From Dendrobates tinctorius (Eukaryota): a stretch of 64,000 nucleotides of DNA. The stretch spans positions 15,066,001 through 15,130,000 of the forward strand of contig NW_027361714.1 of the NCBI RefSeq assembly GCF_039654945.1, given 5' to 3'. How positions within the stretch are numbered: position 1 is the first letter of the stretch; the number at the start of each line of letters is the position of its first letter. The notes beneath the pieces are model-generated. The model had not been told where the DNA came from and did not search any database. It saw only the letters and a list, made by a program, of their open reading frames with translations. Positions 1 through 64,000 of the stretch are shown piece after piece. The translations under genes were made by a program, and so were the position numbers.

Positions 1-811
1 GTCGTGCAGTCCGTTTCATTCGAGGCCTGGGTTTCCCATTACAGGTTTTTTTTTTTTTTTTTTTTTTTTTGTTAAAAGCCCTGCAGAAAAGGGTATGGGT
101 GTGTCAGGTGTAATATCGGTGTCAGTCTGGTATGTGCTGTTGTGCAGAGGAAACGACTTTGCAGAGCTATACCTGTATGAGGCAACACAGGCCAACGGAG
201 CCAACAGCCAGGGCAGTTGAATAGTCTGGCACCCGCAGCGTACACAGATGTGTTGCTGTCCACGGTAACTGGTCTCGGAGGTGGATGGTCCTGTGCCTGA
301 AGGAGGACTAGCGTGTTTAGCTGCTGCAAACAGGTGGATTATGGTACCTGGCTGTAATCCAGAGGATATCAAGGACTGTGTATGGCTGGGAGTAAAGAGA
401 GAGTAACATGGTGGTGTAGTTGCCCACGGTAACTGGTCAGAGGAAGACTGGTGTGTTTAGTGATGGCGATCTAAAGTATATTTTGCACTGTGTAAACTGA
501 AGGAGGACCGTGTCTTGTGGCAAGCTGTGAGTAAGAGACATTGACACGGAGCTGAAGTCACCCACGGTAACTGGACAAAGGGAGGTCCAGTGTGTTTAGT
601 GACTGTCAAACGGAAAGCTGCCGTGTACTATGTAGTGCTGTGTTTGTGAACTGGACATTGAGGCTACGCACTTGTGTGAACTAAACACGCATGCTATGCA
701 CCTCTGTGAAATAGACATTTAATGTTGTGAAGTAACACATTAAAGAGACTGTGTTGGAACTTTGTGGGTCACTGCCTCCTCACCGCATAAGTGTGCTACC
801 GCTGCACTACA
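1..811 (+). mobile_element. Probable LTR (right part)
   Basis: Three copies of CCACGGTAACTGG followed by GTGTTTAG; ends ...CTACA just where TTAA-family sequence begins; no coding evidence. Confidence 0.4.
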
Positions 812-1555
812 CATGGTACCACAGAGAATGTCCTCTTTTTCTGCAAAAAAACAAGCCACCATACAGCTCCATCAGCAGAAAAATAAAAATATTATAGCTT
901 TCAGAATAAAGCGATGCAAAAACAATATTTTTCTCTAAAATAGTTTTTATTGTGTAAGAGTGCCAAAACATAAATATATAAATGGGGAATTGCTGTAATC
1001 ATATAAAACTGCCTTATAAATTTTACCACACAGGGAACACCATAACCCTACCCCCTCACACCCAAAAATATAAAAAAAAAAAAAATCAAATCCGGAATTT
1101 TTTTTTTATTTTTTTTATGTTCATTCTACCTCCCAGAAAACAAAATAGAAAGCAGTCAAAAAATGTCATGTGTCTGAAAAGAGTACCAATAAAAAAGTCA
1201 ACTCACTGCGCAAAAAAACAAGCCCTCACATGATTGTTGGCCGAAATATGGAAGAATTATAGCTCAAAATATGTTGATTCAACTAGTTTTTGCAATAAAA
1301 AGCATCTTTATTGTGTGACAGCAGCCAAACCTAAAAACCCACTATATAAATCTGATATCGCACCGACCCGAAGAATAAAGTTGCCTAATACTTGTACCGC
1401 ACAAGGAATGGTGCACAAAATAAAACAAATTCTTCACCTGCTGTTGAATTTTTTATTTTTTTTTTTCATTCTGCCTCTCAAAGATCGTAGAACTCTGCAA
1501 AGGAATACCTGGATTTCGTCCGCGCTGCCCAAATGATGAAATTCCAGAAGGTTAA

Positions 1556-1865
1556 AGGGAATCTGTCACCCCTTTTTAGAGAGATCATATAATGATATTC
1601 ATTTGTGTCACATAAGGATTCTCTTAGTACTTTTGCTTCCCCCTGACCCCACACCTTTCATGCATAAAAACCTTTTTTATATCGGTTCAGATGTATGTAA
1701 ACTGCCACGGTCCGGTCCAATGGGCGGGGCTTATTCAACTGCTCCCCCCCTGTCTTGCTCTACACATTTCATGGAAGGTGCAGGGTCAGGGGGAAGCAGA
1801 AGTACTAAGAGAATCCTTATGTGACACACAATTGAATATCTCAAAAAAGGGGTGACAGATTCCCT
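1556..1865. mobile_element. T2/Kolobok-type TTAA MITE
   Basis: TTAA TSD; TIR AGGGAATCTGTCACCCCTTTTT; largely palindromic body. Confidence 0.85.
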
Positions 1866-1888
1866 TTAATAAAGTTTGACTGTGGTTT

Positions 1889-1930
1889 ATTCTACGCGTT
1901 TCAAGGTTTTTTTGCAACCTCTTCAGGAAA
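1889..1930 (-). ncRNA. Minimal type I hammerhead ribozyme (Penelope-associated)
   Basis: Minus strand UUC-CUGAAGA-GGUU..AACC-UU-GAAAC-GC-GUA-GAA. Confidence 0.65.
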
Positions 1931-4471
1931 TACCACCTAGGTTTATTAACCTTCTGGAATTTCATCATTTGGGCAGCGCGGACGAAATCCACGTATTCCT
2001 TTGCAGAGCTCTGTTTCAGATAGTCGGTGACCGACTTGTGGATCTGCAGCAGCCCTTATCTATACATGCTTTGAATACCTACTACCAGGTGAGCAATCTT
2101 TTGTCAAACCGCTTACTTTATTTGTGGGATAAGACCCTATATTGCGCTAGTCTCTCCCTCTTTCCTCACAATACTAGTCTCAAAGATCGTAGTAAGGTCC
2201 AGCGCACGTTCATCCTCTGCTGAGCGCTTGTACAGGGGTTTCCGTGTAAATTTCTGAAATATGTGATGCAGACGGGACCTCTGGCGGAAGGTTCCATGTA
2301 GGCAGATGGAGGCACTGTGGATGCGTCTGGCCTTTGATCCGTTTGTGTCCGTCGTCTTAGGATTTTATAAAAGTGCCGTCGGCCACAGTTTTGTGCGCTT
2401 GTGAAAAGGACAATGCTGAACAGAGGCCAGACGGAGTCCAGAGTAAATCTGCTTCCTCATTAGTGAGTGGATCCAACGGGGGTTTCATCTGAATCGTGTC
2501 ACTCGGAGATATAGATGGAAACCCCAAAGTAAGTGTTCAGCGTAGAGTGTCGGATAAATGTGATCCCAAACGTTACGTAAAATGTTCCCAATAAAAGCTT
2601 CAACTCAATCCACAAAGAAAACAAACCTGTCATCTGTTAACGAAAATATAGGAGGCTTCCAAGTTACTGGTAGTACAATGGCTCTGGAAAAGTAAAATGG
2701 CTCCTTGCCCCCCAAAAGAAATTCAGCAGGTTAGCACTTCCAAATCCAAATGCCCCCCCTCCCTTCTGAGCCCCACAGTGGGCCTATACCACATATAGGA
2801 ACCATACTTGACATTTCTGAAGTGATGAGAGCCCACCTAACTTACGGGTTGTGTCTCCAGAAGCATAAGCTGGGCATAACGTGCTGGTCACTATAGTCAG
2901 GGCTGTGGAGTCATTTTGGTGGAGTCGGTATAAAATGGTCCGACTCCTAAAATATATAATAAATTGGGTACAGTAGTTCAATGTAGAATGTGGTGAATAT
3001 TTTTCATAGGAATTTGGGATCTATTCCTGATCTAAGGCTACATTCACACACAGCGTTTTTGCTGCGTTTTTTGAGGATACGTTTTTTCAGCTGCAAAAGC
3101 AGATCAACTTTTTAAAAAAAAAGCATCACCTGAAAGGTTTTTGAGCTCATAGATAATGTTTTCAATAGCAAAAGCAGATTAGAAATCTGCTCTATCTATC
3201 CATCCATTTATCCATATCTGTCTATCCATATCTTATCTGTACCAAAAAGAATGAAAGCCGGGTAGCACACAGACTAACACTTTCTTTATCGCCTTATTGG
3301 GGGACACAGAATACCATGGGTGTATGCTGCTGCTGCTAGGAGGCTGACACTATGCAAAACAAGAAAATTAGCTCCTCCCCGGCAGTATACACCCACCGAC
3401 AGGCACTAGGCACCTCAGTTTGTGCTTAGTGTCTGTAGGAGGCGGACCGGGATCTTCCCAGATCCGCAATTAACCTTTCTTTCCTTTAGGTGTTCTTGTG
3501 GAACTTTTTAATTTTTTGTCTTTTGTTTTGCAGATTCAAGTCGGGAAACAGGGTGGAAGTTCACCCTGCTTTCCCATATCAGGCGGCTGAGCGAGCAGTG
3601 TGGCTGATCCCACATCGCACCTCTCAGTACGCTGGCAGGACCTTTTCCATATCACCTTCTGGTGCTATGGGATGTGGACAGGTGGCTGGTCCTTGCCAAA
3701 TCCCCCTCCTCACCCCTCTCTCGGGACAGGGCTGAGAGGAAGACGGCGATTGCAAGTTTTTCCTCGCCATCAAGAGGTTAATGCCGTCTTCTGCAGGGTC
3801 CGGGTACAGAGGACAGCGGCCAGCGGCTTACCACTACCCTTGTGAGAGTCCCCTGTGGTCATCCTCTTCAGGGACGTCAGGTAAGTGCCTGTACGATCCC
3901 TCCAGCCCGCAGCATTACCAAGTGGCACATCGGTGGAAAACTGAACAGCCGAACACATCAGGCTGTTTGAATCTCCCACCCCTCTCCCTGCCTGACGGGC
4001 GCCGCTCTCTAGCCGCGCGCCTCTCCACTTAGCTTAAGGGGCTGAATACAGGGTTTCTCTCCCCGTTTTCACAGCTGGGCAGTATTCTCTATTCTGCGCG
4101 CACACTTCTCCTTCCTGAGCGATTCCATCACGGGGCTGCGGGACTTCCACTTTCGCTTTCAGCTCCCGCTCTCAGTGCGCCTCCTCCTCTTTCTGAGCGC
4201 GCTGTCCTCACGCCTTTTTTAGCCCATCACAGGGCTCCTTTTTCTCTTCTGGTCTGTCAGCTCCAATTGCGGCTCAGCCGCTAAGCTCCGCCCACCGCTC
4301 ACCTCATCAGGCATTTCCTGTTTTTTCGGTCCTGCCTTTCTGCGCTGCCTGGGGGACACTTCAGCGTTCCTGCTGCTCGCCGGAACTAGGTAGGCTCTGT
4401 CTATGCAGAAATATTAGCCCTCCTCCGCAGTTCTTCCCCAATTCCCGCGGCCATTCAGCGCAGTTTTCCTT

Positions 4472-5950
4472 ATGCCCCAACCCTGCAGGGGAACTCTGTT
4501 TCAGGCCCACCGCTACTCATTACGCCTGTGCGCGCTGTAAAAAGAAGTGGGCTTCGGGTCAGCCATCGCCTTTCTGCCCATCCTGCAGTCCTTCAGCTAT
4601 GTCGGCCTCTCAGGAGCACACAGATTCCCGTGATGAGGGCACTTCTCCTCTCCCAGAATGAGCCGTAGCTATGTCTCAATCGGTCTCCGATCTGACCAAA
4701 GTCTCGCAGTCCCTGGTCCAGGTCCTAGAACGTTTACCTCAGCTATCTACAGCCACCGCTGCTCCGACCACCTCTCAAGGTGAGTCGTCCGCTCCTGACC
4801 GCGACCTTCAGAGGGACAGGCCGAGTAGGATGTCCAGGAAGCGTCTCCTATCGGGCTCGTCTTCCAGCTCGCTAGGCCCATCTGCTTCACCCAGATGTCC
4901 GTCTCCTTCAGTGGACGACCTTAGGTCAGATGATGATCCTCAATCAGGATCTAGTTCAGAAGCAGATGACATGTCTAAAACACGAAATATGGTCGATAGT
5001 CTTCTTTCAGCTATCTTCCAAACCCTGGAGATTAAGCAGGACAGGCCCCTTCCTCAGGAATGTTCTGTTCCATTTAAACGATCAAGGCCCCCACCCAAAA
5101 CTTTTCCAAACCACAACGAGTTTGATACTACTCTAGCCAAACATTGCGAGCACCCTGAGCAACGCTTTTCGGGCCGCAGGTATTTAGATGTTCTGTACCC
5201 ATTTGAGGCTGATTTGTTTTCTAAATGGACCAAAGCCCCTGAAGTGGACCCTCCCGTTTCTTGCATAGCCTCTAAGACGGTTCTGTCCCTTCCAGACGGT
5301 GCATCGCTTAAGGATCCAACAGACAGACAGAATCTTTGGCGAAGTCTATCTTTGAGGCCTCCGGCGCCTCCCTCTGCCCTATTTTCGCCTCCTCCTGGGT
5401 GGCTAAAGTCATTTCAGCTTGGGCTAAAATTCTTCGCAGGGGCATCTTAGCGGCGGCTCCCCAGGACGAGCTGGCAGATCTAGCAGATCAAATTAATCAT
5501 GCGGGTAAATACCTTTTAGCCGCCTCCTTGGATGCGGCCGGTTGCGTAGCAAGGGCTAACAGCAATATAGTGGCTGTACGCCGAGTTCTTTGGTTAAAGT
5601 CATGGAACGCGGATACCACCTCAAAAAAGTCGCTCACCAATCTGCCCTTCCATGGTTCTAGGCTCTTTGGGGCCAAGCTGGATCAAATAATTTCCGATGC
5701 CACTGGGGGTAAAAGTACTTCTCTCCCCCAGTCTCGACCAAGACGCCTTTTTAATAGAAAGGGTTTTCGGCCCTTTAGGCCTTTTCGTTCGTTCTCGTCC
5801 ACAGAGAGATCTGTCCAGCAAGAGCGTCCTTCCGCATCTAGGGAGCGAGAGCAGAAGAAACCTTCTTACAAGCCCGCTCCCCGCTGGAGATCTAGAGGAC
5901 AATACTCCAGATCTTCAGGTGCCCGTTCCGGTAGGTTTGCCTCCAAGTGA
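4472..5950 (+). pseudogene. DIRS A ORF1, Gag-like (N-terminal CxxC..CxxC; LAP2alpha-like C-terminal region)
   Basis: CARC...CPSC, then DPPVS..LKDP.DR and RR.LWLKSW.AD..SK..L..LPF.G..LFG..LD, homologous to ORF1 of copies B and C. Premature TGA near 4659, frameshift near 5330. Confidence 0.8.
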
Positions 5951-7851
5951 CGGGGCACCCCCACCTGGAAGTTTTTCCAGGGTGGGAGGCAGACTTTCCT
6001 TTTTCATGGACGCTTGGCTGTCGGTTGTCGACGACGCTTGGGTCAGGGAAATCATCGCATCCGGTTACAAGATCGAATTTTCGTCCCCTCCAGACAGGTG
6101 TTTTTTCCAGTCTCGACCTCCAAGACAACGGTCCCACATTCCAGGATTCTTTCAGGCCGTCTCCTCCCTTCTTTCCGCCGGAGTGATTGTTCCCGTTCCC
6201 TCAGACGAACGGTTTTCAGGGTTCTACTCAAATCTCTTCGTAGTCCCGAAGAAAGACGGCTCCCTGCGGCCAATCCTCGACCTCAAATTGCTCAATCGCC
6301 ACGTGAAGATTCTTCATTTCAAAATGGAGTCTCTTCGATCGGTGATAGCCTCAATGGAGCCCGGAGAATTTCTCTGTTCTGTGGACATACGGGATGCCTA
6401 TCTTCACATCCCTGTTTGCTTGCAGCATCAGAAATATCTCAGGTTTGCGATTCAGGAAAATCATTACCAGTTCACGGCTCTTCCCTTCGGCCTAGCCTCG
6501 GCCCCCCGTGTTTTCACAAAAGTGATGGCGACGGTCATGGCCATCCTTCGATCCAGAGGGATTCTCATCATCCCTTATCTGGACGATCTCTTAATCAAGG
6601 GCTCGACCCGTCAAGACTGTCTCCTAAGTCTTCAGATAACCCTGGATACTCTCGACCGTCTCGGATGGTTAGTCAACAAAGAAAAGTCCGTTCTCAGCCC
6701 CACTCAGCGTCTGAACTTTTTAGGCATGGAGTTCGACACGAACCTGGCCCGGGTGTTTTTTCCGAGGGAAAAATTTGCGGCTCTGGTCAAAGGGATTCGA
6801 GCCCTCAAACGGCCAACGCCCATTCCCCTTCGATTTTGCATGAAAGTTCTAGGGAAGATGGTGGCTTCCTTGGAAGCAGTGCCCTTTGCACAGTTTCACC
6901 TTCGTCCTCTTCAGCTGTCCCTCCTTTCAGTCTGGGACAAGACGACGAGGTCCTTGGACCGGCCCATTCTCCTCCCTCTCAAAGTAAGGCAATCCCTCAC
7001 TTGGTGGACGATGTCCTCATCAGTCCTCCAAGGGAGGTCCTTCCTCCCACTTCGGTGGCAAGTCATCACCACCGATGCCAGCCTCCTGGGTTGGGGAGCA
7101 GTTTTTCACCAGAGGACGGCTCAAGGACACTGGAACCCACAGGAAGCTCTTCTTCCTATCAATCTGCTCGAGATCAGAGCGATCTTTCTGGCCTTTCGCT
7201 GGCAACCCCTTCTCGTCGGCAAGCCGATCCGCATTCAGTCGGACAACGCCACGGCTGTGGCGTACATAAACCATCAGGGCGGCACGCGCAGCCACCAAGT
7301 CATGTCAGAGGTGGCCAGGATTCTGCGCTGGGCGGAACGTTACGTCCCAGCAATCTCCGCCGTTCACATTCCAGGGGTGGAAAACTGGGCTGCCGACTTT
7401 GAGTCCTCAAGGCCTAGCGTCAGGCGAATGGTCTCTCCATCCTTCAGTCTTCGATCAGATATGCAAGCGCTGGGGTTCTCCGGACGTCGACCTCATGGCA
7501 TCTCGGATGAACCACAAAGTTCCGCGCTTCGTAGCCAGGTCCAGGGACCCTCTAGCCGTCGCTTGCGACGCCCTAGTAATTCCGTGGTCCCAGTTCCAAC
7601 TCCCTTATCTTTTTCCACCTCTTGCCTTGATCCCAAGAGTGGTCAAAAAGATAAAATCGGAAGGCGTTCCAGTAATTCTTGTGGCTCCAGACTGGCCGAG
7701 ACGGCCTTGGTATGCAGAACTGGTGAACATGCTCGCGGATGTTCCCTGGAAACTTCCAGACCATCCGGATCTTCTCTCGCAAGGCCCACTTTGCCACGAG
7801 AATTCTCGGTCTCTGAATTTAACGGCTTGGCTGTTGAAGCCGCAATCCTAA
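5949..7851 (+). pseudogene. DIRS A ORF2: reverse transcriptase, RNase H and Dam-like methyltransferase
   Basis: RT motifs LRPILDL, DIRDAY, LPFGL and YLDD (6576-6587). RNase H TTDASLLGWG, INLLE, SDN. After a frameshift near 7399, MT motifs DLMAS and YLFPP. Confidence 0.9.
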
Positions 7852-8863
7852 AAGAATCAGGTTTTTCCAGCCAGGTGATTCAGACGATGATCAAAGCCAG
7901 GAAGCCAGCCTCTTCCCGCATTTACCACAGGTGTTGGAAGGCTTTTTTCCGTTGGTGCGACGATAAAAAAGTTTTTCCAATGGCTTTTTCCATTCCGTCC
8001 ATACTGGGTTTTCTCCAATCTGGCTTAGATTCGGGTCTGTCTCTCAGTACCCTGAAGGGCCAGGTTTCTGCCTTGTCTATCCTCTTTCAAAGAGAGCTCG
8101 CTTCCTTACCGCAGGTTAAGACGTTCCTCCAAGGAGTCGCTCATGTGGCTCCTCCTCATCATTCACCAATAGAACCGTGGGATCTCAATCTCGTTCTGGG
8201 CGCTCTCCAAAAGGCGCCGTTTGAGCCCATCCAGGACATTCCTTTGTCACTTCTGTCATGGAAGGTAACCTTTTTGATTGCCATTACATCCATCAGAAGA
8301 GTTTCTGAGTTAGCGGCCTTGTCATGCCGTTCTCCTTATCTGGTGCTCCATCAGGATAAAGTCGTCCTCAGGCCCGTTCCTTCCTTCCTGCCAAAAGTGG
8401 TTTCCTCCTTTCACATCAACGAGGATATCGTTCTTCCATCGTTTTGTCCGGCTCCTTCTCACCCTCTTGAGAAGTCACTCCACAAGCTGGATGTTGTTAG
8501 AGCCTTGCGTGTCTACCTCGCTAGGACCGCTTCACTTCGTCAATCCGATTCATTGCTGGTCACAGGAAAGGGCTTCCGGCATCCAAATCCACGATCGTTC
8601 GCTGGATTCGTTCTACCATTCAGGAAGCATACCGACTTCAGGAAAAATGGCGCCCTCCGGGAGTGAGAGCTCACTCCACCCGGGCTGTGGCAGCTTCGTG
8701 GGCCGTTCGACACCAGGCTTCGGCTCTGCATCTTTGCAGGGCCGCGACCTGGTCGTCCTTGCACACATTTGCGAGGTTCTACAGGGTTCATACCCAGGCC
8801 TCGTCTGATGCAGTTGTTGGTAGGAAGGTTCTGCAGGCGGCGGTGGCGCACCGGCCGACCTAA
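5951..8863 (+). pseudogene. DIRS A ORF3: tyrosine recombinase with a long N-terminal extension overlapping ORF2
   Basis: Open frame 5951-7402 overlaps RT. It continues as the C-terminal part of the 989-aa ORF (SIRRVSEL) and, after a small deletion near 8562, as HSTR...W....TF.RFY (YR catalytic R, HxxR, W, Y). Confidence 0.88.
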
Positions 8864-8923
8864 GCCTTTCCTGTTCTTTCGTTCCTTATTGCTGTTCCCG
8901 CCCTTGGGACTGCTTTGGAACGT

Positions 8924-9022
8924 CCCATGGTATTCTGTGTCCCGCAATAAGGCGATAAAGAAAGATGGATTTTTGGTTCTTACCGTAAAATCTCTTTCTT
9001 GGAGCCTTCATTGGGGGACACA
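8924..9022 (+). repeat. Internal complementary region (ICR) of DIRS A
   Basis: Reverse complement of the left terminus (...GGCGATAAAGAAA) joined to the reverse complement of the right terminus (ATGGATTTTTGGTTCTTACCG...). Confidence 0.92.
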
Positions 9023-9502
9023 GCACCCTCCCTGTCTAATTTGTACCGTGTTGGGTCTTTGAGTCCCTTGTTGGGTTGGTACATATGTTTAGAGTGTTCC
9101 GTTGCTTCTCCTACTGCTTTCTCACCAACTGAGGTGCCTAGTGCCTGTTGGTGGGTGTATACTGCCGGGGAGGAGCTAATTTTCTTGTTTTGCATAGTGT
9201 CAGCCTCCTAGCAGCAGCAGCATACACCCATGGTATTGTGTCCCCCAATGAAGGCTCCAAGAAAGAGATTTTACGGTAAGAACCAAAAATCCATTTTTTT
9301 TTTTTTTTTTTATAAAGCACCAGTCAGGTACACCCCTTCAATTGATAGTTGGAATAAATAAACTGCATTCACCACATCTTAAGGTGCAGGCTTTATTTTC
9401 ACGTGTAGGGGTGTGCAATATAAGGTTCTGCAGCAGCTGCGGTGCTTAGTTACCTGCTGTTTACCTTGGATACCAGCTCCCAGCGTCTGCTTACAGGACC
9501 TG

Positions 9503-9543
9503 GACCTGTTGAAGCGTCTGTGTACGCAAACAGCTGTCGTGCG
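9503..9543 (+). ncRNA. Degenerate hammerhead ribozyme in a Penelope-like remnant
   Basis: CUGUUGA-A-GCGU..ACGC-AAAC-AGCU-GUC; two core lesions; followed by AATAAA and GGTGAGTGC. Confidence 0.5.
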
Positions 9544-10232
9544 TCTTTTTTCCCCGCATGCCTCATGTTATCTGCCCGTCCTTTATTGTGTGACCTTTAA
9601 TGGTTGAATAAAGAAACACTGCACATCTGGGTGAGTGCCGCATCTTTTTCCTTCTTTCACAAATTTAGCATGTTTTTTTTCTGATGCTGAGCACCGCTAT
9701 TCCCAGCAGTGTTTAATACACACTGTGCCTGTGATTGATCCTCGACTTGTTGCTGGTGGATTAGAGCCTTGGTGCCGTTCATCTGGGCTTTCTTTGAATT
9801 AAAAATAGACCTTAGTTTGTTGGAAAAAAAATTCCTATTAGCCCTTAGAAAAATTAAAAACTTGGGGGCTAAAACAACATTTCAGTGGTAAAAATGTAAC
9901 TTATTCTTTCTTCACCACTCAATGGTATAAAATTCTGTCAAGCACTTATGGTGTCAATATGATCACTGCACCCCTAGATGAATTCATTGGGGAGTGTAGT
10001 TTGTAAAACAAGCTCACATATGGGGGCGGGGGGTTTCTTTTGTTCTGGCACCTCAGGGGCTCTGCCAATGTGACAATGCACCCTCAAACCAGTCTAGCAA
10101 AATCTGATCTCCAATATGGTGCCTCTTCCTTTCTGGGCTTTGCACTGTGCCTCAAAAGTAGTAGTCCCCAACAAATTGTATGGTACAATTTCTCCTGTTA
10201 CCCTTGGGAAAATAAATTTTTGTGGAGAGAAT

Positions 10233-10264
<32 letters not shown>

Positions 10265-13200
10265 TTTTGTTTTCACAGCTCAACGTTATAAACTTCTGTA
10301 AAGCACCTCAGGCTTCAAGGTGCTCACCACACACCTAAATTCATTCCTTGATGGGTCTAGTCTTCCATATGGGGTCTCTTGTGGGGGATTTCTATTGTTT
10401 AGGCACATCAGGGGCTCTCCAAACAGGGACATGACATCCGCTAATGATTCCAGGAAGTTTTATATTCATAAAGTCAAATGTTGCTCCTTCCCTTCCGAGC
10501 CCTGTCGTGCTCCCAAACAGTAGTTTCTCCTACGCCTCATTGGGGGACACAGACATTGGTTGTTATGCTGCTTGCCAGTAGGAGGACACTAAGTGAATGT
10601 AGAAAAAAAGTAACTCCTCCCCTGCAGTATACACCCTGTCGCTGGCTGGGAATTCCCCAGTTCATACTTAGTGTCTGTAGGAGGCACTTGGGTCTGGCTT
10701 CAGACCCCACCGTTTTTATTTTCATTTTTGAATTTTCTGTAAATTTTTACTTTTTAATTAACGGAGTGAAGGGGGCGACGGTTCCTTTCAACGGCACGCT
10801 CTCTCCCGAACCAACAACAGGCGAGCACGTGGAGTATATCTCCCCGTACACTTTCCCGCGACGACTGGGGCATACCTGATTCTTCTGGGCGATGGTTCCT
10901 TTACGGTCCTGGTCTCACTGCACGGATATGAGGGCAAGCGCACAGAGCACACAGCGTACAGGAAGAAGACTTTGGAAGCGCTTTCGGATGCCATGAATCA
11001 CCCCCATGGCCTCTCCATCCCCCTGCCTCTTGGACAGCGCAGTCGGCGCGAGCACCGGATTGGAGGTATGGGGTCGGGTCCTGGTCCCTGGGAGAAGCGC
11101 TGACTTAGTCTCAGCAGCGCTATACCGGCGCTCCGGCGCGGCCCTCCGCTCCCCCCACCGCTCACCGCGGGTAGGCCCAAAAATTTAGTCCCAAAAATTT
11201 AGTCCCCAGCTTTTTGGCCTACTAGGCCGCAATTTACATAGCGCCGCCACCCACGTCTTTGGCGCTTCTCGCTCTGTACGAGAGGCGCCCTGCTAGTCTC
11301 GGGGGCCATGTCCTTAACCCCTTCTCTGCACCTTGCCTGCAGCTGCAGCCCAGGCTCTGCTTGTAACCCTTTCAGGGGCACTATGTCTCAATCTAAAGAG
11401 ACAAAATGGGGGCTACTAAGAAGCACACTGCGTTCTTTACTGCTTGTACCACCTGCAACACTGCCTTGCCCAGTGCTCAGACTAATCCGCTATGCACGGA
11501 TTGCGACCTGGCTTGTGCTAAAACGCCAGCCGCCGCCGCTGCAAGGTGCTCCTTGCGTTTAGTCCATCTAAGTGGGCTGCCTCCTTGTCACGGTCTGTGG
11601 AGTCACTGACCAAGGCTATAGACTCCCTCCGGGAATCCTCTTTAAGTCAGAACGCGTCTTTATCGCCCGAGGAGGGCTTTGGCGACGGCCAGGAACCGTC
11701 TACCAGCAGGGGCTGTGCTCGTTCAAGGGATCCTCAGGTCTCTAGAAAGCGGACCCATGACGTGTCCCCTAATCACGCTCGCGCGTCAGCATCGGCGAGT
11801 TCTGTCTCTCGCTCTCCCTCTCCTAATGTTCGCAGAGGAACATGACTCTGAATTCGCGTCTGACATGTCAGTCCCTCAGAATTCCCCAAATGTCCATGAG
11901 TCGCTTGGTTCTCTTACAGAGTCAGTCAACAAGTTTCTGACGTTGGACGAGGAAAATATTCTCGCTCCGGAACACGTTATCTCCTTTAAGGAGTCAAGAC
12001 GCGTACGCAGGGTATTTGCCAGCCATCCGGAGTTTAAGGACAGAGCAATAGGAACCGACCACATAAACGGTTCACAGGGTAAAAGCCTATCGAGGCTAAA
12101 TACCCCTTTACTCCAGATCTAATGAAGGATTGGTTACAGTCCCCCTCGGTGGATCCTCCTGTATCGTGTTTTGCTTCTAAAACGCTTTGATCCGTTTTTG
12201 AGGGCTCTTCAGTCAGAAACCCCTCCGATCGTCAAATTGGCTACCTCGCGCGTTCAGTTTTTGGAGCTTCAGGAGCGGCACTATTCCCATCTTTCGCTGT
12301 GACTTGAGTAGCTAAGGAAATGGCCACTTGGGCAGAAGTCTTAGTTACTGCCTTCCAATGTAGCAATCTTCCTCCGAAGACAACCAGTGTCGCCAAGAAA
12401 ATTCACGCAGGGGACTTTTGTAGTGGACGCCTCTTTAGATGCCGCTAATTGCGCTGCTCAGGCAGCCGCTAATGCAGTCTCCATTAGAAGATCCCTATGG
12501 CTACGCAACTGGCGGGCAGATTCCACCTCCAAGAGATCAATGACTTCTCTTCCCTATCAAACTGGTTGCCTATTTGGAGAAAAACTAGACCAGCTCATTT
12601 CTGACACTTCAGGGGGAAAGAGTAAGTTTCTTCCCCAACAAAGGGCTGTCTGGCCGTCTTTTTCAGAATCAACAGCCGACTCTTTTTTTCGACCTTTTCG
12701 CAACAGCTCCAGCTGGTCCTCCACAACCTTCTCTTCTGGATCAGTTCGGTCCATGCGTGGAGACAGAGGTTCCCAGGTCTCTTACAGACCTAACCGATCT
12801 TGGAAACCAAGGCCAAGAGCAGCTGGATCTAGTGGAGCCGATCCCATAGATCCTCTACTCAATGACTTGTGGTATCCGGTAGACTCCGACAAAGTAGGCG
12901 GCCGTTTGCTGTCATTCAGTCACAGCCTTCCTTCGGGCCGCTCATGCGCCGCAAAGGGACAGAGTCATCCTTCCGGTCTCTCAAGACGAATGGTTCAGCG
13001 GTTTTTATTCAAACCTTTTTGTGGATCTAAAGAAGGAAGGAATGATGCGGCCCATACTGGACATCAAGCTGTTAAATCAGTTTGTCAAGGTACGGCGATT
13101 CCGAATGGAATTTCTCCGATCGGTTGTCTCCTCCATGTAAAAAAGAGAGTCCTTAGCATCCGTCGGTGTCAAGGATGCTTACCTTCACATCCCGATTTGC

Positions 13201-14848
13201 CCGTCTCACAAGCAGTTCCCGTGTTTTGCAATTCGAGAGGAACACTTCCAGTTTGTTGCCTTTGCTCTTTGGACTTGCCACCGCCCCCAGGGTCTTTACC
13301 AAGGTTATGGCGACAGTAATGGCCATTCTTCACGCTCGGGGACTGGTGGTATTGCTGTATCTGGACGACCTGCTGATCAAGGTTTCGTCCCTTCCAGCCT
13401 GCAAGGGATCCGTGGAAATCACAGTGCATACACTTTCTTACACTTCGGAAAGTCTTCCCCCAACACCGTTCCAGCAGATTTCCTTTTTGGAAATGATCTT
13501 TGACACTTCCCGCGGGTTGGTCATTCTCCCTCCAGAAAAGGCCCGAGCCTTACAACAGGCAGCGCGGACTCTTTCCCGAACGGTTTCAGACTCACGTTTC
13601 AGCATGATAGTTCTCGGAAGGATGGTGGCAGCGATGGGAGCGGTCCCATTTGCACAGTTCCTTCTGTCCCTGCGAGTCAGACAAACCCTCAAGTGGTGGA
13701 CACTGAAACCCTCCCTGAATCAAGGGAAGTCCTTTCTCCCAGTACGATAGTCGGTGGTGACCACCGACGCCAGTCTTCTGGTCTGGTGTGCGTTTTTTTT
13801 TTCATCACCACACGGCACAGGGTCGTTGGTTAATTCGAGAGTCACGTCTCCCGATCAACATCTTGGATATTCGAGCGATCAGATTAACCCTACTGAGTTT
13901 CCACAATCTCTCCTCGCAGGTCACCTCATCAGGATCCAATCCGACAACGCCACGGCTGTGGCGTAGATCAACCGTCAGGGGGGTACTCGGAGCAGGATGG
14001 CCATGCACGAAGTGAGTCACATCCTCCATTGGGCCGAGACCAACCATTCACCCATCTCAGTAATCCACACCAGGGGTGTAGACAATTGGGCGGTGGATTT
14101 TCTCTGTTGCCAAGGCCTTGCCACAGGAGAGTGGTCTCTTCATCCGGAAGTTTTTTCAGCAGATTTGCCATTGCCGGGCGACTCCGGATGTGGATCTTAT
14201 GGCCTCAAGACTAATCAACATGGTTCCTCGATTCATTGCCCGACCGCGTGGTCCATGCACCATCGGAGCGGACGCCCTAGTTCTGCCGTGGCACCGCTTC
14301 CATCTCCCGTGCATTTTTCCCCTCTTCCTTTGCTCTGATTTTCTTGATGAACCTCGGGAGCAAGGGAAGTACCAGTGAACCTAGTCGTGCCATATTGGTC
14401 GCACCGGCCATGGTACGCAGAACTAGTCGCCAACGTTCTCTGGTGACTTCCAGATCGCATGGATCTACTCACAGGGCCCGATTTACCACCAGAACTCCGG
14501 TGGCCCTGTCTTTGTTTGCGTGGCCGTTGAATCCTGGTTGTTAGCACAGGCTAAATTTTTTTTTTTCTAGCGACGGGATCTCCACTATGCTAGGAAGCTC
14601 GTGTCCATACGCATTTATCACCGCACCTGGAAAACCACCTTCTCGTGGTGCAAGGACTATGGTTGATCCCCTCTGGTGTTTTCCATATTGGAATTCCTGC
14701 AATCCGGATTAAGGTCAGGCCTCGCGCTTAGCTCACTCAAAGGCCAGATTTTCAGCCTTGTTGGTTCTATTCCAACGCAAATTGCCACCAACCTACAGTT
14801 GTAGCCGTTCATTCAGGGAGTTTCCCATGTGGCGCCTCCCTATATAAA

Positions 14849-15108
14849 TAATAATGATCTTTATTTTTATATAGCGCTAACATATTCCGCAGCGCTTTAC
14901 AGTTTGCACACATCATCATCACTGTCCCCGACGGGGCTCACAATCTCTAAATTCCCTGTCTGTATATCTTTGGAATGTGGGAGGAAACCCACGCAAACAC
15001 AAAGAGAACATACAAACTCCTTGCAGATGTTGTCCTTGGTGGGATTCGAACCCAGGACTCCCAGCGCTGCAAGGCTGCAGTGCTAACCACTGAGCCACCG
15101 TGCTGCCC
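14849..15108 (-). mobile_element. tRNA-derived V-SINE
   Basis: Minus strand has A box TGGCTCAGTGG, B box GGTTCGAATCC, V-domain-like GGAGTTTGTATGTTCTC...GCGTGGGTTTCCTCC and an ATT-repeat tail. TSD (CCC)TATATAAA at 14838-14848 and 15106-15116. Confidence 0.85.
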
Positions 15109-17693
15109 TATATAAAGGGCCATTGGAATCATGGGACCTTAACTTGGCTCTCGGAGCCTTACAGGAGGCTCCTTTCGAACCACTGCAGGATGTACCACTA
15201 GCTATTCTCTCTTCGAAGGTGTGTTTTTTTTTTTTGTGGCAATTACATCAAACAGCTGAGATTCGGAATTGGCGACCCTATCCTGCCGTCCTCCGTTCCT
15301 AAATTTTCATCAGGACAAGGCAGTTCTCAGGACGTCCCCGTCTTTCCTGCACAAGGTTGTCTTCCTTTCATCTCAATGAGGAAATTGTTTTGCCTTCCTT
15401 TTGTCCGGCACCAGTCCATTGCATTGAGAGGGCCCCCCACACCCTGGAATGTGGTTAGGGCTCTGAGACGGTGCATCTCGCGGACGGGCCCCTTCCACAA
15501 GTCATATGCCCTGTTCGTACTTCCACAAGGGCATAGGAAGGGTCTAGTCGCTTCAAAAGCCACGCTAGCCAGGTCGATTCGCTTAGCTATTCAGGAAACC
15601 TATCGTGTCAGGGACACACCTGTCCCAGCAGGGATTAACCCCTTCACTACCAAGGGTGGTTTGCACGTTAACTCCCGGGCCAATTTTTACAATTCTGACC
15701 ACTTTCTCTTTATGAGGTCATAACTCTGGAACGCTTCCATGGATCCCGGTGATTCTGACACTGTTTTCTCATGACATATTGTACTTCATGTTAGTGGTAA
15801 AATTGCATTCAAATAACTTGCGTTTATTTGTGAAAAAAGCGGAAATTTGGCGAAAATCACAATTTTCCAAATTTGAATTTTTATGCCCTTAAATCACAGT
15901 GATACGGCTCACAAAAAACTTAATAAATAACATTTCCCACATGTTTACTTTTACATCAGCACAATTTTGGAACCAAAATTTTTTTTTTTGTTAGGAAGTT
16001 ATAAGGGTTAAAAATTGACCAGCGATTTTCTCATTTTTGCAGTACCATTTTATTTTTAGGGACCACATCACATTTGAAACCACTTTGAGGGGTCTGTATG
16101 ATAGAAAATACCCAAAAGTGACACCATTCTAAAAACTGCACCCCTTAAGGTGCTTAAAACCACATTCAAGAAGTTTATTAACCCTTTAGGTGCGTCACAG
16201 GAATTTTTTGAATATTTAAAAAAAAAAATGAACATTTAACTTTTTTTCACAAAAAAAATACTTCAGGTTCAATTTTCTTTATTTTGCCAAGGGTAGAAAT
16301 TGGGCTGCAAAAGTTATTATGCAATTTGTCCTGAGTACGCTGATACCTGATATGTGGGAGGGAACCACTGTTTCGGCGCATGGCAGACCTCAGTAGGGAA
16401 GGAGCGCCGTTTGACTTTTTCAATGCAAAATTGGCTGGAATTCAGATCGGACGCCATGTCGCATTTGGAGAGCCACTGATGTAACTAAACAGTGGAAACC
16501 CCCCCAAGTGACCCCATTTTGGAAACTAGACCCCCCAAGGAACTTATCTAGATATGTGGTGAGAACTTTGAACCCACAAGGGCTTCACAGAAGTTTATAA
16601 CGTACAGCGGTACAATTAAAAAATCATATTTTTTCCACAAAAACGATCTTTTCACCCTCAATTCTTATTTTTCCAAGAGTAACAGGACCCTAAAAGATAT
16701 TGTGCAATTTATCCTAAGTGCGCTGATACCCCACATGTGGGGGTAAACCACTATTTGGGCGCATGGCAGAGCTCGGAAGGGAAGCAGCACCATTTGACGT
16801 TTTTGGCTGGAATTGAGATCGGACACCATGTCGCGTTTGGAAAGCCCCTGATGTGCCAAAACAGTAGAACCCCCCCACAAATGACACCATTTTGGTAACT
16901 AGACCCCCCAAGGAACTTATCTAGATGTGTGGTGAGCACTTTGAGCCCCCCAGTGCTTCACAGAAGTTTATAACGCCCGGGCGTGAAAATAAAAAAATCG
17001 TATTTTTTTCCACAAACATCTTTTAGTCCCCATTTTTTTTATTTTCCCAAGGGTAACAGGAGAAATTGGACCCCAAAAGTTGTTGTCCAATTTGTCCTGA
17101 GTACGCTGATACCTCATATGTGGGAGAAAACTACTGTATGGGCACACGTCGGGGCTCGGAAGGGAAGTAGTGACATTTTGGAATGCAGACTTTGATGGAT
17201 TGGTCTGCGGGTGTCATGTGCGTTTGGAGAGCCCCTGATGTACCCAAACTATTGAAACTCCCCACAAGTGACCCCATTTTGGAAACTAGACCCCCCCCCC
17301 ACGGAACTTATCTAGATGTGTGGTGAGCACTTTGAACCCCCAAGTGCTTCACAGAAGTTTATAACGCCTGGGCGTGAAAATAAAAAAATATTTTTTTTCC
17401 GCAAAAATGATATTTTTGCCCCCAATTTTTTATTTTCCTAAGGGTAACAGGAGAAATTGGACCCCAAAAGTTGTTTTGTAATTTGTCCTGAGTAGGCTGA
17501 TACCCCATATGTGGGGGTAAAACACTGTTTTGGCGCATGGCAGAGCTTGGAAGGGAAGGATCGCCATTTGACTTTTTCAACGCAGAATTGGCTGGAATTG
17601 AGATCAGACGCCATGTTGCCTTTGGAGAGCACCTGATGTGCCCAAACAGTGGAAACCCCCCAATTATAACTCCAACCCTAGCCCTAACCCTAA

Positions 17694-18058
17694 GGCTGTG
17701 TGCACACGCTGCGGATTAGGTGCGGATTCTGTAAAATCCGCAGATGAAACTACAGGTCAAAAGACCTGCGGTTTTACCATCGGATTGCTCTGCGGTTTTG
17801 CCCTGCGGTTTTTCATCTCCTCAATGGAGGAGATGGCAAACCTCAGCAGAATCCGCAGAAAGAATTGACATGTCAATTCTTTCTGCGGGTTGAAAACCGC
17901 AGATAATCCGCGCGGAAAATTCCGCACCGTTTGCATTGCGGTTTTTGATTCCCATAGGGAATCATGGTACTGTACAACGCAGCAAAAACTGCTGCGGGTC
18001 CGCAGCGGCCAAAACCGCTGCGGAAACGTAGCAAAATCCGCAGTGTGTGCACACAGCC
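17694..18058. mobile_element. Harbinger-type MITE inserted into CCCTAA-like repeats
   Basis: TIR GGCTGTGTGCACAC; 3-bp flanks TAA and TGA. Confidence 0.7.
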
Positions 18059-21000
18059 TGACCCTAGCCCTAACCCTAATGGGAAAATGGAAATAAATAC
18101 ATTTTCTTTTAGTTTTATTATTTTTCCCTAACTAAGGGGGTGATAACGGGGGGTTTGATTTACTATTTATGGCGGGTTTTTAAGTTTGGCAGCTGTCAGA
18201 TGCTAAAAGACGCTTTTTATTGTAAAAATAGTTTTTGCATCACCACATATTGTGAGCTATAATTTTTCCGTATTTTGACCCACCGAGTCATGTGAGGTCT
18301 TATTTTTTTGCTGGACGAGTTGACGTTTTCATTGGTACCATTTTGGGGCACGTGACATTTTTTGATCGCTTTTTATTCCGATTTTTGGGACGCAGAATGA
18401 ACAAAAACCAGCGTTTCATGAATTTCTTTTGGGGGGTGCGTTTACACCGTTCCTCGTGCGGTAAAATTGATAAAGCGTTTTTATTCTTCGGGTCAGTACG
18501 GTTACAGCAATACCTCATTTAGGTCTTTTTTTATGTTTTGTCGGTTTTTTGCAATGAAAACAATTTTATATAAATTATTTTTGTATCGCTTTATTCTGCG
18601 AGCTATAAGTTTTTTTATTTTTTTGCGGATGACGCTGTATGGCGGCTCTTTTTTTGCAAGACAAGATGACGTTTTCAGCGGTACCATGGATATTTATATG
18701 CCTCTTTTTGATCGCGCGTTATTGCACTTTTTGTTCGGTGGTATGATAATAAATCATTATTTCTCGTTTGCCTTATTGGGGGACACAGAGACCATGGGTG
18801 TATGCTTTGCTGCCACTAGGAGGCTGACACTATGCACAAAAAAAAGTTAGCTCCTCCTCCACAGTATACACCCCACCGACCGGCACCAATTTCCTCAGTT
18901 TAGCTTAGTGTCAGTAGGAGGTGGACACGGGTCTTTCATTAGACCCATATCTACCTCGTCGTGCGTCGTTCCTTTACAGGTTCTACGGAGGGATACAGAG
19001 TGAACAGTCACATCTGTACTCCCACATGGAGTCTGCGAGTACGGCGTGTACTGCCACCCCGTATCCTTGCAGTTCTCCGCGGCAGGACCAGCCAGACGGA
19101 CGCCGACACCAAGACGTGCCAGCGACTCCAGGGGTCCTTGTCGCCAGTCTCCCTCCCACTCGCCTACCAGAGCCTGTCGGTTGGATGATACGCAGGACTT
19201 CTTCAAACCCAGGTAACGGATCGGGGATGGGTGAGTATAAATTTTTTTTTTTTTTTAATTTTTATTACCTGGCCGCTCATTCCCGGCGGACAGGGGGCCT
19301 CTTCAATGGCACAGGGATGCGGGCGCTGCGGTCGCTCGCAGTCGCCCTACATCTATAGGCACACCATGCTCTTTGCTGGCCCCGCATTCCCCCCTTCTCC
19401 TCCCCCTTTCTGGGGACAGGGAGCACAGGGCCTTTTTCCTTTCCTCCCCTTGAGAGCGGCTTGCGGCTGCGGCGTCCCCTTCTTCCGACCTCCGCGCCGA
19501 CCCCCTGCAGACAGGCGGCCGCCGCAACTAATTTAGGCCCCGGCTTCAGTTCGGGCCTGCCGCTGCGTCGCGGCCACGCCCCTTTCTTCTAAGCGGGCTT
19601 CTCTCCCGCTCTTCCCAGGCCCTCCAGGCGGTGGCCTGTCCTTCACCTGCCCAGCCTGCTATTGGCTAGAGGCCGGTGAATTTTAACCCTGCGATGTGCT
19701 CCGCCCTCCCTCCTCTCCTGGACGCGCGCTCTTTCTCAGGCAGGCGCCATTTTACCAGCCTGTTAGCCGGACACCAGCTCGTTCCCGGATCATCTTCTGC
19801 CAGCTCTTTTTTTCCGTTCAGGAGGTCTATCTGCCGGATTTCGCTCTGACCTGCATCCACTGACAGGTCGCAGAGCATCGCTTCTGGGGACACCGGACCG
19901 TGAGTAGCTCTGCACTGCAGACTGACCCTTCTCCGCCCTCTGTCCCCCAACCTTCCGGCATTACCTCAGCTTTTCACTATGTCTACCTCTAAGTCTGATC
20001 GTACCCGCTTTACTGCCCCCCCCCCTGCACTTTAGTCAAGTTCTTTGCATGTTCTTCGTGCAATCGCAAACTTCCCTCAGGCCAGTCCACTCCCCTCTGC
20101 CTGGATTGTAGCAACCCAATTCAGCCTGACGCTGTCCAGGAGCCATCTACGGCTCCAGGTGAGAGTGAACCCCCCATGCCTGGCTGGGCCTCCTCGCTAT
20201 CTCAATCAGTGGCAGACCTCACCAAGGTGTCTCAGTCCCTGGTGGCCGTTCTTGATAAGTTACCCCTGGACTCTTCAGCAGGGCCAAGCAGGTCCCAAAT
20301 TGTTCCATCTGAGTCAGCCAGCGTTAGACGCAAAAGACCCAGGCAAGATGCCCAGCCGGATTCCTCTCCTAGTCCCATCTCACCGCGTAGCCCTTCTCAG
20401 CAGCCTCCCTCTCGGGCCTCCTCTCCCGAGTCAGGTGAAGCGCTTTCGGACAGGTCATCTGAGGGGATTTTAGAGCTGGATTCAGACCAGGATGCAAACA
20501 TGAAGGTCACAGTGCAGCGATCCATCATACTTTCGATATTGCTGACTCCCCTGCGAAATCCTCAGATCAGGAGGTTTCGTTCAGACGGGCAGAAACTCCC
20601 TCCAGGGTTTTTCCTTTCCATTCCGAGTTTGGGAAGATTTTTACCAAGGAAAGAGAGGATCCGACCAGACGCTTTCAAAGAGGAAAACGTCTAGGCGTAC
20701 TCTACCCATTTGCTAAGGAGCTCACAGACAACTGGTCGGCCTCTCCCTCGGTGGATCCGCCCGTGTCCAGGCTTTCCAATAACACGGTTCTTGCGCTTTC
20801 AGGCGTGGCGTCCCTAAAGGATTCTAATGACAGGATTATAGAATCCCTGGCGAAGTCTGCCTTTGAAGCGGCTTCAGCGGCTGTGTGCCCAATCTTTGCT
20901 TCATCCTGGGTAGCAAAGGCCATAGCCACATGGGCAGACGACCTTCGTCAAGGCGTCTTGGATAAGGCGCAACCGGAGCGTTTGGCCGATCTCGCCAATC

Positions 21001-22102
21001 AGATCTCCCATGCTGGGGACTATCTTCTTTCCGCTTCCTTGGATGCCGCATCCTGTGCAGTTCAGGCGTCAAGCAACGTAGTTGCAATTCGACGTACAGT
21101 TTGGCTGAAGGCCTGGCAAGCGGACTTGTCTTCTAAAAAGTCCCTCACTAACCTGGCTTTTCAGGGGGTGCGCCTCTTTGGGTCCCAATTGGACCAGATT
21201 ATTAAGGACGCCACCGGAGGCACGAGTTCACTCCTCCCTCAGTCCAATCCTCGCAGACCTCCTCTAAGGCGTCAGTTTCGACCCTTTCGGACTTTCCGCC
21301 GTTTCAATACGGCGGACAACTCCAGCCAACAGAGACCGCAGGCTCGCCAGGAGAGAGAGAAAGTTTCCTTCAGACCCACTCCTTCCTGGCGATCCCACTC
21401 TTCCCAGGGCAGACCGTCCAGATCTGGACGGTCTACTTCAGCATGACTATCGTTGGACACGCGAGGGGCCTTTCCAATTGGGAGGCCGACTTCCTTCCTT
21501 CAGGGACGTTTGGCTGGCCTCCGTAGAGGACGCTTGGGTCAGGGAGGTCGTATCCTCAGGATACAAGATACAGTTCGTCTCTCTCCCACGGGATCGTTTC
21601 TTCTAATCCCGGCCTCCAAAGGATCCAGCCTTGATCCCGAGGTTCTCTACGGCTATCGCCTCTCTCCTCAGACAGCACCACTACCAGTTCGTCTCACTGC
21701 CCTTCGGTCTTGCCACCGCTCCCAGACTCTTCACGAAGATCGTGGCTGCGTTGGTGGCTTTGTTGAGAGTCAGAGGTCTCGTTCTTTTCCCGTACCTAGA
21801 CGATATTCTGATCAGGGCTCCCTCATTTCAGCAGGCTCACCAAAGTTTGTCAATCGTCCTGGACACTCTTTCCGATTTCGGGTGGATCGTCAACATGAAA
21901 AAGTCCTGTCTGGTTCCTACCCAACGCCTGGTCTTTCTAGGCCTTCTGTTTGACACTCGTCGGTCAAGGGTCTTTCTCCCACAAGAGAAGATTCTCTCTC
22001 TGCAGCAGGAAGTACGATCGCTGCAGATCTCACGATTCCCGTCCCTCCGTGCAGCCAGGAGGGTCCCGGGAAAGATGGTGGCGGCGATAGAGGCAGTTCC
22101 CT

Positions 22103-23974
22103 TTGCCCAATTTCACGGCAGACCTCTCCAGCAGGATTCTTCCTTCCCATTCGCTGGCAGATAGTAACCACAGATGCCAGTCTCCTCGGTTGGGGCGCAG
22201 TGTTCCGCAACCACACTGTTCAGGGTCGATGGTCGGATCGGGAATCAGTACCGATCAACATTCTGGAGATTCGAGCTATCCATCTTGCTCTCGTTCACTG
22301 GGAAAGCCTCCTCAAGGGACTGCCGGTACGGATTCAGACAGACATCGCCACAGCGGTGGCATTTGTCTACCGCCAAGGGGGAACACGGAGTGTCTCAGCC
22401 CTGGCGGAGGGGTCAAAGATTCTTCGTTGGGCGGAGATTTCCGTTCCGACAATTTCCGCGGTGCACATTCCCGGTGTAGACAACTGGGCCGACGATTTTC
22501 TCAGCCGCAAGGGTCTCGCGGCAGGAGAGTGGTCCCTCCATCCGGAGGTGTTTCATCTGCTCTGCCTTCGGTGGGGAACCCCGGATGTAGACCTCATGGC
22601 GTCTCGCCTCAACAGGAAAGTCCCACAATTCGTGTCCAGGTCTCGGGACCCTCTGGCAGTGGGCGCCGACGCCCTGGCCGTTCCTTGGTCCCAGTTCAAC
22701 CTTCCCTACCTGTTCCCTCCTCTGCCTCTTCTTCCCAACCTGTTGAAAAAGATCAAGGCAGAAGGAATTCCAGTCATTCTCATCGCCCCGAATTGGCCCA
22801 GAAGGTCTTGGTTTGTGGACATTGTCAACCTTCTCGCGGACGCCCCCTGGAAGCTTCCAGAGAGAACAGATCTGCTGTCTCAGGGACCGATTTGCCACCC
22901 CAATTCTCGGCCGCTCAATTTAATGGCGTGGCTGTTGAGACCGAGGTTCTGAAACGGGCAGGATTTTCCGACCAGGTAGTTCAGACCATGATCCGAGCCA
23001 GAAAGCCATCATCTTCCAAGATCTACTACCGTACTTGGAAGGCCTATTTCACTTGGTGTGAGACCAATGACATCGCGCCCATGTCCTTTTCGCTCCCTTC
23101 AGTCCTAGCGTTTCTTCAGGCGGGATTGGATGCGGGCCTTGCCCTCAGTTCCCTGAAGGGTCAAGTTTCGGCGCTGTCCATTCTATTTCAGAAAACATTG
23201 GCTTCCCGTCCTCAGGTTAAGACCTTTCTTCAGGGCGTGGCCCACACGGTTCCGCCGTACCGGACGCCCGTGGATCCATGGGATCTTAATCTGGTTCTTG
23301 AGGTTCTGCAAGGTCCTCCCTTTGAACCCCTCAGGGATAATTCCCTTTCTCTCCTTTCTTGGAAGGTAGCCTTTCTGGTGGCCATCACCTCCGTCCGGCG
23401 CGTGTCGGAATTGGCAGCTCTTTCGTGCCGCTCCCCTTTTCTGGTGCTCCACCAGGATAAGGTAGTTCTGCGGCCTCTGCCCTCTTTCCTGCCGAAGGTG
23501 GTGTCCTCGTTTCACCTCAACGAGGATATCGTGCTACCATCCTTTTGTCCGTATCCAACTCATCCCCGAGAGCGGTCCTTGAACAAGCTGGACCTGGTTA
23601 GGGCGATAAGAGTCTATCTGTCTAGGACGACTTCCTTGCGAAAGACAGAGCTTTTCATTATCCCTGATGGGGCGCGGAAAGGTCACTCTGCGTCAAAGGC
23701 CACTATTGCTCGCTGGATCAGATCGGCAATTTTGGAAGCCTACAGAGTTAAGCGTCGCGGAGCCCCTCCGGGGATCAGGGCCCACTCTACTCGGGCAGTG
23801 GGTGCCTCCTGGGCGGTGCGCCACAGAGCTTCCGCGCTGCAGCTTTGCAAAGCTGCAACATGGTCATCGGTTCACACGTTTGTGAAATTCTACAGAGTCC
23901 ACACCTACGCTTCGGCGGACGCCAGCCTAGGTAGACGGATACTGCAGGCCGCGGTGTTGAGTCCGCTGGCCTGA
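22103..23974 (+). CDS. DIRS C tyrosine recombinase, open 623-codon C-terminal part
   Basis: SVRRVSEL, HSTR and WSS.HTF.KFY all in one uninterrupted frame; the listed start is not a true ATG. Confidence 0.85.
   Translation: MPNFTADLSSRILPSHSLADSNHRCQSPRLGRSVPQPHCSGSMVGSGISTDQHSGDSSYPSCSRSLGKPPQGTAGTDSDRHRHSGGICLPPRGNTECLSPGGGVKDSSLGGDFRSDNFRGAHSRCRQLGRRFSQPQGSRGRRVVPPSGGVSSALPSVGNPGCRPHGVSPQQESPTIRVQVSGPSGSGRRRPGRSLVPVQPSLPVPSSASSSQPVEKDQGRRNSSHSHRPELAQKVLVCGHCQPSRGRPLEASRENRSAVSGTDLPPQFSAAQFNGVAVETEVLKRAGFSDQVVQTMIRARKPSSSKIYYRTWKAYFTWCETNDIAPMSFSLPSVLAFLQAGLDAGLALSSLKGQVSALSILFQKTLASRPQVKTFLQGVAHTVPPYRTPVDPWDLNLVLEVLQGPPFEPLRDNSLSLLSWKVAFLVAITSVRRVSELAALSCRSPFLVLHQDKVVLRPLPSFLPKVVSSFHLNEDIVLPSFCPYPTHPRERSLNKLDLVRAIRVYLSRTTSLRKTELFIIPDGARKGHSASKATIARWIRSAILEAYRVKRRGAPPGIRAHSTRAVGASWAVRHRASALQLCKAATWSSVHTFVKFYRVHTYASADASLGRRILQAAVLSPLA
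22200..22952 (+). pseudogene. DIRS C RNase H C-terminal half plus Dam-like methyltransferase domain
   Basis: INILE, HIPGVDNWAD, then GEWSL, DLMAS, DAL..PW and YLFPP. Overlaps the YR frame; disconnected from RT by a frameshifting deletion near 22138. Confidence 0.82.
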
Positions 23975-26900
23975 TGGAAGTTTGTTTCCCACCCCAGGGA
24001 CTGCTTTGGGACGTCCCATGGTCTCTGTGTCCCCCAATAAGGCGAACGAGAAAGCAGGATTTTTTGGGTTGCTTACCGTAAAATCTGTTTCTCGGAGCCT
24101 TCATTGGGGGACACAGCACCCTCCCATGTTTTACAACTCCTGTTCTTATGTTTGTCAGTTGGTTACAGTTGAGTTGTCCTGTTTTCATTCTGTTTTGTTA
24201 CTTCTCCTACTGCTTTCTCACTAACTGAGGAAATTGGTGCCGGTCGGTGGGGTGTATACTGCGGAGGAGGAGCTAACATTTTTTTGTGCATAGTGTCAGC
24301 CTCCTAGTGGCAGCAAAGCATACACCCATGGTCTCTGTGTCCCCCAATGAAGGCTCCGAGAAACAGATTTTACGGTAAGCAACCCAAAAAATCCTGTTTT
24401 TTTGCTTTGTTTTTTATTTTTTTAAGGGGTTCGCTAAAGGGGTTAACTAATGGGACAGTTTTATAGGGCGGGTCGCTACAGACACGGCGATACCAAATAT
24501 GTGTACTTTTATTGTTTTGTTTTTTTATTTTGAAAAAATGCATTTATTGGGGAATATTTTTTTTTTTTTTTTTTTTTTACTTTATTACCTTGTCCCAGGT
24601 GGGACATCACTGTCCTGTGACAGATCGATCGCTGATCTGTCACATCACAGATCACTGTGACAGATCAGCAATCTGTTACAGGCAGTTCTACAGACTTCCT
24701 CATGCCTGCGCTTTGCAGGCAGTGAGGAAGTCAGCTCCCTACAGGCCCCCGTCGCCATCTTGGATCCAGGGGCCTGTAGGGAAAGAGACCCCCGCAGCAG
24801 CGCTGCACATTGCGCTGCTGTGGGGGGCTCAGGGAAGCAAGGAGGGAGCCTCCTCCCTGCCGATGCTTCCCTTTAACCCCCGGTACACCGCTATCGCGTT
24901 TGATCGCGGTGTACAAGGGGTTAACGTTGTGCCGGGTGTCAGCTGTGATAATCAGCTGACACCCGGCCGCGATCAGCGGCGCTCACCACGTGGGCGCCGC
25001 TGATCGCTGGGACGTAATATTCCGTCCATGGTAATTGGGTCCAGGGTCACATGGACGGAATATTACGTCCATTGTAGGTAAGGGGTTAAGGCGCATTCTA
25101 CCCGCCCAGTGGGTGCCTCTTAGGACATTCGGCACCAGGCATCGGCAGAACAGGTCGGCAAGGCTGCGACTTGGTCCAACCTGCATACCTTTACAAAACA
25201 TTACCAAATTCATTCTTAGGCCTCTGCGGATGCAGCTCTTGGCAGATGCATCCTACAATCGGCAGTACCACAGCGTTGAGTCAGTGGTACATGGGTTATT
25301 AGCAGTTGTATACTCCCCAACCAGGAACTGCTTTAGGACGTCCCACTGTCTGTGTCCCCCAACGAGGCGTAGGAGAAATAGGGATTTTTGTGTACTCACC
25401 GTAAAATCCTTTTCTACGAGCCACTCATTTGGAAACATAGCACCCACCCTGTTTAGCCTATTGGCTCACTGTAGCATTCTTAGGTTTTGACAGTTATGGT
25501 TATTGTCATTTGTTTAATGCTCCTACTGCTTTTTCACTGAACTGGGGAATTCCCAGCCAGCGAGAGGGTGTATACTGCAGGGAAGGAGTTCATTTTTTTT
25601 CTGTGTTGACTTAGTGTCCTCCTAGTGGCAAGCAGCATAACACCCACTGTCTGTGTACCCCAGTGATTGGCTCGGAGAAAAGTATTTTACACAAAAATAC
25701 ACCATTTGAGGGCGAAAATAGGTATCGGCATGCTCAGGAGAAATTTCACATTTTGGGGTCCGTTTTGTCCTGTTACCTTTGTGAAAATAAAATTGGACTA
25801 AAGGAAGTTTGTTTTTTTTGGGGGTGGGGGGAGAGTTAAATGTTCGTGGTTTTTTATTTATTTTTTTTTTTCTTCCAAAAATTTCTGTTAAGCACCTGAA
25901 GATTTAATAAAATTCTTGAATGGAGGTTTGAGCACCTTGAGGTACAGTCTTTAGAATGGTGTCACTTCTGTAGATTTTGTTGGCAAAAAGAAATTGCTGG
26001 TCAACTTTTAACCCTCATAACTTCCTAATAGAGATGGGCGGACACCTGTATGTTTGGATTCGGCCAAACAGTAACAAAAAGTTTGGGTTCTGGCACCAGC
26101 TAGTATCTGAGCTTCATAGGAAGACCAAGATGGCAGTAATCTGGCCTTTACCAGACCCTAGTCTACCATGGTTCCCCAACTCGACAGGAGCATGTGTGCA
26201 TCAGTCAGGATGTCATTTAAACGGCAGAGATTGACAATGGCATTTAAATGATTTGGCTCCAAATACAGACAGGTACTGACTATGTAACACAGACACAATC
26301 TGCCTGGTAAGAAGCAGGTTCATACATGTCAACTGTTGACTAACATTTGTTATAGATTGTTAAGGGGTTAAACAACATCCAGGTCTAGCACAAAGGGGGA
26401 TCTAATGTAATTGTTTACGGATGTTTAGGGCATTGAAGGGGTGAATGTCTATATGCCAGGTGGTCTGTGGCAGTAATTGTGCTAGTATCTGTGGCGATCT
26501 AGGGCAGTGTGAGCGGAAACTCCTTTATCGTGGTTGCTGTATAGCACAAGCTTTGTTTTAGGTCATTTGATCAATTTTTTTTCCACCAGTAGTTGAAGCC
26601 CATTATCAATAGTGAATGCAAGGAACGCAAGTAAAATATATCCTTCCATTATGTTCTCCCTCTGTTTAGTATTGTTATGGTAAGCTTTGTCTTATAAACA
26701 CTGATGCAGAATACTGACCAAATCTGATGTGTGACTAAAGCCTTGGAAATCCCACAGATGGCAACAAATCCCAGCTGTACTAGGCTATGTTCAAATGCAG
26801 TGTTTTCAGCTCTTTTTATTGTGAATTAAAAGCAGCCTTTTTACAGTATCAGCAGAAGCTATGAGATTTCAGAGATCACGCTTGTTAAATGCACACGCCT

Positions 26901-27676
26901 GTTTGTTTCCTGAGTAAATTTGAGATCTGCAGCATGTCAATTCTTTCAGCGTTTTTTAGCAGCATTCTTTCACCCATAATAAATAACAATGAAAAACAAA
27001 ACAGTTTTTGCCCTGTTTTGGATGAATAAAACTAACTTTAGTAAACAGGTACTGTAGGTATGAAAAAGGCCTCTAAATGGGTGTAAAGAATGCAGTGTTT
27101 TTACATTAGAGGGCATTTTTTGGCTTCAAAAAAACGCAGGACAAATGTTATGTGAACCCCGCCACAGACAGGTAAATAAAATCCACAATGAATTTGACTA
27201 TTATAGGAATAATAAAATCATTTTTCAACCTGGTGTTATAAAGTATTCTAATTTACTGAGATAATGACTCTTGTGTTTTCATTGGCTGTAAGCCATAATC
27301 ATCAACATTAACAGAATCAAACACTAGAAATAGATCACTCTGTTTGTAATGACTCTGTGTAAGAGTTTCACTTTTTCTATTGAAGAACTGAAATAAATTC
27401 ACTTTTTATATGATACTCTAATTTTATGAGAAGCACCTGTATAATCAGACCCAAGCTGCAGCGCTTTATGCGGCCCCTCGCTGCTGACAGAGAACTTTCA
27501 CATCAGAGTATGCTGTGAAAATGACAGGGTCATTTCAGGTTTTGATAATCTGTGACAACCAACAGTGGTGAATCCTCCTGCCACTTAATCAAACACAACT
27601 TCCACAATGAACCAGAAACAAACACTGTTATCTATTAGCAAAAATCCAAATAGAAATCACTCTCTTCCTTTTTCAG

Positions 27677-27870
27677 TTAAGGATCTGCCTCTGCCGAGGT
27701 TCCTGGTGTCGAAAAACGAGCAAGATTCAAGACACTCAGTCGCCCACAGTTCAGACGGAGATAACTCCTCGTCTTATTCAGGAGTTATTCCACCTCCTCC
27801 TGGCAGAACAAATGTCAAGAAAAGCTCAGTCAGTCATGATGCTATTCAGGCTCGTGGTCCAACAGAACAG
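27677..27870 (+). CDS. reps1: REPS1 internal coding exon (RalBP1-associated Eps domain protein 1)
   Basis: Acceptor tcctttttcag and donor gtaaaa; 194 nt, phase 1 to 0. Encodes (V)[19 protein letters not shown]...[11 protein letters not shown]...VSHD, recognisable as REPS1 after its first EH domain. Confidence 0.93.
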
Positions 27871-28581
27871 GTAAAATTCATTTATTTTATTACTTAAAAA
27901 AAAAAAAAAAAATTGACTGGCAACCATAAATGATGAAACGGAGTGCACACCAACTCGTACTATACACAGCAATATGCCACAAGACATATGTGTAACTAGA
28001 TGGCACTTCAAAAATATTAACATGTTAATATTAGAATGTAATAGCGCTATGTCGTAGCGGAGTGCTCCACACACAGTTGGTTCTGGCTGTATTACACAGC
28101 AGTCATCCACCGTTAATGTTCTAGGGGCCAATCTATCAAATCAAAAATTATTTCTTCTGTATAGTAAGTACCCAAAAAGCACACAAAATAAAAACTCTGG
28201 ACAATATTTCAAATTTTTTAGTCAACGTGCTGTACCCCCTCCTGATATAGACAGTTGGGTGAATGCAATAAGTGATGATCAATTTACAATATTTTTGAAC
28301 TACTTTTGCACAAGAAAATGACTTAAAGTATATGTGTATATTATATTCTAATATCCTGCCTCATACACGGGAGAAGAATCCTCAAATAGACATATAGACA
28401 ATGAAATTGTCCCAATGAAACGAAAGCGTTTTTTCTCAGAGCTCTGTATTACACAAAAAGAAAATCTTATGATTTAAAAAAAGAAATAGATAGCGAGATA
28501 GATAAAATATATACACACACACTAGCTATTGAACCCTTTATACGCGCGGATGGCGAGCTTTTTTATTGGTATATGGTCTCC

Positions 28582-29520
28582 CATCCTGGTATGTGCTGCA
28601 CCCCCTCATCCCTATCCTGGTGTACATGACCCCCTCATCCCTATCCTGGTGTATATGGCCCACTCATCCCTATCCTGGTGTACATGGCCCCCTCATCCCT
28701 AGCCTGGTGTACATGGTCCCCTCATCCCTAGCCTGGTGTCCATGGCCCCCTCATCCCTAGCCTGGTGTCCATGGCCCCCTCATCCCTAGCCTGGTGTCCA
28801 TGGCCCCCTCATCCCTAGCCTGGTGTCCATGGCCCCCTCATCCCTAGCCTGGTGTCCATGGCCCCCTCATCCCTAGCCTGGTGTCCATGGCCCCCTCATC
28901 CCTAGCCTGGTGTCCATGGCCCCCTCATCCCTAGCCTGGTGTCCATGGCCCCCTCATCCCTAGCCTGGTGTCCATGGCCCCCTCATCCCTAGCCTGGTGT
29001 CCATGGCCCCCTCATCCCTAGCCTGGTGTCCATGGCCCCCTCATCCCTAGCCTGGTGTCCATGGCCCCCTCATCCCTAGCCTGGTGTCCATGGCCCCCTC
29101 ATCCCTAGCCTGGTGTCCATGGCCCCCTCATCCCTAGCCTGGTGTCCATGGCCCCCTCATCCCTAGCCTGGTGTCCATGGCCCCCTCATCCCTAGCCTGG
29201 TGTCCATGGCCCCCTCATCCCTAGCCTGGTGTCCATGGCCCCCTCATCCCTAGCCTGGTGTCCATGGCCCCCTCATCCCTAGCCTGGTGTCCATGGCCCC
29301 CTCATCCCTAGCCTGGTGTCCATGGCCCCCTCATCCCTAGCCTGGTGTCCATGGCCCCCTCATCCCTAGCCTGGTGTCCATGGCCCCCTCATCCCTAGCC
29401 TGGTGTCCATGGCCCCCTCATCCCTAGCCTGGTGTCCATGGCCCCCTCATCCCTAGCCTGGTGTCCATGGCCCCCTCATCCCTAGCCTGGTGTCCATGGC
29501 CCCCTCATCCCTAGCCTGGT
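28582..29520. repeat. 29-bp minisatellite, about 32 copies
   Basis: Unit CCTGGTGTCCATGGCCCCCTCATCCCTAG; identical copies from 28732, diverged copies to the left. Confidence 0.97.
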
Positions 29521-29831
29521 ATGTATTGACGGCATAGTTGATGAGCTGGCAGTCAAGCAGAGAAAATGGGGCTGGGCAAATAAGTCATTGAAGCAGAGGC
29601 TTGAGATGTGCTTTAAGAGATTGGATTCAATAAAAGACATTATAGGTTTACCTTTTTGTTTGTCCACCCCCTCAGTGACTACTTTGACTTTGTGACCCAA
29701 ACAAGCCAATAAGCTATGTTGGCCTTATTAACACTGTATTATGTTACTGAGAACTGCCTTATATACGGAAGACATTTAACTACCACTAAAAGTATAAGAA
29801 TATTCATTTATTTCTTCCTTTCTTCGGTAAG

Positions 29832-29985
29832 GAGTCCACGTCACCTGTAGTATCCCCCGAGCAGTCTCCACCATCTTCTCCTCATACTTGGAGGAAGCAC
29901 AGCCGACACGCCAGTGGAGGAAACAATGAACGGGCTGTATCAGCGTCTGGTCCGTTTTGGACACCTTACAATGAAACGCAAACAG
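29832..29985 (+). CDS. reps1: REPS1 internal coding exon
   Basis: Pyrimidine tract then taag|GAG; donor gtacgt; 154 nt, phase 0 to 1. Encodes [31 protein letters not shown]...GPFW; frame continues from the previous exon. Confidence 0.93.
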
Positions 29986-31193
29986 GTACGTTTCAATGCT
30001 GACCTAGAAACACCTTATTCCATTGCTAATGTCCAAGCAACTTGTGTGTATGTTGAATATGTATGACAAAGCAAATTATGATATATCAATGGCATAATTG
30101 GTCTAGCCCTAATGAGTCACAGCAGAGATTAGCTGCAATGAAATGCATTCATCTTTTTAAATGGGGTCAGGACCTCAATACCCTTTAAGGAATTTTCTTT
30201 GAAGCATAAATATTTATTAGTGGTTGAATTTGAAAACGATTATTCCCCTATTGTGATTATGGTGCAGAAAGACTGTCAGACTGTGATATAAATCTTAGAT
30301 TTAAAAAAACAATTTATTTAGTGTTTTGTACCATTTCTTGTCCCTGCCATGTAGAGTGACTAAGGACTTTTGACTATATCTGGCTACCACTAGGAGGCAG
30401 ACATAAGTACCTTTAAAAAGACTACCTGGCACCAGTAGGTGCTAATCTTTTTATTGAATAAAAGTGGGCAGCCCCAGACTGGTGGATTTTCTCAATATAA
30501 GTGACAAAAGTGAGCTGAACACTCCCTAATATCTCCCCAAAGGGCCTGACTCTCTCTACCAACAGTCACTCCATAACTTCCTAATAGCGGGTTCCAGACG
30601 TTCATAGTGGATTCTAACCACCCCTGTAGCCCCTTTTCCAGTGGAAATGCTTGCAAGAGTGAGAGCAGAGCGTTATTGGACCTCTCTGCATGCTGGGATC
30701 CCACAACTTAGAGGTTTTTGGGCTGACTTGCTAGGGAGTCAAGCCTTTTCGGAGGACATTAGGGAGTCTGGTTTTAAATGTAAAACCAAACACAGAAAAG
30801 AACATGGATCTGCTCACCTGTTGCAACATGTATCAAACACACATATATCAGCTGCAAGAACATATCCAGGTGAAGTGTCACTTGATGAGCTGCTGATAAT
30901 TATATCCAACAAATATTTTACTTGAACTTTATTTTAGCAGGTTTACAAAGTTAACTCATTTTGAGGTCAACGCAGGACCAATTCATCAGGACAAAAGCCT
31001 AGTGGATTCTTGTAGTAATGATCTTATTTATGTGGTCTGTCTCTTGAAAAAACCTGCCAAACCAGGCACATAATGTCAGTGTTCATTACATAAAAAGCAT
31101 AACGAATATAAAATAAAATCATCTGTTATGACTGAAATTACCAAGAAACAAAATTTGTGCCTTGCTTTCCTAAATAAAAACATATGCTTGGAC

Positions 31194-31195
<2 letters not shown>

Positions 31196-31236
<41 letters not shown>

Positions 31237-31242
31237 TGTGTG
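31196..31242. repeat. (TG)n microsatellite
   Basis: Directly visible. Confidence 0.95.
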
Positions 31243-31271
31243 TCTGAAAAACAGGGGGAATCGAACAGGTA

Positions 31272-32705
31272 CACCACTGTTCAAAATTTTGGGATCACCC
31301 AGACAATTTTGTGTTTTCCATGAAAACGCATACTTTTATTGATCAAATGAGTTGCCAAATGAATTTAAAATCTAGTCCAGACATTGACAAGGTTCGAAGA
31401 AAAGATTTTTATTTGAAATAATTTTCTTTCAAACAGCTCAGTGGGGTTTAGATCTGGTGACTGCGCTGGCCACTCCATTACAGATAGAATGCCAGCACCC
31501 TGCTTCTTCCCTATATAGTTCTTGCATAATTTGGAGGTGTGCTTTGAGTCATTGTCCTGTTGTAGGATGAAATTGGCTCCAGTCAAGTGCTGTCCACAGG
31601 GTGTGGCGTTGCAAAATGGAGTGATAGCCTTCCTTATTCAAAATCCCTGTTACCTTGTACAAATCTCCCACTTCACCAGCACCAAAGCAACCTCAGACCA
31701 TCGTATTACCTCCACCATGCTTGACAGATGGAGTCAGGCACTATTCCAGCATCTTTTCAGTTGTTCTGCGTCTCACAAATGTTCTTCTGTGTGATCCAAA
31801 CACCTCAAACTTGGATTCGTCTGTCCATAACACTTTTTTCCAATCTTCCTCTGTCCAATGTCTGTGTTCTTTTGCCCATATTAATCTTTTCCTTTTATTA
31901 GCCAGTCTCAGATATGGCTTTTTCTTTGCCACTCTGCCCTGAAGGCCAGCATCCTGGAGTCGCCTCTTCACTGTAGACGTTAACACTGGCGTTTTGCTTG
32001 TACTATTTAACGAAGCTGCCAGTTGAGGACCTGTGAGGAGTTGATTTCTCAAACTACAGACACTAATGTATACATTTGTCTTGTTCAGTTGTGCAGCGGG
32101 GCCTCCCACTTCTCTTTCTACTCTGGTTAGAGCCTGTTTGTGCTCTCCTCTGAAGGGAGTAGTACACACAGTTGTAGGAAATCTTCTGTTTCTTGGCAAT
32201 TTCTCACATGAAATAGCCTTCATTTCTAAGAACAAGACTAGACTGTCGAGTTTCACATTAAAGTTCTTTTTTTTTATTCTGTCCATTTTGAGAGTTTAAT
32301 GTAACCAACAAATGTAATGCTCCAGATTCTCAACTTGCTCAAAGGAAGGTCAGGTTTATAGCTTCTCTAATCAGCCAAACTGTTCTCTAATCAGCCAGCT
32401 GTGCTAACATACCTTGCACAAGGGTTTTCAAGGGTATTCTAACCATCCATTAGCCTTCTTACACAGTGTGCAAACACAAAGTACCATAAGAACACTGGAG
32501 TGATTGTTGGAAATGGGCCTCTATAAACCTATGAAGATATTGCATTACAAACCAGACATTTGCAGCTGGAATAATCATTTACCACAATAACAATGTATAG
32601 AGTGTATTTCTGATTCATTTAATGTTGGCTTCATTGGAAAAAACTGTGCTTTTCTTTCAAAAATAAGGAAATTTCTAAGTGACCACAAACTTTTGAACGG
32701 AAGTG
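31272..32705 (-). mobile_element. Tc1-like transposon, decayed
   Basis: Imperfect TIRs CAC(C/T)(A/T)C(T/C)GTTCAAAA. Minus-strand fragments VLWTDESKFE, QQDNDSKH and SPDLNP. Confidence 0.85.
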
Positions 32706-33881
32706 TGTGCATCGGCAGCGCATCCAGTGACACTTCACCCGGATATGTTCTAAAATCATGTCCATGGTGTACATACTTTTAGTCCTCAGAGGCCTCAACT
32801 GTTGTTAAAGGTGCTACATTTCTGACCAGACTTCATTAGGACAGTCAGGGTAAATTCCTCTTGTCAAATGCAGCGTTGCTTTGCTATCTGGTCCAACCAC
32901 TTTGTGGCAATCCCATTTCACCTGGCTACAACCCCAAGGTTGTTTGGCCATCGTGTACTTGACGTCATCATGACTTCCATCTAGACATGCTTGCCTGTTT
33001 GGTCAGGAGCCATTTTTGACATGACCACACCAGGCCACATGTTGCTCGTCCTACTTTGAGCAGCCTGCTTTATCTAAACTTGCTACTATGGTCAGCAGCA
33101 TGGTGAGACTGTCTCCCATGTAGCACATCTGTGATGTCATTGATCAGCAAAGGAAGCTACCCCCAGCAGATCTTCATTATTTCCTTGCCCGAGTGCGTTC
33201 AGTGTTACAGAACATTCCTCAGATAACCATAAATAACCTCAATAAAAGCAACCAAAGGTTTTAAGTGCATGTGGTGCTTATATTCAATACTGAATAAATT
33301 GAGATGATTTGAAAATTTAGTTTCTATTTTTTCTCCATCATTTGCATACCATTGCCATGTCTTCCAAACCAGTGGGATTTTTTAACTCCATGGCTTTTCG
33401 TTCTTGATGTTACAATTTCAATCTTGTAAAGTGTATATTACGATCCCGGAAAAATGTTAAGAGTAGAGTTGAGCGAAACAGGTCGGTCAGATTCAAAGAT
33501 CACCGACTTACGCCAAAGTCTGGTTTCGCTGATCGAAACCCGACCCTAGCGTGAGGTCGCCGATCACTGCTCCAAAGTCGCGTTTCAAATGATGCTTTCA
33601 GCGCCTTTTCTCACCCAATGATGGAGGACGCACACTGTGGGCAACGTGATGACATGCGCAGCGGCCAGCACTATCTTAGAGAAGGGCATTGAAGTGATTG
33701 GCTGGCTTTGTGTGGCGTCACGGTGGGTATAAAAGGCTGTGAACGCCGACCGCCATCTTACTTCTGCCGATCTTACAATAGGGAGAGGTGCTGCTGTTGA
33801 TTCTGAGCAGGGAGAGCGTTAGGCAGGGAAGAAGAAAAAAAAAAACTGCTTCTGCTGATAGCGCTTTTCACTGTACAGTTA

Positions 33882-34810
33882 GGCTGAGTTCACACGTGGC
33901 GTTTTTTTCGCGTTTCCGTGGCGATTTTGCCGCGAAAACGCGAAAAATAAGCATCCCATGCATTCCTATGGGATTCCGCAATGCTGTGCTAATGCTGCGG
34001 TTTTTACCGCGGCGGAATCGCTTCGCGGTAAAAAAACGCAGCATGCTCATTAATTTGCGGAATCGCGGCGATCCCGCACCCATAGGAATGCATTGTTCCG
34101 CTTACTTCCCGCATGTGGCTGTGCACACCATGCGGAAAGTAAGCAGAACAATTGCGGATGGTACCCACGATCCGGAGGAGAGGAGACTGTCCTCCGGGCT
34201 TTGGGTACCATATCCCTGTAAAAAATAGAATTTAAAATAAAAAATATTGTTATTCTTACCTTCCGGCGTCCCGCGCAGCATTCCCGCCTCTCTCCACGCT
34301 CCCGGTCCCAGTAAGCCTTTGCGAAAATGCCCGCGATGGCATCCGTTCTCGCAGGATCGCGAAGTCTCGCGGTCATTCGCGCGACGTCATCGCGAATAAC
34401 CGCGAGACATCGCGATCCCACGAGAATGGACGTCATCGCGGGCATTTTCGCAAAGGATTACTGGGAACGGATGCGCGGGACGTTGGAAGGTGAGAATAAC
34501 ACTATTTTTTATTTTTTTTACATTCTATCTTTTACTACTGAGGCCGCATAGGCGGCCTCAGTAGTAAAAAGTTGGTCACACTCGTCAAACACTATGTTGG
34601 ACGAGTGTGACCAACCTGTCAATCAGTTCTCCAAGCGATGCTACAGATTGCTTGGAAAACGCTAGCATTTTGCAAGCTAATTACGCTTGCAAAATGCTAG
34701 TTTTTCCGCGGGAAAATCGCGGGAATTTAAAATGCGATTTTCCTGCGGAATGGAATTCCGGAATTCTCGCGGTAATTTCCGCGAGAGTTCCGGTACGTGT
34801 GCACTTAGCC
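33882..34810. mobile_element. Harbinger-type MITE with a long internal palindrome
   Basis: TTA TSD on both sides; TIR GGCT(G/A)AGT(T/G)CACACGT; inverted repeat at about 34260-34495. Confidence 0.78.
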
Positions 34811-35802
34811 TTAGTGTGCAGTGAAAGGGGAGGATTTTTGTTGTGTGCAGCAGCGCTGGTGGTGATTACGCTGCCTTTTAAGGCTACCTGCATTGCTGTG
34901 TGCACACTGCTGTTCAAACTGCTTTTTTCAAAGCACTCCAAATTTTATTTTGTCCTGGTGAGTTACTGAGCGTTCTTTCTTTCACACACCGTCTAGCGGT
35001 GTACGCTCCTCACACACTACCGTGTACCGGCTGGTATCACGGACAAATAGAAGCTATCTGGGTGTGACTCTGGAAGAAAAAGCCGAGGAGTTTGTCCGTT
35101 TTTTGCAGACCTACATCTTAGAGTTGTCGTTTTTCAAACAGTTTCGTATATCTGTTTGATTACGGTCTAAACTAGACAGACAGCGTGTGTCAGTCCGTAT
35201 ACAAATACACGGAGCTTGACAACTTTACATACATGGTACAGAGGTGTACGCTCCTCGCACACTACCATGTACTGCCTTCTAGCACGGACAAATAGAAGCT
35301 ACCTGTGTGTGACTGGGGAGAAAAAAAAGCAGAGGAGTTTTTCCGTTTTTCCAGACCTACACTTTAGTCATGTCCGTTTTTCAAACAGTTTCGTATATCT
35401 GCTGTTGGATAACGGTCTAAACTAGACAGAGACAGCGTGTCATTCCGTGTACAAATACACGGAGCTTGACAATTTTCCTTACACACATCGTATAGAGCTG
35501 TCCGATTCTCCAACAGTATTGTGTATATCTGCCGTTCGCATTAGTCACTTTTATACCTAGTCAGCATGTGTGTGACACTCCGTAAATACATATACGGAGA
35601 TTTAGTTGCACAAAAATCGTATACAGCTGTACACTTCTGATACAGTTCCGTATATCTGCTTGTTGGATTACGGTCCAATACATACTGTGAGAGCGTCTGT
35701 GACTTACATAATATATCCGTTGATTTAATTTGTTTAATACACCTTACACAGCTGAACGCTCCTCATACTGTAACATCTCTTGGCGTTCCAAGGTCAGGGA
35801 CA

Positions 35803-36560
35803 GTGTTTGTGCGTGACTATAGGGATGTGGATGTGCCACAAACTGCTCCTCCACCCACCACGGGCAGTGCATCATTGACACCTGGAACATTGGCCTACAT
35901 GTTCGATTATGCCTTGCGGATCCTAAAAAGGGACCCCCACATTGCCAAAATGAGGTATGACGACTACTGGCTGGCCAGCATCCTCGATCCACGCTACAAA
36001 GGCAAATTACACAACATCATGCCACAGGTGATAATATTGGCAAACAAACAAGCAACTCTGGTAAACCGTTTGAGGCTTTCCCAGCACACACAAGCTGTGC
36101 TGGTTCTCCCACGAGCCGTAGTGGGCACAATGGAAGAGGTGTTTGTGGTGCATACAGCAGAAGTGGCGTTGGAGACAGGGTTTTAATGACCATGTTGTGG
36201 AATGATTTCTCAAGTACTGCTCACACGACTGCTTATAATGCATCGATTAAAAGTGACAGGAGGCAGCAGTTGTCAACTATGGTTACAAACTATTTCTCCT
36301 CCCATATTGATGTTCTCCCTCACAGGTCATTCTCCTTTGACTATTGGGCCTCTAAACTGGACGCCTGGCCTGTATTGGCACAATATGCCTTACAGGAGCT
36401 CGCTTGCCCTGCTGCTAGTGTGTTATCTGAACGAGTCTTCAGTGCTGCTGGATCAATCCTGACAGAAAAAAGGACCCGTCTGTCGACCCAAAATGTTGAT
36501 GATCTAACCTTCATTTAAAATGAACCATGCATGGGTTTCAAAGGATTTTGTCCCACCTTC
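35803..36560 (+). pseudogene. hAT transposase C-terminal remnant (dimerisation domain)
   Basis: LASILDPRYK and YW....WP.LA..A...L.CPAASV.SERVFS.AG......R.RL motifs; frameshifted. Confidence 0.88.
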
Positions 36561-36959
36561 CCCTGATGACACATAGGTTACCAGAAAAGTGCCTCGGTTT
36601 TTTCCTCCTCTTCCTCGGACTTGCCCAGTTACACCCTTTGAAGCAGCTGAATGTCCAGCCAACACATCTACATATGCCAATTTTTAAACCTCCCTAACTG
36701 GGCTGCCCACCCCTCCCCCAACGGCTGGAGTCAAGACCTGGCGCACCCGGGCAAGTGCTGTTGCTCTGAACAGGTGGATGGGCCCACTGATGGCCGACTG
36801 CAATGGCACAGGGCCCCTCATGGTACAATACAGTGTCTCAGACGGTGAGAGGGCCCACTCGCCGTCAGACACACCAGCGTACTATGAGGAGCCCTGTGCC
36901 AGTACCGTCGACCACGATTGTGCCCCCCCTGCTTGGTCATGGCCACAGCACTTGCAAAT

Positions 36960-37120
36960 TGCAATACTTGCCTCTCCCTGCTCCACCGCTGTGTAGTCTG
37001 TGCAGTTAAATCCTTCACAGGGACGGCCACTAGAAATTTGGTGTATAGATTAATGATGGTTAAGATGTAGCTATGGCCTGTCCTGCTGGCCTCTACCTTC
37101 AGATGATCAATGGCTACCAT
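36960..37120 (-). pseudogene. Gypsy-type integrase core fragment
   Basis: VAIDHLKV..SRTGHSYIL.I...TKF.VAVP.KD.TA.T resembles the rve integrase region around the first catalytic Asp. Confidence 0.65.
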
Positions 37121-38176
37121 TTGAAATGGACGTCAACTTACAAGCGGATGCAGTGGTGGTTTATGATCACCTTTCACAGTTGTGATTGTCAGACGTGTGA
37201 CATTCCTGACACCATTTTTCAATGTCTCCTCTCATGCCAATCCAATAGAATCGCCTACGGCCTGTGTTTGGTCATTTTGAAGTGCAAAAGACATCATGAT
37301 AGGCAGTGAGGACCATGGGTACATCTCTCCCTGTGATCACAATTTGATGGAGACGAGTAACGGTGATGTGATCCACGCTACTGCGATAAAGCAATCTTTT
37401 CTTCACAAAGAACCTTTTTCGCTTTCTACACAGACACAGTAATTGAGGGTCTGCATCGCCTCTGCAACATCTACCGGGAGGTTTTCCTGCGATGAGTAAT
37501 TCAAAAATTTCTGCTAACACTCGACTTTGCGTCTATACTTGTATCCATAGAACAAGCAGGCAAAGGTATAGAACAGCATGCTGTATAGTACAAGCTGATA
37601 ATAATATAGGATAATCAAAGGATCAGTCGTACATAATATAGCAAGAGGATGTGGAAACCACATAAATTACGACCAATGGATCCAATTGTCAAAAGTTAAA
37701 ATTAGATACTTTATTGAGAAATAATACAAGACGGGTAGTGGGGAACATGTGTACAGGAATAACAAAAGTGCAGCAGTACAAGAGGACACGTGGACTAGCC
37801 CTGGCCGTATATATCATATAAGCACAAAACTCTAAGAGTAAAAGTTGATGTAATTACCAACTCCACAATGGCAAAATAGTGCCCAAGCAGCCTAAGATTA
37901 AACAGGGGAGATATATGAAACACTAAGTCCCCTGTTACTATGTTTACTTATGCTAATTAGCCAGGAAACAATTTCTTGTAGTGAATGTATGCTAGATTGC
38001 ATCAAGACCATAATTGGTTCCACATACATAGACAGTAAAATCTACCAAAAGCTGCCAAGGGATGGCTACCCTTGTATATAGCCATAATCTGCTAGCCCAC
38101 ATGTGAGTGAGCAGTACTGAGGCAGAACATACCTTGGAGTGGAGAAACCTAGAATGGCCGGGCGGTCCACGCGTCA

Positions 38177-38217
38177 CCCCGACGCGCATTTCGGAGGAAA
38201 TCTCCTTCGTCAGGGGG
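38177..38217 (-). ncRNA. Minimal type I hammerhead ribozyme (Penelope-associated)
   Basis: Minus strand CCCC-CUGACGA-A-GGAG..CUCC-GAAA-UGCGC-GUC-GGGG; stems I and II and the GUC cleavage triplet are intact. Confidence 0.75.
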
Positions 38218-39255
38218 CGTATCCATGTAGTTTCCAGTAGCGGAGATTCTGGACTGGCTTACTGAGATTGAAATATATACGAGGATTTAAAAGTACCACA
38301 ACACTGTATACTGGTGTACGCTATGAATACCTTTCCCTTTTTCTACTTTTGTAATTCTGGTGTAATACATAGTGAGCCTGTTAGTGTCTGTGTCTGACTC
38401 CGGAAGTATAGACGGAAATTTAACCCTAGACTGGACACACCTGGTATGTGCTGATACAGTACCTTGTTTCAAAAATTTGTATTAAGGTATCATCTGTAGG
38501 ATAACCAACTGTGGAGGGGGGGGGACCCTGTTCTTGCCGCAGACAAACATGAGACTGAGACAGAGTTTGTATTGAACAGGTCCGTATTTAGTGCCCATCC
38601 TTCTGTCGACAACAGCAATTCACCACAGCCGTTTCACATTTCTCTGTACACAGGCCCCGGTACCTTCACTTCCTTTGTAACTATAATCGTGGCGTCCTCT
38701 GTGGCTGGCCTAGGCCCAACCACCACAGCGCTGCACCAGTCTGAGCACACCGTCCGTATGATAGCCCCAGGCCGTCTTCGCCTCCGTGACCGCCTCAACT
38801 GTCAGTCCTCTCTGGAGCCTTTCCACTGTCTATTTCCTCAGCAGAACTTCCTCTTTACTGTGCTCCCTTCACTGACTGACTCTTCCAGAACCTTCCCTCA
38901 GCCTTTTATACTTCCAGTTTTGGTAACTCCGCCCACCATCACCTAACAGTTTCTCTGACCAATGGCAGTTATTCAGTCCCACTCTCTACACTCTCCACTG
39001 CCCTCCAATGGACAAGCTAAAACACTGCACCCTTTCTCTTTATCTTAGCGGTTTCACACCTACACTGCGCTACACCTCTGCTCCTCACTACAGGCTGGTT
39101 TGTCAGTCCACCTTCCCTACATCATCCATAGTGAGTGAGCATGTGTGGGTTACGCCTTCTATAAAATACGGTGAATCTGAGAAACAATTTTTTACACTAT
39201 ACTCGATACAGCTTGTATCTTGTTATACAGTACCTTTGTTCGACATTTAGCATTA

Positions 39256-41322
39256 CATAGTAACATAGGCTGAAGGAAGACCTTATGTCCATCTAGTTCA
39301 GCCTATTTTTAGTGCAGCTGTTCTGCATTTTTGATCCTGGGGAAGGCAAAAAACCCACAGAGTAGAAGCCAATTTTCTCCATAGGGAAAAAAATTCCTTC
39401 CCCCCCCCCCCCCCCCTAAGCTGGGTCAACCAACTACCTATATTCTATTATTCGTAACCTTCTATACTATTACTCACAAGAAAAGCATCCATTCTTTTCT
39501 TAAATTCATTCAGTGAGTTGGCCATCACCACTTCCTCAGGAAGAGAATTCCAGAGCCTCACTGCTATTACCGTGAAGAACCCTCTTCTATGCTGGTGCAG
39601 AAATTGTCTTTCCTCCAAACGAAGAGAATGCCCCCTTGTTCTTGTCACAGTCCTTGGTACAAACCGTTCATTGGAGAGATCTCTGTATTGCCTTCTGATA
39701 TACTTGTACATATATATTAGGTCTCCCCTAAGTCTTCTTTTTTCTTGAGTAAATAGACCTAATTTTGATAACCTTTCTGGGTATTGTAGTGAACCAACTC
39801 CATTTATCATTTTAGTAGCGCGCCTTTGAACCCTTTCAAGTTAAGTAATGTCTTTCTTGAGCACCGGCGTCAAAAATTGCACACAATACTCCAAGTGTGG
39901 TCTGACGAGTAATTTGTACAGAGGGAGAATTATGTTTTCATCTCGTGTCCCCAGACCTCTTCTGATGCATCCCATGACCCTATTTGCTTTGGTGGCAGCT
40001 GCCTGACACTGGGCACTTCAATTTTAGCTTCTTATTGACTAAAGCCCCAGTTACACATAGCGATATCGCTAGCAATATCGCTGTAACGTCACTGGTTTTG
40101 TGACGTAGCAGCGATATTGCTAGCGATATCGCTACATGTGATACTTACCTCCGACCGGCTCCCCCGCTGGTTATCGCTGATCGCGCGAGAAGGTCCTGGA
40201 CCATTTCTCGTCGGGCGCTTCCTGTGGCGCCGACGAACGACGCGTGGACGCGGGCGGGAGAACGTCAGAATCACCGCGTCTGACAGGTAAATAGCGACCC
40301 CCGACCCCTGCTATGTCGCTGGTGAGATCTGCCTGTGTGGCAGCTCACTAGCGTCCACTTAGCGATGCACCAACGATCCATATCGTTGTTGGGATCGCTG
40401 GTGCATCGCTAAGTGTAACGGTACCCTAAGATGCCTAAGTCTTTTTCCATGTCTGATTTCCCCAGCAGTTTCCCATTTAGTAAGTAATTGTAGCATCTGT
40501 TTCTCCTTCCCATGTGCATAACCTTACACTTATCTGTGTTAAACCGCATTTGCCATTTTTCAGCCCAATTCTCCAATTTACTCAAATCTGTCTGTAGTTG
40601 CAAACTGTCCTCCTTTGTGTTAACTACCTTACATAGTTTTGTATCATCTGCAAATACTGATATTTTACTGAGTAAGCCATCCACTAGATCATTAATAAAT
40701 ATATTAAATAGTAGGGGGCCCAATACAGAACCCTGTGGTACCCCACTAGTAACTCTAGCCCAATCTGAGTATGCACCATTAATAACCACTCTTTGTTTTC
40801 TATCACTAAGCCAGCTACCTACCCATCTACACACATTTTTCCCTAGCCCAAGCTTTCTCATCTTACTTAACAATCTTTTATGTGGGACAGTGTCAAATGC
40901 TTTAGAGAAGTCGAGATAAATGACATCCAATGATTCTCCTTGGTTCATTTGAGAGCTTACATCCTCATAGAAGCTGATCAGGTTTATTTTGACAGGAGCG
41001 ATCCTTCATAAATCCATGTTGATATGAAGTTAAACATTTATTAACATTGAGGTATTCCATAATGGTATCCCTTAGAAACCCTTCAAAAATTTTACCCACA
41101 ACAGATGTTAAGCTTACCGGCCTATAGTTTCCAGGTTCCCTTTTACACCCCTTTTTGAATATTGGTACCACATTTGCTTGCCGCCAATCAAAAGGAACAG
41201 ACCCTGTTTCTATAGAGTCTTTAAACATAAGGAATAGAGGCCTGTCTATCACATTATTTAACTCCCTTAATACCCGATGGTGAATGGCATCAGGGCCTGG
41301 TGATTTGTCAGTTTTAGTCTTA
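39256..41322 (-). mobile_element. 5'-truncated CR1 LINE
   Basis: Minus-strand ORF2 fragments KSPGPD, NYRPVSLTS, YLDFSKAFD, GVPQGSVLGP, FADD, RRLRGDLI and RTRGH; 3' tail of CTATGTTA-like units. Confidence 0.92.
40043..40426. mobile_element. Harbinger-type MITE inside CR1
   Basis: TAA TSD; removing it restores the CR1 coding sequence (GILVNKK); subterminal GTTACAC(A/T)TAGCGAT inverted at both ends. Confidence 0.8.
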
Positions 41323-41806
41323 CTACGGTCAAATCCATACTGTGTAAGCGTCTGAGAGTGACTACGGGACTATTTATACGGAGATTTCAATTGTGCCCTA
41401 AAAAATATATACTTGCTATCTTGTTATCCAGAACCTTTTTTACAACATTTTTTAAAATGGTCAAAACCAAACTGAGTGAGCGTCTGAGGGTGACTACGGA
41501 AATATATACCAATATTTTCATTTTGGCCAACGCTGTATACAGCAGAACGCTTCTGATATAGTAACCTTTTTAGCTATTTAGATTCTGGTGTAATCCATAA
41601 TGAGCCTGTAAACAGCTGTCTGTTACTCCGGCAATATATTTGGAACTTTAAGATTACCCCAACACTGTATACAGCTGTACGCTTGTGTTACATAACCCAT
41701 TTACAGCTTTTCATATTCTTGTGTAATCCATACTGGGCCTGAGAGCGTGTTTGTCTGCCTCCTGAAATGTATACGGAGAATCAGCATGTTTACACTATAC
41801 TATATA

Positions 41807-43400
41807 CAGTGCCTACAAGTAGTATTCAACCCCCTGCAGATTTAGCAGGTTTACACATTCGGAATGAACTTGGCATTGTGACATTTGGACTGTAGATCAG
41901 CCTGGAAGTGTGAAATGCACTGCAGCAAAAAAGAATGTTATTTCTTTGTTTAATTTTTTTTAAAATTGTGAAAAGTTTATTCAGAGGGTCATTTATTATT
42001 CAACCCCTCAAACCACCAGAATTCTGTTTGGTTCCCCTAAAGTATTAAGAAGTATTTCAGGCACAAAGAACAATGAGCTTCACATGTTTGGATTAATTAT
42101 CTCTTTTTCCAGCCTTTTCTGACTATTTAAGACCCTCCCCAAACTTGTGAACAGCACTCATACATGGTCAACATGGGAAAGACAAAGGAGCATTCCAAGG
42201 CCATCAGAGACAAGATCGTGGAGGGTCACAAGGCTGGCAAGGGGTACAAAACCCTTTCCAAGGAGTTGGGCCTACCTGTCTCCACTGTTGGGAGCATCAT
42301 CCGGAAGTGGAAGGCTTATGGAACTACTGTTAGCCTTCCACGGCCTGGACAGCCTTTGAAAGTTTCCTCCCGTGCCGAGGCCAGGCTTGTCCGAAGAGTC
42401 AAGGCTAACCCAAGGACAACAAGGAAGGAGCTCCGGGAAGATCTCATGGCAGTGGGGACATTGGTTTCAGTCAATACCATAAGTAACGTACTCCACCGCA
42501 ATAGTCTCCGTTCCAGACGAGCCCGTAAGGTACCTTTACTTTCAAAGCGTCATGTCGAGGCTCATCTACAGTTTGCTCATGATCACTTGGAGGACTCTGA
42601 GACAGACTGGTTCAAGGTTCTCTGGTCTGATGAGACCAAGATCGAGATCTTTGGTGCCAACCACACACGTGACGTTTGAAGACTGGATGGCACTGCATAC
42701 GACCCCAAGAATACCATCCCTACAGTCAAGCATGGTGGTGGCAGCATCATGCTGTGTGGCTGTTTCTCAGCCAAGGGGCCTGGACATCTGGTCCGCATCC
42801 ATGGGAAGATGGATAGCACGGCCTACCTGGAGATTTTGGCCAAGAACCTCCGCTCCTCCATCAAGGATCTTAAGATGGGTCGTCATTTCATCTTCCAACA
42901 AGACAACGACCCAAAGCACACAGCCAAGAAAACCAAGGCCTGGTTCAAGAGGCAAAAAATCAAGGTGTTGGAGTGGCCTAGTCAGTCTCCTGACCTTAAC
43001 CCAATTGAAAACTTGTGGAAGGAGCTCAAGATTAAAGTCCACATGAGACACCCAAAGAACCTAGATAACTTGGAGAAGATCTGCATGGAGGAGTGGGCCA
43101 AGATAACTCCAGAGACCTGTGCCGGCCTGATCAGGTCTTATAAAAGACGATTATTAGCTGTAATTGCAAACAAGGGTTATTCCACAAAATATTAAACCTA
43201 GGGGTTGAATAATAATTGACCCACACTTGTATGTTTAAAATTTATTAAAATTTAACTGAGCAACATAACTTTTTGGTTTGTAAGATTTATGCATCTGTTA
43301 ATTAATCCTGCTCTTGTGTGAAGTTTGAAGGCTCTAACTTATTTGCATCTTACCAAACCTGCTAAATCTGCAGGGGGTTGAATACTACTTGTAGGCACTG
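41807..43400 (+). mobile_element. Tc1-like transposon, near intact
   Basis: TA TSD; TIR CAGTGCCTACAAGTAGTATTCAACCCCCTGCAGATTTAGCAGGTTT; inner TATTCAACCCC direct repeats (IR/DR layout). Confidence 0.95.
42164..43195 (+). pseudogene. Tc1 DD34E transposase with one premature stop
   Basis: 1032-nt single frame with [15 protein letters not shown] and [11 protein letters not shown]; the only interruption is TGA at 42677-42679 where Trp is expected. Confidence 0.92.
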
Positions 43401-44951
43401 TATACCTTGTATCTGGTGATACTGTACCTTTTTTCAACTTATTTTATTGGGTAATTCATACTGAGCCTGTGAGCGTCTGTGTATGCCTCATGAAATTATA
43501 CGGAGATTTACTGTTATCCATAGACTGTATAGAGCTGTACGCTTCTGATACAGTACCATATATCTGCTGGTATTTTGGGTCCATTTTCAAAAACACGAGG
43601 AAGTATGGTGGAAGATGACACGGACGTGGGGGGCCACCTGGCACAGATGGTGGTGGTGCATCTGCTGGTAGTGCCAAAAACACAATAGCAGCTAAGGCAG
43701 GAGGTGTTGAGCCAGCGTCATGGTGTAGCTCTGGAAGGCCTGTAAGGCTCCCTTTTCTGGGAGTAGGTAGACTGCTTTTAAAGCCGGAGTATCAGGAACT
43801 GTTTGTGGCTTACATTGCTGAAACAGCCTCCAGCTCTATCGCCTCCTCTTCTGAAGTTGTAAAAAATGCAAGCACTGAGTCGTAACTGCAGGCTTCTGGT
43901 CAGGAGCAACCCCTTTCCTTGTATCCTTCACCCACACCAAAAGTGAAGGATGTGAAAGCGCACACCTCAGATTACTCCATGGAGTTCTTTTCACATACCA
44001 TGCCTGGGTTAATTAAAAATAGGGCCCATCATGTACTGGAGCAATGTAAATGGGGCAGGTCAGACACTGGAGCAGCATCTAAGGGGCACATTATACACTG
44101 GAGCATTACAAATGGGGCCCATTGTATATGGAGCATTGTGGAGCTCATCTACTGTATGGAACATTATATGTGACTAATTATTTGGTATGGAGAAATATAT
44201 GGGGCTCATTATTCTGTATGGCGCACAATGTGGTGGCCATAACACTGTGTGGAGTAATATACTGTCCTGTTTTTGAGCTATTGTACAATTTAAAATAGAT
44301 CAGACATATCATGTAAGCAGTTAAGTATGTGTCATTGTACTATACCTATATTTCTGTGGCGTATCGGAGCATCATGAGTTGTGGTATGTGTTAAAGGGGC
44401 TCACTGACACTCTTTGGCCCAGGGCACATGAAAACCTGGAGCCAGCCCAACCCCCCCACAACTTTAGCCAAATAGCCCCCAGTTTTCAATGCGTAACTAT
44501 TATTAGGAAGTAAATTAAGGTTGACAAGCTTCAGTTATAAGAATTGATGTTTTTGGCATTGAAATGGGAACTGTAGGTGTGTTTAATGTCCTCCACTCCC
44601 TGCTGACTTTGCTTCCCCATTGACTTGCATTGGGTTTCGTGTTTCAGTCGGCCTCCGACTTTTCCCTATAGTCGGCCGATTTCGTTCGACCCGACTTGCG
44701 AAAGTCGGGTTTCATGAAAACCGACTCGACCCGAAAAAAGGCAAAGTCGCTCATCTCTAGTTAAGAGGCATCAAAAGAATTGCCTTCTCACACTAGTTCT
44801 CATGATTTTAGAATTTTTGGATTAATTTAGATTTATCAATTAATTGACAGAAAGATAAACTTTCATCACAACCAGGGTTGTGCAGTCGGTAAGGCAAGCC
44901 TCCTGACTCCGACTGATGACTCCACACCACTTCCTCACTACTGAGCATGTA

Positions 44952-46561
44952 CAGTGGGGCAAAAAAGTATTTAGTCAGTCAGCAATAGTGCAAGTTCCAC
45001 CACTTAAAAAGATGAGAGGCGTCTGTAATTTACATCATAGGTAGACCTCAACTATGGGAGACAAACTGAGAAAAAAAAATCCAGAAAGTCACATTGTCTG
45101 TTTTTTTTTTTTTCCTTTTATTTGCATATTATGGTGGAAAATAAGTATTTGGTCAGAAACAAAATTTCATCTCAATACTTTGTGATATATCCTTTGTTGG
45201 CAATGACAGAGGTCAAACGTTTTCTGTAAGTCTTCACAAGGTTGCCACACACTGTTGTTGGTATGTTGGCCCATTCCTCCATGCAGATCTCCTCTAGAGC
45301 AGTGATGTTTTTGACTTTTCGCTTGGCAACACGGACTTTCAACTCCCTCCAAAGGTTTTCTATAGGGTTGAGATCTGGAGACTGGCTAGGCCACTCCAGG
45401 ACCTTGAAATGCTTCTTACGAAGCCACTCCTTCGTTGCCCTGGCGGTGTGCTTTGGATCATTGTCATGTTGAAAGACCCAGCCACGTTTCATCATCAATG
45501 CCCTTGCTGATGGAAGGAGGTTTGCACTCAAAATCTCACGATACATGGCCCCATTCATTCTTTCATGTACCCGGATCAGTCGTCCTGGCCCCTTTGCAGA
45601 GAAACAGCCCCAAAGCATGATGTTTCCACCACCATGCTTTACAGTAGGTATGGTGTTTGATGGATGCAACTCAGTATTCTTTTTCCTCCAAACACGACAA
45701 GTTGTGTTTCTACCAAACAGTTCCAGTTTGGTTTCATCAGACCATAGGACATTCTCCCAAAACTCCTCTGGATCATCCAAATGCTGTCTAGCAAACTTCA
45801 GACGGGCCCGGACATGTACAGGCTTAAGCAGTGGGACACGTCTGGCACTGCAGGATCTGAGTCCATGGTGGCGTAGTGTTACTTATGGTAGGCCTTGGTA
45901 CATTGGTCCCAGCTCACTGCAGTTCATTCACTAGGTCCCCCCGCGTGGTTCTGGGATTTTTGCTCACCGTTCTTGTGAGCATTCTGACCCCACGGGGTGG
46001 GATTTTGCGTGGAGCACCAGATCGAGGGAGATTATCAGTGGTCTTGTATGTCTTCCATTTTCTAATTATTGCTCACACAGTTGATTTCTTCACTCCAAGC
46101 TGGTTGGCTATTGCAGATTCAGTCTTCCCAGCCTGGTGCAGGGCTACAATTTTGTTTCTGGTGTCCTTTGACAGCTCTTTGGTCTTCACCATAGTGGAGT
46201 TTGGAGTCAGACTGTTTGAGGGTGTGCACAGGTGTCTTTTTATACTGATAACAAGTTTAAACAGGTGCCATTACTACAGGTAATGAGTGGAGGAAAGAGG
46301 AGACTCTTAAAGAAGTTGTTACAGGTCTGTGAGAGCCAGAAATCTTGATTGCTTGTTTCTGACCAAATACTTATTTTCCACCATAATATGCAAATAAAAG
46401 GAAAAAAAAACAGACAATGTGATTTTCTGGATTTTTTTTTTTCTCAGTTTGTCTCCCATAGTTGAGGTCTACCTATGATGTAAACTACAGACGCCTCTCA
46501 TCTTTTTAAGTGGTGGAACTTGCACTATTGCTGACTGACTAAATACTTTTTTGCCCCACTG
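44952..46561 (-). mobile_element. Tc1-like transposon with ~210-bp TIRs (possibly Passport/Eagle-like)
   Basis: TA TSD; TIR CAGTGGGGCAAAAAAGTATTTAGTCAG. Transposase on minus strand at 46192-45172 (MVKTKELSKDTRNK...WSDETK...QHDNDPKH...PIENLW) with a frameshift near 45890. Confidence 0.92.
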
Positions 46562-46831
46562 TACATAAAGTGCAGCACACATTCATCTCAAATAAAAGCT
46601 GAGATCCTTAGATCAGGAACAGAACAGACATTTTATCTTTCTGAAATTCTTATAAAACCATTTACAGAACATCCTGCACTGAACTACTGAACCCAATTTA
46701 TTATATATTTTAGGAATCTGTCCATTTTATACAAAACTCTATTGTTCTAGGTTGTGTATTCTGAATTTGTTTCTGAATTATTTACACTAAATCTTTGTTG
46801 CATATACTTAATTTGTTGAACTTCTGCCTAG

Positions 46832-46956
46832 GTGGTTCATCGGGTGACGGATCATGGCCAGCACACTCGCCACTTCCACATCAGGAAAATTGGGTCAGTT
46901 TTGCAGATACTCCACCAAGCAGTGCTCTTTTAGCCATGCATCCCGCCTCTGTCCAG
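46832..46956 (+). CDS. reps1: REPS1 internal coding exon
   Basis: Acceptor ctgcctag and donor gtgtga; 125 nt, phase 1 to 0. Encodes [41 protein letters not shown]. Confidence 0.93.
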
Positions 46957-47101
46957 GTGTGACATTTTATTAGTTGCATATTCATTTGCTTTGTTTTAAT
47001 TTGCAGCACTAGAATGGCTTTATTTTCCATCGCTTTCTGTTTCACTTTTGCCTTTTGTTTTCTATTTGTAAAAGGCATAGTACAGTAGTGTATTGCCTTA
47101 A

Positions 47102-48866
47102 CCCCTTCACCCCCAAGGGTGGTTTGCACGTTCATGACTGGGCCAATTTTTACAATTCTGACCACTGTACCTTTATGAGGTCATAACTCTGGAACGCTTC
47201 CATGGATCCCGGTGATTCTGACATTGTTTTCTCGTGACATATTGTACTTCATGTTAGTGGTAAAATTTCATTCAAATAACTTGCGTTTATTTGTGAAAAA
47301 AACGGAAATTTGGCAAAAATTTTGAAAATTTCGCAATTTTCCAACTTTGAATTTTTATGCCCTTAAATCACAGAGATACGGCACACAAAAAACTTGATAA
47401 GTAACATTTCCCACATGTTTACTTTACATCAGCACAATTTTGGAACCAAAATTTTTTTTTGTTAGGAAGTTATAAGGGTTAAAAGTTGACCAGCGATTTC
47501 TCATTTTTACAACACCATTTTATTTTTAGGACCACATCACATTTGAAGCCACTTTGAGGGGTCTATATGATAGAAAATACCCAAAAGTGACACCATTCTA
47601 AAAACTGAACCCCTTAAGGTGCTCAAAACCACATTCAAGAAGTTTATTAACCCATTAGGTGCGTCACAGGAATTTTTTTGAATATTTAAAAAGAAATGAA
47701 CATCTAACTTTTTTTCACAAAAAAAATACTTCAGGTTCATTTTTTTTTATTTTACCAAGGGTAACAGGAGAAATTGGACTGCAAAAGTTATTGTGCAATT
47801 TGTCCTGAGTATGCTGATACCTGATTTGTGGGGGGAACGACTGTTTCGGCGCATGGCAGAGCTCAGAATGGAAGGAGCGCCGTTTGACTTTTTCAATGCA
47901 AAATTGGCTGGAATTCAGATCGGACGCCATGTCACTTTTGGAGAGTCCCTGATGTACCTAAACAGTGGAAACCCCCTACAAGTGACCCCATTTTGGAAAC
48001 TAGACCCCCCCAAGGAACTTATCTAGATATGTGGTGAGAACTTTGAACCCACAAGGGCTTTACAGAAGTTTATAACGTACAGCAGTACAATTAAAAAATC
48101 ATATTTTTTCCACAAAAATGATTTTTTCACCCCAATTTTTATTTTCCCAAGGGTAACAGGACCCTAAAAGTTATTGTGCAATTTGTCCTGAGTATGCTGA
48201 TACCCCACATGTGGGGGTAAACCACTATTTGGGCGCATGGCAGAGCTCGGAAGGGAAGCGGCGCCATTTGACGTTTTTGGCTGGAATTGAGAATTTGGCG
48301 AATTTTTTTTTTTTTTTTTACTTTATTACATAGTCCCAGGTGGGACATCACTGTCCTGTGACAGATCGCTGATCTGTCACATCACAGATCACTGTGACAG
48401 ATCAGCGATCTGTCACAGGCAGTGCCGAAGGCTTCCTCATGCCTGCGCTTTGCAGGCACTGAGGAAGCCAGCTTCCTGCAGGCCCCCGAAGGCCCCCGTC
48501 GCCATCTTGGATTCGGGGGCCTGGATGAAAGGAGCCCCCCGCAGCAGCGCTGCACATTGCGCTGCCGTGGGGGGCTCAGGGAAGCACGGAGGGAGCCCCC
48601 TCCCTGCCGATGCTTCCCTTTAACTCCCGGTACACCGCGATCATGTTTGATCGCGGTGTGCAAGGGGTTAACGTGTCGGGGGCGGTCCGTGACCGCCCCT
48701 GACACATTGTGCCGGGTGTCAGCTGTGATAATCAGCTGACACCCAGCCGCGATCAGCGGCGCTCACCACGTGGGCGCCGCTGATCGCGGTAGACGTACTA
48801 TCCCGTACACGGTCATACGGGCCCAGGTACCGTGGACGGGATAGTACGTCGGATGTCAGGAAGGGG
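47102..48866. mobile_element. Shorter copy of the piggyBac-type non-autonomous element
   Basis: TTAA|CCCCTTCAC...AAGGGG|TTAA; colinear with both ends of 15639-25085 and lacks its middle. Confidence 0.88.
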
Positions 48867-50076
48867 TTAAAGTAAGCTTTCCCGACTGCAACAATGTCAA
48901 ACTTTTTTAATTGTAACCTTTTTCATCTACGGTAGATTATAGGGTATCTGTCAGTAAGATCAACCTCACCACCAACTACTGCTTCCTCCCAAAAGTGCTT
49001 ATATGGAAACACCGGAAATCTGACAGTGAGCTATCAATTGGTGTTCCGAAGAGAAGGCGGTACTTTGTCCTATAAACCCCCCACCTTATTTATTTGACAA
49101 TCCTTAAAAACATAGATGCAGGAGGTTGCAGGTAGAAAAAAATTGACTTTTTTACCTGCAGTTTACTGCATCCATGTTTTTAAGGATTGTCAAATAAATA
49201 AGGGTTTTTATTGGACAGTGAATGCCGCTCTCTCTTCGGAACTCTATGCAAGTTTCACATGTAGCAAAGCATCCGAAGTCCCCGAGAAGTCACAAGTTGT
49301 GTGCCGATTTTCTCTCATCTCATGTAAGGTACGACTGGTTCCAGTTGTTTCCATTTTGTTTGCATATTGCAAGCTGTCAATCAAGGTAAAGAGGCAGGTG
49401 CTGAGCAGGGAAACAAACTAGGAAGTAAGAGACTCAGATAGTGCTCTGTCAGGCTTAAAGCACTTAATGCCTCATTTGCATCTGGATTAAAACTCTAATT
49501 TTCCTGTACCCAATATGGTAAAACCAATATTGTCGTTCAAAAGTAAAACTCGTCCCGACAAAAAATAAGCTCTCACATGGCCATATTGACAGAAAAATAA
49601 AAAAGTTGTAGGTTTGGGGAGCAAAAAACAAACTCGACAACGAAAATGGACTACGGCGTGAATGGGTTAAAAGTAATCCAAAAAATATGAAACGGTCAAC
49701 CGCACCAGGGTCTTTAAAAAGTGTGGATATATTTCCACCATAGTATGACATTCTGGCTCAGCAATAAGCCTTTCTGAAGTCCTGTATTCATTATGTAAGC
49801 TAGGGGGCAGGTCAGTGAGGGATCAGTGACCTGTCATCAGGCTGCATTATGTATACCTATGTAGAGCGCCACATGAGAGAGAAACACGCACGCACGCGTG
49901 CACGCAACACACCCGGGGCACGAGCATATCATTAACTCTAAACTGAAAATAAAGATTAAGAAACAGCCACAAGGCGGATTTAGTCAACCAAGGTATCATT
50001 GTAATCAGTATGATGGCGCTGACCTGACAACTGTGTGTAGGTTACTGTGCACAAGCCAGACTAGTGTCACTTTATA

Positions 50077-50773
50077 AAAAACAAATCTGAACTGAGAAAA
50101 GTAAGTTAATGTGTATGCACAATGTAAGTGCATATTAACACATGACCATTAACCAGAGAAAACAAAGCAAAAAACACAAATATCCTGAACTAAAAGTAAA
50201 AAATATACTGCAAATAATGCATAAAGGTAATAATAATAATAAGGGTATTTAGTAAACATAATTTTGATCAAAATAATGTACAAGCCATCCCGCCACGTCA
50301 CGGCAACCCTTGTGGGACAGTCCCTACTCTAGTATTTAAAACCTTTTCACTTGCCAAGTGGCGTGAATGTGAATAAGGGTCGAGCGGCTGAACCACTTGT
50401 AACAGCTTAGGCCAGACTGGATGGCTTTCCCAGCTCAGAAAGAGGGCGGTCACACCCATATATGCACTGAATGCACAATGAAATGAGTAAAAAACAAATC
50501 TGAACTGAGAAAAGTAAGTTAATGTGTATGCACAATGTAAGTGCATATTAACACATGACCATTAACCAGAGAAAACAAAGCAAAAAACACAAATATCCTG
50601 AACTAAAAGTAAAAAATATACTGCAAATAATGCATAAAGGTAATAATAATAATAAGGGTATTTAGTAAACATATGTTTACTAAATACCCTTATTATTATT
50701 ATTACCTTTATGCATTATTTGCAGTATATTTTTTACTTTTAGTTCAGGATATTTGTGTTTTTTGCTTTGTTTT
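50077..50773. mobile_element. Penelope-like retro-insertion: 1.45 tandem copies of a 413-bp unit plus an inverted end
   Basis: 16-bp TSD CTAGTGTCACTTTATA (50061-50076 and 50774-50789); 50077-50260 repeated 413 bp later; perfect palindrome 50570-50775. Confidence 0.75.
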
Positions 50774-53700
50774 CTAGTGTCACTTTATATAGTTATAACT
50801 CTGGAACACTTCAACATATCCCACTGATTCTGAGACTGTTTTTTTTGTGACGTATTGTACTTCATGTTAGTGGTAAAATTTCTTCAATATGACTTGAGTC
50901 TATTTATGAAAAAAAACAGAAGTTTGGCAAATTTTGAAAATTTTGCGATTTTCAAACATTTCTGGTTCTTTTTGTACCATTAAATCAGTTACCCCCCCCC
51001 CCCCTTAGCTTATACACGAGTCATTGTCCAGAAAGCCGGTGGGAGAGGGAGCTTCCAGAAGACATCTATGCTTGCCCTCCATCACTGCATCTCCGTCCCT
51101 GCATCTCTGTCCCAGCGCTGGCAGCTTCTTGGTGTGTTCAGCGGTCACATGGTACCGCTCATCACGGTAATGAATATGCATGTGTCTCCACTCCCATAGG
51201 CGTTGAGCTCATATTCATTACTGAGCGGTACCACGTGACCGCTGAGCACAGGAACAAGGAAGAGCTGCACGGGACAAAGATGCATTGCACGAACGCGCAA
51301 GGAGTGGGGGGTGGGGTTGTGAGCCATGCAGGGGGGAGGGTTGTGAGCCATGCATACAACAGAGGAAGCCACACATAGCAGGACAGAGATGAGGGGACAA
51401 TGCATACCCGGCTTATACTCGAGTCAATAAGCTTACCCAGTTTTCCGTGGCACAATTTGGTGCCTCCGCTTATACTCGAGGTGGCTTATACTCAATTATG
51501 TACAGTATGTCACAGAAAATAGTTCATGAATTTCCAACATGTCTACTTTACATTCTAAAAACTGCACCCCCTCAAGGTGTTCAAGAAGTTTTTTACCGTT
51601 TAGTTGCTTCACTGGAGCTGAAGAAGTGTGGAAGGAAAAATTGAACATTTAATTTTTTTCACACAAAATTTACTTTAGATTCAACCTTTATTTTCACAAA
51701 GGTAACAAGAGAAAATGGACCATGCAATATGTTGTGCAATTTCTCCTGAGTAAACAGATACCCCACATGTGGGGGAAATCCAGTGTTTGGGCGCATGGCA
51801 GAGCTCAGAAGGGAAAAAAAGCACCTTTTGACTTTTTGAACAGAAAATTGACTGCAATCGAGAGCAGATGCAATGTCGTGTTTGGAGACCACCTGATGTG
51901 CCTAACAGTGGAACTCCCCCCACAAGTAACCCCATTTTGGAAACCACACCCCTCAAGAATGTATCCATGGGTATAGTGAGCATTTCAAACCCATAGGTAC
52001 GACACAGAATTTAATAACATTAGGTCGCCATGTTGAATACGCCGTCATTAGTGTTGAGTGCAAGTGCTCGCTACTTCAGTTTGCATCAGATGCTTGGATG
52101 TGCACAAAATATTGCGGGTGCTCAAGTTACATGCTAAAGTCCCTACTCTGCATGTTTTCCGTCTGTTAGACACCCAAAAAAAAACATGCGAGGATCCGTG
52201 ATGCTCCGTGCTCACCCATTCACCCGATGCAAACTCGAGAAGCTAGCACGTGCACCCAACACTAGACATCTCGTCATCGTGTGTTTGTTTTTTTGTTTTT
52301 TGTTTTTAATAAACTTTTGGAAAAAAAAACAAACCTGACCCTAACCCCCAACAGCAAAGAGAGGAAAAAAATTAAAATTTTTTTTTTCTTTCTTATTTAA
52401 CTAAGTAGGTGACAAACAGGGATTTGATGTACTATATTTTTTTTTTTTTTTTTGATCAGTGATTAAAAGGAACGAATAAGAAAATAAAAGCCAAACAAAA
52501 ATGTGGGATTGCACTTTTTTGCAATTTCACCACACTTGGAATTTTTTTCCTGTTTTCTAGTACACTGCATGGTAAAATCAATGGTGTCATTCAAAAGTAC
52601 AACTCGTCCGGCAAAAAACAAGCCCTCACACGGCCATATTAACGGAAAAATAAAAAAGTTATGGCTCTGAGAAGGGGAGCAAAAAACAAAACCGCAAAAC
52701 TGAAAATACCTCTGGTCATGGAGGGAATCTGTCAATGGGATTAACCCTCCTAATCCATCTATATGGGCATTCAGGTCATAAAATAGAGTAAAATTATACC
52801 TTAATATCTGCCATCCGATGTCTTATTCTTGAGAAATTCATGTTTTCCTTTTTATGTAATTGAGCTGTTAAGATCAATGGACAGGACATACAGATGCTTC
52901 TTACAAAATTAGAATATCATCATAAAGTTAATTTATATCAGTTCTTTAGCACAAAAAGTGAAACTTTTATTAGAGTCATTACAAACAGAGTGACCTATTT
53001 CAAGTGTTTATTTCTGTAAGGCTGCGTTCACTCGTTGTGGTTTTTTCGCGCTGGTTTTTAACGCAAAAAAGCAGCATCCAATGCAATCCTATGAGGTTCT
53101 TCAATGCTGTGCTAATGCTGCGGATTTTTCTGCGGCGGAATCGCATCGCGGAAAAATACGCAGAATGCTCATTTTGCGGAATCGCTGGAAAAGCCGCACA
53201 CATAAGAATGCATTGTTCTGGTTACTTTCCGCATATGGCTGTGCCTGCTTCTTCCACGGTCTCCCTTCCTTCAGCGGTCACGTGGTACTGCTCATTAAAT
53301 TCATGAATATGTGCATATTCATGGCTTTAATGAGCTCTGTACCACGTGACCGCTGAAGGAAGGGAGACTGGGAGAAGCGGGGGGGGCTGCAGAGACCGCG
53401 CCAGGAGGGGGTCAGTATATGCAGTATTCACCTGTCCCCATTCCAATGCTGATTGCCGCTGTCTGCCGTGTCCTCTGTCAGTGACGTTCAGGCAGCAGGG
53501 GGCGCGATGATGTAATTAGTGCGCGCCACGCCCTCTGCCTGAACAGTCACTGATAGAGGAACCAGCAGACAGCGGCAAGCAGCGTTGGACCAGGGACAGG
53601 TGAATATCTCAGGTACCGGGGCCCTGAGCCAACGGTGGAGAGGTGAGTGTCATTTTTTTATTTTTTTGCTGCAGCATATGGGGGCATAATCTCTGGAGCA

Positions 53701-54520
53701 TCTTATGGGGCTATCACCTTTATGGAGCAGCATATGGGGCAAATATATCTATGGGGCCATTATTAACCTTTGTGCAGCATTATATGGGGTGTATTTTGTA
53801 TGGAGCATCTTATGGGGCCATCATGAACTGTATGGAGCATTATATGGCGCTCCTGATACAATATGGATATTCAAAAGCATTTAACCTCCTGATGTCTCAA
53901 TTAATTTTACTTTTATTGGTATCTATTTTTATTTTTTAAATTTACCAATAGCTGCTGCATTTTCCACCCTAGGCTTATACGCAAGTCAATAATTTTTCCC
54001 AGTTTTTTGTGGCAAAATTATGGGGGTCGACTTATACACGAGTATATACGGTATTATAAAGTTTTCATCTGAAATATTTCTGAAATAAAAATTAAAATGA
54101 CGGCTACTCTTTAACCTTATGTTAGAACATTGTCTGTAGATAAAGATTTTATTTTACTGAAATCACCACTTAGATTTTTCTATTCACATGCTTTCAGGCT
54201 ATCCCGGTTGACCCTACTTCTGATTTGTTTTCCTCCTCACTCCATTACATGTGAAAGCATGCATGACTAATCCATTTAATGTAACTGTGTGCTTTTTTTC
54301 TAAAACTTTTTATTTTTTATTTTTAGAAATGTTTTTTTTTTCAATCTGCTCGCATGCAAGTGGCTTTTTTTTTTTTTTTTTTAAGGATCTATTTTCATAG
54401 AATTTTACTTGCACTCTGACTTTAATCTGTCAATAACTTTGTGCCTTCTCCAGTTAAGTAGGTCTGTCTCCCTCCTTTTCTAATAATCTCAATGATTAAT
54501 AGGGAAGAATTAACCTGTAA

Positions 54521-54721
<201 letters not shown>

Positions 54722-56677
54722 TAAGGGAGTCTTTCTGCACAAAATGATTTTTCCTTTCAAGCACAGCACTTTGTAAGGGACATAGCTTTAATAAAGAAAA
54801 TCATGCCGTCAGTGTTCAAGTCTATTGTTGCATTTGCTGCAGTTGTTTGTTCAGATATGCATATGAGGCTCTCCATGTACTCTTGGCATGGCTGAGCAGT
54901 CCAGTGCTCAGTTTCCACCTTGTTTTCCATCCATCTCCGCCCTTCGGAGATACATTTGTGTATTTCGATTATAGTCATTTAGTAACCTTGATACTACATT
55001 TTTGAACAATCTTTTCCTTTGATAGAGTACTTAAATGGATTTCTGTGCTATAAGTTTTTAAGCAATTGGACAATATTTAATCTTTCATCCTTTTATTCTG
55101 GGTTGTTGGAGCTTATTTAGAGACATGCACAATATAATGAGCCTGGAGTAGGGCAGAATCAACACTACTATAGGCTTGGAGCTAGTGTTGGCATGTATAC
55201 TAATCAATAGTTAAAGGGGTGTTCTCATGTTAAATTTCTATCATTACACATCATTAAAATAATCAAGTTTGCATTTGACTTGCTTTTTCTTTCTGCTGTC
55301 TTTCTATTACTGTGTGAACGTTTATCTTGCATAGTGTACAGCTTGTTTTCAAGAAGCTCGGCCATTTGTGCATACCTGCTAAAAAGGTCTGTCAGTGTTT
55401 GTTGTGAATTTAACATATAGAGATAACTGTACCTTTGAACAGTCACACAGCTCAGAAAAGGGAGAACTGTTCTGAAAAATGAGCCTGGTGGTTAGGTCAT
55501 TGTTGCCACATGACTAATAAATGCACCTTTGTCAGGAGCTGAGAGGAAGATAAGCAGCTAACAGCCCTTTGATTTATATACAGCAGATAACTGCTCACCT
55601 CTCTCCCTCTGCGCTCCTGCTCAAAACTGCAGAGTGAAACAAAGCCTATTGCTGCAGGAGACACTGTGTTAAGGATTCACACACATCAGTGTAAATAAAA
55701 TCGGTCCAATGTTTTTCCTGAAAAGTTGATGAGTGTCGCATATCGCCCATTTGTGATCCATGTTCAGGGCAATCAGCTATTTCTTCTATCAGACAAATGC
55801 TCCAACATCAAATGCCCCAGGTGAAATTCAAGTGAAATGACAAGCATGAGGAGCAGACAAGAATGGGTAGTAATGGCAGCTGGATGTAAAATATCGTACC
55901 TCTAAAGAGCCGTGGCACTCCAGACACTCGTTTCGCGTTATGCTTCTTCCAAGGGAGCGTGCGACATGGGCGATATTTTATTGCCACTACTGAATATTGC
56001 ATGCATTTTTCCCATTTTTTATGCACTTTAATATTGTGTTTGCTGGAAAGCTAGCTTTACTGGCTTCATAAGCATTTTGCACCCTGTTTTTAGGCCATTT
56101 TGCTGCTTGATATATAAATACGCATGTATATCTATGCTACTTACTCAGTGGGATTATATACATAATATATTTTTTGTGCATGAAATTCAAGTTTTTTGTA
56201 CCTGTATTAGCCGCTTTTTTTTTTGCATTGTTTGTCCCTATTTTTATCTATTGGTTGTACTATTTTGTCACCTAATAAAAATGTTCACATTTTTACGGCA
56301 CTACGGCTTCCTAAATTTTTCTAATATGATTCTGCATTTGGAGGTTGCCATGAATCTAGGCATATTATAGCTTTTGGTAATCCAAAAAGAGTTCACAGGT
56401 TGCCACTGGAAAGTGTGAACGATTTCAGGGTGTCCTGGCCGGTAACACATTTCTGGTCACCACAACTATCAAACTGAAATCAGCCTGAACTTGGCCTTAG
56501 CGCTACATAATAATTGTTTCAGAATTGATTCATATGTATCAGTATATGATGTAATCTCTCTAAAAGCATTTTCAGTTCTCTATTCATTGTCGATATGGTT
56601 CCACAATCTAGTTAAATGCTGTACTCTTCCATGTTTGGCAGTAATGGACAATGGGGGAGGCGCAATGTACCATTTAA

Positions 56678-58175
56678 CCCTGCTATTCTCTTCGTTACCA
56701 CAATACACTTGCTATGTTCCGGTCATTTTTGACCAGACGTAATAGTTTTGATTTTTAGCTAATTTACGTGTTTTAATTGAAAAATTTTTGCAGTATTATA
56801 TTTTATGTGAACCTGGTTGTTTATAAACAAATGAAAAATGGAAAGAAAAACTTTTTATTTTGTGTCAAAACATTTAACATGGCTTTAAAGGAATATTTAT
56901 GCATATTGCATATTTGCACATACAAAAATAATTTATCCAACTGTAAGCTATAATAACAATAAACTAAATGTAATTATATTTTCCAACAAAAATAACAGTT
57001 CAGATTTTTTTATGTAAAATATGTCACACGGTGCGAAATCTACTCTTTGCAATTGTCACAAGTATAATTGACATGTCTTTTGCATAAATATGTTTCACAT
57101 CTGTAACATATCACATTTGATTTGTGATTGCTTGATGTTGGACAGAAGTCGCATCGTTTCCGTTTTAGGCTGGTTGCGTTGCTGGTGGCGTCCGTGGGTA
57201 TTGTAGCAGTGCTGGTGGAAGCTGTTAGTTCACTTTCTTTATCTTGCTGTTGAATCCTGTGGACAATGGCTTCCGCTCCATCAACTCTGGGTGTTGCCTT
57301 TAAATCTGCAATATATGGGCTAACCAGTGATTTTTCCCAACTCCTCTATAAAAAGTCTTCTCTTATATAGTTTATTTTTGTTCCAATTTGGGTCTATTTC
57401 CTTCCATAGCACGAATGCATTGTATGCTGACACATCAAAAATATTGTAAAAAATCACCATTGGCCACCGATTTGTTTTGCACTTACAGGTATAAGTGCCT
57501 GTCAGTTGATCTAGAGTATCAACAGCCCCTTTTGTAGCATTATAATGTAAAATGATGTCCTGTTTTCTGTCATCTCTATTACTGATTTCACTAAAACACC
57601 CCCACCCTTTAGGATAAGAGCTCAGAGTAAAGCAAACACACTTTTCAGACAGAATTTATTAGTACTCTTTCAGGTCAGCATTTCACAGAAATTAGATCAG
57701 GGAACACAAGTAAAAAAAGAGAATATGTTCATTTACAATATGAAAAGTTGAGAACTGAATTGAACTATTTTACATGAACAGCAGGGTAAAAATATTTAAT
57801 GGAAGATAATCAATCAGCAGTATTGTAATGAGAAAATGTATGTATGTGTAAATCGGCATGGACCAAAAGGACCTAAATTGATAAATAGTAGTAGATGTAA
57901 TATATAGTCCAAAATGAGATTAATAGCTCCTTTATTTTACTCATAAAATGGCTGGAGATCACTATAAAAGGCTATCGGTCATTTTTGACCGAACAGTACA
58001 AGTGTATAAAAAATTGTGGCGCAAAAAGTAAGCAAAGAAAAAAAAATTACCCATAGTAAGAACCCCTCAAATGAGGAAAAGTCAATCAACCACAAGTTTC
58101 AGAACCGCATCTTGAATATTTTAAAAAATATTAAAGTTCAAAATCGGTCGTTTTTGACCGAACATAACAGGAGGG
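56678..58175 (-). mobile_element. Internally deleted piggyBac transposon with transposase 3' remnant
   Basis: TTAA|CCCT...AGGG|TTAA. Minus strand about 57040-57590 reads HYNATKGAVDTLDQ..GTY.C...RWPMVIFY and a Cys-rich tail KRKRCDFC...CYRC...C..H; repeated CGGTC.TTTTTGACC. Confidence 0.85.
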
Positions 58176-60913
58176 TTAAACAGCGCAATCAAGAGTGGGT
58201 GTCACAACTACTAGCAAGTAATCATTTATGGTGCAAACCCCTTTGAAATGCTTTTAAACTAAATATAAAATGTTTTCTTGTAATTGATATCATTGGCAAA
58301 AAAGCAGTAATGTATATTCTGAAAAATTATCTATAAACAGCCCTTGTGTCACAAGGGTTAAGCCTTCCGCATGTTATCTAGATGATTATTTTTATTGTAG
58401 ACATTTGTTATGTGGATCTTTTACTGATTATTGGATATTTAGCCAGTCAGACTTGAATTTCCATATAATCTTTGGTCTGCTTAGTAGTGTGCATAATGTT
58501 TCATTGTGGAAGCATTTTTATTTTAGGGTATATCCGGCTAGTAACTGGGCGTGCAAAGGGCAGGCTCCTCTTCATGGCATTTTTGTGATCTGAGGAACCT
58601 AATCTGTGGCTACATGAAAGTGAGAGCAGAATTCTGTTTGTATAGTCGTGTTTCGAGATATGTTTTAAAGGGAATCTGAGAGCAAAATGATGTAGTGACA
58701 AACCCTGATTCCAGCCATGTGTCACTGACTAGCCTGTGATTTGCTGCTTTTATAAAATCACCATTTCTCCTTCGCCTCATTGGGGGACACAGGACCATGT
58801 GGGTGTTATGCTGCTGCCACTAGGAGGACACTTAAGTAAATACACAAAGAAAATTGGCTGCTCCTCCGTAGTATACACCCTCTGCTGGCTCTATCCTGAA
58901 CCAGTTCTTGTTTGGTGTCTGTAAGAGGCACTAGGGTCTGGCTTCAGACCCCAACGTTATTATTTTACCTTTTTCAATTTTTTTTTTTTTTTTTTTTTAT
59001 ACAGTTTGAAGGGGCGACAGGGCTTTTTCAAGGTCCCAATCTCCCAAAATCATCAACAGGCTGGCACGCAGAGTGTCATCTCCTCGTATCCCCTCCTGCA
59101 ACCTCAACACCAGCCTGGGCTCTCCTTAGTGGCGACGGATCCCTTCAATGGGTCAGCTCTCCCCACATCACCAACAGATGGGAACATGGGGTGTCGCCCC
59201 CAAGTACCCCCTTCTGGACATGCCAGCTTGCCTCACCACTCCTGACAAGAAAAATTTCCTCAGGTAACATGCAGAGGCTCCATGCGGTGTCCGTGCGGCC
59301 CCACTGCACCACCACTGCCTGAAAGTGGATGGTGACTGGAGGCAAACAAGACCTCCCCACCTATCAAAGGGAAGGTGGATTGAGGAGGATCTGTGCGGCC
59401 CACAACCAGGCACTGGTGAATGCTCACCCTCCTGACTCTGCTTCATGTACCCGGCTCTGCTGCATCCCCTGTCAGCGGCACAGCACCTGCGGTCGGCAGA
59501 GGGAGATAAGGGCTCCTCCGATGGTACTTTCACATGTCCGGGCCCGCAGGGGGTTATGTGCACCAAACTGCCAGCTGCTGACGTCATTGCTCATTGCCAT
59601 GATACCGCCACTGCCCCGGCACCACCGCGCTGCCAACCCAGAGGCCGAAAATTTAGTCCCGGGCTTCTGACCAGGTTAGGCCAAGTTCCGCTCACCCGAC
59701 GGCTCTGTCCACCTTTTAAGCGCCTCTCGCTCTGAGCGAGCAGCGCTGCGGCCACATCCTGCCCTCTGGCCCTGACTCCGCCCCCTTCTGCTGGCGCTTC
59801 TCATTTCTCACGAAGCGCCATCTTGTTCTTGGACCCCTCCCCCTTATGCGCTGGCATAAGGGGGGCTCATCCTGCAGCAGGGTTGCGCGACATCCAAACC
59901 TTTATTGCGTCGAAAAGTTGAGTACCCCAGCTTCGGCCCACATTAAGCCGCAGCCCGAAACCCTGCCCGTGCTATGATGCGCGGGGGCGGCTCCTCCCAC
60001 TTCCTTGGCGCTTCTCACACAGAACGAGAAGTGCCCCTGAGATTCTCGTCGGCCATCTTGCTTCCCCGACGTCCGCCTCACGAACTGGTGCGGAAGCGGC
60101 TGCGGCATACGACCCGACAGCATTCAGCGCTAAGGACAGCGCTAATCCAAGGCAACGCGCAACCCCCAAACATCATCCTAGCTCATGCACACTGTGACTA
60201 CATGATTTCACTACCTTCTCTGGTGTACAGACTCAGGACCTGGGTAAGCTGGTACACAGCGCTTAACCCCTTCCCCAGAGCAGACTCAAAGCAGCATCAA
60301 AAGATGTCCAATATGTCTCATTCAAGACATCTAAGAAGTCTGTTAAAACACAGTGGTGTATGCCTCATATACAGCACGTAATGCACTACCACGCAGACAC
60401 CGTAAGGCAATCTGTGCAGCCTGTGGCCCCCTGCTAATAGTCCGCCCTAATGGTCCTCGTCTCTGGTACAGTACATGGACTCTCTGGCCAAGCCTATAGA
60501 TTCTTCCGCCTCACAAGTCATCCTCAGACAGGAACCGGACTGCGGCAGAAGATATGCAATCTCCTAGAAATCGTCCCCTCTGACACTCTCGTGCCTCGGC
60601 GTCCTCAGACTCTGCTTCATGCGTCCCCTCACCAGGTGCTTGCTGCTAACATGACTCAGAATACGAGTCTGATGTGGCTGTACTCCCGGACTCGCTAGAC
60701 TACCAGTAGTCTCTAGATTCTCTCATTGACAAGGTTAATAAAATCCTGATGGTAGACGCAGCAGTCCGGACCACGCCGTGTTTTTCTATGGGACCAAACG
60801 TCCTCACAGGGTTGTTTGCCAACCACCCTGAATTACGGACATTGTTCAGAGGCATAGAAGTTGCCTGGACTGGCGATTCCCGGGCAAAAGCTGCTGGAAG
60901 CCACCTACTCTAA

Positions 60914-61361
60914 AGGCCCCGTCACACTAAGCGACGCACCAGCAATCACGACAACGACACGACCTGGCAAAGATCGTTTGTGCGTCGCTACATGGTCGGT
61001 AGGTAGCTGCCATACAGGCAGATCTCCTTAACGACGCAGCAGCGATCTGTATAACGAACTCGGCGGACGTTTGGACCTTGTCACACAGCATGTAGTGTTT
61101 TAACGATTCAACCTAGTCCTGCCTGCGCCGCAGAGATATGAGTCGCCAACGAGGTTGCTCGTCGTTTATAAAGGGTGTCAAACTCAGCGATTCAGGCGCA
61201 CCAGCAGGACCCCAACGATCAAAAAACGGCCCAGGACGTTCGAGCACAAGCAGCGACATCGCAGCGGGGGCCACATCGCCGCTGCATGTCACACATAGCG
61301 ACATCGCTGGCGCGTCATCAAATCGGTGTCGCTAGCGATCTCGCTTAGTGTGACAGGGCCT
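60914..61361. mobile_element. Harbinger-type MITE in DIRS D
   Basis: TIR AGGCCCYGTCACACTAAGCGA; flanks TAA and TTA; related to the 40043-40426 MITE. Confidence 0.75.
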
Positions 61362-61659
61362 TTAGAAAGGAGTGGTCTCAGTCCCCTGCAGTAGCTTTAC
61401 ATGTCTCTGCTCGCTTCCAAGTCTCTTCTGTCTGACGTCTCTTCCATTAAAACCCCACTGACCTGACAGACAATCTTGCTCGGTCAGTCTTTGAGGCTGC
61501 CGGAACAGCATTCCTTCCTTCCTTTGCTGCCCCCTGGTGGCCAGACCTATGGTAGCAAGAGCTTCTACCCAGCCTAAGTCTGGTCAAGACATTAACCTAC
61601 CTCCCTAGGCCGTCAGTCTCGCTTACCAGATTGCCCCGGCCAGGGATTGTACTGTGCAT

Positions 61660-62244
61660 TAGGGTGATGACAATTTTAAAAATTTTGCAAAACGAAAATG
61701 AAACCTCTTAGATTGGAGGAACAATTGCATTCAAATGACATTAGTATCATCAAATTTGTAAAATATTCAAAAAAGTTCCCCCTCTTTTTCAAAAGATTTT
61801 TCGTCTTTTAATTTTAATCTTTAAAGAAAATATATTTCTAAGTTGTAACAAAAAGTGGTAATTTATTCACATCTAGAACATTCTGGAATATTTTAAAATA
61901 TTTTGGAACTTAGTATTATCTTTTCATTTTCAGTACAAAGCTTCAAGTTTTACGATCAAAAAGTGCATTCAGAAAATGTCTTCTAGAAATTCCAGCAACA
62001 GTGTAAAAGCAAACTGGTCTATCTGGACGAGGAATCTGCCCTCCTATTGTCAACATAAAAGATAATAATGCAAAATTGCATGTCCTTTTTTGGCGGAAAA
62101 ATACCATTTTTGCCTTTTCATTTGAATGAAAGGGGGAACTTTTTTTAAAAAAACAAAAAAAAGCAATACTTATTCTTAAATAACCCATAAAAGTTCCTCC
62201 ATTGCACATGGTTTCATAAAAAAAATTTTTTTGTCATTACACTA
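61660..62244. mobile_element. hAT-type MITE in DIRS D
   Basis: 8-bp TSD CTGTGCAT (61652-61659 and 62245-62252); TIR TAGKGTRATGACAA. Confidence 0.82.
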
Positions 62245-62674
62245 CTGTGCATGCCTACCTAGATGCGGCTAACTGTTTCGCATTTGCAGCTGCTAACGTT
62301 GTTAGCATCAGGAGAGCCCCTAGGGCTCTGGGAGTGGAGAGCAAACCCCTCTAACAGGAAATCTCTAATTTCCCCACACAGGGATAGGGAATCTCAAACT
62401 GGCATTCAAGCCCTCATTCCTGGAGACACAAGCCCTCTCTGTGCAGATCCAAGGGTCCTCCTTCCCGCATGTTTTCTGCGCTTTGACTCCGGTATCCGGA
62501 AGACACAGGCAGGCTCTTCTTTCGACAGGTCCCACTGGCAATCGTTCAAGACCAAGGGGTCAGAGATCTGGTGTCCCCCAGACGCAAAAATAGAATTTGC
62601 GTCTTCCCTGGCAACACTCTTCTTCCAGACCCTTCTTCGGAGGATAGAAGTGCGTGCAGTTCCATTTTATCAAG

Positions 62675-62739
62675 GACGAAGTGGCTGAGCGGTTAAGGCG
62701 ATGGACTGCTAATCAATTGTGCTATGTACGCTTGGGTTC
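62675..62739 (+). pseudogene. 3'-truncated tRNA-Ser(GCT) copy inside the DIRS D RT gene
   Basis: GACGAAGTGGCTGAGCGGTTAAGGCGATGGACTGCTAATCAATTGTGCTATGTACGCTTGGGTTC. About 7 mismatches to the vertebrate tRNA-Ser(GCT) as I recall it; anticodon at 62708-62710; ends in the T-loop. Confidence 0.85.
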
Positions 62740-64000
62740 CAGTAAATCTGAACCATGCGCCCCCTCCTAGACCTAAAGCTTTTAAGCTTGTCAAAGTACG
62801 TCATTTCAGAATCGAAACTCTCCGTTCTGTTATCTCCTCATTGGAAACGGGAATACCTTGCGTCTGTCACATCAGGGACGCGTATCCACATTCCAATCTT
62901 CTCAGGCCAATCGGAGACTAACATTTTCGGTTCACGGCCTTGCCCTTCGATCTCGCCACTGCCCCTAGAGTATTCACCAGGGTCATGGCTGCTGTCATGT
63001 CCACTGTGCACTCTCAGGGCATGGTGATTCTACCCTACCTAGATGACCTCCTCATCAAGGGATCGTCTCTGCAGGCCTATGCGGAAGGTGTCAGTGTCAC
63101 GTTGGTCTCTCTCTCTGTCTCGTCTGGGTTGGCTAGTGAACCTAGACTAGTCCTTTTCAGTCCCATCCCAGCAAATCTCCTTTTTTGGGGTTGGTGATGG
63201 TAATTCTCCCTCCAGGAAAGATCTCGACACGGATACGGGGAGCCCGGCTGCCCCTCACCACTCCCTGCGGTTCAGTATACAGGTCCTGAGGAAGCTGGTG
63301 GCATCGATTGAGGCAGTACCGTTTAGCCAACTACATCTCCGTCCTCTACTGAGGCAATGCCATCGGCTTGGGACGTTAACCCAGCCCCCCTGGACCGCCG
63401 TTTTCGCCTGTTCCCCCAGATTAAGCAGTCTCTCAGGCGGTGGACGTCAACATCCACACTAGGTCAAGGAACGTCGTTTCTTCTGGTCCACTGGTTGGGG
63501 TGCGTTTTTTCCATCTCTCACTGCCCAGGGTCGCTGGTCCATTCAGGAATCGTGTATCCCGATCAATATCCTCGACATTCGGGCAATCAGGATGGCCCTT
63601 CATTGCTTCCATCGACTTTTGTCCAGCCGTCCCATTCGGATCCGATCGGACAATGCCACGGCGGGGGCATAATGGCAAGAGGGGACACATAGAGCAGAAG
63701 AGTGATGCTCGAAGTAGCATACATTCTGCGGTGGGTCAAGACTCACCATTCAGCCTTTTCGGTAGTTCATATCCTGGAAGTAGAGAATTGGGCGGCAGAT
63801 TCTCTCGGCCGTCAAGGTCTTCCCTCGGGAGAGTGGTCCCTTCATCTGGAAGTTTTTTTTCAACACATTTGTCAGCGCTAGGGTACTCCGGATGTGGATC
63901 TCATGGCCTTCAGGTTGAACGCCGAAGTTCTGACATTCGTTGCTCGCTCCCGAGATCCATTAGCTATTGGATCAAAAGCTCTTGTGCTTCAATGCCATCA

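Follow-up and report, generated by a model that had tools for sequence, protein, structure and literature searches.

An in-frame gag stop codon, usually UGA, precedes an open frame leading to the tyrosine recombinase in a frog-type DIRS retrotransposon and distant relatives: possible stop-codon readthrough

Organization of the element

A degenerate DIRS1-like element, termed copy A, lies at about positions 3280–9300 on the forward strand of a 64,000-nucleotide stretch of Dendrobates tinctorius DNA (contig NW_027361714.1, positions 15,066,001–15,130,000 of assembly GCF_039654945.1), here called the window. The left inverted terminal repeat is at 3280–3424, and the right inverted terminal repeat together with the internal complementary region is at 8924–9302. 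In a self-BLAST comparison the left repeat gives 96–98% inverted matches to 8924–8964 and 9123–9255, and 8957–9022 is inverted against 9237–9302.

The gag N-terminal part (4671–5450, frame in which position mod 3 = 0) was identified by its open reading frame and by tblastn to gag of two further copies in the window, B and C. The frame changes before the C-terminal part (5336–5947, mod 3 = 2), which is LAP2alpha-like (Pfam PF11560, E 2.2e-8) and is 60% identical to gag of copy C. The C-terminal open reading frame, 5336–5950, ends with TGA at 5948–5950, and the next codon is CGG (5948–5953 together). The homologous stops are TGA-CTT at 12863 in copy B, TGA-CTA at 21444 in copy C and TGA-CTC at 62484 in copy D.

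The pol open reading frame (5697–7400, mod 3 = 0) is +1 relative to gag and is open 257 nt upstream of the gag stop. Pfam matches to RVT_1 (2e-21) and RT_RNaseH (1.4e-4) place reverse transcriptase (RT) and RNase H of the Ty3/gypsy-related type in this region (within 5697–8663), and the best protein hits are frog DIRS-type open reading frames with 59–65% identity. An MT-like domain without a Pfam name follows at 7399–7851 (mod 3 = 1); its segment 7399–7848 is 71% identical to that of copy C and is conserved in the alignment of relatives. By tblastn, RT is in frame 3 and MT in frame 1, whereas in intact relatives the two share one frame; copy A is therefore frameshifted near 7400.

The gag frame, read past the TGA, forms a stretch of 483 stop-free codons (5951–7402) laid over RT/RNaseH and ending with TGA at 7400–7402. 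This stretch, termed the bridge or X, is rich in S, R, P and G, has no Pfam hit, and has its first ATG only at codon 238 (position 6665). The bridge continues at 7403–8666 in another frame (mod 3 = 0), as a junk-like stretch that leads into the tyrosine recombinase (YR) domain at 7812–8561. This frame has 0 stops, against 9 and 21 in the other two. A second break within the YR puts its C-terminal part, 8558–8845, in yet another frame (tblastn with residues 253–348 of the copy C YR, frame 2). The putative YR is assigned by alignment alone: 7812–8845 aligns at 72% to the 623-amino-acid YR open reading frame of copy C and to the YR regions of about 80 loci, with no Pfam integrase hit at E below 0.01.

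The original prediction described the TGA, the CGG codon, the long open frame lacking an ATG for over 200 codons and a downstream hairpin, and these observations are confirmed. The frame does not itself reach the YR in copy A, however, and that 5951–7402 represents the YR N-terminal extension is shown only by homology with intact relatives. Copy A has frame breaks in gag, near 7400 and near 8560, and could give only a truncated product, not Gag-YR. A programmed frameshift inside gag was considered, as gag is split between two frames in copies A and C and in a related locus, L090, but the breaks lie at different places and represent independent decay.

A single in-frame stop in related elements

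A series of 80 metagenomic loci (L numbers) plus assemblies was compared. In 40 clusters of intact-looking relatives (below 80% nucleotide identity to one another; RT 32–65% identical), gag and the YR share one frame, and this frame has one stop at the gag end followed by 960–1010 open codons. In L005, gag and TGA are followed by 970 open codons through the YR, while the third frame has about 60 stops. L087, L088 and L089 have a single TGA in the whole frame. The class I elements lie on one side of a branch with 100% support and show deep internal divergence.

The gag stop is TGA in 35 clusters, TAG in four and TAA in one. By contrast, TGA is found at 6/26 YR stops (23%; Fisher 2e-7) and 8/37 pol stops (22%; Fisher 4e-9), although the families share ancestry and the counts are not independent. 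UGA is the leakiest stop codon. The TGA also fixes an Asp or Glu codon in the overlapping pol frame, which could contribute to the bias. Selenocysteine decoding of the UGA was judged unlikely across such diverse hosts.

The base after TGA is C in 20 of 35 clusters (p 5e-5 to 1e-3), G in seven, A in five and T in three. CTA, in five clusters, is the commonest next codon, and CGG is found in one. The UGA-CGG or UGA-CUA context cited in the original prediction is thus present in copies A and C but in only 6/35 clusters.

The open frame is maintained by selection

The open frame in copy A is not due to chance. Of 85 pol codon junctions that could create a stop in the bridge, none does; synonymous shuffles expect 15.8 stops (minimum 5 in 2000), and the third frame has 17. 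Across the relatives the frame of roughly 650 codons laid over RT/RNaseH/MT never has a stop, where shuffles expect 14–40 per element. Of 4855 pol codon junctions that could make a stop in X, none has the required T, against 24% T elsewhere. Elements without the long overlap show no such avoidance, and their gag is not in the YR frame. An origin of the open frame in base composition is rejected by these results.

The bridge is low in complexity and evolves fast, with 27–47% amino acid identity where pol shows 55–80%, as expected of a bridge rather than a domain. Pol four-fold sites are only slightly more conserved than in the YR or gag, so X is not a conserved domain. There is no conserved ATG in X, and 15 families have none in the first 200 codons, but about half (23 of 44) have an ATG within 50 codons of the stop.

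The downstream hairpin

A compact hairpin (5960–5970, loop GUUU, 5975–5986) begins 9 nt after the copy A stop. It consists of 11 bp plus one bulged G, with −16.1 kcal/mol on its own, which places it in the most stable 0.1% of 27-nt segments of the window. About 0.3% of random sites have such a hairpin starting 4–14 nt downstream. In its 56–60 nt context, however, the fold is not unusual: the z-score is −0.8 to −1.1 against dinucleotide shuffles, and recodings of the overlapping pol frame fold almost as well (−18.6 against −22.1 kcal/mol, rank 0.21).

The same CCCAC/GUGGG stem lies 7–9 nt after UGA in L002, L087, L088, L089 and L090, and the hairpin is confined to these five and copy A, six related families. 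A covariance model returned only the six seeds and weak hits in L041 and L044. Stem covariation, which had been named beforehand as a test, was not above shuffles in the six-family alignment, where the core does not vary. Copy C has a weaker hairpin 20 nt downstream of its stop (junction at 21444–21504), after which the same frame is open. Across the clade, structure after the stop is only marginally enriched (z −0.94 against −0.36 with dinucleotide shuffles and −0.63 against −0.26 with synonymous recodings; p 0.01–0.06).

It might be argued that nothing at this junction is functional, the hairpin being a by-product of Pro (CCN) and Gly (GGN) codons of pol and the open frame one of base composition. 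The hairpin arms do lie on P-P-P and V-G-G codons. This reading is very unlikely, as the open frame cannot be compositional. In addition, the hairpin keeps its 7–9 nt spacing although the distance from stop to motif differs (25 or 34 nt) and the upper stem sequences differ. Fisher's method applied to the recoding ranks of the six families, calculated by hand, gives about 0.003, but these families are related and not independent.

Possible routes to the recombinase

The explanation favored here, with a probability of roughly 0.55, is that in intact relatives most ribosomes terminate at the gag stop and make Gag, while a small fraction read through it, translate the bridge and make a Gag-X-YR polyprotein. 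This would be how a 3′-distal open reading frame without its own start codon is translated from the full-length RNA. In the copy A lineage, the UGA-C context and the GC-rich hairpin may raise the readthrough rate. The anatomy, its conservation, the selection for an open frame and the stop codon bias are established by the analysis, whereas readthrough itself, the role of the hairpin and any packaging of the YR with the particle, as proposed in the original prediction, are inferred from sequence alone. The interpretation offered in that prediction is therefore partly supported: the frame after the gag stop is the YR frame and the evidence supports readthrough as the route to the YR in this clade, but UGA-CGG/CUA plus a hairpin is not a conserved signal. 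One locus, L012, has no stop at all between gag and X.

Several lineages do not fit this scheme. L058, L069/L062, L045 and L054 keep an X-YR frame of 958–1112 codons, opening within 7–340 nt of the gag stop, although gag is in another frame. In Pinctada, X is 620 nt and many stops away from gag, and in Rhineura gag ends in three stops and X opens 600 nt into pol. L022 has two TGAs, and L002–L004 have a TAG, followed by an ATG, just before the YR. Ribosomes must therefore be able to reach X or the YR in other ways.

These exceptions, and the families with an early ATG, are in keeping with independent translation of X-YR by reinitiation after gag termination, a non-AUG or AUG start or leaky scanning, or with a separate RNA for the YR; the single in-frame stop would then be only a consequence of the frame layout. 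This is considered unlikely. It does not predict the UGA bias or the C bias, and the frame is open from the stop in the 15 families that have no ATG for more than 200 codons. Reinitiation after an open reading frame of about 450 codons is normally very inefficient in eukaryotes. No well-supported gag-to-YR splice joint was seen among short Logan contigs of this highly repeated family, but the contigs, of uncertain library type, were too short to judge and gave no usable view of the junction.

Alternatively, the UGA and hairpin may mainly represent a stop-stimulated +1 frameshift site for Gag-Pol, with readthrough a side product or absent. Pol is gag+1 in all class I families and its frame is open a median of about 300 nt upstream of the stop, a region without ATG in 14 of 44 families. 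TGA followed by C gives GAC in the pol frame, and the codon before the stop is TCC in five clusters. There is no conserved shifty codon, however, with 15 different codons before the stop, and a pol frame open 300 nt upstream suggests that entry into pol happens earlier. This doubtful alternative does not explain why X is kept open for 650 codons, but it is compatible with readthrough rather than exclusive of it.

A Pol-YR fusion by −1 frameshifting near the end of pol, with some other cause for the long open frame, appears more doubtful still. The YR frame is RT−1 in nearly all of about 85 loci, including those without a long overlap, where the YR open reading frame overlaps only the last 240 nt or so of pol. 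This leaves unexplained the complete absence of stops in X from the gag stop onwards in 40 clusters.

A broader hypothesis is not excluded, although it is somewhat less likely than not. A whole deep clade of DIRS1-like elements, from frogs to unidentified aquatic eukaryotes, would make its recombinase only as a Gag-bridge-YR readthrough polyprotein, and the roughly 2-kb second frame across pol would exist solely as a translational bridge. The gag stop would be a three-way decision point, to terminate, shift +1 into pol or read through to the YR, with sister lineages reaching the same bridge by frameshifting.

Significance and comparison with known systems

How DIRS elements express three overlapping open reading frames from one RNA has, as far as could be found, never been worked out. 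No mention of readthrough or of an in-frame gag stop in DIRS elements was found in the literature searched, although earlier notice cannot be excluded. The arrangement gives a concrete, testable mechanism that would explain one of the longest known dual-coding stretches in eukaryotic mobile elements, add a new use of readthrough in retroelements, the delivery of a recombinase rather than pol, and provide a rule for annotating the YR open reading frame. DIRS elements are abundant in amphibian, fish and invertebrate genomes; in Dictyostelium they form the centromeres, and a retrotransposition assay exists there.

A long overlap between pol and YR has been reported, as a curiosity, in half of 28 DIRS1-like elements, including those of Anolis, Xenopus, Tetraodon and fungi (Piednoel et al., 2011, PMC3266345). 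This is the same element type and the same overlap. In the text searched, no mechanism is given, nor is it mentioned that gag is in frame with the YR open reading frame, with a single, UGA-biased stop; these are the additions made here.

In alphavirus and tobravirus type II readthrough, UGA-CGG or UGA-CUA is followed by a 3′ stem-loop. Copy A has UGA-CGG with a hairpin 9 nt downstream and copy C has UGA-CUA, but 15/35 clusters do not have C after the stop, and the hairpin is specific to one lineage and unproven. In stop-codon-stimulated +1 frameshifting, as in antizyme (UCC-UGA-U) and bacterial prfB (CUU-UGA-C), an in-frame UGA is found with the +1 frame open across it and a 3′ structure. Here such a shift would serve pol, not the YR.

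In gammaretroviruses, as in MuLV, a gag stop (UAG) with a pseudoknot about 8 nt downstream is read through at low frequency to make a Gag fusion. In the present clade the stop is usually UGA, pol is in another frame, and the predicted product would be Gag-bridge-YR rather than Gag-Pol, with the readthrough frame laid over the whole pol gene for about 2 kb.

Anatomy of copy A

A DIRS1-like retrotransposon, copy A, is found at positions 3280-9300. It displays inverted terminal repeats (3280-3424 against 8924-9255), an internal complementary region, a gag with a LAP2alpha-like domain, RT/RNase H (RH) domains detected by Pfam, an MT-like domain and a tyrosine recombinase (YR). Over 8992-9300, which covers the right terminal repeat and the internal complementary region, the depth of aligned contigs rises 10- to 50-fold compared with the coding part; the termini are therefore far more abundant in the genome than full elements.

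The gag C-terminal open reading frame ends at TGA 5948-5950 and is followed by CGG. The same frame then stays open for 483 codons, to TGA 7400-7402, with its first ATG at codon 238. Over that span pol (RT/RH) is read in the +1 frame, and the third frame has 17 stops. The translated sequence of the open frame, here termed the bridge, is rich in S, R, P and G and has no Pfam hit, as expected of a frame laid over another gene. The hairpin of the original prediction does exist, at 5960-5986. It has 11 bp plus one bulge and a GUUU loop, folds at -16.1 kcal/mol and is within the most stable 0.1% of 27-nt windows of the 64-kb sequence. The features described in the original prediction are thus present in the sequence.

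Copy A is, however, broken. The gag N- and C-terminal parts (4671-5450 and 5336-5950) are in different frames, RT/RH (frame 0) and the MT-like domain (frame 1) are in different frames that change near 7400, and the YR is split between two frames near 8560. A minority of contigs from the same organism differ by a small indel at the place near 7400. In copy A the frame after the gag stop therefore ends at 7402 and does not itself reach the YR. The relation becomes clear from copy C (20176-24417, 65-70% identical), where the 623-codon YR open reading frame has a long N-terminal extension over RH/MT in the pol-1 frame, and gag (stop 21444, TGA-CTA) is in that same frame once copy C's own frame break is allowed for. 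In copy A, upstream of the break near 7400, pol-1 is exactly the gag frame. The original identification of 5951-7402 as the YR extension is therefore right by homology.

Besides copy C, two further DIRS copies lie in the same 64 kb, copy B (12387-15700) and copy D (62484-63989). The three are of different families (about 64-70% nt identity to copy A where the DNA aligns; copy D only 34% in pol protein) and all are decayed. Copy C lacks about 93 codons of the RT N-terminus, copy B has several frame changes, and copy D, in which a putative tRNA-Ser insertion was reported with the original prediction, runs off the end of the sequence.

Intact relatives

A protein search places the pol nearest to dendrobatid frog sequences, at 59-65% identity. 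In one intact relative (locus L005), gag is followed by TGA and then by 970 open codons through the YR, with about 60 stops in the third frame. Three other relatives (L087, L088 and L089) have a single TGA in the whole frame. A frog-type family seen in three sequencing runs (L002-L004) has TGA, 670 open codons and then a TAG (L002:3919, L003:3902, L004:3919) 18 nt before an ATG at the start of the called YR open reading frame. The bridge may therefore also be made without the YR in this family.

A scan of metagenome contigs with a pol alignment gave 80 more loci, with pol 32-41% identical to copy A. Scripted annotation shows that the YR is in the pol-1 frame almost everywhere. Formation of a Pol-YR fusion by a -1 shift is a rival reading, but it is considered improbable. 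About 50 loci, forming 40 clusters below 80% nt identity, have one stop at the gag end, which in most lies 40-150 nt before the conserved start of pol. After that stop the frame has no stop for 960-1010 codons, to the end of the YR, whereas the other alternative frame carries 40-99 stops. On a quick pol tree these elements, termed class I, occupy one side of a branch with 100% support, with deep internal divergence.

Selection for the open frame

A stop in the bridge frame needs a pol codon ending in T, followed by a pol codon starting AA, AG or GA. In 37 class I elements there are 4855 junctions at risk, and none is preceded by T, although T is 24% at other junctions; synonymous shuffles expect 14-40 stops per element and never gave fewer than 4. 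In copy A none of 85 such junctions is preceded by T, where 15.8 stops are expected. By contrast, in 8 elements without the long overlap about 30% of the junctions are preceded by T, and the 42-56 stops expected from shuffles are about what these elements show. In the elements without the long overlap, gag lies in the pol+1 frame and is thus not in the YR frame.

The bridge protein evolves fast, with 27-47% identity where pol is 55-80%, and pol four-fold sites are only slightly more conserved than in the YR or gag. The constraint is therefore to stay open and not to keep a sequence.

The gag stop and its context

Among the 40 clusters, the gag stop is TGA in 35, TAG in 4 and TAA in 1. YR stops are TGA in 6, TAG in 9 and TAA in 11, and pol stops are TGA in 8, TAG in 24 and TAA in 5. 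The gag bias to TGA gives a Fisher p of 2e-7 against YR stops and 4e-9 against pol stops, but the families share ancestry, and TGA also fixes an Asp or Glu codon in the overlapping pol frame. After TGA the next base is C in 20, G in 7, A in 5 and T in 3 clusters. CTA is the commonest next codon (5), and CGG occurs once, in copy A. All four copies in the 64-kb sequence have UGA-C, with next codons CGG, CUU, CUA and CUC.

There is no conserved ATG in the bridge. The first ATG ranges from codon 7 to codon 620, and 15 families have none in the first 200 codons. One contig (L012) has no stop at all between gag and the bridge, and its gag-bridge-YR frame is open from the contig start to the YR stop (up to about 6320); its sister on the tree is an element from Pinctada.

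The pol frame is open a median of about 300 nt (range 41-461) upstream of the gag stop in class I families (5697-5950 in copy A, and the same region in L002, L005, L008 and other loci), and 14 of 44 families have no ATG there. This suggests that Gag-Pol is made by a +1 frameshift within the overlap. Several families, including copy A at 5697, do have a pol-frame ATG about 242-254 nt before the stop. It is possible, though doubtful, that the UGA and hairpin serve mainly as a stop-stimulated +1 shift into pol; such a role would be compatible with readthrough of the same stop.

The downstream hairpin

Six related families (copy A, L002, L087, L088, L089 and L090) have a CCCAC/GUGGG stem that starts 7-9 nt after the UGA. 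The distance from the stop to the conserved pol motif V-G-G-R-L is 34 nt in three of them and 25 nt in the other three, and the upper stems differ in sequence but still pair. On the other hand, the core pairs never vary, only one pair changes on both sides, and shuffles match that count as often. The arms lie on Pro and Gly codons of pol, synonymous recoding of pol gives folds nearly as stable for copy A (rank 0.21), and a covariance model found no further clear members. Across all families, the 60 nt after the stop are slightly more structured than internal controls, with z-scores of -0.94 against -0.36 with dinucleotide shuffles and -0.63 against -0.26 with recoding (p 0.01-0.06). Copy C and its relative L001b have only weaker hairpins, starting about 17-20 nt downstream. 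In another class I lineage, with UGA-CUA (L023:647-719 against L052:2339-2411), a longer stem-loop ends on the G-G-R-L codons, and by eye two of its base pairs differ between the two families by changes on both sides, synonymous in the 3′ arm. The CCCAC/GUGGG hairpin is a plausible lineage-specific stimulator, but it is not an established one. That the junction has no function at all is regarded as very unlikely.

Exceptions to the common layout

A third layout is found in four lineages (L058:275-4789; L069:558-4587, with L062; L045:617-5486; L054:3-4056), which have gag in the pol+1 frame yet keep a bridge-YR frame of 958-1112 codons that opens 7-340 nt before the gag stop. Both this frame and pol open within a few to about 340 nt of the gag stop, although in L054 the pol frame opens about 100 nt after it. 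Pol would need a -1 shift from gag, and the bridge-YR frame a +1 shift or a fresh start.

In a Pinctada copy, the fully open bridge is separated from gag by 620 nt with many stops. In a Rhineura copy, gag ends in TAG, TAA, TAA and the bridge opens 600 nt into pol. A Leuresthes copy and a Xenopus copy have stops in the bridge and look partly decayed, and L022 (another of the loci) has two TGAs one codon apart. These cases show that ribosomes can reach the bridge or the YR in other ways, and independent initiation or reinitiation near the gag end is the leading rival explanation, albeit a tentative one. In every long-overlap lineage except Rhineura and Pinctada, however, the bridge begins at the gag end, which fits a general picture in which the YR is reached from gag by recoding.

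Proposed mechanism and comparison with known systems

It is proposed, with a probability of about 0.55, that in class I elements low-level readthrough of the gag UGA gives a Gag-bridge-YR product. The frame layout, the absence of stops in the bridge and the bias of the gag stop are read directly from the sequences compared, whereas translation through the stop, and any stimulation of it by the hairpin, are inferred from sequence alone. The original interpretation, that a UGA-CGG context with a 3′ hairpin forms a readthrough signal linking Gag to the YR, is thus supported in part.

A description of an in-frame, UGA-biased gag stop, or of readthrough in DIRS elements, was not found in the literature examined, the coverage of which was incomplete. 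What appears to be new is the single, UGA-biased gag stop in frame with the bridge and the YR. The long pol/YR overlap itself has been reported (Piednoel, 2011). Readthrough of a gag stop occurs in gammaretroviruses, and UGA-C signals are found in alphaviruses.
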